41,022 nt of DNA from a virus (lineage: Duplodnaviria; Caudoviricetes), in IMG/VR virus record IMGVR_UViG_3300014613_000013, positions 1 to 41,022 of that record. One strand, written 5' to 3'. The position numbers and the translations under genes were made by a program. Shown here one piece after another: positions 1 to 41,022 of the stretch. The notes under the pieces are model-generated. The model made no database searches. It was not told the DNA's origin and saw only the letters and a program-made list of their open reading frames with translations. Each line of letters starts with the position of its first letter. Position 1 is the first letter of the stretch.

Positions 1-123
1 AACAAGAGTTATTACAACAGCTTAAAGATTATGAACCTGTATCAAAACCTAAAGGAACAGAGACTTTTTATGAAGATGCTAAAGATATAATTAAACAAGA
101 GATAGGTGAAGATGAATATAATA
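1..123. repeat. Terminal direct repeat, copy 1 (circular assembly overlap)
   Basis: 1-123 is identical to 40900-41022 (aacaagagtt...gatgaatataata) and the reading frame continues across the join. Confidence 0.97.
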
Positions 124-2900
124 GATTAGAAAAACAACAAGGTAAGATATTGACACAACAAGAAGTTAAAGAAATGAAACCTGTTAAAGCATATAGGACA
201 GGTGAAAAGATAGGTAGGACACAAGAGCGTAATAAGCTAACAATGAAAATAAACTCTAAGAAAGCTAGTGTTGAACAGATAAAGAAAGCTTTAACTGATT
301 ATGCGAGTAAACATTTAGCATTTGAAGATAAAGGTAAATTATTAGTCAAAGTTAGAGATGTAAAAACTAAGGCTGGTTTACAAAAAGCAATAGATTTAGT
401 AGATGAGATCGAAGAGAAAGCACAACGAGGAGAAGCTATAAATAGTCTTAAAAAAACTATAAAAAAGATTGATATTAAAAAGCTTAGACCTGAATATAAA
501 AAAGAGATTATGGGATTAATTGATAGTGTAGATTTAGTAAATAGACGTGATAAAACAATAGAATCTTTAAATAATACATTAAAGTTTTTAGAAGAAAACG
601 AAGATAACAATATTCCTGAAGAAAGATTAAGACAATTAAGAATATTAGAAAAGAAAAAGATAAAAGATTTAACATTAGATGATATAGATTTATTACATAA
701 TAGTATAAAACACGCTAAACATTTGATGGATATAAAAAATAAAATGTTATTAGGTAATAAATATAGAGAGTTTGCAGAAATCAAAAATGAAGCGGTAAAT
801 AACATAAAAAAACGGAAAAAAATAAATGAAGAATCAGATATTATAAGTGAAACAGATAAGCCTGAAAAAGAAGGGATATTTAAAAAATTTTTTAAAGTAT
901 TTTCGTTAAATCCTGAACTTATAACACAAAAACTAGATAATAAAGATAATGGTATAATACAGAAGATATTGTATAGAGACCTAGATGTTGCAGAAACTAG
1001 AAGAATAGAATATGTAAATGAAGCTTATAAAGAAATAAAAGAAAAAATAGATTTTGATTTTGAAACATATAGCTCATTGTTTATACCTAAAGAAAGTAAA
1101 GCTAAACAAAAACTAGGTATACAAAAAAGTATAGATTGGCAAAATTTAGAACTTCCTAGCGGTAGAAAAATTAAATTATCTAAAGGTAGCAGAATAGCTT
1201 TATATTTAGATAGTTTAAATAAAAAGAATTTAAGGCATGTATTAGAAGGTGGGTTTAGTTTTCATGAAAATCAAGCCAGGATAAACAAATTAACTTCTGA
1301 AGATTTAGAATATATAATTGGAACAATGACAAAAGAAGAGTATAAAATAGGTGATGCGATATATAATTATTTGAATACTACACAGAAAAAGAAATTAAAT
1401 GAAGTATCAGCTGAATTAAACGGATTTGATGTTGCAGTTGAAGATAATTATTTTCCTATTGCAACAAATTCATTGGCTAGGGTACAAGATAAATTAAGCA
1501 AATCTCCACAAGCTAAGTTTATACGCAAAACTCTTGAAGGTCGAGGTTTCCTTAAAGAAAGAACGAATGCTAATACTCCTATAATATTAGAAGATGCTTT
1601 TTTAGCATTAACCAAATCTATAAAACAATCTGCGGCATATTATGCTTATGCTAAACCTTTGAGGAATGCTAGAAGTTTGTTGGGTGATCCTGATTTTAAA
1701 ACATCAGTAATAAAATATTATGGTAAATCTTATTTAAAAGATTTGAATAATTATATCGATGGGGTTGAAGGTAATTCTGCGAATATTAGCGGAATTGAAA
1801 AAATTACATTAGATTTAATAAACAAATTTGATTTAGCGATATTAGGATTAAATCCATGGACAATGTTAAAACAAACAATCTCTTACTGGGGTTCTGCAAC
1901 AGAAATGAAGTTTAAATATTTAATTAATGCTAGAACATTAATGCCTGCTTCTAAAAAAATAATAAGTAAATGGTCGCCTCAATTAGGAGAGAGATTTAAA
2001 GGGCATGTTACTAGAGAAATGGGGGAAGTTAGTCAAGCTGGCGAGGTTAGAAGTAGATGGTTAGATAAGTCTCCATTAAGTCAACAAGTAATGAAAGGTA
2101 TAGCAGAATTTGACTATCAAGCTATAGGTAGAATATGGAATGCAGTGTCTTATGAAATAGATGACACAACAGATTTAAAAGGTGATGCTAGAATGAAAGC
2201 TATTGCTGCACGAGCTGAAGAAGTAGTACGAAGAACACAGCCTACTTTTAGTTTAAAAGATAGATCGACAATAGGCAGAGAAAGAGCATTATTTGTTAGA
2301 TTAGCGACTAAATATACTTCTCAGTTGAACAAAAACTTTATAATGATAAATAGAGCTTTTGAAAAATATAGAGTTAGTAATCATACATCAGCAGACAAAG
2401 TTGAATTAATAAAATCAATAAGTGTAGTTACTGTACTAATGAATAGTTTATTGCTTGGAATAAATAAATTGAGAGATTTGGCTTATGGAAGAAAATCTAA
2501 AAAAGGTAAAAATAAATATATGTTATTATTTTTAGATTTACTCGAAGCTAATCTAAATGCGGTGTATTTTGTTGGCAACGCTTTTACTACAATAAAAAAT
2601 AAATATATATATGGTAAATGGTCTGATTTTGGGACAAAAAATGTGTTAGAATCTGCTAGCGAAACAAGCTGGGAAGCAATGGTTGATCTTGTAAATGCAA
2701 TAGATCAAGCTATGAGTAAAGAAAGGTATGCCTCTGGTAGCAAAAGGGGGCAATATAAATGGAAAAATACAACTAAAAGTTTTTTGAATAATACATTATC
2801 TGTAGCGTCTAAATTTAAAGGAATACCTTATGAGAATTTAGTTAGAATATATAAAATATTTAATAGAAAGAAAAAAACTAAAAGAAGAAGGGTATATTAA
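3..2900 (+). CDS. C-terminal part of giant (~1727 aa) internal virion/DNA-ejection polyvalent-type protein, continuing from 38616
   Basis: Frame is open from base 3 (QELLQQLKDY...) into the listed 916-aa ORF. It is in frame with ATG 38616 after removing the 123-bp overlap. Last gene of the virion module, before lysis genes. Confidence 0.8.
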   Translation, partial: QELLQQLKDYEPVSKPKGTETFYEDAKDIIKQEIGEDEYNRLEKQQGKILTQQEVKEMKPVKAYRTGEKIGRTQERNKLTMKINSKKASVEQIKKALTDYASKHLAFEDKGKLLVKVRDVKTKAGLQKAIDLVDEIEEKAQRGEAINSLKKTIKKIDIKKLRPEYKKEIMGLIDSVDLVNRRDKTIESLNNTLKFLEENEDNNIPEERLRQLRILEKKKIKDLTLDDIDLLHNSIKHAKHLMDIKNKMLLGNKYREFAEIKNEAVNNIKKRKKINEESDIISETDKPEKEGIFKKFFKVFSLNPELITQKLDNKDNGIIQKILYRDLDVAETRRIEYVNEAYKEIKEKIDFDFETYSSLFIPKESKAKQKLGIQKSIDWQNLELPSGRKIKLSKGSRIALYLDSLNKKNLRHVLEGGFSFHENQARINKLTSEDLEYIIGTMTKEEYKIGDAIYNYLNTTQKKKLNEVSAELNGFDVAVEDNYFPIATNSLARVQDKLSKSPQAKFIRKTLEGRGFLKERTNANTPIILEDAFLALTKSIKQSAAYYAYAKPLRNARSLLGDPDFKTSVIKYYGKSYLKDLNNYIDGVEGNSANISGIEKITLDLINKFDLAILGLNPWTMLKQTISYWGSATEMKFKYLINARTLMPASKKIISKWSPQLGERFKGHVTREMGEVSQAGEVRSRWLDKSPLSQQVMKGIAEFDYQAIGRIWNAVSYEIDDTTDLKGDARMKAIAARAEEVVRRTQPTFSLKDRSTIGRERALFVRLATKYTSQLNKNFIMINRAFEKYRVSNHTSADKVELIKSISVVTVLMNSLLLGINKLRDLAYGRKSKKGKNKYMLLFLDLLEANLNAVYFVGNAFTTIKNKYIYGKWSDFGTKNVLESASETSWEAMVDLVNAIDQAMSKERYASGSKRGQYKWKNTTKSFLNNTLSVASKFKGIPYENLVRIYKIFNRKKKTKRRRVY

Positions 2901-3202
2901 TGACTTGCGAAAAACACGACCAAACAATGGAAAGAATATTTAACAGTATCAATAGTTTAGATAATAAAATGAATCTAGTCGTTGAGAGAGAAAATGTGTC
3001 TAAAGATAGAGTTGATAAGATTGAAGCAGATTTATATAATAAAGATACAGGATTTTTCAATAGTATCTCGTCTAAATTAGCAGGGTTAAAAACTCATATA
3101 GGTATTATGTGGGGATTAATGTTATTAGTCGTGAGTGGAGCAGTAGGAACATTATTTTATTTGTTTCGTCATATAATAGTAATTTTAAATCAAGGAGCAT
3201 AA
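2900..3202 (+). CDS. Coiled-coil plus C-terminal TM protein (lysis-cassette accessory or holin-like)
   Basis: Heptad-like N-terminus then hydrophobic IGIMWGLMLLVVSGAVGTLFYLF; start overlaps the upstream stop (TAATG). Confidence 0.55.
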   Translation: MTCEKHDQTMERIFNSINSLDNKMNLVVERENVSKDRVDKIEADLYNKDTGFFNSISSKLAGLKTHIGIMWGLMLLVVSGAVGTLFYLFRHIIVILNQGA

Positions 3203-3205
3203 GTC

Positions 3206-3469
3206 ATGAATAATCTAAACAGTAAAAAGTTTATAGCATTTGTAATTGCTACAATAGTATTTATTATTGTATATTTTACAAATTATTTACAGCATACAGT
3301 TACAATAGATTTCAGTTTTAACATGGCACTTATGTATGTAAAATTTATATTGATAGCTTATTTGGTTTCTACATTTTCAGAAAAATTAATGGCAAAATTT
3401 ATTGATAAATTAGATATAGGAGATATAATAAAAGAGTTATTATCAAAATTAAGAAGGGGGAAAAAATGA
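3206..3469 (+). CDS. Putative holin
   Basis: 87 aa, SKKF followed by two hydrophobic helices, basic C-terminus; GGAG RBS; upstream of the endolysin candidate. Confidence 0.6.
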   Translation: MNNLNSKKFIAFVIATIVFIIVYFTNYLQHTVTIDFSFNMALMYVKFILIAYLVSTFSEKLMAKFIDKLDIGDIIKELLSKLRRGKK

Positions 3470-3792
3470 GTAATGAATTAAAACCTAAGGAATTTATCGA
3501 AAAAAATACCGATCTTGTGAAAAAGATTAGAGAGGTTGCAGAGCAAATATTAATTGTCAATAGAGATCAAATATTATCTTTTAAAAATGAAAAACAATTT
3601 TTAGATTATATGGCGTCTGTAGCAGATGATATGATTCAATTAAATGCAATAGCTGAAACTATAGATGAATTAATTGCTAAGATAGCATTCAAATATTTAG
3701 ATAAATTAGTATTAGATAAATTTTTGGGTGATGATTGGTTTATTAAATTACAAACTTGGTTAAAAAATATAGAGATTAAGGTGGCAGGATAA
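3466..3792 (+). CDS. Hypothetical protein in lysis cassette
   Basis: 108-aa ORF translationally coupled on both sides. Confidence 0.7.
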   Translation: MSNELKPKEFIEKNTDLVKKIREVAEQILIVNRDQILSFKNEKQFLDYMASVADDMIQLNAIAETIDELIAKIAFKYLDKLVLDKFLGDDWFIKLQTWLKNIEIKVAG

Positions 3793-4229
3793 TGCTGAAA
3801 GAAAAAGATATATTTCATTTGATGATCGTTAGACAGATATATGCGACTGCGTCAACGATAGGCTACTTATACATTAATGGTAAGTTTACTTGTTATGTAT
3901 TAGAGGATGCAGTTAGATTGGAAGGTTTAAAAATAAAAGAAAAAACAGCTATTCCAGCAGGGTTTTATCGAGTTACAATAGAAGAATCAAAAAGGTTTGG
4001 TAGAGGTATGTTGACAATTAATGATGTGCCAAATTTTACAGGTATTCGTATTCACGGCGGTAATACTGCTGAAGATACGGCTGGATGCCCTCTTGTAGCA
4101 TATAATTGGGTTAAGCCTAATATTAAGGATACAGATAATATGATATATAAGAGTGCTGAACAAGATATAAAAGAATTAGTGCAAAATCAACTATTAGACA
4201 CATATATTTCAATAATTAATTTATTATAA
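3792..4229 (+). CDS. DUF5675-family protein, probable endolysin
   Basis: STIGYLYING..CYVLED..TAIPAGFY..DVPNFTGIRIHGGNTAEDTAGCPLV (HxGN..D..GC motif). Confidence 0.8.
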   Translation: MLKEKDIFHLMIVRQIYATASTIGYLYINGKFTCYVLEDAVRLEGLKIKEKTAIPAGFYRVTIEESKRFGRGMLTINDVPNFTGIRIHGGNTAEDTAGCPLVAYNWVKPNIKDTDNMIYKSAEQDIKELVQNQLLDTYISIINLL

Positions 4230-4267
4230 TTTTTTGCGAAATAGCCCTTTATTTATAAGGCTTTTCC

Positions 4268-4298
4268 AAGCGGGGATAAACACCCCGCTTATTTTTTT
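4268..4298 (+). terminator. Intrinsic terminator ending the late arm
   Basis: AAGCGGGG-ataaaca-CCCCGCTT followed by a T run, at the convergence of the two arms. Confidence 0.85.
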
Positions 4299-4323
4299 CT
4301 TAAATATTTCATCTCTTCTTTTA

Positions 4324-4743
4324 TTACTCCGCCCTAACCAAATCAGTCTTCCACTCTTCAAGCTTTAAATTTAATATATCTATTCCATTCTTGCTTATGT
4401 TATTAAGCTGTCCTATCTGTCCACTCTGTGCTATCTTAGGTACGAGATACATTGTTGTTAGTGTCTTAGACGATGGAATAAATGTACTTAATAAAAACAT
4501 AAAAATACAAATTATTATTAAACTTATATGTAACTTAAATATATTTTCCCTTTGCATACTTCCCGATGCTTTTTTGTAAAAAGTATCCCAAGCATCGTCT
4601 TTAGGACTATATTTATTATCTGCTAATAAACACGGGATTAACAAAAACCCTAATATTAAAAATCCAACTCCACCTAATATAACTAATATTCCACGTATAT
4701 CATCTATAACCCCTATTAAATAAATTAACAATGTTAAATTCAT
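4324..4743 (-). CDS. Membrane protein
   Basis: 139 aa with 2-3 hydrophobic segments; AGGAGG RBS. Confidence 0.75.
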   Translation of the reverse strand: MNLTLLIYLIGVIDDIRGILVILGGVGFLILGFLLIPCLLADNKYSPKDDAWDTFYKKASGSMQRENIFKLHISLIIICIFMFLLSTFIPSSKTLTTMYLVPKIAQSGQIGQLNNISKNGIDILNLKLEEWKTDLVRAE

Positions 4744-4794
4744 CCCTTTCCTCCTATGTTTTATAATATTGGTTATGTAACCCCCTTATATTGC

Positions 4795-5004
4795 AACCAG
4801 CAGTGCAAGGATTTGACAAGTAGTCTAAAAGACTTCCACCTTTTAAACATTTATTGGATGTACCCAACGTCTCTTGTTAAGTCACCTTGCATAGTGTCAT
4901 TTAATCTGTGGGGTTACCATCAGAAGTTCCTCGACTCCTCACCTTTCGGCTACTAGCGACACCTTACGATTAAGCGTCTACATCTATTCCGCCACCTGCC
5001 GGTT
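4795..5004 (-). ncRNA. tRNA-Leu-like structured RNA with two internal insertions
   Basis: 9-bp closing stem AACCGGCAG/CTGCTGGTT; Leu-type D arm GTGGCGGAATAGATGTAGACGC; TTAATC/GATTAA stem; T-like stem TGCAAGG/CCTTGCA ending CAAATCC; inserts of ~54 and ~67 nt. Confidence 0.7.
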
Positions 5005-5719
5005 AAATACTATATTGAATTTCTTCTTCAAACACATAACATTCTGCTTCTACTGCAAAACTACTAGTGATTAATTTAATCGTATTCTGATACAGTTTTC
5101 TGCATAAATCTAATGGGCTATCATTGACCACTAATGTGTTGATATTATTATCTTTTAATCTCTTCAATACATCATTAATTGTCAAATACTGTTGCATATC
5201 TACTGCATATAATCCGTCATTGTTGTCTACACAATATGCAATAGGAACGTCTAGTCGCTCTCTAATCATGCTTAATTGAGCTATATCGAACGATATAAAA
5301 CTATGGATATTATCTATCTTATCATGAGTTAAAGTCACTAGAGCTTCAATAAGCCTCGAATTATAGCCTTCTACACTTGAGAACCAATTATGTACATGAA
5401 TCATTAATTGTATCTGTTCTATTCCTTGTAATTCAAAGACCTCTTTAAGTGTTATCACTTTTTTGACTTTTCTTATCTCTGCTAGAGTCATTTGATAAGT
5501 CTTGAATTTCCCAATATTAGGATCATGTATCAAGATTAAATGATTATCCGCTGTTAAATGTATATCAATTTCTATTCCATACTCATTATTACGGATAGAT
5601 CTTCTAATTGTTTTTAGCTTATTCGCTCTGTGTTTTATTATCTTCTTCTCAAAGATCGAGCTAGGACTCAAAGCCAAGGATTCGCTTACTAATAATAATA
5701 GAATAATTAGTTTACGTAT
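5003..5719 (-). CDS. Glycerophosphodiester phosphodiesterase (GDPD) family protein, probably exported
   Basis: IIKHR, GIEIDIHLTADNHLILIHD, TLAEI, ITLKEVF motifs. Frame extends past TTG 5677 to ATA 5719, adding a signal-like RKLIILLLLVSESLA. Confidence 0.8.
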   Translation of the reverse strand: MRKLIILLLLVSESLALSPSSIFEKKIIKHRANKLKTIRRSIRNNEYGIEIDIHLTADNHLILIHDPNIGKFKTYQMTLAEIRKVKKVITLKEVFELQGIEQIQLMIHVHNWFSSVEGYNSRLIEALVTLTHDKIDNIHSFISFDIAQLSMIRERLDVPIAYCVDNNDGLYAVDMQQYLTINDVLKRLKDNNINTLVVNDSPLDLCRKLYQNTIKLITSSFAVEAECYVFEEEIQYSI

Positions 5720-5737
5720 TTTGCCTTCTGTTATAGA

Positions 5738-5845
5738 GAGTACCGAGCTGGTGTATATTGGCTTGACGCCTAGATACGCTTAATTTAATAAGCCTCGGTA
5801 CTCAATTGTTTTTATTGTTTTAGAATTTGTTATTTTATACACCAG
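5738..5845 (-). promoter_or_regulatory. Pseudoknotted leader RNA, copy A
   Basis: 10-bp stem GAGTACCGAG/CTCGGTACTC, two internal hairpins joined by CGTATCT, and crossing 10-bp pair CTGGTGTATA/TATACACCAG. Confidence 0.65.
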
Positions 5846-5847
5846 TT

Positions 5848-5898
5848 AAAAAAAAGAGAGACATTGCCGAAAGACTTTCCCTTTCGGATTGGTCTCTC
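5848..5898 (-). terminator. Terminator-like hairpin
   Basis: GAGAGAC..CCGAAAG..CTTTCGG..GTCTCTC followed by T8 on the minus strand. Confidence 0.6.
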
Positions 5899-6008
5899 AT
5901 CGTGATTAATCTACAATAGTAGAAATTATAAGGCAAGCTCGTCTCAAACCCCACGTTATCGTCTCACGCTTGCCTATTCTGTATTATACTTATTTGTCTT
6001 GTTTTTGT

Positions 6009-6140
6009 CTACTTCTTTCTACCTTTTCCATTACCTTTGCCGCCACCTTTGCCATAACCTGATCCGCCTGTTTTACAACCACCTTTATTTTGATTAGCTC
6101 TCACTCCTTTTCCTGATCCGTTTCTCTTTGGTTTTGCCAT
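6009..6140 (-). CDS. 43-aa Gly/Lys-rich basic peptide (not in ORF track)
   Basis: MAKPKRNGSGKGVRANQNKGGCKTGGSGYGKGGGKGNGKGRKK*; AAGGAGG RBS. Confidence 0.75.
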   Translation of the reverse strand: MAKPKRNGSGKGVRANQNKGGCKTGGSGYGKGGGKGNGKGRKK

Positions 6141-6141
6141 T

Positions 6142-6576
6142 TTATTCCTCCTTTAATCTCTCTACTTCTCTTGTATAATGTTCTATTAATGCCTCGTAAT
6201 CAAATCTTGTATATTTATGATGTTGATTTTTGCTTGATTCAAGAATTTCTATTATATTTGCTCCATATTTTCTTATTAATCCTAAACTATAGCCAGACAT
6301 ATTCCCTTCTTCAAATCTGTTACATTTTCTACATTGAGCATGACAATTTTTTTCGTTGTATCTTAAATTCATCTTAGCTCTATTGATATAATGTCCACAA
6401 TCAGACTCTTGCCAATGAACTAATTTGCCACAAGAAATACATTTAATACAATCTGTTTTTCCAATTCTATCTCTTAGTCTAATATACTTTGAGAATATTC
6501 TATCTAGTTTATTTTTCAAAGTACTAGTTTTTATTATCTTTTCTTTTATTCGCCGTATATTCTTTTTTTCATGCAT
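6142..6576 (-). CDS. ninG: NinG/Rap-family recombination endonuclease
   Basis: LDRIFSKYIRLRD, CISCG, DCGHYI, NCHAQCRKCNRF, GLIRKYG. Confidence 0.9.
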   Translation of the reverse strand: MHEKKNIRRIKEKIIKTSTLKNKLDRIFSKYIRLRDRIGKTDCIKCISCGKLVHWQESDCGHYINRAKMNLRYNEKNCHAQCRKCNRFEEGNMSGYSLGLIRKYGANIIEILESSKNQHHKYTRFDYEALIEHYTREVERLKEE

Positions 6577-6737
6577 TCTAAAACATCCCTATGAGTCTTG
6601 GGTCTATAAGTACAAATATGCCTATCTTTTTTAAACTTTAAAACTTTATAATATTTGCAATTCTGCCAATCGTAATCAGGCGGACAAAAACAATCACAGA
6701 AATATTTATCGCCTTTTATATTATGTCTAACCTTCAT
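6546..6737 (-). CDS. Small Cys-rich hypothetical protein
   Basis: 63-aa ORF with five Cys, co-oriented with neighbours. Confidence 0.45.
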   Translation of the reverse strand: MKVRHNIKGDKYFCDCFCPPDYDWQNCKYYKVLKFKKDRHICTYRPKTHRDVLECMKKRIYGE

Positions 6738-6749
6738 TTTCTAAATTCT

Positions 6750-6821
6750 TAGCCGTGCCGAGACTTGAACTCGGATTAACTGATCGAAAATCAGATGTGC
6801 TAACCTTTACACTACACGGCC
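6750..6821 (-). tRNA. tRNA-Glu (anticodon TTC), no encoded CCA
   Basis: GGCCGTG/CACGGCT acceptor, D arm GTGTAAAGGTTAGCAC, anticodon loop TTTTCGA, T arm CCGAG-TTCAAGT-CTCGG; T-T mismatch at 27:43. Confidence 0.9.
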
Positions 6822-6880
6822 TTAGCCCGCTGACTGTATAAAATAGGGCTTTCTAGGGATGCATTTCTAGCTAGAAAGGA

Positions 6881-7054
6881 TCAGCGGGCTTTAATCTCCT
6901 TTATTCTTTGATTGCATTCATTAATAAATAATACCCATTCTTTTATTTCTGATTCTGCAAATTCAATTAAATCTTTTAAATCTTTTTTGTCTAATTTATC
7001 TATTTCGAATTTCTTTAATATTTTCTTTATATTTACATTGTCTTTTTTTTCCAT
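6881..7054 (-). CDS. 57-aa charged hypothetical protein (not in ORF track)
   Basis: MEKKDNVNIKK...QRIKEIKAR*; fills the gap on the coding strand. Confidence 0.55.
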   Translation of the reverse strand: MEKKDNVNIKKILKKFEIDKLDKKDLKDLIEFAESEIKEWVLFINECNQRIKEIKAR

Positions 7055-7115
7055 TTTGATTTATCCCCATTTTGCAATAGTTTTTTTTAGGTCTAAAATA
7101 TATGTTCATATTACC

Positions 7116-7838
7116 TCAAAACATCTTTAATTGTCTAGCTTCTTGCTCGATTCTTTGCTTAGAAATTTTACAATATTCTTCCTCTTTTTCAATACAAATC
7201 CATTTACGGTTTAAACTCTCACATGCTATTGCGGTTGTTGAACTTCCTGCAAAACAATCTAAAATCATATTTTGTTCATTACTTCCAATTAATATATATT
7301 TTTTTATTAATTCTATAGGTTTCACTGTAGGATGTTCATTATTTCTATTTGTAGGACTACTAAATAATTTCTTTTTTATTTTACAACCTCCTATAAAAAT
7401 AGCTTTTTCCTCTCTAATATGAATTATAAATTCTAAATCTTGTCTCCAAACATTATTACAAAATGGCGTTGCATTTGTTTTTTCCCATGCCAATAATGTT
7501 GTATAATATTTATTCTTTTCTCCCCATCTCATTAATTTTGATATTTGTTTATTTGAACAAAAACAAAATAGATTAAATTTTTTTAATATCCTTTTAAATT
7601 CTTCAAAAATATTATAATGATTAAACCCACAAGATAAATTCTTTAATTTGTTTCGTATTTTCAAAGCTCGATCTTTTAAAACTGTACTTGTTCCGCCTTG
7701 ATTATCTAATTCATAAGGTGGATCAATAATAATTAAATCAATAATATTATTCTCTATTAAGAGCAATATATCAATAACATCTCCACAATATAAAACCCCA
7801 TTATCTGTTCTATAATACTCATAATCTTCTAGTCTCAT
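7116..7838 (-). CDS. N6-adenine/N4-cytosine DNA methyltransferase (beta class)
   Basis: DPPY catalytic motif before HPTVKP and LDCFAGSSTT (FxG) SAM-binding motif. Confidence 0.93.
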   Translation of the reverse strand: MRLEDYEYYRTDNGVLYCGDVIDILLLIENNIIDLIIIDPPYELDNQGGTSTVLKDRALKIRNKLKNLSCGFNHYNIFEEFKRILKKFNLFCFCSNKQISKLMRWGEKNKYYTTLLAWEKTNATPFCNNVWRQDLEFIIHIREEKAIFIGGCKIKKKLFSSPTNRNNEHPTVKPIELIKKYILIGSNEQNMILDCFAGSSTTAIACESLNRKWICIEKEEEYCKISKQRIEQEARQLKMF

Positions 7839-7910
7839 AATCTACAATCTCCAAACTAAACTTGTCTTAGCCCACCGACTTCGCAATAATGTTTTTGTTT
7901 TGGTTTACCT

Positions 7911-8951
7911 TTAAACATTCTTACTGTTGCGTCCCATATATTCATATTTCTTTTTAAAACCTCTTATAATATATTCTATAACATTTACAGTTACAGCGTT
8001 TCCTAAACATTTATATCTTTGCGTATCTGAAATGCCAGATGTCCAGTTATCTTGGAATCCTTGTAATCTTTCACATTCCAAAGGAGTTAAACTCCGTATA
8101 GTATTATTATATAAATATAAATTATCTTTTTGTACACTTGTTAAACTATTTGTATTTTTATCTTTTCTTTTTTCTAATTGTTGAGTCTTTTTTCTACCTC
8201 TCATGGCATATAAACCTGTTTTAGCTCCGAGGCCACCTGCTTGGCTTGCAATAGTTGTTGATATTCCTTCTGTATCATATACTCTCATCCCTTGTGAATT
8301 TCCTTTAGTAATTTCTTGCAAAACATAGGTCTCATTGCTTTTTGCATTCGAATAATTTGTCCGGAGACAGTTACTAATTTGTTCTCGTAATTTTTTGGTT
8401 GGAATAGTTTTTGTACTAATTCTTTTTTTAAATAATATTTTTCGTCTACATTCTTTTCTAATACCGAAGATAAAGATACGCTCTCGGTTTTGGGCGACTC
8501 CATAATTTTTGCTGTTAAAAATCTTCCATTCAATGTTATACCCCAAGTCGGAGAGAACCCTAAGTATTGTCTTGATAGTTTTTCCATCTTCGTGAGATAA
8601 TAAACCTTTAACATTTTCGAGTAAAAAATATTTTGGTCGTTTGTCTCGTAGAATCCTTGCGACTTCAAAAAAAAGAGTTCCTCTACTGTCATCAAATCCT
8701 CTTCTTTTACCTGCAATAGAGAATGCTTGGCAAGGAAATCCTCCAACAAGCATATCAAATTCGGGCAATTCCTTTGTATTAATTCTAGTTGCATTTCCAT
8801 AATTTTTATGCTCCTTAAAATGTTTCTCATATATTTGAATAGCATATTTATTTATTTCGCTATATCCTATACATTTCCACATATTATTAGTAGCTTGTGC
8901 TATCCCTTTTTCAAAACCACCTATCCCCGAAAACATGCTAAAATATTTCAT
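7911..8951 (-). CDS. dcm: C5-cytosine DNA methyltransferase
   Basis: FSGIGG, GFPCQAFS, ENVKGL, QNRERIF, LTPLECERLQGF, QRYKCLGNAV. Confidence 0.95.
   Translation of the reverse strand: MKYFSMFSGIGGFEKGIAQATNNMWKCIGYSEINKYAIQIYEKHFKEHKNYGNATRINTKELPEFDMLVGGFPCQAFSIAGKRRGFDDSRGTLFFEVARILRDKRPKYFLLENVKGLLSHEDGKTIKTILRVLSDLGYNIEWKIFNSKNYGVAQNRERIFIFGIRKECRRKILFKKRISTKTIPTKKLREQISNCLRTNYSNAKSNETYVLQEITKGNSQGMRVYDTEGISTTIASQAGGLGAKTGLYAMRGRKKTQQLEKRKDKNTNSLTSVQKDNLYLYNNTIRSLTPLECERLQGFQDNWTSGISDTQRYKCLGNAVTVNVIEYIIRGFKKKYEYMGRNSKNV
8285..8845 (-). CDS. Alternative-frame ORF nested in dcm (possible second MTase polypeptide)
   Basis: 186 open codons in AT-rich DNA; contains SLSSVLEKNVDEKYYL, an MTase-like segment; true start uncertain. 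Confidence 0.5.
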   Translation of the reverse strand: MLFKYMRNILRSIKIMEMQLELIQRNCPNLICLLEDFLAKHSLLQVKEEDLMTVEELFFLKSQGFYETNDQNIFYSKMLKVYYLTKMEKLSRQYLGFSPTWGITLNGRFLTAKIMESPKTESVSLSSVLEKNVDEKYYLKKELVQKLFQPKNYENKLVTVSGQIIRMQKAMRPMFCKKLLKEIHKG

Positions 8952-8954
8952 AAT

Positions 8955-9560
8955 TTATATCCTATATACTAAACTAGACTTAACCCACCAATCTTCTTTA
9001 TCTTCAATCTTTAAATATTTACAATAAGGTCGCAAATAAAGCTTGGATTTTAAAGGGATTTCTGTACTTACTAACAATGTGTTAATAACTTTATTGTTAT
9101 TAATTCTTAATTCAAACTCTAACCATTTGACTTTAATGTAGTTATAATACATAATCTCGCCCTTGTCGAAATGATCGAATGCGACCGTATAACCTATTTT
9201 AAACCACTCAATGTCTTTTGCTATTCGATAGCCTGTATCGATCGTCTGAGCGTTCATATCTTTGACCTGACGGTCATATGAGGTAAACTGTCTTCTATAA
9301 TAAAACCTATTATTAAATATCTTGGCTAACCACTTATCCTCTTTCTCATAAGTCAAGTTAAAATCATGTCCCCAACCATGTATACCTATTTCTCGTTCAT
9401 ATAATCCACACATTGAGCCTTTAACATTGTACTTAGAGTCTTGAGCCTTCCAGTCTATACCTGCCCTTATTTCGTAATCTAAAGGCAAGTTATCCACAAC
9501 AGGAGTCCTTACTGAATAACTACATAACATTGATAGTATTACTAGTGATTTAAATATCAT
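8955..9560 (-). CDS. Exported protein, possible small outer-membrane beta-barrel
   Basis: Signal-like N-terminus, aromatic-rich alternating strands, C-terminus SSLVYRI. Confidence 0.5.
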   Translation of the reverse strand: MIFKSLVILSMLCSYSVRTPVVDNLPLDYEIRAGIDWKAQDSKYNVKGSMCGLYEREIGIHGWGHDFNLTYEKEDKWLAKIFNNRFYYRRQFTSYDRQVKDMNAQTIDTGYRIAKDIEWFKIGYTVAFDHFDKGEIMYYNYIKVKWLEFELRINNNKVINTLLVSTEIPLKSKLYLRPYCKYLKIEDKEDWWVKSSLVYRI

Positions 9561-9706
9561 TTAAACTCCAAATATTTATTTTGCCATACAATCTCAAAAT
9601 CTTCTTTATTTAATTCTTTAACCTTAATTAATAAAACTAGTTTTCCATCTTGTGTTATTGCAACATCTGTTTTTTCTTCACCGTTTTCATCTAAAACTTT
9701 AAACAT
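9557..9706 (-). CDS. 49-aa hypothetical protein (not in ORF track)
   Basis: AGGAG RBS, MFKVLDENGEEK..., ATGA overlap with the next gene. Confidence 0.65.
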   Translation of the reverse strand: MFKVLDENGEEKTDVAITQDGKLVLLIKVKELNKEDFEIVWQNKYLEFK

Positions 9707-9720
9707 TATATGCTCCTACA

Positions 9721-10695
9721 TCACGCCGCATATTGTAATTCTTCATTATTCCAATATTTCATTAATATTATATCAGGTATTTCGGGTTTTGATAAGTATT
9801 TAATCATGTTTTCTGTTTTATCTTTTGACCAAATATATAACCTAATTCGAGTTTTTCCATCACCGAACTTGATTTGATTTACACCATTTATTATTAATCT
9901 GCAAGTGACACCAGCTCTGGAGACTAACGCCAATGTACCTATATATTTATCAAACATATCCTTGTCACTTAACCCAATTGCTTCTAATCCATAACCCTTT
10001 TTGTCATAAGGTTTGTAAATAAAATCCACGGGCAAATGTATCTCTAAATATTGTACATCTTCTTTTTTGCGTGCCATCATGAACCGCATAAGTAATGCTC
10101 GATATTCGCAATAATGACACTGCTCGTAATACATTCCTGTTAGAACTATTCGTGTGATTCCATCTGCAAACTTTGTTCGATAATTATAAGCTAACACATC
10201 GAATACATCTAATAAGAATATAATACCTTTTTTTGTATTAAAATCAAAATAATCTTCTGCGTCTATCTTCTGATATATATAATCCCATAGACTTAATACA
10301 ACTATTCTTTGAATATTTTTAGATAAGCCAGTTTGATCAAAATACTTTTGAGCGTGTACAATAACGAAATTAGTAATTCTTTCTTTCTTTATTATCTCAG
10401 GATACTCAACAGTTGAAAAATCATCTATAGCACAAAAGTCTTGTGAATCAGGGAGTAAATTGCTGGGACGAGGTGCTTGAAATTTATTAAAAGGATTCCG
10501 TCTAAGACTCCAATATAAAATCTCTTTGAATCGTGATTGTAGCTCTTTACGGAAATACTCTTCTTCTAAGAATATCCTAACCTGGTATTCAAGTCTATCT
10601 TTATTATGCCAATCAAACAAGCTAGTATTACTCAGAGATACAGATATACTACACGTTGTAAATATTGTCATTATTATTAATATTATTTTTCTCAT
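9721..10695 (-). CDS. Exported hypothetical protein
   Basis: 324 aa; MRKIILIIMTIFTTCSISVS signal-like start. Confidence 0.75.
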   Translation of the reverse strand: MRKIILIIMTIFTTCSISVSLSNTSLFDWHNKDRLEYQVRIFLEEEYFRKELQSRFKEILYWSLRRNPFNKFQAPRPSNLLPDSQDFCAIDDFSTVEYPEIIKKERITNFVIVHAQKYFDQTGLSKNIQRIVVLSLWDYIYQKIDAEDYFDFNTKKGIIFLLDVFDVLAYNYRTKFADGITRIVLTGMYYEQCHYCEYRALLMRFMMARKKEDVQYLEIHLPVDFIYKPYDKKGYGLEAIGLSDKDMFDKYIGTLALVSRAGVTCRLIINGVNQIKFGDGKTRIRLYIWSKDKTENMIKYLSKPEIPDIILMKYWNNEELQYAA

Positions 10696-10710
10696 TAATT
10701 ATTCCTTGAA

Positions 10711-10863
10711 TTAGCCGTAGCCATCGCCGTCGCCGTCGCCATCGCCGTCGCCGTAGCCGTCGCCGAAGCCGTTGCCGTAGCTGTCGCCGTCGCCGTAGCC
10801 GTTGCCGTCGCCATCTCCATAAGAATTGTGGTTAAAATCAAAATTTATAATTCGTTTTTCCAT
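10711..10863 (-). CDS. 50-aa (Gly-Xaa)n repeat peptide (not in ORF track)
   Basis: MEKRIINFDFNHNSYGDGDGNGYGDGDSYGNGFGDGYGDGDGDGDGDGYG*; GAGG RBS; GC-rich 6-bp repeat. Confidence 0.8.
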   Translation of the reverse strand: MEKRIINFDFNHNSYGDGDGNGYGDGDSYGNGFGDGYGDGDGDGDGDGYG

Positions 10864-11201
10864 TTTTCCTCATTACATTCTATCGAAAAAACTTGAGTTA
10901 AAATATCAAATTCAACAAGCCCATTTGTTTTTCTTAATCTTGTGTTTTCTTGTGTACCATGCTGAGCTAATTGTCCTAATCCTTCGGTTGTCCCCCATCT
11001 TTCAATTATAGATGCTTTGTGTAATTTGCAATCTGATCCTTGTCTCTCATAATACCCAATTACAACCCAACCTCTTTGTAATACTACAATCTTAACTGGT
11101 AATTCTCCCGTCTTTTGCGTTGAGGCGTCTTCAACCCCATCAATAATAATCTTTTTCATTTTTCCTCCTTCTGCCAATACTGGTTCTTTTAATTTTTTCA
11201 T
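10845..11201 (-). CDS. DUF6948-like phage protein (alternative start 11159)
   Basis: IVVLQRGWVVIG..ASIIERWGTTEGLGQLAQHG; two in-frame ATGs each with AGGAGGAAAA. Confidence 0.7.
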   Translation of the reverse strand: MKKLKEPVLAEGGKMKKIIIDGVEDASTQKTGELPVKIVVLQRGWVVIGYYERQGSDCKLHKASIIERWGTTEGLGQLAQHGTQENTRLRKTNGLVEFDILTQVFSIECNEEKWKNEL

Positions 11202-11255
11202 TTTTCCTCCTCTACCGGGAATCCCGGGACACCCCTCACAACCATCAATTCCCGG

Positions 11256-11648
11256 TTAAAATAATATTTCTTCATCTTGACATGTTGATGTTGGTTCAGG
11301 TATACCTTCTTCGAAAGGTTGCGAATTTGGCACTGTTATTTTAATCAATATCTCTAATTTTTCAACGCGTGCCTTTAAATCTTGAAAATCTTTATATGAT
11401 ACATTCCTAGGCATATTCCTAAAATTTAAATATTGCCCGTTTTCCTCTACAATTATTTCTACTTTATCGCCTACATTCCAATTGCTATTCTCACTATTAC
11501 CAAACCCGCTTAACCATTTTTCCCCATGTTCTTGAGTCTTAATACCTATTCTTGTATAATTACGACCATCTTTTGTTGTGAATAAATTCCCAGTTTTATC
11601 TTTATCTGATCTGTGTATTCGTTCTATTGTTACTTTTTCACTTTTCAT
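11256..11648 (-). CDS. Putative single-stranded DNA-binding protein
   Basis: OB-fold-like (WNVGDKVEIIVEENGQYLNF), acidic tail DEEILF, located in the replication module. Confidence 0.6.
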   Translation of the reverse strand: MKSEKVTIERIHRSDKDKTGNLFTTKDGRNYTRIGIKTQEHGEKWLSGFGNSENSNWNVGDKVEIIVEENGQYLNFRNMPRNVSYKDFQDLKARVEKLEILIKITVPNSQPFEEGIPEPTSTCQDEEILF

Positions 11649-12145
11649 TTTTCCTCCTTCTTTGTATTTAATATATGTATTATTTCAAATAAATTATCAT
11701 AATCATTTATAGATAATAAATCAATTACATGATATGGTTTATTATTACTTCGATAAATACTACAATTTCTATATGGAATATATAGATATTTTTTTAATCG
11801 ATTAATAATTCCGTCTCGGATGAAATCAACTTCAAATTCTATCATAACAAAATTTATATTATCTTCAGAAAATGTATTTTTTACTTTATATGTCCTGTTT
11901 TGAAAATCACAATATATATTAGAAAAATCAAATTTATTATTAGTCTCATTAAATTTATTTTCTTCTATGAATTTATTTAATTCGTTAATAATTGTTGAAG
12001 AAAATAATTTTTTATCAGTTTTTAAAAGCATTGTTATAAATAAATTCATATCGTCTTCACTGCAATTTTTACATAAATCTGAAAAAGCCTCTGTATCAAC
12101 CTTTAAGCCTAAATCTATTAATCTATTAAGACAATATTCATACAT
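11645..12145 (-). CDS. Hypothetical protein downstream of the initiator
   Basis: 166-aa ORF overlapping both neighbours. Confidence 0.7.
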   Translation of the reverse strand: MYEYCLNRLIDLGLKVDTEAFSDLCKNCSEDDMNLFITMLLKTDKKLFSSTIINELNKFIEENKFNETNNKFDFSNIYCDFQNRTYKVKNTFSEDNINFVMIEFEVDFIRDGIINRLKKYLYIPYRNCSIYRSNNKPYHVIDLLSINDYDNLFEIIHILNTKKEEK

Positions 12146-13043
12146 TTTGTATAACTCCTTTTTCTTTTAATTCTTTTTGATAAATTCGCCATCTTTGTAA
12201 AATTTCAAACTCTGTCATTTCGAGATACCTCTTGTGTGATAATTCCGTGTTTTTAGCTAATTCATTTATTTTGTTTATTAATTCGGGATTATCCTTAAAT
12301 TTTTCATTTGTTTCTACAGCTTTATAATACCCTTTCGGGTTGATTTCCCGTAAATCCTTCAAAACGGCGATTATAGCCCATTTAATCATCTTCCTATAGT
12401 CATCCCCTTGGCACGCCTTTTTATCGCCCTGAGCGAGCTTTTCGAGCTTCCAGGCGTTAAGTTTTATCATGGCTTCATGTATAACCGTTTTTCCATGCTT
12501 TGTAACAAGTTTGTTATATTCCATTTCTGTCATGTATACAAATTCTTCGTATTTTATCTTTTTATCAAAGTTTTTATAAAACTTTGCAAATTCATTTTGG
12601 TTGTATATATTTATTTCTTTATCATTCTTATCATTCTTATCATTATTATCATTATTGTTTGTGTCCGTTTGTTGTCCGTTTGTTGTCCGTTTGTTGTCCG
12701 TTTGTTGTACGATCTGTTGTCCATCTATTTGATACTTATCCCAATTAAGTATTGTAATTAAACGAAATTTTGTTGTTTTTTGTTGTTTGATTTGATGTTC
12801 ACTTTCGAGGTATGTCAATCCTCTTTCCACTGAACTAGGCGAAATTCCGCTGTTCAAAGATAGTTCTTTTCTTCCTGTTATAATCTGACCCATTTTACAC
12901 ACCTGCTTTTTATTATTCCAAATAAATGTCTTGTCTTTGTGATTAGCTTTTAATAGTAAAATAATCCATAACCAAGCGTATTTAGGCTTCTTACAAATAG
13001 GATTATCTAATATATGCCTATGTAATTTGACCCAACCTTCCAT
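12138..13043 (-). CDS. Phage replication initiator / replisome organiser
   Basis: EGWVKLHR..LWIILLLKANHK..GQIITGRKELS..ITILNWDKYQ winged-helix N-terminus, followed by an iteron-encoded linker. Confidence 0.85.
   Translation of the reverse strand: MEGWVKLHRHILDNPICKKPKYAWLWIILLLKANHKDKTFIWNNKKQVCKMGQIITGRKELSLNSGISPSSVERGLTYLESEHQIKQQKTTKFRLITILNWDKYQIDGQQIVQQTDNKRTTNGQQTDTNNNDNNDKNDKNDKEINIYNQNEFAKFYKNFDKKIKYEEFVYMTEMEYNKLVTKHGKTVIHEAMIKLNAWKLEKLAQGDKKACQGDDYRKMIKWAIIAVLKDLREINPKGYYKAVETNEKFKDNPELINKINELAKNTELSHKRYLEMTEFEILQRWRIYQKELKEKGVIQNV
12618..12723. repeat. Iteron array / probable replication origin
   Basis: Four perfect 11-bp TGTCCGTTTGT (12662-12705) plus degenerate copies, next to AT-rich 9-bp TTATCATTM repeats inside the initiator gene. 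Confidence 0.75.
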
Positions 13044-13061
13044 TGTCTCTCCAAATAGAAA

Positions 13062-13178
13062 GAGCGTATTGGTACGGACATAGTGCTATAGATAGCAAGA
13101 TACGACCAGATAACTGGCAACCAATACGCTCAATATGTTTAATTTTTTAATGTTTGATTTCTTCATTTCTACATCCGT
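13062..13178 (-). promoter_or_regulatory. Pseudoknotted leader RNA, copy B (5' of the replication initiator)
   Basis: 12-bp stem GAGCGTATTGGT/ACCAATACGCTC, two hairpins joined by CGTATCT, crossing pair ACGGATGTAG/CTATGTCCGT. Confidence 0.7.
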
Positions 13179-13193
13179 TTTTTAACTTTGTCT

Positions 13194-13222
13194 ATTTTAT
13201 ATCAAAGACCAAAAAAAGTAAA
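13194..13222 (-). promoter_or_regulatory. Sigma70-like promoter for the replication operon
   Basis: TTTACT-N17-TAAAAT. Confidence 0.6.
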
Positions 13223-13223
13223 G

Positions 13224-13325
13224 CTATTTTTTTATTTTAAAATAAATTATAAACGCAATAAATATTATAAAGCCTGCAACAAGCCCCATAGCTAAAACGC
13301 TTAATACTAATATATCAATATTCAT
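13224..13325 (-). CDS. 33-aa single-TM peptide
   Basis: AAGGAGG RBS; MNIDILVLSVLAMGLVAGFIIFIAFIIYFKIKK*. Confidence 0.65.
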   Translation of the reverse strand: MNIDILVLSVLAMGLVAGFIIFIAFIIYFKIKK

Positions 13326-13462
13326 TTTTCCTCCTTTATCTTCACATTAAAGTCTTTCTTTATCACTTTTGAAATTGCCCATATTCCATAAAAAATACCA
13401 AAAATTAAACCTATAATCAAACTTATAAAATTACTTACTATAAAAATTGTTATATTTTCCAT
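13322..13462 (-). CDS. 46-aa single-TM peptide
   Basis: MENITIFIVSNFISLIIGLIFGIFYGIWAISK...; ATGA overlap with the next ORF. Confidence 0.6.
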   Translation of the reverse strand: MENITIFIVSNFISLIIGLIFGIFYGIWAISKVIKKDFNVKIKEEK

Positions 13463-13463
13463 T

Positions 13464-13922
13464 TTATACCTTATCCTTATACCCAAATCTATCTGCTTCG
13501 GGTATTACTATTCCAAGATTCTCTGCCGCCCATCTAATACAAGCGTCAAGATATTTACTAGTTTCTTCTCGATCGCCTTCTTTTCCAACAGACTTATATT
13601 TTTTTGCTGATATAATATGTTCTTTAACTTTAATCTCTTGAATATCGTAATGACCTAATTCATCTTTCATAAATATATGAATATCATTTAAATCTTTATA
13701 ATGATCGTTGCCTAATTCATACAATCCTTTCTTAATTGCTGGCAATACTACTGCCCAGTAATAGCCTCTCTGTTGATCCGACGGCTCTTTCCCAATCTTC
13801 TTTAGCTCTATATACATGTCTTGTTGCTGTAGATATTCCCATAATTGTAACCGCATATTTTCAAAAATTGTTTTCCAATGATTTTTTGATACTCTATAGA
13901 AATAATATTTTTGTCTACCCAT
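13464..13922 (-). CDS. NinB/Orf-like recombination accessory protein
   Basis: SDQQRGYYW..IHIFMK..SKYLDACIRWAAENLGIVIP; follows the exonuclease. Confidence 0.65.
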   Translation of the reverse strand: MGRQKYYFYRVSKNHWKTIFENMRLQLWEYLQQQDMYIELKKIGKEPSDQQRGYYWAVVLPAIKKGLYELGNDHYKDLNDIHIFMKDELGHYDIQEIKVKEHIISAKKYKSVGKEGDREETSKYLDACIRWAAENLGIVIPEADRFGYKDKV

Positions 13923-14525
13923 TTAATTCTCCATAAACTTTTTACATTTATCGTATTTTTCCAATAATATCTTTGTGCCTTTTGTAATACCTTCTTGGAT
14001 ACGTTCAAATTTCTTACTGTCAGGTTCGACTCTTTGTATCCATAAACTTTTATAGTAGTTAGGATTATAAGCCACAAAATCCCACCACTTGCGACCAGTA
14101 ATAAATAAATTCATTTGTATTTGCCAAATATATTTTGAACTTATTTTACCCGTCAATACCAACTCTGTATAAACTTTATTGTTTAAGCTTTTAATTTCTA
14201 TTCCGCCATCTTCGCTTATGAGTCCATCAGGAGAACACCCGACATATTCTGAAAATTCTATAAATCCAACTTGCTTGACTTTATTGCCTGTCTCCATTTC
14301 ATAAATTACTCGTGCTTCTTCTTCAAGGTCATTGCCTCTAGCCATATCAGTATTAGTATATCCTTCATCTTTTGTAATAGCAAAACTCTCGCAAACTATA
14401 TTATTTGTATATGTATCAAGTCCTTTGCCTATGTTGGCGATCTCTTGAGCGTGTGAAGCCGTAAGTTTAAGCTCTCTAATTTTTAACCACTCCTCTGATC
14501 CTTGTGTCATATTATGAATTTTCAT
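13923..14525 (-). CDS. YqaJ/lambda-type exonuclease
   Basis: QGSEEWLKIR..LTAS, MARGNDLE, CSPDGL, IEIK, QIQMNL, WDFVAY. Confidence 0.92.
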   Translation of the reverse strand: MKIHNMTQGSEEWLKIRELKLTASHAQEIANIGKGLDTYTNNIVCESFAITKDEGYTNTDMARGNDLEEEARVIYEMETGNKVKQVGFIEFSEYVGCSPDGLISEDGGIEIKSLNNKVYTELVLTGKISSKYIWQIQMNLFITGRKWWDFVAYNPNYYKSLWIQRVEPDSKKFERIQEGITKGTKILLEKYDKCKKFMEN

Positions 14526-15306
14526 TTAATTCCTTCCTTTTAATTGTTATATACTTGTTGAATTCAGATATATTATCTACCTTAGATTTATGGTGATTAT
14601 ATAATTTTGTCAATTCTGCAATAGTTTTAACATTGTCGATTGCTTGTTTAATTTCCAAATCCAAGTTTAAAGGATTTTCTAGGTTATAGCTTTTGTTGTC
14701 TTCACTATCAATCGAAGTAAAAATATCATCGAAATGTAACTTACAAGCTTTCTTAATTAATGTTTTCTTACACATTTCTACAAACCATGATTTCCATATA
14801 AAATCAGTTTTCGCAACTTTTCTATGTTTATTAAAATCATCTAGTTTAAGTATTGTCATAAACTCGCCACGTTTATTTTTAATCACACAATAACCGCCAA
14901 CAAGCCCTGCGTCAACACGCTTGAAAGGATCGCCTATTTTGTGTGAATATTGCACCACCCCACTATCTTTGCTAAAACTAAAATCATCATCTATATACAC
15001 TAGCTCTACATCAATTATTGTTTCAGGATATGCAACTAACATTTTATTCTTATAAGCAATATAATCATATGTAATACCTGTTTTTTGTAAAGTTATATGA
15101 ACTCCATCAAAAACCAAGCCTTGTGAATTTACTCTCTCGTATAACTTAGCCATCTCTTCTTCTGATCTTTTTTGTATCCAAATGTTTTTAATTTGTTGAG
15201 TTTTTATATCTTTCGCAAGATATAAACCAATAATATAAGAAGCAAACTTTTCAACATCTGCTTTTTCATAATCTTTTAATAATTCAATTATTTTTTCTTT
15301 TTTCAC
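14512..15306 (-). CDS. recT: RecT/Red-beta-type ssDNA annealing protein
   Basis: LVY..DDF, GGYCVI, IWKSWFVEMCKKTLIKKACK; adjacent to the YqaJ exonuclease. Confidence 0.8.
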   Translation of the reverse strand: MKKEKIIELLKDYEKADVEKFASYIIGLYLAKDIKTQQIKNIWIQKRSEEEMAKLYERVNSQGLVFDGVHITLQKTGITYDYIAYKNKMLVAYPETIIDVELVYIDDDFSFSKDSGVVQYSHKIGDPFKRVDAGLVGGYCVIKNKRGEFMTILKLDDFNKHRKVAKTDFIWKSWFVEMCKKTLIKKACKLHFDDIFTSIDSEDNKSYNLENPLNLDLEIKQAIDNVKTIAELTKLYNHHKSKVDNISEFNKYITIKRKELNENS

Positions 15307-15344
15307 GGTGAGTCTCCTTAGATGCCTGCCTTTCGGTTCAGGTC

Positions 15345-15695
15345 TTACTCTTTACATAGTGCCATATAATCTTCTTCTATCTCATAATTAAAACTTATAT
15401 TACAGAGATCATTTTCTATAATTATTGATAAATTAAATTTGTTTTCTAAACCTATATAGAATTCTTTAACCCAATTAAATACATTGCTTTCTTTAAATAA
15501 TTTAATTTTGTCATTATTATTAAGTCTTAAGGCAAGTTCCTGTTGCATAAGTATCTCTCCGTCTATATCAACTTCATATTCGTTATCTTCGATAACATCA
15601 ATGTCATTACTCTGCAACTTATTAGTTATCACTTTATTTGTCTCCCGAAAAAATTCTGTAATCTGTTGAAATTGTGGGTGTAAGTGTGTGTTCAT
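15345..15695 (-). CDS. Acidic hypothetical early protein
   Basis: 116 aa; AGGAGGT RBS; first gene after the promoter at 15748. Confidence 0.75.
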   Translation of the reverse strand: MNTHLHPQFQQITEFFRETNKVITNKLQSNDIDVIEDNEYEVDIDGEILMQQELALRLNNNDKIKLFKESNVFNWVKEFYIGLENKFNLSIIIENDLCNISFNYEIEEDYMALCKE

Positions 15696-15719
15696 CGTTA
15701 CCTCCTTTGTTTAGTTTAT

Positions 15720-15748
15720 ATTTAACCAAATAACTGGTTAAATGTCAA
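15720..15748 (-). promoter_or_regulatory. Early promoter with palindromic operator
   Basis: TTGACA-N17-TTAAAT overlapped by TTTAACCA-N6-TGGTTAAA. Confidence 0.7.
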
Positions 15749-15895
15749 CCTTTTTTTTCTCAAACATGTTTTAACTTTATCACTGTTTCTTTTTCTTTTG
15801 CATTTTTCTCTCGGACATCTTGTTTGAGCCGCATTCTTTTTTTTGAATTTATGACCGCATTCAGGGTCAATTAATATCTCGCCAATCTTCGCCAT
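15722..15895 (-). CDS. 57-aa basic zinc-finger-like protein (not in ORF track)
   Basis: MAKIGEILIDPECGHKFKKKNAAQTRCPREKCKRKR...; GGGAG RBS. Confidence 0.6.
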   Translation of the reverse strand: MAKIGEILIDPECGHKFKKKNAAQTRCPREKCKRKRNSDKVKTCLRKKRLTFNQLFG

Positions 15896-16182
15896 TTTTT
15901 TCTCCCTTCTAATAGTTTATTATTCATGACATATTGGGTAATGTCATGTCTAATTTTGTATGAATCTGTAGTATGATAATACATTAGTAATATATCTATA
16001 TCATCTATTCTAAGCGAATATATCGGCTGTTGATATGCTATTAATTCATAATCACTTTTACAATTTTCTTTATAAAACGGGACTATACATCCCGTGATTA
16101 ACCACCAAATTAATCCTGCAAAAATAAACAAAATAATACTAACTATTAATATATCCTGTATCTCTCTTATTATCTGTCTCAT
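15871..16182 (-). CDS. Membrane-anchored hypothetical protein
   Basis: N-terminal TM helix; 103 aa. Confidence 0.65.
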   Translation of the reverse strand: MRQIIREIQDILIVSIILFIFAGLIWWLITGCIVPFYKENCKSDYELIAYQQPIYSLRIDDIDILLMYYHTTDSYKIRHDITQYVMNNKLLEGRKKWRRLARY

Positions 16183-16370
16183 AAGAACACCACAAGAAAA
16201 ATAATAAATGCAACAAATGCAACCCCAAAATAAACAAAAGCCAATATCTGCTCTAATTCGTTCATTGATGAAATATCTTCGTATAAGTCTATAACACCCC
16301 TAACAATCGCCATCTTTACGCCCCATTTGACGCATCGCCCCTTTAGTAATACCAAAGGGTTATTTCTCAT
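16179..16370 (-). CDS. Small membrane protein
   Basis: C-terminal TM helix; GGAGG RBS. Confidence 0.55.
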   Translation of the reverse strand: MRNNPLVLLKGRCVKWGVKMAIVRGVIDLYEDISSMNELEQILAFVYFGVAFVAFIIFLVVFL

Positions 16371-16504
16371 TTATTTTCCTCCTGTAATTGAAACGAATAT
16401 AACACAACTAAGTATTAATAATATTATATTCAGTCCCCAATAAATTACATCATCCTTAATTCGTCGCCATTTGTTCATCTTACCTTCACTCCTTAATTGA
16501 TACC

Positions 16505-16867
16505 TCATAACCACCATACCTCCGATTTACGGATTATAAGTATGTCGTAACCCGATCTAAGACCACATCTCTTTACGATCTTCTTATAATGTCTATCATT
16601 GTAACTATCTTCTTCTCTACACAATTCAAATAATCTTTCAATCATTGCGGTGTCAATTTCGTCCCAAAATTTAGATTTTCTGATAGACTTTTTTATTTCA
16701 TTATATATATCAGTCGCTAATCCAACATTGAACCATTGATACTTATAATGTTTATTTTGTCCCTTAGATTTTGCGAATAATTTTTTTAATTCATCATCAG
16801 TAAACTTGCTAATAATGAACCCTTGACTTGAATAATAAAGTTTGTTATTATTTTCGTGTGTGTTCAT
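16505..16867 (-). CDS. First early-arm hypothetical protein
   Basis: 120 aa; AGGAGGT RBS. Confidence 0.75.
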   Translation of the reverse strand: MNTHENNNKLYYSSQGFIISKFTDDELKKLFAKSKGQNKHYKYQWFNVGLATDIYNEIKKSIRKSKFWDEIDTAMIERLFELCREEDSYNDRHYKKIVKRCGLRSGYDILIIRKSEVWWL

Positions 16868-16901
16868 CTTATACCTCCTCGGGGGTAATTTCTTTTTCTT
16901 T

Positions 16902-16933
16902 AAGCCTCGCTTCTACTAGAGCGAGGCTTTTTT
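16902..16933 (+). terminator. Strong hairpin with T run on + strand (also lies in the leftward leader)
   Basis: AAGCCTCGCT-tctactag-AGCGAGGCTT-TTTT. Confidence 0.65.
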
Positions 16934-16950
16934 ATCCCTCTCGCAATATA

Positions 16951-16979
16951 AGTTAACCATATAAATGGTTATTTGTCAA
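16951..16979 (-). promoter_or_regulatory. Main leftward promoter with palindromic operator
   Basis: TTGACA-N17-TTAACT overlapped by TAACCA-N6-TGGTTA. Confidence 0.7.
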
Positions 16980-17022
16980 GTAAAAAATAAATTTTTTTTA
17001 TCGTCGAGAAAATAAAAAAAGA

Positions 17023-17051
17023 TTGAAAATAAAAGTAAAAAGATGTATAAT
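17023..17051 (+). promoter_or_regulatory. Rightward sigma70 promoter
   Basis: TTGAAA-N17-TATAAT; ATG follows 5 nt later. Confidence 0.75.
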
Positions 17052-17056
17052 ATATT

Positions 17057-17629
17057 ATGTCCGAAAAAATAATAGTTCCAGCTCAAAATAGAATATTAGC
17101 CAAAATGATTTATACACATAAAATAAATAATTGGCTTTTTTTACCTGATACAGATAAAAAGAAAAACTATTCAGTTAAAGCAACAGTAGAAGCGATAGGG
17201 GCAGGAATATGCCTAGACGGGGTCAAATTGGGCGATACAGTGATTTTTAAGCCTGGTGTGGGTGAATTTACCTTTAATACAATTAAAATCAATCACGATT
17301 CAAATGAGACTTATGTAGTGCTACAAGAATCAGACATACTAGCTAAAGAAGAAGATAATCAGATTATACCACTTAATGGGTATGCTTTTTGTCAAAGATA
17401 TATAAAAGAAGAAAAGAGTAATTCGGGAATAATAATTTCGCAAGATAAAAATAAAGAAGATATTAAAGAAGGCAAATTAATTAAAACAAAGCTTATACGT
17501 TCAGACATACAAGAATTAAAAGAAATTCCAATAGATACAACACTTTATGTATCTTTTTTCTATACATTTCACAAGGATAATCAAGAATATCAGTTTATGC
17601 AAGAAGAGGATATATGGTTAATAAGCTAA
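17057..17629 (+). CDS. groES: Tandem two-domain GroES/Cpn10-like co-chaperonin
   Basis: Domain 1: VPAQNRILAK..LFLPD..TVEAIGAG..VKLGDTVIF..LQESDILA. Domain 2: IIPLNG..EEKSNSGIII..EG..EYQFMQEEDI. Confidence 0.75.
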   Translation: MSEKIIVPAQNRILAKMIYTHKINNWLFLPDTDKKKNYSVKATVEAIGAGICLDGVKLGDTVIFKPGVGEFTFNTIKINHDSNETYVVLQESDILAKEEDNQIIPLNGYAFCQRYIKEEKSNSGIIISQDKNKEDIKEGKLIKTKLIRSDIQELKEIPIDTTLYVSFFYTFHKDNQEYQFMQEEDIWLIS

Positions 17630-17703
17630 AAGAAAAAGTAGACTTATTTTTGATTAATAAAGCAAAAGAAGCGGGATTTAAGAGTTGGTCGGAGGTAATG
17701 TAA

Positions 17704-17913
17704 ATGACAAAAGCTATTTGTTTAGATGGACATTTAATAGATATTGATAGTATTAAGGCAATAGGCCCTATAAAACAAGATGAATCTACTAAAGAGTATA
17801 GTTTTAATATATATGTTGATTTTAAGAAAGAGCATTTTATTATAGATGGAGAACAGGACGAAGTAATAACAAAAAGAGATTATCTTTTGGAATCAAAAGG
17901 ATGGACATATTGA
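17704..17913 (+). CDS. Hypothetical protein
   Basis: 69 aa; GGAGGT RBS. Confidence 0.65.
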   Translation: MTKAICLDGHLIDIDSIKAIGPIKQDESTKEYSFNIYVDFKKEHFIIDGEQDEVITKRDYLLESKGWTY

Positions 17914-18152
17914 TATTATTTGATACTGAAACAACAGGATTCCCTAAATATGTAGATGTAGATTTAGAAAAACAACCTAAAATAATTGATTTTGCAGCAA
18001 TAAAGTTAGATGATAATACTCTTGAAGAAGTTGATCGTATTGAATTTTTATGTAATCCACAAGAAAAGTTAGATGAAAAGATTAAAGAAATAACTAAATT
18101 GACTGATAAAGATTTAGAAGATAAACAAAGTTTTGAATCATATTACCTTTGA
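17901..18152 (+). pseudogene. Truncated DEDD (DnaQ-like) 3'-5' exonuclease
   Basis: ExoI motif FDTETTG and ITKLTDKDL present; stops at 83 aa with no ExoII/III motifs seen downstream. Confidence 0.7.
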
Positions 18153-18334
18153 ATATAAAGCAAGAAATAGAAAAATTGAAAAGTAAGTTAAATATATATG
18201 ATAATCATAAGCATTGCAAGAGTTAATGAATCATCAGAAGAATAGAAGCTATATTTAAAAAAAGATATATCAGGATAACTAGTGTTAAACTCCAAAAAAT
18301 ACAACTATTATATGAATTTTAAGGATTTTCAGAC

Positions 18335-18742
18335 ATGGCAAAAGATATTCTAACAGTTGAAGATAGACTTGAAGCGGCATGGCGAGCTGGAGCAAATGAC
18401 ATGGAAGCTATATTGCATGCTGACGTATCTAAAGCGTGGTATTATAAGTATCTTCAAGAGCATCCTGACGTAGCTGAAAGAAGAGACAAACTCAGAAAAA
18501 ACCTTACCTTACATAGCAAATTCAATGTTTCTAAGAGCATAATAGAAAAAGGAAATATTAATGATTCTAAATGGTATTTAGAGAAAGTAGATTCAGATTT
18601 CAATCCTAAACAAGCACAATCTTCTATTATATTAATAGATCAAAGAAAAGCAGTAGAAAGTAAGCTTAGAGAGATCATAGACATAGAGAAGATAGAAGTA
18701 GTAAAAGGTAAAGTGGTTGAGAGTGCTAACGAAGAAGAATAA
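18335..18742 (+). CDS. terS: Putative terminase small subunit
   Basis: HTH-like N-terminus (EAILHADVSKAWYY), SKWYLEK motif, directly upstream of terL. Confidence 0.7.
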   Translation: MAKDILTVEDRLEAAWRAGANDMEAILHADVSKAWYYKYLQEHPDVAERRDKLRKNLTLHSKFNVSKSIIEKGNINDSKWYLEKVDSDFNPKQAQSSIILIDQRKAVESKLREIIDIEKIEVVKGKVVESANEEE

Positions 18743-18813
18743 GAGTCTTAATCACCTTAGGGCGAATTGAAACAAAATGTAATAAAATCAAAGGGTTTGG
18801 AGAGTGCTAAAAT

Positions 18814-20577
18814 ATGAGCGAAGACCCAATAAAAGCTTTAAATGATGAGCAATTAAACATTGCATTAAAGATACTTATCGAAAAGAATCCGTTCTTATTA
18901 ATCGAAAAAGAATTCCTTAAAATACGTACAAAAAAAGGCGAGATAGTAACATTCAAACTTAATCCTTGCCAATCAAAAGTGTTAGCGATAGTTAAAGACT
19001 TATGGATGAAGAACAAACCTATCAGAATAGTAATCCTCAAAGCTAGACAGCATGGTATAAGTACATTAGTACAAGCTATAATCTTTGCATTAAGCTCACA
19101 ATTGCATAATAAAACATCATTAGTGATAGGCTACGATAAAGATAATGCTAATCATTTGTTTGACATTGGGCGTAGATATTATGAAGAACTAAGTAAACCT
19201 AATTTTGAATTTAGTTTCTTGGTCGGTGATAAAGAAAAAAGTAACGAAAAGAAGATTAAGTTTGAAGACACGCAAAGTGAAATCCATGTTGATACAGCTA
19301 ACAATTTATCCTCTGGCCGATCATTTACATATCAATATATGCACTGTTCAGAGATAGCTTTTTGGTCTCATGCAGACATAAACTATACAGGATTAAACCA
19401 ATCTATACCATTATTACCCAATACTATGCAGTTTAATGAGTCTACAGCAAACGGAATAGGTAACTATTTCCATCAAATGTGGACAGAAGCAGTTGAAGAT
19501 AAAGATAAACCTGGTAGTTTGATCTATCCAATATTTTTAGGGTGGCATGAGAATCCTGAATATGCAATGGAAATAGAAGATTATGAAAATTTTAAAGTAG
19601 GACAAGACCATTGGGTTGAAGAGTTTGCATTAAAGACAACATTTAATTTAACGCATGAACAATTGAAGTGGCGGAGGACTATAATTGAGACTAACTGGAA
19701 AGCTGAATCTATTGATAGACGTAAAGAATTGTTCAAACAAGAGTATCCTGCTACACCTAACGAGGCATTTTTGGCGAGTGGTGAGCCTGTATTTGACAGT
19801 TTAATATTGTACAGAAGATATGAAGAAGAAGATAAAGCTAAGAATTTGTATAAGAAATATTATGTTATAGATTATTCAGATTTTTATAAGTTTGAGCTAG
19901 GTAAAGAAAACGGGCTATATGGGGATATAGATATATATCAAATGCCTATGAAAAAATTTGAATATGTTGCTGCTATAGATGTAGCTGAAGGTGTTGAAGG
20001 TGGCGATTATTCTGTAATGAATATATTTAATATTCGAACAGGTGAGCAAGTATTACATTATAGTTGTAATATAGATGTAGATTTGTTTGGTGATAAAGTT
20101 AATAAGATATTAAGATTATATAATAGTCCGTTATGTGTAATTGAGCGTAACAATCATGGTCATGCATTAATCACTATACTATCTAATCAACATAAATATG
20201 GGAACTTATATGTATTCAAACAAGATGAAAAAATCGGGTTGCCTACCACAATGGTGACAAGAACAATAGCAATTAATTATTTAAAAGAATTGATAAGAGA
20301 CGAATATTTTGTTATACATAGTTTAAAGAGCATTAAAGAATTATTGACATTTATTAATTTTAAAGGTAAATCACAAGCACAGAGTAATTGTCATGATGAT
20401 GAAGTTGCAACATTATGGTTAGTAGCTTATGTATTAAGAGAGGGACTGTTCGATAGGGTTATGAGTAACGCACAACATGATCCTGATAATCAGAATAGTC
20501 AACTTAAAGCTAATTATCATGATTTGATAAGTAAAATGAATAAGAAAGGCAAAGGTAATAAAGTAACGGGATATTAA
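18814..20577 (+). CDS. terL: Terminase large subunit
   Basis: ILKARQHGIST, HCSEIAFW, ESTANG, QEYP, AIDVAEG, IERNNHG, HDD. Confidence 0.95.
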   Translation: MSEDPIKALNDEQLNIALKILIEKNPFLLIEKEFLKIRTKKGEIVTFKLNPCQSKVLAIVKDLWMKNKPIRIVILKARQHGISTLVQAIIFALSSQLHNKTSLVIGYDKDNANHLFDIGRRYYEELSKPNFEFSFLVGDKEKSNEKKIKFEDTQSEIHVDTANNLSSGRSFTYQYMHCSEIAFWSHADINYTGLNQSIPLLPNTMQFNESTANGIGNYFHQMWTEAVEDKDKPGSLIYPIFLGWHENPEYAMEIEDYENFKVGQDHWVEEFALKTTFNLTHEQLKWRRTIIETNWKAESIDRRKELFKQEYPATPNEAFLASGEPVFDSLILYRRYEEEDKAKNLYKKYYVIDYSDFYKFELGKENGLYGDIDIYQMPMKKFEYVAAIDVAEGVEGGDYSVMNIFNIRTGEQVLHYSCNIDVDLFGDKVNKILRLYNSPLCVIERNNHGHALITILSNQHKYGNLYVFKQDEKIGLPTTMVTRTIAINYLKELIRDEYFVIHSLKSIKELLTFINFKGKSQAQSNCHDDEVATLWLVAYVLREGLFDRVMSNAQHDPDNQNSQLKANYHDLISKMNKKGKGNKVTGY

Positions 20578-20579
20578 GA

Positions 20580-20918
20580 ATGCAATGTATATATTGTGAA
20601 GAAGAACGCAGATTAAATCAAAGAACATGTAAAAAATGTCATGCAAAATATATGAGAACATGGCGGAAAAAACATCCTTTAAATGAACAACAAAAAATTA
20701 AAGGTAATTGTAGAAGTTACACAAATACTTATAAAAGACGGAATAAAATAGTAAAAGGAAAATGTTTGATTTGTGGATCAGATAATGTAGAAATACATCA
20801 TCCTGATTATAATAATCCATTGAAAATAATATGGTTATGTAGAAATTGTCATTTAAAATATCACAAATTAGAAAAAAATAATTTAAACAAATTAGGGAGG
20901 ATAATATGTCAGAAATAA
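20580..20918 (+). CDS. HNH endonuclease
   Basis: CxxC pairs; CLICG..EIHHPDYNNPLKIIWLCRNCH. Confidence 0.85.
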   Translation: MQCIYCEEERRLNQRTCKKCHAKYMRTWRKKHPLNEQQKIKGNCRSYTNTYKRRNKIVKGKCLICGSDNVEIHHPDYNNPLKIIWLCRNCHLKYHKLEKNNLNKLGRIICQK

Positions 20919-21388
20919 AGAAAAAAAAGAAAAGAGGTAGACCCCCGAAGAAGGTTAAGGTGGTTGAAGAAGAAATAATTAGAGTTGAGGAAACAAACAA
21001 AGAACAAAAGGAATCTAAGATAGTTGATGAAGTAGAAGTAATGCCATCTTTAGAGACACCAAAAGAGCCTAAGGTAGTAGAAGAAAATGTTAAAGATATG
21101 CCTGAAAAACAAATTAATCAAGATATAAAGATTGATAAACAAGGGTTTGTTACATTAGCAGTATCAGAAGAAACACCTAGAATGATAGTAAGAGAAAGAG
21201 AAATAGCTATAAAAGATATAACCGATATACAAGAAATAGTATTTCCTATGCTTGAGAAAATAGGTGTAGTTGATAGGACTTTTGTAGAGATACAAAAAAA
21301 CGATGGATTTAGATATTTTTGGAGAGGGACTAAAGCTGAGTTTAAAGAAAAATTAAACCAGGAGAAAAAGAATGCGAGTGATAAATAA
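20906..21388 (+). CDS. Hypothetical protein with N-terminal AT-hook-like motif
   Basis: KKKRGRPPKK; GGGAGG RBS. Confidence 0.7.
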   Translation: MSEIKKKKKRGRPPKKVKVVEEEIIRVEETNKEQKESKIVDEVEVMPSLETPKEPKVVEENVKDMPEKQINQDIKIDKQGFVTLAVSEETPRMIVREREIAIKDITDIQEIVFPMLEKIGVVDRTFVEIQKNDGFRYFWRGTKAEFKEKLNQEKKNASDK

Positions 21389-21662
21389 TCAAGTTTTAAT
21401 TGAAATCCTAGATAAAGATATAAGTAAAGGTGGATTAATAATCCCAGAAACTGCCAAAAATGTACATTCTCGACAAATGGGGAAAATAGTAGCAATAGAT
21501 GAAGGTATAACATCTTTTAAGAAAGATGATAAGGTATTCTATGATAGATATGCAGGCAATCCATTATCTATATTAGATAACGAACGATTAGGACTAGAAA
21601 GGGGAAAATATTATATGATAATAGATATAGATAGTCTATTTGCTAAGATAGAGGAGGAATAA
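21372..21662 (+). CDS. groES: GroES/Cpn10-like co-chaperonin
   Basis: NQVLIE..SKGGLIIPETAK..GKIVAI..KKDDKVFYDRYAG..SLFAKIE. Confidence 0.88.
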   Translation: MRVINNQVLIEILDKDISKGGLIIPETAKNVHSRQMGKIVAIDEGITSFKKDDKVFYDRYAGNPLSILDNERLGLERGKYYMIIDIDSLFAKIEEE

Positions 21663-21890
21663 ATGGTAGAATTAAAAGAAGAAAAGAAAGATGAAACTAT
21701 TTTAGAGATTAAAGAAGGAAAATTAAAATTAGAAATAAATTTAATAGAAACTATGCCTATTCTAGTTAGAGGTTATTTAGATCAAGCTAGATTTATGTAT
21801 GATAAGTTTTTATTCATGGCAGAACAAGAACGAGCTAAAAAACAAGCAAACACAAAGATAGTACAACCTAAAAGTAAAATAATAACTTGA
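21663..21890 (+). CDS. Hypothetical protein
   Basis: 75 aa; GAGGAGG RBS. Confidence 0.7.
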   Translation: MVELKEEKKDETILEIKEGKLKLEINLIETMPILVRGYLDQARFMYDKFLFMAEQERAKKQANTKIVQPKSKIIT

Positions 21891-21928
21891 CAACAGTAAG
21901 TTTATAGAGTTAAATATAAATATAATAT

Positions 21929-21995
21929 GGCTTAATTAATAATTATGCCTCTGATTCGGTTATTATATGTAATCGTCTTGGAGGCATTTTTTTTT
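21929..21995 (+). terminator. Attenuator-like element 1 (before portal)
   Basis: GGC..GCC hairpin overlapping a long ATGCCTC..CGGTTAT..GTAATCG..GAGGCAT hairpin plus T run. Confidence 0.7.
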
Positions 21996-22012
21996 GTGAG
22001 GGTAAATCAAAG

Positions 22013-24079
22013 ATGGCAGAAAACGAAAAAAAAGGTATAAGCAGTATTATTCCCGTCGAGAATGTACAGATTGAAGATAACAATTTGTATTCGCAACAAG
22101 TAGAGCTTACCGAAGAACAACGAGAGAAACTATGTAAAGAATTATATAACGATATAGATAGAGCTTTAGAAGATAAAGATAGTTTAGTTCAAGAGATTGA
22201 AGAATATAAGAAAGCTATTTATCTTGAACCTGATGAAGATGAAAAGGTCAGCCCTTGGGATGGTGCTAGTAATTATTGTGATATGTTAACGTCTAATCAG
22301 ATTAAAATATTGCAATCAAGTGTTAACAATGCGATGTTAATTGATCCAATATGGATTGTATCAACACCATTTGAACAAGAATATGAAATGTATTTAGACG
22401 ATGGATTAAACTATTACGCTAATAATTATATGGAAATCCAAACTAAATTAAAAGATGTTATAGGGTTAGCATTAGAAGAAGCTACAAGTTTCTGTGAGGT
22501 ATATGATGTAACTTCAACAAGAAATTTAAAAATGAAGCAAGAGTATTTTGGTATTGAAGAGTTTGTTAATGCTTATCCATCCCCTAAATCAGCAGGTCTC
22601 GAGTTAAAAGAATATAACCAGGTTTTAGAGGATGTGGCTGATAAGATAGATGAGTTAGGTAGTGTTACTATAGATGTTGAAGTTCCTACTACAGAGACTA
22701 AACTTAAACTTGACGTATATTCGGTTGATGAGACTGTTATAATACCTTTTAACGCAACAGATATAGATACTTGTCAAGGAGTCTTTTTTGTTTTAAAGAT
22801 GACAAATAACGATCTTAAAAGATATTCTAAAGAAGTTGAAGGTGTGTCTTTTTTTGATCCTGAAGCAGTAGAAAAGACCTTAGAGTTTGTTCCCGAAAGA
22901 GATGAGCCTTATCTTAGAAGTGAAGAAAATACACGTAATCGTATGAACATAGACACATCACAATATGATGATACTTGTGAACGCAATATATTCAAAGGTG
23001 TATATTATTTTGAGTTAGATGAAGAAGTTGGGCCTGAAGAGTTTTATATATATTTTGCGTGGAACGAAAAACAAATATTAAGAATTGAAAAGTTTGAACG
23101 AATTATGGGAGAACGATCTATAAGTGTATTTACTCCTATTCCAGTACATAGAATGATATTTGGTCGTAACATAGCAAAAGATTTAAAACCTACACAAGAA
23201 CTAGCTTCAACCTTATGGAACATGATAATAGACAACCAAGCTATAGGGAATAAACCGTTTTTTAAAGCAGATTTAAAAGAAAAAACGAATCCTAATTCTA
23301 CATTGTCTAGGGGTGGAGATAGTTTAGATATATCTCCTGGTAAAATATTTTATCTTGAAAGTCCTAGTGATTTAACACAGTTTCCTATAAGTCCGATGGA
23401 CATAAATACAGCAATAAAATCTTTAACATTTCTATATCGTGTTAGCGAAACTAATACAGGAGCTACTTCTTTACAGAGCGGGAAAGAAAGCCCAACAGAC
23501 CCTAACGCTCCAGGTAACAAGACAGCAATGTTAATCAACGAATCCAATAAAAGAATAAATGAGGTTATAGGAGCAATCAGAAGGTCTTTACAAAGACTAG
23601 GGAAACATATATTATATAAATGTTTAAGCACACAACCTACAGGTTGGAAAGATTTCACGATCAAATTTCATCAAGAAAATAAAGAGGGTAATAATAAAGT
23701 TTTACTTACACCTCAAGAAGTGTATTCTAAAAAGATTGTAGTAGATGTTAGAGGTCAATCAATGGAATACAATTTAGCAACATTAAGCGGAGAGATTAGG
23801 CAACTTATAGGATTAGTTTTAAGCAATCCAGCATTAGCACAGAATCCGTACGGAATAGATGTATTATATACTAAATTATTAAGTTATTATCATTTAAGAC
23901 CTAAAGAAATTGATAAACTATTATTGCCAGTTAAAGAAGCAATAAAACAGTTAGATATGCAAAAGAAAATGCAAGAGATGGCAGGCACAAACAATATGAT
24001 GCCACCGCCGCCACCACCACCTGGTATGGCTGGTCAACCTCAAGGTAGTGAGCAAGCACCACCTCAAGAAGGAGCATAA
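22013..24079 (+). CDS. Portal protein (podovirus/P22-like)
   Basis: 688 aa between terminase and scaffold; PWDGASN, IFGRNIAKDL..Q, SETNTGA..QSG, Q/P-rich tail. Confidence 0.75.
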   Translation: MAENEKKGISSIIPVENVQIEDNNLYSQQVELTEEQREKLCKELYNDIDRALEDKDSLVQEIEEYKKAIYLEPDEDEKVSPWDGASNYCDMLTSNQIKILQSSVNNAMLIDPIWIVSTPFEQEYEMYLDDGLNYYANNYMEIQTKLKDVIGLALEEATSFCEVYDVTSTRNLKMKQEYFGIEEFVNAYPSPKSAGLELKEYNQVLEDVADKIDELGSVTIDVEVPTTETKLKLDVYSVDETVIIPFNATDIDTCQGVFFVLKMTNNDLKRYSKEVEGVSFFDPEAVEKTLEFVPERDEPYLRSEENTRNRMNIDTSQYDDTCERNIFKGVYYFELDEEVGPEEFYIYFAWNEKQILRIEKFERIMGERSISVFTPIPVHRMIFGRNIAKDLKPTQELASTLWNMIIDNQAIGNKPFFKADLKEKTNPNSTLSRGGDSLDISPGKIFYLESPSDLTQFPISPMDINTAIKSLTFLYRVSETNTGATSLQSGKESPTDPNAPGNKTAMLINESNKRINEVIGAIRRSLQRLGKHILYKCLSTQPTGWKDFTIKFHQENKEGNNKVLLTPQEVYSKKIVVDVRGQSMEYNLATLSGEIRQLIGLVLSNPALAQNPYGIDVLYTKLLSYYHLRPKEIDKLLLPVKEAIKQLDMQKKMQEMAGTNNMMPPPPPPPGMAGQPQGSEQAPPQEGA

Positions 24080-24447
24080 TGCAGAAAGATCAATTACAAA
24101 TCAAGATTCGTGAAATATCAGATGATATAGAGTTATGTCGTAAATTAGCTGATATGGATGATAATGAATCTTGGAAAGCATATAAAACTAAGATTGAAGA
24201 AGGAATTAAGTTTAAAGAAAATGTTATACTAACTATTAATCCTGATGAGATTCAAGATAAGATTGAATTTTTAAGAAGATCATTAATAGAGATTAATGTA
24301 TTGAAAGATGTTTTAGGAATATCAGAACTTTATAAAAAGAAAACAGAAGAAAAAGTTAGTATACTTGAAACACTTAAACGACAGTTAGAAAAAATTACTA
24401 ATAGGAAAACTAGTAAACAAAGAATTAAATATGATAAAAGGATTTAA
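24079..24447 (+). CDS. Coiled-coil hypothetical protein after portal
   Basis: 122 aa, coupled to the portal stop. Confidence 0.7.
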   Translation: MQKDQLQIKIREISDDIELCRKLADMDDNESWKAYKTKIEEGIKFKENVILTINPDEIQDKIEFLRRSLIEINVLKDVLGISELYKKKTEEKVSILETLKRQLEKITNRKTSKQRIKYDKRI

Positions 24448-24703
24448 CGAATTAATAAGTTTTGTAATAGGTGAGAGTAAACTTAACGGGTTTGTTGAAG
24501 TTGAAATGAATTTTAGTGCAGGTAACGTAACGCATGTAAACTCTCACAGTGAGTGTGTTGTGGATGGATCAGATGATTTAGTTAAAGCGTTATCAAAGCT
24601 AAAACGAGATAAATATAAAGGTAAAGTATTTTTTAAACGAGATCATAAAGGTAGAACAATACTTTATCAAAAGAAATCAATAGAAATAAGTATGAATAAA
24701 TAG
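24431..24703 (+). CDS. Hypothetical protein
   Basis: 90 aa, overlapping the previous gene. Confidence 0.65.
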   Translation: MIKGFNELISFVIGESKLNGFVEVEMNFSAGNVTHVNSHSECVVDGSDDLVKALSKLKRDKYKGKVFFKRDHKGRTILYQKKSIEISMNK

Positions 24704-24726
24704 TTATTTGACATTTTTTGATACAA

Positions 24727-24795
24727 GGCCAAGAAATACTTACGCCAATCAATAGCGATTATTAATAGTAATCGTTGTCGATTGGCGTTTTTTTT
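24727..24795 (+). terminator. Attenuator-like element 2 (before scaffold)
   Basis: GGC..GCC hairpin overlapping ACGCCAATC..CGATTAT..GTAATCG..GATTGGCGT plus T run. Confidence 0.7.
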
Positions 24796-24880
24796 GTCCT
24801 TAGTAATCATAAGACGGTCATCGCCTGGGGCTTGTAAAATACTAGGTTGTAAAAACTTATGCAAACGGAGGATAAGAAAA

Positions 24881-25603
24881 ATGAGTAATGAATTTGACTT
24901 AAATCAAGAAGGGATTGAAGATGGTGTAGAAATAAATTTAGAAGATGATGATACACTTGACACTCCCGCAAAAGAAGGGATTGATCCTGATAGAGTGGAA
25001 CAGATGTTAGCTGAAGCTAATCGTAAGCTTGAAAAAGCTAAAGAACTCGAATCAAAGTATCAATCTCAACCTGGGCCAGTTCCTGCAGCTCCTAGTAAAG
25101 AAGAACTAGATAAGATGCTTGAGATTGCAGCCAAGGAGATCGGATATTTCAAAGAGAATGATGAAGGGGATATTATACCAGATACCGAGACTGTTAGAAA
25201 AGTAGCAAATGTAGCTGGTCAAGTTAGTATGGCCCAACAGAAACCTTTGTTAGATCAGATTGCTAAACTTCAATCTAAACTAGAAGATTTAGAGTTAGCA
25301 GTGAATGATCCTGATTATGTTAAATTCAAACCAAATTTGAACGAAATCATAGAAAATGATAGCGTTTTAAAAGGTTTGAAAGGGAAAATATCCGATAGGG
25401 ATTTAGCAAATTTGGCAATGAGAATGCATAAAAGAGCTAATCCTCAAGAAAAGAAAGGTAGAGTTGTTACACCATATAAACCGGATGTAACAACAACAAT
25501 AACAAAAAGAAAGACAGCGAAATTAACAAAAGAAGACTTAGAGATTTGTAGAGATGGTGGCCTTGACCCTAAAATTTATGCTAAACAAAAATATGGAGTT
25601 TAA
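24881..25603 (+). CDS. Putative capsid scaffolding protein
   Basis: Start at ATG 24881 (GGAGG RBS); acidic N-terminus, coiled coils, C-terminal LTKEDLEIC..GLDPKIYAK. Confidence 0.7.
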   Translation: MSNEFDLNQEGIEDGVEINLEDDDTLDTPAKEGIDPDRVEQMLAEANRKLEKAKELESKYQSQPGPVPAAPSKEELDKMLEIAAKEIGYFKENDEGDIIPDTETVRKVANVAGQVSMAQQKPLLDQIAKLQSKLEDLELAVNDPDYVKFKPNLNEIIENDSVLKGLKGKISDRDLANLAMRMHKRANPQEKKGRVVTPYKPDVTTTITKRKTAKLTKEDLEICRDGGLDPKIYAKQKYGV

Positions 25604-25605
25604 TT

Positions 25606-25842
25606 GTGAAAAAATTATATCCTTCACCAACAGCTAAGAGAGGTAATATTTTAGCGAATGGTGATGTATATTATTGCGAACAGTGTGGTATGGGATGTAG
25701 AAAATCTAAGGTACAGGTAGCAAGATTATACCAACGTACTGGAGATACTATAGAAATCACTACTGACGGATCACAACCAACTAATATTGAAGTTTTGCGA
25801 GGTTGTCCTTTCTGCGGGTCTATGAGGTCTAAGATTAGATAG
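25606..25842 (+). CDS. Zinc-ribbon protein
   Basis: CEQCG ... GCPFCGS. Confidence 0.75.
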   Translation: MKKLYPSPTAKRGNILANGDVYYCEQCGMGCRKSKVQVARLYQRTGDTIEITTDGSQPTNIEVLRGCPFCGSMRSKIR

Positions 25843-25854
25843 GAGGAAAAATAA

Positions 25855-26595
25855 ATGATTAATCTAGGAACGATTAAAGACCAGACATTTAAAATGCCTG
25901 TATATTCTACAACAGATATAGCAAAAAGAGCATTATTGATGCCTGGAGTTACAGCAGAAACAGATTTAGGTTGTGCAATATTAGCAACTAATTCAGCAGC
26001 AGCAGCAGATGCAATTGGTATGACAGATTATACTTTTGATGTATCTGAGGAAGGATCAACTACTGTAACCACAGGTGCTACATGGCCTACGGCTACAATA
26101 AAACCTTGTTTTGAAGCTACTCTATTAAGAGTTGAAATGGATCAAGCAGATACAGCAGCATTAGCAGGTGCTGAGTCTTCTAAGACCATTACTATTACTA
26201 GTTTGGAAGATAATATTGATACTTCTTGGTTGTATTGTGTTGGTGGTACAGGGATAGGTCAGTTAAGATATGTTGGTACTTCAGCAAGTGGTTCTTGTGA
26301 TATATCTGATGCAGGTTCACCTGAATGGGATACTGGGGATACAGTAATAAAGATACCTAGAATATTTCATCAAGTAGTAAAACTTAATTCAGCAGGTACA
26401 AAAATTGGTACAGATGCAGGTGCAGGTTCATGGACAGTTGTTGTAATGAGAACTTGGTTATCAAGAAACGCTAATCTTGAACAGTTATATCCACCAACTC
26501 ATAAAACATTAAGTGGGTTAAACGCAACTGCAATGTCAACAAAATTTTATGTAGATTTATGTGCAAGAAATACAGCAGCTTACACAACTGAATAA
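25855..26595 (+). CDS. Putative capsid decoration/minor head protein
   Basis: A/T/G-rich beta-type protein immediately upstream of the MCP. Confidence 0.55.
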   Translation: MINLGTIKDQTFKMPVYSTTDIAKRALLMPGVTAETDLGCAILATNSAAAADAIGMTDYTFDVSEEGSTTVTTGATWPTATIKPCFEATLLRVEMDQADTAALAGAESSKTITITSLEDNIDTSWLYCVGGTGIGQLRYVGTSASGSCDISDAGSPEWDTGDTVIKIPRIFHQVVKLNSAGTKIGTDAGAGSWTVVVMRTWLSRNANLEQLYPPTHKTLSGLNATAMSTKFYVDLCARNTAAYTTE

Positions 26596-26621
26596 TTCGT
26601 AATATATAGGAGGATATAATA

Positions 26622-27539
26622 ATGGGTAATATAATTACAGCAGCACAATTGCCTAGAATGTTAGAAGTCGGAATTAAAGTAAAATCATTAGAAGCTATGA
26701 ATGAAGAGTTTAAATATTCTGCAGCTAATAAACTTTTTACTGACCAGATGACTGATAGGGAAAGAATTGATGCTTTAACAACAATGACAATAGGTAAACA
26801 TGAAAAATTCACAGGATCATTAAGTTATGATAATGTAGAACAGGGACATTTTGGACAGTTCTATAACTATGAATATTGCACAGGGATGGCAATACAACAG
26901 AAGTTTATCAGAACTAATCAGTATAAACAAATGTGGCCTAGAATGTCTATGGAATTAGGTTTATCTTATGCTAGAACAGTAGAAGATGAGTCTATGAAAG
27001 TGTTTAGAAATGCTAATAATACAACAACTGTGACTTTACCTGATGGTCAAGCATTATCATCAACAGCACATCCAAGTGCATATGATTCTAGTGATACACA
27101 ATCTAATCAAACAACCTCAGCTTTATCAAGAACAGTATTAGAAACAATTGCTATTGCAGGTTCGAGATGGAAAACACCTAAGAATGAAGTCTTAGGGGCT
27201 AGATTTGATACAATTCTTATTCCACCTGATTTACAGTTTACAATGGAAAGAATCAACAATACTACTTTAGGTGGTACAAGTGGCGGTTCTAATTTAGATG
27301 TAAACGTACAGAAAGGGAGATGGAATATAATTGTTTCAGATTATCTAACTGATACAAATAATTATTTTGTAATAGATTCAGGCAGAATGAGAATGAATTT
27401 ATACAGAAACTGGGTTGCGAAACAAGAAATCAATGCAGTTGAAGATTTTGATACATTTGCAGCAAAATGGTCAAGTTACTGCTTCTTTGGATTAGAAGTA
27501 GACGATTGGACATGGATATATTGCGGAATAGTATCATAA
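26622..27539 (+). CDS. Major capsid protein (HK97 fold, Mu gpT-like)
   Basis: PDGQALSSTAHP, ILIPPDL, IVSDYLTDTNNYFVID, DFDT..AK; 305 aa; AGGAGG RBS. Confidence 0.82.
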   Translation: MGNIITAAQLPRMLEVGIKVKSLEAMNEEFKYSAANKLFTDQMTDRERIDALTTMTIGKHEKFTGSLSYDNVEQGHFGQFYNYEYCTGMAIQQKFIRTNQYKQMWPRMSMELGLSYARTVEDESMKVFRNANNTTTVTLPDGQALSSTAHPSAYDSSDTQSNQTTSALSRTVLETIAIAGSRWKTPKNEVLGARFDTILIPPDLQFTMERINNTTLGGTSGGSNLDVNVQKGRWNIIVSDYLTDTNNYFVIDSGRMRMNLYRNWVAKQEINAVEDFDTFAAKWSSYCFFGLEVDDWTWIYCGIVS

Positions 27540-27557
27540 ATATTTTAGGGGAAATCC

Positions 27558-27579
27558 AGGGGACATTAAATTGTCCCCT
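27558..27579 (+). other. GC-rich hairpin after the MCP (mRNA stabiliser or weak terminator)
   Basis: AGGGGACA-ttaaat-TGTCCCCT with no T tract. Confidence 0.5.
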
Positions 27580-27601
27580 ACCCCACAAGGGAGGATTTTA
27601 A

Positions 27602-28054
27602 ATGAGAGTAAAAAAACAAGATTTTCGTGAGGATTATTTTAGTACAAATTCTATTGAGAAGAATAAATTAGAACTTCGATCTTTAGAAAAACAACTTGAA
27701 GATATAGATATATATCGAAATAAAGATGCTAGTTTTAAATCAAACGTTAGAAAAGAAATCGATAGAAAAAAAGCTATAATCAACAAGTATAGTCCGCCAC
27801 AACTAACAGGTAAACAAAAAGATTTATTGTTGAATAGAAAAAAGTTTATTGAAGATAAACTAAAAGAAGTAACAGTTACAGATGATGAAGATTTTAGCAA
27901 TGATCATTATGTTAGAGAGATGGCTAGAAAAAAGATGGCAGTTAGAATGTCGAATCAATATGAAGAAATGGCTAAAGAATTAAGACGAATAAATCGAACT
28001 CTTGACCCCGAAAATGAAGTTTATAACTCATTGAATTATTTAAAACGGAGGTAA
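27602..28054 (+). CDS. Basic coiled-coil hypothetical protein
   Basis: 150 aa; GGGAGG RBS. Confidence 0.75.
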   Translation: MRVKKQDFREDYFSTNSIEKNKLELRSLEKQLEDIDIYRNKDASFKSNVRKEIDRKKAIINKYSPPQLTGKQKDLLLNRKKFIEDKLKEVTVTDDEDFSNDHYVREMARKKMAVRMSNQYEEMAKELRRINRTLDPENEVYNSLNYLKRR

Positions 28055-28059
28055 AGTAA

Positions 28060-29391
28060 ATGAACAAAATAAAATTGTTTTTAAAATTAGCATTGTTTCT
28101 TAGTGTCCCAGTTATATTATTTTTAAACATTGCTAGTGCTGATATATCATTTTCTCCAAGTGATTTATGGAGTACAGGCACAGAGAGTGCAGGTGCGGTT
28201 GTAGATTCAGATGGAGATTTTGAATGTACAGGCGATATTGCTATTGGAGATGATGTTGTTATTAATGATGATTTAACTGTAGGTGGAGATTTAGCGGTAA
28301 CAGGCTCGGTTACTTCTGCTACCGACACAGTTAGATATACAATGACAGCAGGTACTTTAACTGATGGCACGGCTAGCATGACGGGCGGTGCATTATCAGA
28401 TTTATCGAATGTGACTACGGACTCAACGACCGTAACGTATGCACTTACGGCAGGAACATTAACCGACGGAACAGCTAGTATGACCAGTGGTGCGTTATCA
28501 GGGTTGTCGAATGTAACAAGTGACTCAACGACCGTAACGTATGCACTTACGGCAGGAACATTAACAGATGGTACGGCGAGTATGGCTAGTGGTGCGTTAT
28601 CAGGGTTGTCTAACGTAACAACCGACAGCACAACTGTAACATACACTGCGACCGTAGGAACATTAACCGACGGAACAGCTAGTATGACTAGCGGTGCGTT
28701 ATCGGGATTGTCGAATGTAACAAGTGATTCAACAACGGTAACATATGCTGCAACAGTCGGGACATTGACCGATGGCACTTTAAGCATTACAGGTGGAAAC
28801 ATTAGTTCCGCAGGTAATATAGCAGGTGATGAAGTTATAGTAACTACTGTATCTGCTACAGGAGCTAACGGGTTATGGTTGGTAGATGATGGTAATAATG
28901 GGATATTTATTGCTGATGGTGGAAATATAGGTATAGGGCTTACTAATATGACAGCTAGATTAGAATTATACAATGGTAGTATAAAAACAAATCAAGAAGT
29001 GGTTTGTAGTTCAATCACAGCTTATAATTCTAATGGATTATGGTTAACTGATAATATTAACAATGGGATATTTATTGAAGGCGGGGGCAATGTAGGTATA
29101 AGTAACGCAGCTCCAGCAGGATTGTTTGAAGTTGGTGGCGGTACATTTACAGTATTATCAACAGGCTTGGTAGGTATTAACGACGAAACACCAACATCTA
29201 CATTAGATGTAGTTGGCGGTGGAATTAGACCTTATTCAAGAACAGAAGCAGAATTAAGATTATTAGCACCAGCACAAGCAGGTGAAGTCTATTTTGATTC
29301 AACAAATAATGCAATTGTAATATCAACAGGTACAAGTGCAGGACAGTTTGGGATAATATATGATGGCTCAACATTATGTACGGGTTGGTAA
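28060..29391 (+). CDS. Fibre/spike-like protein with signal peptide and 34-aa repeats
   Basis: MNKIKLFLKLALFLSVPVILFLNIASA|D; GN(V/I)GI repeats; GEVYFDST C-terminal motif. Confidence 0.7.
   Translation: MNKIKLFLKLALFLSVPVILFLNIASADISFSPSDLWSTGTESAGAVVDSDGDFECTGDIAIGDDVVINDDLTVGGDLAVTGSVTSATDTVRYTMTAGTLTDGTASMTGGALSDLSNVTTDSTTVTYALTAGTLTDGTASMTSGALSGLSNVTSDSTTVTYALTAGTLTDGTASMASGALSGLSNVTTDSTTVTYTATVGTLTDGTASMTSGALSGLSNVTSDSTTVTYAATVGTLTDGTLSITGGNISSAGNIAGDEVIVTTVSATGANGLWLVDDGNNGIFIADGGNIGIGLTNMTARLELYNGSIKTNQEVVCSSITAYNSNGLWLTDNINNGIFIEGGGNVGISNAAPAGLFEVGGGTFTVLSTGLVGINDETPTSTLDVVGGGIRPYSRTEAELRLLAPAQAGEVYFDSTNNAIVISTGTSAGQFGIIYDGSTLCTGW
28345..28800 (+). repeat. 102-bp (34-aa) tandem repeat, ~4.5 copies
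   Basis: TAGTLTDGTASMTSGALSGLSNVTSDSTTVTYAL units start at 28345, 28447, 28549, 28651, 28753. Confidence 0.92.
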
Positions 29392-29411
29392 TATTTTAGG
29401 GAGGATAAATT

Positions 29412-29810
29412 ATGTTAATGCGACCAACATCTCTTGAAATAAAAACATCAAGTGATAGTACGACATTAGCGGTAGCAAGCACAGCTACTGTATATACAAA
29501 ATCTTTCCCTTTACCATACGGGGGTAGCTTTGGTGTAAGTGCCAAGGCTGCTTCTAGTGGTACTATTAATGTTAAAGTAGAACTCGAAGAATCATATAGG
29601 TTACCTATAAATGAAGGTTCAGCAGATGATTATTGGGTTGTACCTACTGGAATTAGTGATGTATTTACTAGTGTAGCTAATTCTACACAATTACATAAAG
29701 CATTAAGTCCAATTGTTATGAGATACGGAAGATTTAAACTAACAGGTGTAGCATCAAACGATGCTTCAACTACACTTACAATGTTTTTACATTATCAAGA
29801 AGAGATATAG
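29412..29810 (+). CDS. Small beta-rich virion protein
   Basis: 132 aa; VELEES..W..RYGRFKLT pattern; no signal peptide. Confidence 0.6.
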   Translation: MLMRPTSLEIKTSSDSTTLAVASTATVYTKSFPLPYGGSFGVSAKAASSGTINVKVELEESYRLPINEGSADDYWVVPTGISDVFTSVANSTQLHKALSPIVMRYGRFKLTGVASNDASTTLTMFLHYQEEI

Positions 29811-29827
29811 TTTTAGGAGGGTCTCAA

Positions 29828-31243
29828 GTGAAAAAGATATTATTTTTATTAATATTTATATTTAGTACTACTTTTATGTATGCGTTTAATTATGGCACAG
29901 GTACATGGAATAAAGGCAATAATTTAAATATAGAAAAAAATTCTATCACAGGGGACTCTTCTACAGGTATAAATTTTGATCCTGATAATGATGGGATAAA
30001 CGAAATAATAATGAACGCTGATGGTACAATAAGTTCGTCAGGGACAACAATATCGTCAGGTACATTCAGTACACAATATTTGACTGTAACAAGTACATCT
30101 AGTTTCAGTGGATTAATAACAGGTACAGAAATAAGCGTTAGCACTGTTTCAGCTAAAGATTCAAATGGATTATACTTATTAGATGATGGTAATAATGGTA
30201 TATTTATTAAGGATGGTGGTAATGTTGGTATTGGCACAACTAATCCCACATCTGTTTTAAATGTTTTTAATAATACTGTAAATGATCCTTTTCCTCCTGA
30301 TGTAGTATCGTGTTTAAGACTAACACGAAGTGGGGTAGCTGCACAATCATATTCCAATGCTATTGATTTTAATGTTACACGCTATGAAAATCCAGGTGGT
30401 GCAAGTGATACGGCTTCCAGAACACAATTAATTTTAAAACTTGCACATGGTAAAACTAATATCCCCGATACTAATATAATGAGTTTATTGTCTAATGGAA
30501 ATGTGGGTATAGGAATAACAAATCCAAGTCAGAAGTTGGAGGTAGTAGGAGAGGTAAAAGCAAATGAGGTAATAACGAGTACGGTCTCAGCTAGCAGTTC
30601 ATCCGGATTATGGTTAGTAGAGGATGGAGGTAAAGGAATATTTATAGAAGATAGTACGGGATTTGTAGGTATAGGCCAAACTAATCCTTCAGTTGACTTA
30701 CAGATAGGTAATGGTATTACAACAGGAATCAAAACTATAAGTATTGTAAATCCTAATTCAGTAGATAGCCCAGCTGTTTATAATGCTACGCGTTTAGGTA
30801 GGTATATTGGGTTTATGGGTGCTTCATTGGATGGTCTTGGCTTTGGAGTTACTGGTTCCGGATTTAGTACGGATGCTCAATTAAATGCTGCTAGTGATTT
30901 ATTTATTGATAGAACTGGGCCTGGGAATATAGGTATAGGTACATATCAGGCAACACAGAAGTTAGATGTTGTAGGAATAGTAAAATCGTCTGGCGTATAT
31001 GCAAGAGGAGCAGATGGATTAAAATTATATGACGACGGCGGAAATGGTATATTTATACAGGATGGAGGCAATGTAGGTATTGGTACAATTACACCTGCCT
31101 CTAGCCTACAAGTCGTAGGTGGAGACATACAAATTAGTAGTTCTACAGTCGCAAAAGGTATAATTATGTATGATGTAGACTATCCAACGCAATCATATAG
31201 ATTGAATGTTAAAAGTGGCACTAGCGAATGGACTAAATTATAA
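29828..31243 (+). CDS. Tail-fibre-like protein with signal peptide
   Basis: MKKILFLLIFIFSTTFMYA|F; repeated GNVGIGTxxP..LxVxG units. Confidence 0.72.
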   Translation: MKKILFLLIFIFSTTFMYAFNYGTGTWNKGNNLNIEKNSITGDSSTGINFDPDNDGINEIIMNADGTISSSGTTISSGTFSTQYLTVTSTSSFSGLITGTEISVSTVSAKDSNGLYLLDDGNNGIFIKDGGNVGIGTTNPTSVLNVFNNTVNDPFPPDVVSCLRLTRSGVAAQSYSNAIDFNVTRYENPGGASDTASRTQLILKLAHGKTNIPDTNIMSLLSNGNVGIGITNPSQKLEVVGEVKANEVITSTVSASSSSGLWLVEDGGKGIFIEDSTGFVGIGQTNPSVDLQIGNGITTGIKTISIVNPNSVDSPAVYNATRLGRYIGFMGASLDGLGFGVTGSGFSTDAQLNAASDLFIDRTGPGNIGIGTYQATQKLDVVGIVKSSGVYARGADGLKLYDDGGNGIFIQDGGNVGIGTITPASSLQVVGGDIQISSSTVAKGIIMYDVDYPTQSYRLNVKSGTSEWTKL

Positions 31244-31300
31244 TAATAATAATAAAAAATATACAGGTTATATGAAAACTTTAGATTTAGGATATTTTTA

Positions 31301-32086
31301 ATGAAAAAATTATCTATAGTATTATTAGTATTTATGATTGGTTGTGCAACGAAAAATAGTGCATTAGTTCCTGATCCAGGTCGTGTAGAATTATACCAAA
31401 ACAGAGGTCTAACAGAAAATGCAATATCATTAATTGGAAAAGAATGCAGTCAAGATATAAAAAGAGTTGCATTAGATTTACGCCCACAACCTTATTTGTG
31501 GAGGTTGGAACATGTTACCGAACTGTCAATATATTCGTATGGAGATGGTAGTGATATATCCCCATATACAAGATTGAATGTAGGTTGGCAATCAGGTGGA
31601 GCAAATGCATGGCATATTAATGAAGAATCTGATTATGGATTATCTAAAGATATAGGAATAGGAATTAATGATCATAATGTTCCATATGATGTAGAATCAA
31701 TCTCAATTATTGGGACTGGAAGCAGATTTAAAAAATTTAGTGAAAATAATTTCGGGAGCGTGGTTGTTGGTTATAATAGTACAATTTTAGGTGGTAGAGA
31801 TATGTTAATATTATCTCCACCTGAGTTGACAAAAAAAGGCGTAGATAAAAGTCATGCTATGATGTTTGTTTCTAATTATTTTACTGATAAAAATAAACAA
31901 ATGAAATGGAGAATATATTCTGAAGTAGTTAATGAGGAAGGCGACTCAAAATTAAGTATAACAAAACAATTAGATAGTGGAGATGAAATACCAATATTTG
32001 AGGTTGGTTCAACTGCTGATAATATTAATTTTTTAATTATATATAAAGATGGGAAACCATCATATATATTCCCACAAGGAGAATGA
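31301..32086 (+). CDS. Putative lipoprotein within the tail module
   Basis: MKKLSIVLLVFMIG|C lipobox-like. Confidence 0.65.
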   Translation: MKKLSIVLLVFMIGCATKNSALVPDPGRVELYQNRGLTENAISLIGKECSQDIKRVALDLRPQPYLWRLEHVTELSIYSYGDGSDISPYTRLNVGWQSGGANAWHINEESDYGLSKDIGIGINDHNVPYDVESISIIGTGSRFKKFSENNFGSVVVGYNSTILGGRDMLILSPPELTKKGVDKSHAMMFVSNYFTDKNKQMKWRIYSEVVNEEGDSKLSITKQLDSGDEIPIFEVGSTADNINFLIIYKDGKPSYIFPQGE

Positions 32087-32165
32087 AATGTCCGATAAAT
32101 TACAACCAAAATTCAAGCGTGAGAAAGATTATGAAGATTTTCATGGTATGTTATAGGAGTAAAAA

Positions 32166-32912
32166 ATGAAAAGATTGTTATATTTATTAGGTTTTTTAAT
32201 TTTTATAATTATATCTAATTGTTTTGCAGTAGATTTTTATGAAGTTACTAGATCGACTTGTGGCAATTCTACTTTATCTGATATTAGAGATATGATTCGT
32301 AATAGGATAGATGATCCTTCGACTTCGTATGGCGATGTCAGATATTCAGATAGTTTTATAAATAATCTCATAAATATAGCACAACGAGATATAACTATCA
32401 ATACTAACTGTCTATGGTCTACATGTACAGGATATACAGTAGCAGACCAAGCAGGATATGAATTATTGGATGATATTTGGGCGATAGACAGGGTTGTTTG
32501 GAATGATGATTATGTTTTAACTCCTAAAGATGTATATGAAATGGATAGCGATAATGCTAATTGGTTTGATGTGTCGTCATCGTCTTCAACAGATTATTAT
32601 TGGTATAAAGGAGATGATGATATATATTTCTTTCCTACACCTGAATATTCGACAGGTACTATACAGATTTGGTATATAAAATTACCTGATGATATGGATA
32701 GTGATTCAGATGAAATTTTTGATAGTATGCCTAAACTTGAAGCATTTAAAGAAGCGTTAATGCATTATGTAACGTATAGAATATATTTTTTAGAGGGAGA
32801 TACTAGGTATCAGATAGCTTGGCAAGAATATAATGCTTATATAGATATGATTAAGAAGACTTGGGATATACAACCTAATTATAAACCTAACCTAAGATTA
32901 TGGAGGGATTAA
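32166..32912 (+). CDS. Head-tail adaptor (tail tubular A-like) with signal peptide
   Basis: TLSDIRDMIRNRIDD..YSDSFINNLINIAQRDI..TVADQAGYEL..IYFFPTP..IQIWY..EALMHY; N-terminus MKRLLYLLGFLIFIIISNCFA|V. Confidence 0.7.
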   Translation: MKRLLYLLGFLIFIIISNCFAVDFYEVTRSTCGNSTLSDIRDMIRNRIDDPSTSYGDVRYSDSFINNLINIAQRDITINTNCLWSTCTGYTVADQAGYELLDDIWAIDRVVWNDDYVLTPKDVYEMDSDNANWFDVSSSSSTDYYWYKGDDDIYFFPTPEYSTGTIQIWYIKLPDDMDSDSDEIFDSMPKLEAFKEALMHYVTYRIYFLEGDTRYQIAWQEYNAYIDMIKKTWDIQPNYKPNLRLWRD

Positions 32913-32913
32913 T

Positions 32914-35472
32914 ATGTTTAAAAAATCCCTTAAACAATTCTTATTTATAATACCAATAGTATTAATATTTTTTGGATTAAATTATAGCGATCAGTTAGAG
33001 TTTGCAGATTTTAGTGGTGGGTTGCGTAATGATATAACAGCAGATTTGTTGGCTGATAATGAATCGCCTGATTGTGAGAATGTTATAGTTAATGAACAAG
33101 GCAACTCACTAGAAAAGCGTACAGGGTTTACATTATTTAAAACTTTAACTTCTTCATCGACTTATGGGTGTCAAGGGTTTACTACATTTAGAGATCAATC
33201 AACAGGTAACGATTATTTTATAGTAGCTCATGGTACTATGGTAGCAAAAGTAGATTCTTCATCAACTACTGAATTTAAAACAGATCGAACAGATAACACA
33301 TATACAGATTTTACCTATGATGATAATAAGATTTATGGATGTAATGGGTATGATTATAATTGGAATTATGATGGCACGACAGTAATAAGTACAGCTACTT
33401 ATAGTGTAACTATAGGTACTACAACAACATATCCTTATGCTCCTAAAACATTTACTCATGCGTTTTATCAAGATAGATATTTTGTTGCTTGTTCGACTAC
33501 ATCCCCTAACAGAGTATGGCAATATTATTTCAACCAACCTACAAACTTATCAACAATAGATTATGATAATCCAGATTTAGCTGCAGATCAATATGACATA
33601 GGTGCAGCAGGTGAACGTATAGTTAAGTTATATGTATATAATAGTGGTTTAATGGTATTTAAGAGTAAATCTATCTATAAAATAATAGGTGATGGTACGC
33701 CTTTTCAAATAATAGAAATAACACATAATCTAGGATGTCAGAATCCTAATAGTATAATAGAAGATTCGGGAGTATTATATTTCTTAGGTAGTGATAATTA
33801 TTATTATATGTATGATGGAACTTCATTATATCGGTTGTCTGAAAAGATAGAAGGTAAAATGGAAGATATTAATAATACTATTTATTTAAGTACAGGTGGT
33901 ATATCAGTTGTTAATAATAGTGAGATATATGATACTTATACGCAATTTGATACAGGTACAAGCTCACATGTATATATAGACTCAGATGGTACGTTAACTA
34001 GACAATATTTATATGATGATTTTTCAGATGGTGATGCAGGTGATTGGACAGCTATATCAGGCACAATTTCGACTGCTACTTATACAAATTCTTTTACTTC
34101 AAAATCTCAATATTATATAGGATTAGACAATGGAGATAAATTTAGTAAATCTTATAATTTATCTTCTGAATCAGGATATTGGTATTTTGATATATATGCT
34201 CCTAATTATGCTACTTCTATAACGAGTTTTTATTTATACGATTCTAATTTTATATATGATGAATATTTAAAAATATCTATAGATAATAGTGATGTAAGTA
34301 TTCTACATTATTATTTTGACGGAACTTCGCGTCAAAATTTAGAAAGTGCAAGTATAGGGTCTTTATCAAATGCAAATATAAGATGTAAACTATATATTGG
34401 TGAAGATAATGGAGCTAATACAGAATATAAATTTTATATTAAAAAATATGGGGAATCTACATATACAGAAATATTAAATTATACGGATTATAGTTTAAGT
34501 ATTACTTCTAAGATTGTTTTAGAAGGGAATATTGTAACATCTTATATAACTAATATATACCATCCGTTACCGATAACAGATTCATCACATTATACATCTT
34601 CTATAATAGATTTAGGTAATTCTTATTCGTTTGGTTCTTTTAATGTTAATGAGAGCTTAAACGGAGAAACAATATCATATTTAATGCGAACAAATACAAG
34701 CTCTACCACATTACTTACAGATTCATGGATAACAATAAATAAAGATGAAGTGCCAAGTTTAACAAATAATAAATATGTACAATTCAAATCATCATTTACT
34801 ACTACAGATGTTACAGTAAGTCCTGAATTAGAGAAAGTAACTTTAAATTATTCTGATAATGTAAGTGTTCCTTCAGTTGTTACAGGTATAGGTAGTTCTA
34901 AATTCTTTAAAAATAGAATGTATAATAGTGTTAAAAATGTAAATGTTAGCACAGCTTCATATACAAATTACGCTTTGATATATGATTTACCGACAAATTC
35001 ATGGTGGCCTGTGAGTAATTTATATGCTTATGATTTTGCAGTATTAAATAATGAATTATATTTAGCTGATTCTCGTTATGGCGTAATTCTTAAACAGACA
35101 GAATCGTATAACGATTATGATGCAGCCGATAATGCTAACAATGCAATAGATTCTTATTATTATACCAAACAACATTATCTAGGTAGTCCTTACAATACAA
35201 AGAAACTTAATTATTTAGCGATGGCAATGAAGAAACAATCTACAGGATCGTTGTTAATAGATACTTTAATCAATGGAGTAACATCTAGTAATCAAATGAC
35301 TTATTCTATGACAGGTACAACTCCAGCTAAAGTATATATAAGTAATTATCCGTTTGGTGAAATAGGATATTATTATCAATGGAAATTTAGTAATAGCGAA
35401 GCTAGTACACCATTTGAATTGTTTAGTTATATGAGTGATTATAAGAATTTAGTAGCAAGGAAAATACGATGA
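32914..35472 (+). CDS. Nozzle / tail tubular B-like beta-propeller protein with N-terminal hydrophobic leader
   Basis: DFSGGL..NESPDCENV..SLEKRTG; LMVFKSKSIY; LGC..PNSI..LYFL; preceded by MFKKSLKQFLFIIPIVLIFFGLNYS. Confidence 0.72.
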   Translation: MFKKSLKQFLFIIPIVLIFFGLNYSDQLEFADFSGGLRNDITADLLADNESPDCENVIVNEQGNSLEKRTGFTLFKTLTSSSTYGCQGFTTFRDQSTGNDYFIVAHGTMVAKVDSSSTTEFKTDRTDNTYTDFTYDDNKIYGCNGYDYNWNYDGTTVISTATYSVTIGTTTTYPYAPKTFTHAFYQDRYFVACSTTSPNRVWQYYFNQPTNLSTIDYDNPDLAADQYDIGAAGERIVKLYVYNSGLMVFKSKSIYKIIGDGTPFQIIEITHNLGCQNPNSIIEDSGVLYFLGSDNYYYMYDGTSLYRLSEKIEGKMEDINNTIYLSTGGISVVNNSEIYDTYTQFDTGTSSHVYIDSDGTLTRQYLYDDFSDGDAGDWTAISGTISTATYTNSFTSKSQYYIGLDNGDKFSKSYNLSSESGYWYFDIYAPNYATSITSFYLYDSNFIYDEYLKISIDNSDVSILHYYFDGTSRQNLESASIGSLSNANIRCKLYIGEDNGANTEYKFYIKKYGESTYTEILNYTDYSLSITSKIVLEGNIVTSYITNIYHPLPITDSSHYTSSIIDLGNSYSFGSFNVNESLNGETISYLMRTNTSSTTLLTDSWITINKDEVPSLTNNKYVQFKSSFTTTDVTVSPELEKVTLNYSDNVSVPSVVTGIGSSKFFKNRMYNSVKNVNVSTASYTNYALIYDLPTNSWWPVSNLYAYDFAVLNNELYLADSRYGVILKQTESYNDYDAADNANNAIDSYYYTKQHYLGSPYNTKKLNYLAMAMKKQSTGSLLIDTLINGVTSSNQMTYSMTGTTPAKVYISNYPFGEIGYYYQWKFSNSEASTPFELFSYMSDYKNLVARKIR

Positions 35473-36206
35473 AAAAGATATTATTAATATTAAGTATCAT
35501 ATTGGTTGGGTCTAGTTTATATGGGATTAATCGTAGTAAAGGTAGGTTATATTCGTATAAAGACACTAAATATCTTAATACTGAACTAGATAATATATAT
35601 TCTGCGTTAAACAGTAAATATATTAATGGTAATTATCAAATAAGTGGAGAGTTATTGGTTAATGGTAACTTAGGTATAGGGACAGCAACGCCAACAGATA
35701 AATTACATGTAGATGGAGATGTTACAATAGATGGCTCAATAAACTCAATATATTCTAATGTATTATCAGAAACAACAAATTATATTAATATAACTGGGCT
35801 AGATGGTGATAGTGATATTATTTATGAATTATATTTTTATGTTGTACCATTTGGAGCAATAGCAAATATTGAACTGACAATAAATTATGATTCAGGTGCT
35901 AATTATTATTTAGTTTATATTATAGGGAATGGGACTACTCCAACAACATCATCAGGTAGTGGTAATTATCTTGTTTTAGCTGGTGTTAATGCTGGGACAA
36001 TATCAATAGGCAAGTTTACAATATTTGCCAAATCAGGTAATTATAGGTCAGTAAGTGGATATTATCAAAGTTCAAGTGGTCTTGATACAGGAATACGAAC
36101 TGGTATGTGGAACAATAGTGCTGATAATATCACTAGTATACAATTGACAGCAAGTTCTAATAGTTTTAATACTGGTAGTTATTTTAAATTATATAAAAAG
36201 CGTTAG
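35469..36206 (+). CDS. Tail-associated protein with signal peptide
   Basis: MKKILLILSIILVGSSLYG|I; GNLGIGT; C-terminal ITSIQL..FNTGSYFKLY domain. Confidence 0.68.
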   Translation: MKKILLILSIILVGSSLYGINRSKGRLYSYKDTKYLNTELDNIYSALNSKYINGNYQISGELLVNGNLGIGTATPTDKLHVDGDVTIDGSINSIYSNVLSETTNYINITGLDGDSDIIYELYFYVVPFGAIANIELTINYDSGANYYLVYIIGNGTTPTTSSGSGNYLVLAGVNAGTISIGKFTIFAKSGNYRSVSGYYQSSSGLDTGIRTGMWNNSADNITSIQLTASSNSFNTGSYFKLYKKR

Positions 36207-36218
36207 GAGGAAACAAAA

Positions 36219-37553
36219 ATGGTACTACCAAGAATATCAATATCGCCTATGATGACAAAAGCAAAAGGAAAAGCTGAATCAGAAAAAAAAGAAAAAGAAA
36301 CCACAAGTCCACTAGATTGGTCTCCAGGTGGAGGGCGAACAAAAACACTAAGAACATTAATAGCAGATGATGTGGCGAACGGTACTAGGATTATGTTAGG
36401 CGAAGTCCCAGATTTGTCTAAAGAAGATGTTATTAAAGGTGTTAAAGAATATTTTGCATTACAAAATCTTGATACTGCTTCGGTATCGAGATTAACATTT
36501 GCACAAAATAGTAACGAGATAGATGTACAAGCTGTATATCAATTAGGGAAATTAAAAGAAATAGCTCCTGATGTTGATGTTACAGAACTTAATACTGTAG
36601 CTGAAAATGCATCAGGTGCAGATGATAAAGCTAAATTTTTGAGGTCAAGACAAGATGAATTTAAAACTAAACAGGCTGCATATAATGTAGAAAAAGAAAC
36701 TGAACAAAAAGAAGCAGGACAAGCTGAAGAAGCAAAAACTAAATATGGTGATGTACAAAAAATATATCAAGATTTAGGTTTAGAAGATATAATGACAGAC
36801 GATGATGTGCAACAGTTTGCAACACAAATTGCACAAGGTAACATAACAAATATAGGTTTAAGAAACTTTCTACAACAACAACCTGAGTATTTAGCAAAAC
36901 AATTTGAAATAGAACGAGCAGCAGCTAAAGAAGAAGCAGCAGTAGCACGTACAGAGTTAGGCCAACAGTTAGATACAAGTAGTTCTGAATTTTTAAAGAA
37001 AAAAGCATTGCCACAAATTGAGCGAGTATATTCTAGGTTAGGTGGTACAAATCGGGCATCAACAGCAGCAGCGTTAAGTGCAGCTACCGCAGATGTAGCA
37101 AAAGAAAGAGAGAATGTATTAGCGTCAGCAGGATTGCAAGATGCAGCTATGATGCAAGGGTATAGGCGTGAAGATTATTTAAACCAACAAAATGCAAATT
37201 ATCAAATGGCATTACAGAATTGGTATAACATGACAGGCTTACAAAACATGCAAAAACAACAAACATATCAAGCAAACCAAAATAAATTAGCACAGATATA
37301 TGGTACACAAGAACGACAATCTTCACAGAACTGGCAAGAATATATGGCTAATTTACAGCGTGGTTGGGCTAGTAAAGATCAAGCAGCAGCTCAAAAACAG
37401 CAAATGTGGGGAGCTTTAGCAGGTACTATAGGTATGGTAGGTATGGGTGCAGGAATAGGTGCATTATTTCCAGGTATAACTGCGGGCCAAGGAGCATTAT
37501 CAGGGTTTGCAGGTATGCCATACACACAATCAAATCCATATACAAGGGCATAG
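36219..37553 (+). CDS. Putative ejection/pilot protein
   Basis: Q/A-rich coiled coil with C-terminal Gly-rich hydrophobic segment (WGALAGTIGMVGMGAGIGALF). Confidence 0.6.
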   Translation: MVLPRISISPMMTKAKGKAESEKKEKETTSPLDWSPGGGRTKTLRTLIADDVANGTRIMLGEVPDLSKEDVIKGVKEYFALQNLDTASVSRLTFAQNSNEIDVQAVYQLGKLKEIAPDVDVTELNTVAENASGADDKAKFLRSRQDEFKTKQAAYNVEKETEQKEAGQAEEAKTKYGDVQKIYQDLGLEDIMTDDDVQQFATQIAQGNITNIGLRNFLQQQPEYLAKQFEIERAAAKEEAAVARTELGQQLDTSSSEFLKKKALPQIERVYSRLGGTNRASTAAALSAATADVAKERENVLASAGLQDAAMMQGYRREDYLNQQNANYQMALQNWYNMTGLQNMQKQQTYQANQNKLAQIYGTQERQSSQNWQEYMANLQRGWASKDQAAAQKQQMWGALAGTIGMVGMGAGIGALFPGITAGQGALSGFAGMPYTQSNPYTRA

Positions 37554-37562
37554 GAGGATAAC

Positions 37563-38606
37563 ATGGCAGTAGATTGGGTAACACCATTGTTAAGCGGTAT
37601 GCAAAAAGGTGCAGCAGGTGCTTATGGTGCTATGTTGTATGCTGAAGATGAGAAAGAAAAAAAAGCACAAAAAGAAATAGAGAATAAACGTAAAGAAAGA
37701 GAGTTTGCTGGTGATATGTTAGGAACATTAGACAAATATGGATTTACTCTTGATCCTTTACAGAAATATAAACTAGCAACTAACGCTTGGACAACATATG
37801 CAGGCACAGAGGTAACGCCTGATTATAACCAAATAGCGAATATAGGAACACAAGGATTAAGTAAAGAAACAGCGATGGCTCTTTTTAAAATGGCGGTTCC
37901 CAATGCTTCTAATAAAGAATTATTAAGTTTTGGCAATACTGTAGAGGGATTGCCATTAGATCAACAAAAACCATTTTTTCAACAATTAGACAAGAAAATG
38001 AATAAAACTATGGAAGGATTAAGCATAGAAAAACAGAACCAATATAACAAAGATGTATTTGCTAAAGCTAAAGAAATCGCACATAATTTAAATTGGGGAT
38101 TAGTTAAAGGTGATCCTGACTATGATCCTGCAATATATAAATATAACGAATATAAACCTAACCAACAAGAAATAGATGATTCTATGAAAGCAGCTAAAAA
38201 ATATATCCAAGGTGATATGGAAGGATACCAACAAGAAATAGAAAAACTAAGAAATATAGATAAAGAACCCGTAAGAACACAAATTAAGTTATGGATTCAA
38301 GATGGATATTCTGATAAAAAAATACAGAATAAATTGAAAAAACAAAAAATATCTCATTATACAGCGTATTATACAGAAATTCCAAAATTACGTGAAGGTG
38401 TTATGGATATTGAAGAAAAAGCAAAAAATAATTTTACTAAAGAAATAGAAATGTATAAAAAAACTGGATTGACTGATAGGGCAATAAAAGAAAAACTTAA
38501 AGAATTTAGGGGACAATTAGAGGCAACATTAAAAATGCCTGGTTTAACTCCTGAACAAATTAAACAAAACGAAACACTATTAGAACTAACAAAAAAATGG
38601 TTATAA
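37563..38606 (+). CDS. Putative internal virion/ejection protein
   Basis: Gly-rich amphipathic N-terminus then coiled coil; lies between the pilot-like and giant genes. Confidence 0.55.
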   Translation: MAVDWVTPLLSGMQKGAAGAYGAMLYAEDEKEKKAQKEIENKRKEREFAGDMLGTLDKYGFTLDPLQKYKLATNAWTTYAGTEVTPDYNQIANIGTQGLSKETAMALFKMAVPNASNKELLSFGNTVEGLPLDQQKPFFQQLDKKMNKTMEGLSIEKQNQYNKDVFAKAKEIAHNLNWGLVKGDPDYDPAIYKYNEYKPNQQEIDDSMKAAKKYIQGDMEGYQQEIEKLRNIDKEPVRTQIKLWIQDGYSDKKIQNKLKKQKISHYTAYYTEIPKLREGVMDIEEKAKNNFTKEIEMYKKTGLTDRAIKEKLKEFRGQLEATLKMPGLTPEQIKQNETLLELTKKWL

Positions 38607-38615
38607 GAGGATTAA

Positions 38616-41022
38616 ATGGGATTATTTGATTTAATAGAACAACCAGATGAAGAACAAAAAGAACCTATTGAACAGCCTATTGAACCAGCTAAAGAGAGTT
38701 CTTTATTTAATTTAATCGAACAACCAACAACAAATATTCAACAGGGTCTTGAACAGCCTAAAATGTCGTTAGCTGATAGGTTTATGACTTCGTTTAAAGC
38801 TGCAACTCCAATAGGATTGGCAAGTAAAGCTAAAGAAATGTTACCTGAACCTATAGAACGAGGTGTTGAGAATGTACAACGAGGAGCTATGGCATTAGCT
38901 CCAAGGTTAGCAAAAACTCCAGCAGGATTAGCAAAAAGTTTCGCTGAACAAGAGAAACCTTTAGCTGAAAGACTTACTGAAACATTTCTACCTATGGGTC
39001 AGATACAACACAAACTTGCTCCCGTTATTGAAGGTTTAACTGATAAAATCTTACCACAAAAAGAAAAACCCAAAAGTATGTATGAACGATCGCAATTCGA
39101 TAAGAAAATAATTGAGATAAGCGATAAAATAATAAAGAAGACTCAGGAATGGTCTAATAATAAAAACTTACAACAGATAGGTGATAAGCCTATGGATAAG
39201 TTTATGTATGGGTTAGGTAGTGGTTTAGCTTCGTTTGGAGCAGCAGCAGGATCAACACTAGCAACAGGCGGTAATCCTGCAATAGCAGCATTATTATTTG
39301 GTTCGATGCAATACTCTGATACTTATTTAAAATCAAGAGAAAAAGATAAATCAGTAGAAAAATCATTAGACGCAGCACTATTAGCAGGTGCAGCTGAAGG
39401 CGGATTGGAGTTTGTTGGGTTAGATTTATTTTTTAATAAGATAGGTAAACAAGCAGTCAAACAAGGTGGTAAAAAAATAACTAAATGGTTTAGTAATGTT
39501 GTTTTAAGAAGTTTAACTGAAGGTAGTCAAGAAGCTTCCCAGGAAATAGCTGGAGCAGCTATAGGTAAAGCATTTGATATTGAAGATAGAAAAACTCAAC
39601 AAATATTAAACGATGTAGGATTTTCAGCGTTAATAGGTGGTGTTATAGGTGGTGGATCATCTATGGTATTAGATACTGCTAAAAATATTGGGTTAGAACA
39701 GAAATTATTAGAAGCTGGTGTCCCACCAAAAGATGTAGAAAATGTTATTGTTACTACACAACAAAAGATAAATGAAGAATTCAAAGATATAAAAGTAAGT
39801 AAAGAAGAAATTCAAGAAAGAAAAAAAGAGATTGAAAAACAAAAGAAATTCATGACCGATCAAGTACAATTATTGAAAGAAGCGGATGTTGCTAAAGAAG
39901 ACTTACAAGGGTTTATTTTAGATAGAGATTTTGGTAGTCCTAAACTTAGGGAATTAATAACGAAATACGAGACAGGTGAAGTTGAAACTCGAGATGATAT
40001 ATTAGATTCTATTAAAGATAATTATAGGCAGTATAAGAAAAAAATAAGCAAGATTAAACCTGAACAGATAGAACAGCCTAAAACTGAAAAGCCTAAAACA
40101 CTGGCTGAAAGATTAATAGCTGAACAGGAAGCTAAGAAAGAAGAGCCTTTAATAAAAGAAGCTAAGAAGTATAAGACGGCTGAGGAGTTTGTGAAGGCAC
40201 AGACAAATGCAGTAAGGCAAGGTGCAATAGATAAAAATGGAGCATATTTTTCAACAGAAGGAACTTCAACTTATTTTGATTTAGAAAATACAAGAGCATT
40301 AAAATATAATATATCAGATGCGAAATTAGTACAAAGCGGAACGCCAGAAATGAGAGCAGTATTAGAAAATGCCAAAAAACTAAAAAACACACCAGAAGAA
40401 CTACAAAGAATAAATGATGCATTAAAGGCAGACAATTCAGCCGACAATTTTGTTGACTATATGTTATTTGACGAAGTTCCTTCAATCAAAAAATCGGCAG
40501 AACAATTGAAATATGATGGAGTAAAAATATGGGAGAACGATGACATAGCAGATCCAAGTTCTGTGTTTATATGGAATACCAATATAATCAAAACCAAATC
40601 CCAACTAACCGACATTTGGAACAAAGCCAATCAAAAGGCAAAAGAAGTTAAAGTTCCAATAGATTTAAAGCAAAAAGTAAAAGAAACTGCTGAATCTTTA
40701 AGAGATAAAGAAATCCAAGAATATGAGTTTAGCAAACAAGATGATATATTAAATAAGATAAAAGAAAAAGGTGGATTAGATATAAAATTCTTTAAAGGGA
40801 AAGAAGAAGTTAAGGATATTCCCCAATATGTTAGAATGCAGACATTTAAAAAAGGCGGGTTAGATTTAGATGATATGGCAGCTAGACTAAATATTGGAGA
40901 ACAAGAGTTATTACAACAGCTTAAAGATTATGAACCTGTATCAAAACCTAAAGGAACAGAGACTTTTTATGAAGATGCTAAAGATATAATTAAACAAGAG
41001 ATAGGTGAAGATGAATATAATA
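38616..41022 (+). CDS. N-terminal part of the giant ejection/polyvalent protein (absent from ORF track because it runs off the end)
   Basis: GAGG RBS, MGLFDLIEQP...; Gly/Ala hydrophobic helices and EGSQEASQE; joins 3..2900 in frame. Confidence 0.82.
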   Translation, partial: MGLFDLIEQPDEEQKEPIEQPIEPAKESSLFNLIEQPTTNIQQGLEQPKMSLADRFMTSFKAATPIGLASKAKEMLPEPIERGVENVQRGAMALAPRLAKTPAGLAKSFAEQEKPLAERLTETFLPMGQIQHKLAPVIEGLTDKILPQKEKPKSMYERSQFDKKIIEISDKIIKKTQEWSNNKNLQQIGDKPMDKFMYGLGSGLASFGAAAGSTLATGGNPAIAALLFGSMQYSDTYLKSREKDKSVEKSLDAALLAGAAEGGLEFVGLDLFFNKIGKQAVKQGGKKITKWFSNVVLRSLTEGSQEASQEIAGAAIGKAFDIEDRKTQQILNDVGFSALIGGVIGGGSSMVLDTAKNIGLEQKLLEAGVPPKDVENVIVTTQQKINEEFKDIKVSKEEIQERKKEIEKQKKFMTDQVQLLKEADVAKEDLQGFILDRDFGSPKLRELITKYETGEVETRDDILDSIKDNYRQYKKKISKIKPEQIEQPKTEKPKTLAERLIAEQEAKKEEPLIKEAKKYKTAEEFVKAQTNAVRQGAIDKNGAYFSTEGTSTYFDLENTRALKYNISDAKLVQSGTPEMRAVLENAKKLKNTPEELQRINDALKADNSADNFVDYMLFDEVPSIKKSAEQLKYDGVKIWENDDIADPSSVFIWNTNIIKTKSQLTDIWNKANQKAKEVKVPIDLKQKVKETAESLRDKEIQEYEFSKQDDILNKIKEKGGLDIKFFKGKEEVKDIPQYVRMQTFKKGGLDLDDMAARLNIGEQELLQQLKDYEPVSKPKGTETFYEDAKDIIKQEIGEDEYN
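40900..41022. repeat. Terminal direct repeat, copy 2
   Basis: Identical to 1-123. Confidence 0.97.

What the first reader, a model, noticed from the sequence alone, without database searches (positions are those of the whole stretch)
13062..13178. Two paralogous pseudoknotted leader RNAs (here and 5738-5845), one in front of the replication initiator
Seen: both minus-strand elements share this order: 10-nt segment X; A-rich spacer of 32-37 nt; ATT-GAG opening a 10-12 bp stem; hairpin; conserved CGTATCT; hairpin; the complement of X abutting the stem's 3' strand (ending CTC); TCTAT; RBS; start codon. Stem and X sequences differ between copies while pairing is kept, and copy B's G-U pairs work only on the minus strand. 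Copy B lies just after a promoter and holds a 26-codon ORF (MKKSNIKKLNILSVLVASYLVVSCYL). Established analogues: P1 C4 / P4 CI cloverleaf antisense RNAs, and leader-peptide/pseudoknot control of rep in IncI/IncB plasmids. Inference: a new RNA switch family, possibly substituting for a protein repressor.
Basis: partly seen in the sequence, partly recalled or inferred. Interest (0 to 1): 0.78.

Follow-up and report, generated by a model that had tools for sequence, protein, structure and literature searches.

The report
Fold-back pseudoknot leader gating phage replication
This groundwater phage carries two related copies of a predicted knotted RNA fold that matches no Rfam family, one directly in front of its predicted DNA-replication gene; a related phage keeps the pairing through matched mutations, and the fold likely lets the gene be read only when a ribosome has loaded on a tiny upstream reading frame, though that job is untested.

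Summary
Both minus-strand copies (13178-13062, 5845-5738) have a 10-bp X/X' pairing crossing a 10-12-bp stem that encloses two hairpins and CGTATCT. A whole-genome scan finds exactly these two, against 0 hits in 152 shuffled strands. A related phage (L130) has an orthologue before a rep gene with a swapped N-terminus. All 9 changes in paired columns keep pairing, including 2 double changes in X/X'. A model built without copy A finds copy A (E 2.5e-5). There is no Rfam match, and only these 3 members were found. The best reading is an inferred cis attenuator. X overlaps the weak ribosome site of a short ORF. Without an early ribosome, X' would lock X and the long stem plus U-rich tail would stop transcription just before rep. 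It resembles P4 CI/P1 C4 in shape but fails membership: no profile match, no second target, weak trans pairing. Corrections: copy A has no ATG (ATA instead), no promoter of its own and a poor U tail, and the peptide is not conserved. This scan noted similar designs in other phages (unchecked AI notes). Function is untested.

The parts
13194..13222 (-). Predicted sigma-70-type promoter of copy B (9 of 12)
   Evidence: the orthologue L130:4134-4162 has 11 of 12
13169..13178 (-). Copy B segment X; overlaps the weak SD-like site of the leader ORF
   Evidence: 4 of 10 letters differ in L130 with pairing kept
13086..13166 (-). 26-codon leader ORF; starts 2 nt after X and stops in hairpin 2, just before X'
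   Evidence: same start, frame and stop in L130, but 5 of 6 changed codons are non-synonymous
13132..13168 (-). A-rich 37-nt spacer (first loop of the pseudoknot), with short A/C-rich repeats
13062..13131 (-). Copy B P domain (70 nt): 12-bp stem enclosing hairpin 1, CGTATCT, hairpin 2 and X' (13083-13074)
   Evidence: pair counts
13053..13061 (-). U-rich tail right after the stem (7 of 9 U); candidate terminator tail or AU-rich translation enhancer
   Evidence: also U-rich in L130
12138..13052 (-). SD (13052-13047) and rep gene (13043-12138, 301 aa; DnaD-like loader / replisome-organiser type initiator)
   Evidence: PHROGs phrog_2514 E 1e-32; GenBank relatives named replication initiation protein or DnaD-like
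5836..5845 (-). Copy A segment X; begins 2 nt after the T run of an upstream terminator-like hairpin
5779..5833 (-). Copy A open frame at the same position as B's ORF, beginning ATA (GTG in frame within X) and stopping in hairpin 1
5738..5803 (-). Copy A P domain (66 nt): 10-bp stem, hairpin 1, CGTATCT, hairpin 2, X' (5757-5748)
5003..5729 (-). Weak SD (5729-5724) and GDPD-family gene, probably starting at ATA 5719 with a signal-peptide-like N-terminus
   Evidence: Pfam PF03009 E 3e-8; N-terminus resembles that of the 324-aa gene
5848..6011 (-). Upstream context of copy A: promoter (11 of 12), hairpin, single Cas12a-type repeat end (5928-5909), terminator-like hairpin with T8 (5898-5848)
   Evidence: repeat end matches a confirmed CRISPR repeat listed in PMC5395568

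Best explanation
The element is a conserved 5' leader predicted to fold as a pseudoknot, and it likely works in cis as a ribosome-gated attenuator of the phage replication gene. Shown by sequence and comparison: the order promoter, X, short ORF, long stem with X' in its loop, U-rich tail, SD, rep; X/X' and the long stem are kept by selection; X covers the SD-like site 2 nt before the ORF's start. Inferred: X and the ORF start are transcribed about 95 nt before X'. If a ribosome loads in that time, it would run through the 5' strand of the long stem and stop beside X', the stem could not close, and RNA polymerase would read on into rep and the genes behind it. If no ribosome loads, X' would fold back on X and shut the ORF, and the stem would close in front of the U-rich tail and end the transcript about 10 nt before the rep start. 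Rep expression would then follow the host's capacity to start translation. The invariant unpaired CGTATCT is not explained by this; it is probably a tertiary contact or a protein site. Copy A is a paralogue with a different X and is probably re-used or decaying, because it has ATA starts, a poor U tail and no promoter of its own.
For: Real structure: 2 hits against 0 in 152 shuffled strands. The orthologue has 84% identity over 138 nt, against 69-74% for the gene blocks that flank it. All 9 substitutions in 62 paired positions keep pairing; simulated chance is 30 in 600,000 for all pairs and 2,859 in 1,500,000 for the 7 in X/X'. Model R1, from B and L130 only and without X/X' pairs, ranks copy A as the best hit outside its two training sequences (39.7 bits, E 2.5e-5), with six changed pairs in P. 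Cis role: the leader stayed in front of rep although the rep N-terminus was swapped (DUF6291 in L130; only residues 143-301 align, 72%). X is the only strong partner of X' on the sense strand in each genome. Ribosome gate: in 3 of 3 members the frame starting 2 nt after X is the only one of three that is open through the spacer, and it stops inside the loop before X'. An SD-like site lies inside X in all three (-4.1 to -5.4 kcal/mol). Terminator: the tail has 7 of 9 U in B and is U-rich in L130, and only 4 of 46 phage genes have such a window before the start. L130 holds a second, unrelated leader with promoter, 5' address, long stem with the complement in its loop and a U run.
Against: Only 3 members from 2 phages. 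The shuffle control of the pair-count tool has no power at n=2 (115 of 500 shuffles reach the observed values). There is no expression, probing or reporter data. The tool's terminator scan does not call the stem (it allows loops of 3-8 nt; here 46), the U tails are interrupted, and copy A's tail has 3 of 9 U. The ORF's SD is weak: 28% of random 15-mers reach -3 or better. An open frame over a shuffled spacer has a chance of 0.29-0.41 per copy. The peptide is not conserved (1 synonymous against 5 non-synonymous changes). Copy A starts with ATA and lies behind a terminator. B's own promoter is at chance level. CGTATCT is unexplained.
Confidence: 0.4

Rival explanations
1. CI/C4-like immunity RNA: the 66-70-nt three-stem domain is cut out of a short transcript and its X' pairs in trans with X on new transcripts, giving sequence-specific superinfection or copy-number control.
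For: Gross shape (basal stem plus two hairpins) and size are close to C4 (three stems, about 77 nt; PMC5320573 passages). There is an upstream complementary site like seqA (PMC4825925 section 21). X differs between copies like a private address. No repressor family was hit.
Against: No Rfam C4 or isrK match at any threshold tried. No second target downstream or elsewhere. Predicted trans gain is 0 to -4 kcal/mol, with no preference for the cognate partner. The stem starts GAG, not the GGW reported for C4 processing.
Confidence: 0.15
2. Protein-binding translational operator: a phage or host protein (Rep itself, a single-strand-binding protein or S1) recognises the pseudoknot, the invariant CGTATCT and the A-rich spacer, and sets rep translation.
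For: CGTATCT and the character of the spacer are kept between copies whose stems have turned over. Hairpin 1 and the junction are invariant between B and L130 (0 changes in 23 nt). The T4 gene 32 leader pseudoknot is a recalled analogue.
Against: The A-rich tract lies 80 nt upstream of the rep SD rather than over it. The leader was kept while the rep N-terminus was replaced. The paralogue precedes an unrelated gene. No binding was tested.
Confidence: 0.17
3. Translational switch by SD occlusion: the pseudoknot holds P' away from the downstream SD (on state); a ribosome on the leader ORF frees P', which then covers the SD (off state).
For: Predicted SD openness falls when the 5' part is blocked in B (0.74 to 0.58) and in A (0.66 to 0.36).
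Against: L130 shifts the other way (0.49 to 0.59), the changes are small, and the anti-SD letters are not conserved.
Confidence: 0.1
4. Processing or stability element (self-cleaving RNA or nuclease block) that defines or protects an mRNA 5' end, with the ORF incidental.
For: X lies near a predicted RNA 5' end in B and L130 and right after a terminator in A. The pseudoknot is compact and coaxial, with an invariant unpaired core.
Against: No Rfam ribozyme match. The strand order differs from HDV-like, pistol and twister ribozymes (recalled). The first base of X is not conserved (A, G, C).
Confidence: 0.12
5. Not an RNA function: chance, or a structure used as single-stranded DNA.
For: Few members; no RNA data.
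Against: Shuffle control, pair-keeping substitutions, G-U/G-C interchange on one strand only, and a position behind predicted promoters.
Confidence: 0.06

Closest known systems
P4 CI RNA (seqA / CI / seqC) and P1/P7 C4 antisense RNA, Rfam RF01695 (PMC4825925, PMC10111431, PMC5320573: passages seen; PMC2864571: table passage seen)
   Same: A phage leader with a three-stem domain of about 70-77 nt and an upstream site complementary to an unpaired segment of that domain; it lies before replication functions (P4); the address letters vary between copies.
   Different: No profile match; one antisense segment of 10 nt rather than two; no downstream target over the ribosome site; no GGW at the stem base; weak predicted trans pairing; the gene behind is rep itself, not kil, icd or ant.
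rep leader of I-complex plasmids (repB or repY leader peptide, pseudoknot, RNAI) (PMC10286972: introduction passage seen; pseudoknot details recalled)
   Same: A short leader ORF and a pseudoknot in front of a replication initiator.
   Different: The leader ORF stops 42 nt before the rep start; the pseudoknot does not include the rep SD; no conserved antisense promoter was seen.
Ribosome-coupled attenuators with a terminator inside or behind a leader ORF (for example E. coli pyrBI; recalled, no call)
   Same: Proposed logic: a ribosome on a short ORF prevents a stem followed by U residues from closing.
   Different: Here the stem has a 46-nt two-hairpin loop that carries an antisense to the ORF's own start region; no regulatory codon run is conserved; it is in a phage, before rep.

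Membership tests
P4 CI / P1 C4 antisense RNA | Match to Rfam C4 (RF01695) or isrK profiles | tested here: not met
   No match at the gathering threshold in the window, at E up to 10 in 4500-14500 or at E up to 5 in L130. The c4-a1b1 motif has no Rfam accession in the PMC2864571 table, so it may not have been tested.
P4 CI / P1 C4 antisense RNA | Three-stem RNA of about 77 nt (basal stem plus two hairpins) | tested here: met
   66-70 nt with a basal stem and two hairpins; gross shape only
P4 CI / P1 C4 antisense RNA | Complementary site upstream in the same leader (seqA) | tested here: met
   X, 10 of 10 paired in 3 of 3 members
P4 CI / P1 C4 antisense RNA | Second target downstream, over a ribosome-binding site (seqC), and two antisense loops | tested here: not met
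   Genome-wide duplex scans of each X' give X as the only full partner on the sense strand; the next best are partial and not conserved
P4 CI / P1 C4 antisense RNA | RNase P processing to a stable small RNA | not testable with these tools
   No RNA data; the stem base reads GAG, not GGW (for the motif)
P4 CI / P1 C4 antisense RNA | Specific action in trans | tested here: inconclusive
   Cofold gain 0 to -4 kcal/mol in 9 pairings, no cognate preference; prediction only
I-complex plasmid rep control | Leader peptide ORF upstream of the initiator | tested here: met
   26 codons in B and L130
I-complex plasmid rep control | Pseudoknot that involves the rep ribosome-binding region, with translational coupling (recalled) | tested here: not met
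   X' and P' end 10 nt or more before the SD; the ORF stops 42 nt before the rep ATG
I-complex plasmid rep control | Counter-transcribed antisense RNA | tested here: not met
   Only chance-level (9 of 12) antisense promoter matches, at different places in the window and L130
Ribosome-coupled transcription attenuator | Translated leader ORF overlapping the 5' strand of a terminator stem | tested here: inconclusive
   The geometry is met in 3 of 3; translation is untested; the SD is weak; A starts with ATA
Ribosome-coupled transcription attenuator | Intrinsic terminator (stem directly followed by a U tract) | tested here: inconclusive
   7 of 9 U in B, U-rich in L130, 3 of 9 in A; not called by the consensus scan
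HDV-like and other catalogued self-cleaving ribozymes | Rfam match, and nested double-pseudoknot strand order with P4 and J4/2 between P1' and P2' (recalled) | tested here: not met
   No Rfam match; X' abuts P' with 0 nt between

The most novel reading that the evidence does not exclude
A self-locking RNA switch of uncultured phages: a terminator stem carries in its loop a private 10-nt key to the start of its own leader ORF, so replication genes are transcribed only when host ribosomes load quickly. The spent 70-nt domain also acts in trans on leaders with the same key, giving repressor-free, key-specific control. Paralogues with new keys are re-used for other genes, and copy A may be wired behind a Cas12a-repeat RNA whose spacer region overlaps the upstream terminator.
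Probability: 0.15. Interest if true: 0.8.

Novelty: new variant of a known kind. Interest (0 to 1): 0.5.

Why it matters
If the reading is right, a phage from a slow-growth habitat ties its replication gene to host translation with about 120 nt of RNA and no protein. The interchangeable 10-nt keys would make a compact, orthogonal switch that can be tested with simple reporters. It adds a covariation-supported example to a design that this scan has noted, unchecked, before the replication genes of several unrelated uncultured phages. The value is limited by having three members and no functional data.

Tried and rejected
Homologue searches that gave nothing new: viral pattern scan 1 (119 loci from 48 of 64 parts, none with the architecture); viral pattern scan 2 (47 stretches, 1 real = L130); viral spacer pattern (20 stretches, 1 real = L130); metagenome scan (118 matches from 45 of 64 parts, 1 real = the window's own record, L253); genome scan (6 matches, none real by eye). 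All these patterns assume that motifs shared by 2-3 members are conserved, so distant members would be missed. BLAST against phage records for both copies and plasmid records for B gave only short matches. Protein routes: rep gave 10 loci with other leaders; terminase gave 51 distant loci; the 152-aa gene and a RecT scan of genomes gave none; the 324-aa gene gave only L130. 538 RecT relatives exist in the protein database, but their DNA could not be reached. Model R2 on 50 of 71 related virus records gave 11 weak matches (best 23.4 bits, E 0.016); I looked at 6 of them and saw no such architecture. Sequencing runs: no RNA holder listed; laying contigs showed no variant inside the element. A pairing of CGTA(T) with X' appears in minimum-energy folds, but its register differs between copies, so I rejected it as a conserved helix. 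A conserved peptide function for the leader ORF was rejected. Literature: searches (listings) showed no description of this element. The supplements of PMC10690425 had no hit for four 13-mers, but files 1, 2 and 4 were not searched and three larger files cannot be read, so that catalogue is not excluded. bioRxiv 10.64898/2026.09.22.753630 (passages) describes other RNAs.

Full report
Setting. The window is a whole 41-kb phage genome with a short terminal overlap. Portal, capsid, terminase, RecT, YqaJ, NinG, two methylases and two GroES-like genes are recognised. The DNA occurs in groundwater metagenome runs (two of them may be its source). The host is unknown. No repressor or integrase family was hit, but most ORFs have no annotation.

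Observation. Both elements are as described. X pairs with X' over 10 of 10 positions, and this helix crosses a basal stem P of 12 bp (B) or 10 bp (A). X' and P' are contiguous, so the two helices could stack. P encloses a hairpin, CGTATCT and a second hairpin. A scan for this topology returned only these two sites in the genome and none in 152 shuffled strands. A looser scan added one weak site at 11325 and gave 1 hit in 36 shuffled strands. Rfam has no match at the gathering threshold or at loose E-values.

Homologue. A RecT search found L130, a contig of a related phage. It has the same leader between the same upstream gene and a rep gene whose N-terminus is different (DUF6291; the C-terminal 159 residues are 72% identical). 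The leader is 84% identical over 138 nt, against 69-74% for the gene blocks that flank it. All 31 pairs hold in both sequences. X/X' has 3 one-sided and 2 two-sided changes, and P has 2 one-sided changes. Random placement of the same number of changes keeps all pairs in 30 of 600,000 trials, and in 2,859 of 1,500,000 for X/X' alone. The tool's own shuffle control is uninformative with two rows (115 of 500). G-U pairs (3 in B, 4 in L130) point to the minus strand as RNA. A covariance model from B and L130 alone, with X/X' not modelled as pairs, found copy A as the best hit outside its training sequences, at 39.7 bits (E 2.5e-5); the best unrelated site scored 16.3. By direct reading, 8 of the 10 X/X' pairs differ on both sides between A and B. 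Five pattern scans, three BLAST searches and a model search of 50 related records added no fourth member. The family is rare in these collections, or its distant members do not keep the motifs I used.

Anatomy. B and L130 lie 15-21 nt behind a predicted -10 box (9 of 12 and 11 of 12). In all three members a frame begins 2 nt after X (ATG, ATG, ATA). It is the only open frame through the A-rich spacer, and it stops inside the loop of P before X'. Chance gives an open frame 29-41% of the time per copy, so this is modest evidence. X itself holds the SD-like letters of this frame (-4.1 to -5.4 kcal/mol; the median for phage genes is -7.75). The peptide is not conserved: 5 of 6 changed codons alter the residue, and only 1 of 21 shared residues has a silent change, against 51 of 109 in the neighbouring gene. 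So the RNA, not the peptide, is constrained. P is followed at once by a U-rich run in B and L130, then by the rep SD; 4 of 46 genes have such a run before the start. Copy A differs. It starts 2 nt after a terminator-like hairpin with T8, has no predicted promoter of its own, has a poor U tail, and has ATA where ATG is expected both for the leader frame and for the GDPD-family gene behind it. Its stems are nevertheless perfect.

Mechanism. The best-supported reading is cis control of rep, most likely by a race. A ribosome that loads before X' is made keeps P open and allows read-through; otherwise X' locks X and P with its U tail ends the transcript. The structure, its conservation and the geometry are shown; translation of the ORF, termination and the race are inferred (confidence 0.4; about 0.65 for some cis role in rep expression). 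Modelled SD occlusion is small and inconsistent between members. Trans pairing of a freed P domain is weak and not specific in cofolding. The invariant CGTATCT has no conserved partner and is left unexplained, which keeps a protein-binding or processing role open. L130 carries a second leader of unrelated sequence with a promoter, a 5' address, a long stem with the complement in its loop and a U run (L130:5719-5850), which suggests that this phage group uses the design more than once.

Comparison. C4 is a three-stem RNA of about 77 nt cut by RNase P, with two loops that pair with targets (PMC5320573, passages). CI pairs with seqA upstream and seqC downstream to end transcription (PMC4825925, one passage of section 21), and Rfam C4 and isrK detect relatives (PMC10111431, passages). 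The element shares the shape and the upstream site but not the profile match, the second target or the processing motif. It may work in part like CI but is not a member. I-complex plasmids use a leader peptide and an antisense RNA (PMC10286972, introduction passage); here the ORF is not coupled to rep and no conserved antisense promoter was seen. Five paper searches (listings) showed no description of this element. The large phage RNA catalogue PMC10690425 could be searched only in part. Earlier notes of this scan describe like designs of other sequence before phage replication genes; none matches this sequence. Two of them gave me the wording and part of the idea of a fold-back onto a leader ORF and of a terminator leader. 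I tested the geometry here, but not their own claims.

Verdict. A real structured leader with no Rfam match, three known members and good evidence for the pseudoknot; function is inferred. New variant of a known kind; interest 0.5.

Noticed in passing
window 6011-5848 (-): A promoter (11 of 12), a hairpin, one Cas12a-type repeat end (5928-5909), 10 nt and a terminator-like hairpin with T8: a candidate solitary repeat unit or RNA anti-CRISPR. The last 19 nt equal the 3' end of a confirmed F. branchiophilum repeat (PMC5395568); the assignment to Cas12a is recalled and fits the Cas12a tool papers listed. Type V-A Racrs are known (PMC10651486 passages). The first 10 nt after the repeat occur nowhere else in the window. 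The would-be spacer overlaps the terminator's 5' strand, so Cas12a binding could in principle affect read-through into copy A; untested.
   Followed up: partly
window 16823-16929 (+); L130:767-667 (-): An antisense promoter inside the first early gene and an antisense terminator upstream of it define an RNA of about 80 nt over that gene's ribosome site; the same layout is in L130.
   Followed up: partly
L130:5685-5850 (+): A second pseudoknotted leader of unrelated sequence: promoter (10 of 12 with TG), 10-nt address, 14-bp stem with the complement in its loop, and a U run; then about 570 nt without an ORF of 50 codons or more on this strand. No Rfam match.
   Followed up: partly
window 11325-11212 (-): A weak third crossing-stem site: a GC-rich hairpin directly before the SD of gene 11201, whose loop pairs over 9 nt with the end of the upstream ORF, behind a 10-of-12 promoter match. 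May be chance.
   Followed up: partly
window 5719-5003 (-): A divergent GDPD-family gene with no relative but itself among 405 candidates; probable ATA start, with a signal-peptide-like N-terminus resembling that of the 324-aa gene at 10695.
   Followed up: partly
window 13043-12138 (-); L130:4318-5145: The rep N-terminal domain is swapped between the two phages while the leader and the C-terminal domain are kept.
   Followed up: yes
window 6821-6750 (-); 17057-17629 and 21372-21662 (+): A tRNA gene (anticodon TTC by reading) and two GroES-like genes, one with a doubled domain.
   Followed up: no

What the first reader, a model, noticed from the sequence alone, without database searches (positions are those of the whole stretch)
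28060..36206. Tail module whose proteins carry export signals: a possible Sec-exported, envelope-assembled phage tail
Seen: six of seven consecutive tail-module ORFs (28060, 29828, 31301 with lipobox, 32166, 32914, 35469) begin with basic residues, a hydrophobic core and a small-residue cleavage site. Each signal precedes the point where structural homology appears to start (TLSDIR in the adaptor, DFSGGL in the nozzle). Portal, scaffold, MCP and the three ejection proteins have none. Established: T7 gp11/gp12 and P22 gp4/gp10 are cytoplasmic and lack signal peptides. Inference: the neck/tail may be built in the periplasm or tethered at the inner membrane, then joined to heads at the membrane or at lysis. 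That would be a morphogenesis route I do not know from model tailed phages. Best candidate for an undescribed system here.
Basis: partly seen in the sequence, partly recalled or inferred. Interest (0 to 1): 0.92.

Follow-up and report, generated by a model that had tools for sequence, protein, structure and literature searches.

The report
Phage tail built outside the cytoplasm
This uncultured short-tailed phage and a large group of relatives carry secretion-signal-type leaders on their tail proteins, including the ring that docks on the head, but on no head protein, so the tail is likely made in the host's periplasm and would join the head only when the cell bursts.

Summary
Observation confirmed. 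In this complete 41-kb podophage, six of seven tail-module ORFs begin with a Sec-type leader behind a ribosome-binding site. The 248-aa and 852-aa proteins have the podovirus adaptor and nozzle folds. The leaders are a lineage trait: 85 of 99 adaptor homologues pass a strict heuristic. In 91 of 92 aligned adaptors the signal-peptidase (-3,-1) rule holds, at the point where leaderless adaptors start. In 16 related loci, 76 of 88 tail-block ORFs and 0 of 100 head ORFs carry one. No leaderless adaptor was found in this genome or in 6 near-complete relatives. A relative's GroEL points to Elusimicrobiota (diderm) hosts. Best reading (inferred): tail parts are exported, cleaved and matured in the periplasm, and join portal-sealed heads once the holin breaches the inner membrane. 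Membrane tethering is unsupported, since the lipoprotein is not conserved. SignalP could not be run and no experiment exists. Not found in ten literature searches. This scan noted the same phenomenon earlier on other genomes.

The parts
22013..24079 (+). Portal, no leader, no transmembrane segment (cytoplasmic)
   Evidence: PF23899 SU10_portal E 1.5e-22
24881..25603 (+). Probable scaffold, no leader (true start taken as Met34 of the listed ORF)
   Evidence: position, acidic N-terminus; role inferred
25855..26595 (+). Conserved 246-aa head-module protein, no leader
   Evidence: orthologues in related loci, none with a leader
26622..27539 (+). Major capsid protein, no leader
   Evidence: PF25209 E 2.2e-8; 0 of 25 orthologues with a leader
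27602..28054 (+). Conserved basic helical 150-aa protein between the capsid gene and the exported block; no leader, no family; candidate cytoplasmic head-sealing factor (untested)
   Evidence: alignment of 22; no usable PHROG, PDB or Atlas hit
28060..29391 (+). Fibre-like protein, 27-aa leader ending ASA, 34-aa tandem repeats and fibre-shaft repeats
29412..29810 (+). The one leaderless ORF of the block (132 aa), probable virion accessory
   Evidence: phrog_28213 E 1e-21; homologue in L056
29828..31243 (+). Tail-fibre-like protein, 19-aa leader
   Evidence: phrog_9942 tail fiber E 1.1e-13
31301..32086 (+). Predicted lipoprotein (lipobox MIG|C); not conserved in relatives; role unknown
   Evidence: only lipobox ORF in the genome; no homologue in fetched loci
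32166..32912 (+). Head-to-tail adaptor, SU10 gp11/T7 gp11 type, with 21-aa leader (32166-32228)
   Evidence: PF24175 E 3.8e-24, residues 36-229; model pLDDT 88.9; Foldseek to A4, GP4, SU10, KHP30, Pa223 adaptors at E 3e-9 to 6e-8
32914..35472 (+). Nozzle (tail hub) with about 25-aa leader (32914-32988) and a large beta-rich insertion
   Evidence: model pLDDT 84.7; Foldseek ranks 1-21 as listed are all podophage tail complexes, best E 3.5e-19, TM only 0.2-0.37
35469..36206 (+). Short fibre-like protein, 19-aa leader, N-terminal N-x-E/N-F/L-x-N-I motif shared with leader-bearing fibre genes of relatives
36219..37553 (+). Ejection protein 1 (by position and composition), no leader
   Evidence: role inferred
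37563..38606 (+). Ejection protein 2 (by position), no leader
   Evidence: role inferred
38616..41022 (+). Large ejection protein, no leader; runs across the 123-bp terminal repeat to position 2900 (1727 aa)
   Evidence: phrog_28077 on its C-terminal half
2900..4229 (+). Lysis cassette: two holin-like membrane ORFs, a 108-aa ORF and a leaderless DUF5675 endolysin candidate; no spanin-type lipoprotein found
   Evidence: the endolysin role of DUF5675 is inferred from position and from amidase, M15 or NlpC genes at the same place in relatives

Best explanation
This is a short-tailed phage whose adaptor, nozzle and fibre-like proteins carry cleavable-type secretion leaders, so they are likely exported to the host periplasm and would join the DNA-filled head only after lysis proteins open the inner membrane. 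Shown: an SU10/T7-type adaptor and nozzle, leaders on the tail block and not on the head block across the lineage, a cleavage site at the start of the domain, no second leaderless adaptor gene found, and a holin-endolysin-type cassette. Inferred steps: (1) Sec export and signal peptidase I cleavage give a mature adaptor that starts like leaderless adaptors. (2) Tail parts fold and partly pre-assemble in the periplasm, possibly to be O-glycosylated by the host at S-[S/T]-x-[S/T] sites. (3) Heads are filled in the cytoplasm and hold their DNA by a closed portal valve, as proposed for T7, perhaps helped by the conserved post-capsid protein. (4) The holin lesion mixes the two compartments inside the outer membrane, the adaptor replaces the terminase on the portal, and the finished virions are released. 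Hosts are likely diderm Elusimicrobiota.
For: Folds. Adaptor homologues: 85 of 99 pass the strict heuristic, and by inspection the other 14 are near-threshold or long leaders or truncated proteins. -1 small in 91 of 92, -3 small or aliphatic in 91 of 92, -2 small in only 7 of 92, modal leader length 20. Start codon plus RBS near the cleavage site in only 1 of 32 adaptor genes, so no general cytoplasmic isoform. Nozzle homologues: 108 of 126 proteins of 650 aa or more have a hydrophobic leader (79 at the strict threshold) against 7 of 24 shorter ones; a class of 13 proteins of 470-540 aa starts directly at the FxGG motif. A tree on the mature nozzle domain separates 36 leader-bearing from 16 leaderless rows by one branch (SH-aLRT 96, quick tree). 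Mature leader-bearing nozzles have an extracytoplasmic make-up: S+T 0.188 against 0.142 and K+R+E 0.106 against 0.138 in the homologous 280 residues. Tandem adaptor paralogues each keep their own leader (L012, L016, L036, L038, L039). Six records at least 90% complete hold only leader-bearing adaptors. Loci found through the capsid gene, blind to leaders, show the same block (L047, L049, L055). Host: 18 of the 19 organism-named rows among the 120 best matches of a relative's GroEL are Elusimicrobiota, a phylum described as having an outer membrane (PMC3133647, passages). A closed portal can hold DNA before the tail is added (PMC6702177, passages). Filled heads and free tails can join after release (cf-PICI, bioRxiv 10.1101/2025.02.11.637232, passages).
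Against: No SignalP run, no proteomics, no cultured member (searches found only weak partial matches among 50,697 phage records). The T7 paper describes retention by the portal as brief, and in cf-PICI the heads carry their own adaptor and connector genes; here heads would wait with no adaptor at all. P22 heads lacking gp4 lose DNA (recalled, not from a call). The glycosylation step is weak: S-[ST]-x-[ST] is 1.53-fold enriched in leader-bearing nozzles (92 of 108 proteins above expectation; T-first control 1.10-fold) and 31 against 15.1 expected in the window's six proteins, but 13 leaderless nozzles show the same ratio (14 against 9.1, z 1.6), and no host proteins could be tested. Disulfide formation is not a general reason: 84 of 97 mature adaptors have 0-1 cysteines, and the even-odd cysteine split in nozzles (64:34) is like that of leaderless ones (8:5). 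The adaptor tree does not resolve one origin (2 changes, long branches). The host evidence comes from one relative; the window's own capsid protein is at most about 30% identical to the others. Two relatives sit in Patescibacteria bins.
Confidence: 0.6

Rival explanations
1. Export as above, but heads and tails meet only in the medium after the cell has burst, as for cf-PICI particles; tails could then be exchanged between co-infecting relatives.
For: Post-release joining is documented for cf-PICI (passages). Fibre genes are highly mosaic among relatives while head genes are conserved.
Against: Dilution after lysis would make a 12+6+fibre assembly on a bare portal inefficient (inference). No spanin-type lipoprotein was found in the window, which would leave time for mixing inside the outer membrane.
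Confidence: 0.14
2. Tails assemble at the envelope and filled heads are passed through the inner membrane onto them without general lysis (extrusion or budding), with the lipoprotein or small outer-membrane proteins as an exit site.
For: A lipoprotein lies directly before the adaptor here. Small leader-bearing proteins ending in an aromatic beta-strand lie beside the lysis genes of four relatives.
Against: The lipoprotein has no homologue in the fetched loci. The portal has no membrane segment. Holin-like and endolysin-like genes are present. No dedicated export ATPase or secretin was seen in the Pfam and PHROG scans of 48 window ORFs.
Confidence: 0.12
3. The leaders are uncleaved membrane anchors that keep the tail proteins on the cytoplasmic face of the inner membrane, as an assembly platform for ordinary cytoplasmic head-tail joining.
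For: It would avoid the topological problem; the first adaptor helix holds several arginines.
Against: The (-3,-1) pattern in 91 of 92, short h-regions, basic n-regions, and net charge of the first 18 mature residues at most +2 in 91 of 92. The mature parts have an extracytoplasmic composition.
Confidence: 0.08
4. The leader-bearing genes no longer build the virion tail but make a periplasmic or secreted product (decoy, exclusion factor), and the particle uses another neck.
For: An unassigned conserved cytoplasmic helical protein follows the capsid gene and could in principle be a neck protein.
Against: No other adaptor or nozzle gene was found in complete genomes. Gene order capsid-fibres-adaptor-nozzle-ejection proteins is that of a podovirus, and both folds are intact.
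Confidence: 0.04

Closest known systems
Kuravirus SU10 tail (portal gp6, adaptor gp11, nozzle gp17; PMC9509320, passages read; PDB 7z47) and related podophage tails (GP4 8jov, cyanophage A4 9k09, Pa223 9nwi, T7 gp11/gp12, P22 gp10)
   Same: Portal family (PF23899), adaptor family (PF24175), nozzle fold, gene order and probable ejection proteins.
   Different: Here adaptor, nozzle and fibres carry leaders. 'Signal peptide' does not occur in the SU10 paper; a solved-structure relative aligns from residue 5, leaving no room for a leader (26fb_T). The nozzle is about 300 aa longer than the leaderless 470-540-aa class. No tail-needle gene was identified.
T7 portal valve model (PMC6702177, passages read)
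   Same: Provides a way for a filled head to hold DNA without an adaptor.
   Different: Proposed for a brief interval in one compartment; here it would have to last until lysis.
cf-PICI tail-less capsids that join free phage tails after release (bioRxiv 10.1101/2025.02.11.637232, passages read)
   Same: Head and tail made apart and joined late.
   Different: A satellite with long-tail helpers; its heads carry their own adaptor and connector genes; no export leaders were mentioned in the passages seen.
Filamentous phage assembly at the envelope (recalled; PMC4823517 seen as a search listing only)
   Same: Virion proteins routed through the Sec system.
   Different: ssDNA, membrane-embedded coat proteins, non-lytic extrusion; no portal, terminase or tail.
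Sister phages L052-L054 (uncultured, found here)
   Same: Same head-gene order; capsid protein 32-34% identical to the lineage query; L052 and L053 have leader-bearing fibre-like genes with the same N-terminal motif.
   Different: Their adaptor (PF24175) and 518-aa nozzle are leaderless: fibres exported, neck cytoplasmic, a possible intermediate state.

Membership tests
SU10/T7-type podovirus tail | Dodecameric adaptor with helix bundle and fibre-dock domain | tested here: met
   PF24175 above cut-off; Foldseek TM 0.53-0.63 to seven adaptor chains. The oligomeric state is not tested.
SU10/T7-type podovirus tail | Nozzle with beta-propeller next to the adaptor gene | tested here: met
   Top Foldseek hits are all podophage tail complexes, E down to 3.5e-19, with low TM (0.2-0.37) because of the insertion; weak profile match to Pam1 7eeq
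SU10/T7-type podovirus tail | Portal, terminase, capsid protein and ejection proteins in one late operon | tested here: met
   ejection roles inferred from position only
SU10/T7-type podovirus tail | Leaderless tail proteins assembled on the portal in the cytoplasm | tested here: not met
   Leaders on adaptor and nozzle, no internal start; the site of assembly itself is not testable here
Sec/signal peptidase I substrates | Basic n-region, hydrophobic h-region, small residues at -3 and -1 | tested here: met
   91 of 92 adaptors; five window ORFs (the nozzle has Asn at -3)
Sec/signal peptidase I substrates | Trained-predictor score (SignalP 6) and demonstrated cleavage or export | not testable with these tools
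Bacterial lipoproteins (ORF 31301) | Lipobox cysteine after an h-region | tested here: met
   MIG|C at residue 15; acylation untested
Filamentous-type extrusion systems | Assembly ATPase, secretin and membrane coat proteins; no lysis genes | tested here: not met
   None in the scans of 48 ORFs; lysis-type cassette present
Elusimicrobiota phages | Host link by prophage, CRISPR spacer or host-derived gene | tested here: inconclusive
   GroEL of relative G403 is nearest to Elusimicrobiota (18 of 19 organism-named rows, 61-65% identity); no prophage found; spacers not searched
O-glycosylated secreted proteins | A sequon shared with host glycoproteins and an attached glycan | tested here: inconclusive
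   Ser-first motif excess, not exclusive to leader-bearing proteins; no host proteome available

The most novel reading that the evidence does not exclude
A whole lineage of tailed phages of Elusimicrobiota builds its virion across the inner membrane. The entire neck and tail, starting with the portal-binding ring, is secreted, processed and host-glycosylated in the periplasm, while a dedicated cytoplasmic factor keeps filled heads sealed. Lysis is then an obligatory assembly step, and no infectious particle ever exists in the intact cell.
Probability: 0.35. Interest if true: 0.95.

Novelty: categorically new. Interest (0 to 1): 0.85.

Why it matters
Tailed-phage morphogenesis is taken to finish in the cytoplasm, with lysis only releasing completed virions. 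Here the first tail ring itself appears to be made on the other side of the inner membrane, in a deep clade (over 100 nozzle clusters at 50% identity among the top 150 hits). If true, the holin becomes an assembly switch, heads must hold DNA without a neck for a long time, and virions can pick up periplasmic modifications. The first step is testable now by fusing the leaders to a reporter in E. coli. The likely host phylum has cultured members (Elusimicrobium minutum is cited as cultivated in PMC3133647), which gives a route to isolating such a phage.

Tried and rejected
Searches with the single adaptor found no viral locus and only 4 proteins; profiles were needed. PDB sequence searches with single adaptor, nozzle and fibre gave nothing useful. 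No cultured phage carries the family. The adaptor scan of genome contigs found nothing. The capsid scan found two phage-sized contigs in Patescibacteria bins; a search of 401 genomes of that phylum gave only the source genome and two weak partial matches, so I treat these as probably mis-binned and reject a Patescibacteria host as unsupported. Rejected: a cytoplasmic isoform by internal start (1 of 32); the lipoprotein as a conserved tether; disulfide bonding as the general reason for export. The post-capsid protein as a P22 gp4/HK97 gp6-like connector found no support (best Atlas TM 0.42); a complex prediction of it with the portal was not available, so that question is open. My start-picking heuristic mis-called five adaptor or nozzle starts (L004, L017, L019, L022, L031); one search shows an in-frame leader in each, although L004 falls below the threshold and L022 has no standard start codon directly before its leader. 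One control ORF was read in a wrong frame; one search repeats the window controls correctly. Rows left out: 2 fragments of the 99 adaptors from alignment A2; 5 further rows from the 92-row count (4 with an N-terminal extension, including the window's own, and 1 gap); every third leader-bearing nozzle (36 of 108) was used for the tree; 16 non-redundant loci holding both post-capsid gene and nozzle were used for the block count. Literature: ten searches of the open PMC and bioRxiv library; aimed at exported tail proteins and listed no such report (listings and abstract starts only). Subscription papers and supplements were not seen.


Full report
The window is a complete virus record of 41,022 bases with a 123-base terminal repeat. 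The late operon reads terminase, portal (PF23899), scaffold, a zinc-finger ORF, a 246-aa protein, capsid protein (PF25209), a 150-aa ORF, seven tail-module ORFs, three probable ejection proteins and a lysis-type cassette. No integrase was hit in the scans of 48 ORFs.

Observation. Six of the seven tail-module ORFs begin with a basic n-region, a hydrophobic core and a small -1 residue, each behind a ribosome-binding site. In-frame starts inside the leaders have no usable site, and the next starts of adaptor and nozzle cut into the conserved domain. Only three other ORFs of the genome look similar: a holin-like ORF and two early-region ORFs. The scoring is my own hydropathy and charge heuristic; SignalP was not available.

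Identity. The 248-aa protein is an SU10-type adaptor (PF24175, E 3.8e-24). Its model (pLDDT 88.9) matches adaptors of A4, GP4, SU10, KHP30 and Pa223. The 852-aa model (pLDDT 84.7) ranks podophage tail complexes first, including Pa223, A4, SU10, P22 gp10 and T7 gp12; TM-scores are low (0.2-0.37) because of a large insertion. ORF 29828 hits a tail-fibre PHROG and shares repeats with 28060. ORF 35469 shares an N-terminal motif with leader-bearing fibre-like genes of relatives.

Conservation. A profile search returned 99 adaptors, of which 85 pass the strict heuristic; the rest are near-threshold, long-leader or truncated by inspection. That query included the leader, so two searches less tied to it were added. 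In the nozzle search, 108 of 126 long homologues have a leader against 7 of 24 short ones, and a 470-540-aa class starts directly at the conserved motif. A capsid-protein search, blind to leaders, found new loci with the block (L047, L049, L055), a sister group with leaderless neck (L052-L054) and one locus without tail leaders (L056). Across 16 non-redundant loci, 76 of 88 ORFs between the post-capsid gene and the nozzle carry a leader and 0 of 100 head ORFs do; the 12 exceptions include start mis-calls, borderline leaders and the window's 132-aa ORF. Among portal (18), 246-aa protein, capsid (25) and post-capsid orthologues none has a leader. Duplicated adaptors keep separate leaders. A quick tree of mature nozzle domains needs one change between the two states; the adaptor tree needs two and is unresolved.

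Cleaved, not anchored. At the position before the first adaptor helix, 91 of 92 homologues have a small residue at -1 and 91 of 92 a small or aliphatic one at -3, but only 7 at -2; the modal length is 20. The product would begin L-T-L-S-D-I-R, like the natural start of leaderless adaptors in L024 and L025. Only 1 of 32 adaptor genes has a start codon with a ribosome-binding site near that point. Six relatives at least 90% complete hold no leaderless adaptor detectable by the profile. The mature parts are richer in Ser and Thr and poorer in Lys, Arg and Glu than leaderless nozzles and than the window's head proteins (0.216 against 0.117; 0.094 against 0.226), as expected of extracytoplasmic proteins.

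Host. One relative (G403) carries GroES and GroEL; 18 of the 19 organism-named rows among the 120 best GroEL matches are Elusimicrobiota, the other is 'bacterium'. That phylum is described as having an outer membrane (PMC3133647, passages). This is one gene in one relative, so the host of the window itself is inferred. Two contigs in Patescibacteria bins were not backed by a search of 401 genomes of that phylum.

Why export. Disulfides do not explain it. A Ser-first motif, S-[S/T]-x-[S/T], is in excess in leader-bearing nozzles (889 against 583), adaptors (208 against 80, partly one conserved site), other exported ORFs (141 against 67) and the window's six proteins (31 against 15), while the Thr-first control is near expectation. 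Leaderless nozzles show a similar ratio on small numbers (14 against 9), so glycosylation is a lead only. O-antigen-ligase-type genes (PF04932) occur in G404 and in sister L053. I reached the motif, before seeing an earlier scan note with the same idea.

Mechanism. The adaptor binds the portal clip and stem, the surface used by the terminase (PMC9509320 and PMC6702177, passages), so an exported adaptor cannot reach it while the inner membrane is intact (inference). The window and its relatives encode holin-like and endolysin-like genes, and the window has no spanin-type lipoprotein. The simplest model is that holin action mixes filled heads with periplasmic tail parts inside the outer membrane. 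A closed portal can hold DNA for a time, and late head-tail joining has a precedent in cf-PICI. The main difficulty is how long heads can wait without a neck. The conserved cytoplasmic post-capsid protein is a candidate helper, but it has no family or structural match and its binding to the portal is untested. I give export about 0.9 and the lysis-coupled joining model 0.6.

Novelty. The parts belong to a known tail type, but the defining trait of cytoplasmic, leaderless assembly is not met. Ten literature searches of the open library listed no report of exported adaptors or nozzles (aimed at this; listings and abstract starts only; subscription papers and supplements not seen). Earlier notes of this scan describe the same phenomenon on other genomes; they are not independent evidence. 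What this study adds from its own calls is the family-wide cleavage-site count, the internal-start control, the leaderless sister group and the GroEL host lead. Verdict: a real feature and probably a new morphogenesis route; interest 0.85.

Noticed in passing
window 8955-9560 (-): 201-aa early-region ORF with a leader and aromatic beta-strand pattern to its C-terminus, like a small outer-membrane barrel; no Pfam, PHROG or NCBIfam hit and no homologue in fetched loci.
   Followed up: partly
window 9721-10695 (-): 324-aa ORF with a leader, no family hit.
   Followed up: partly
window 17057-17629 and 21372-21662: Two GroES-like genes (one with a doubled Cpn10 domain) without GroEL; relative G403 has both GroES and GroEL.
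   Followed up: partly
window 28348-28748: 3.9 copies of a 102-bp in-frame repeat, 79% identical, in the first fibre-like gene.
   Followed up: no
window 7911-8951 (-), 7116-7838 (-), 5003-5677 (-): C5 and N6/N4 DNA methyltransferases and a GDPD-family phosphodiesterase.
   Followed up: no
window 17901-18152: Short 83-aa fragment of an RNase T/DnaQ exonuclease domain, possibly a broken gene.
   Followed up: no
L036:2023-3776; L012, L016, L038, L039: Two or three tandem adaptor paralogues, each with its own leader, suggesting a multi-ring tail barrel.
   Followed up: partly
L052-L054: Sister phages with leaderless adaptor and nozzle; L052 and L053 have leader-bearing fibre-like genes, and L053 an O-antigen-ligase-type gene after the capsid gene.
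   Followed up: partly
L008:17859-18341, L021:13139-13531, L060:2711-3196, L064:1830-2342: Small leader-bearing proteins ending in an aromatic beta-strand beside holin and endolysin genes; candidate outer-membrane lysis or exclusion proteins with no usable family hit.
   Followed up: partly
L066:7900-8538: Adenylate/guanylate cyclase domain in the lysis region of a relative.
   Followed up: no
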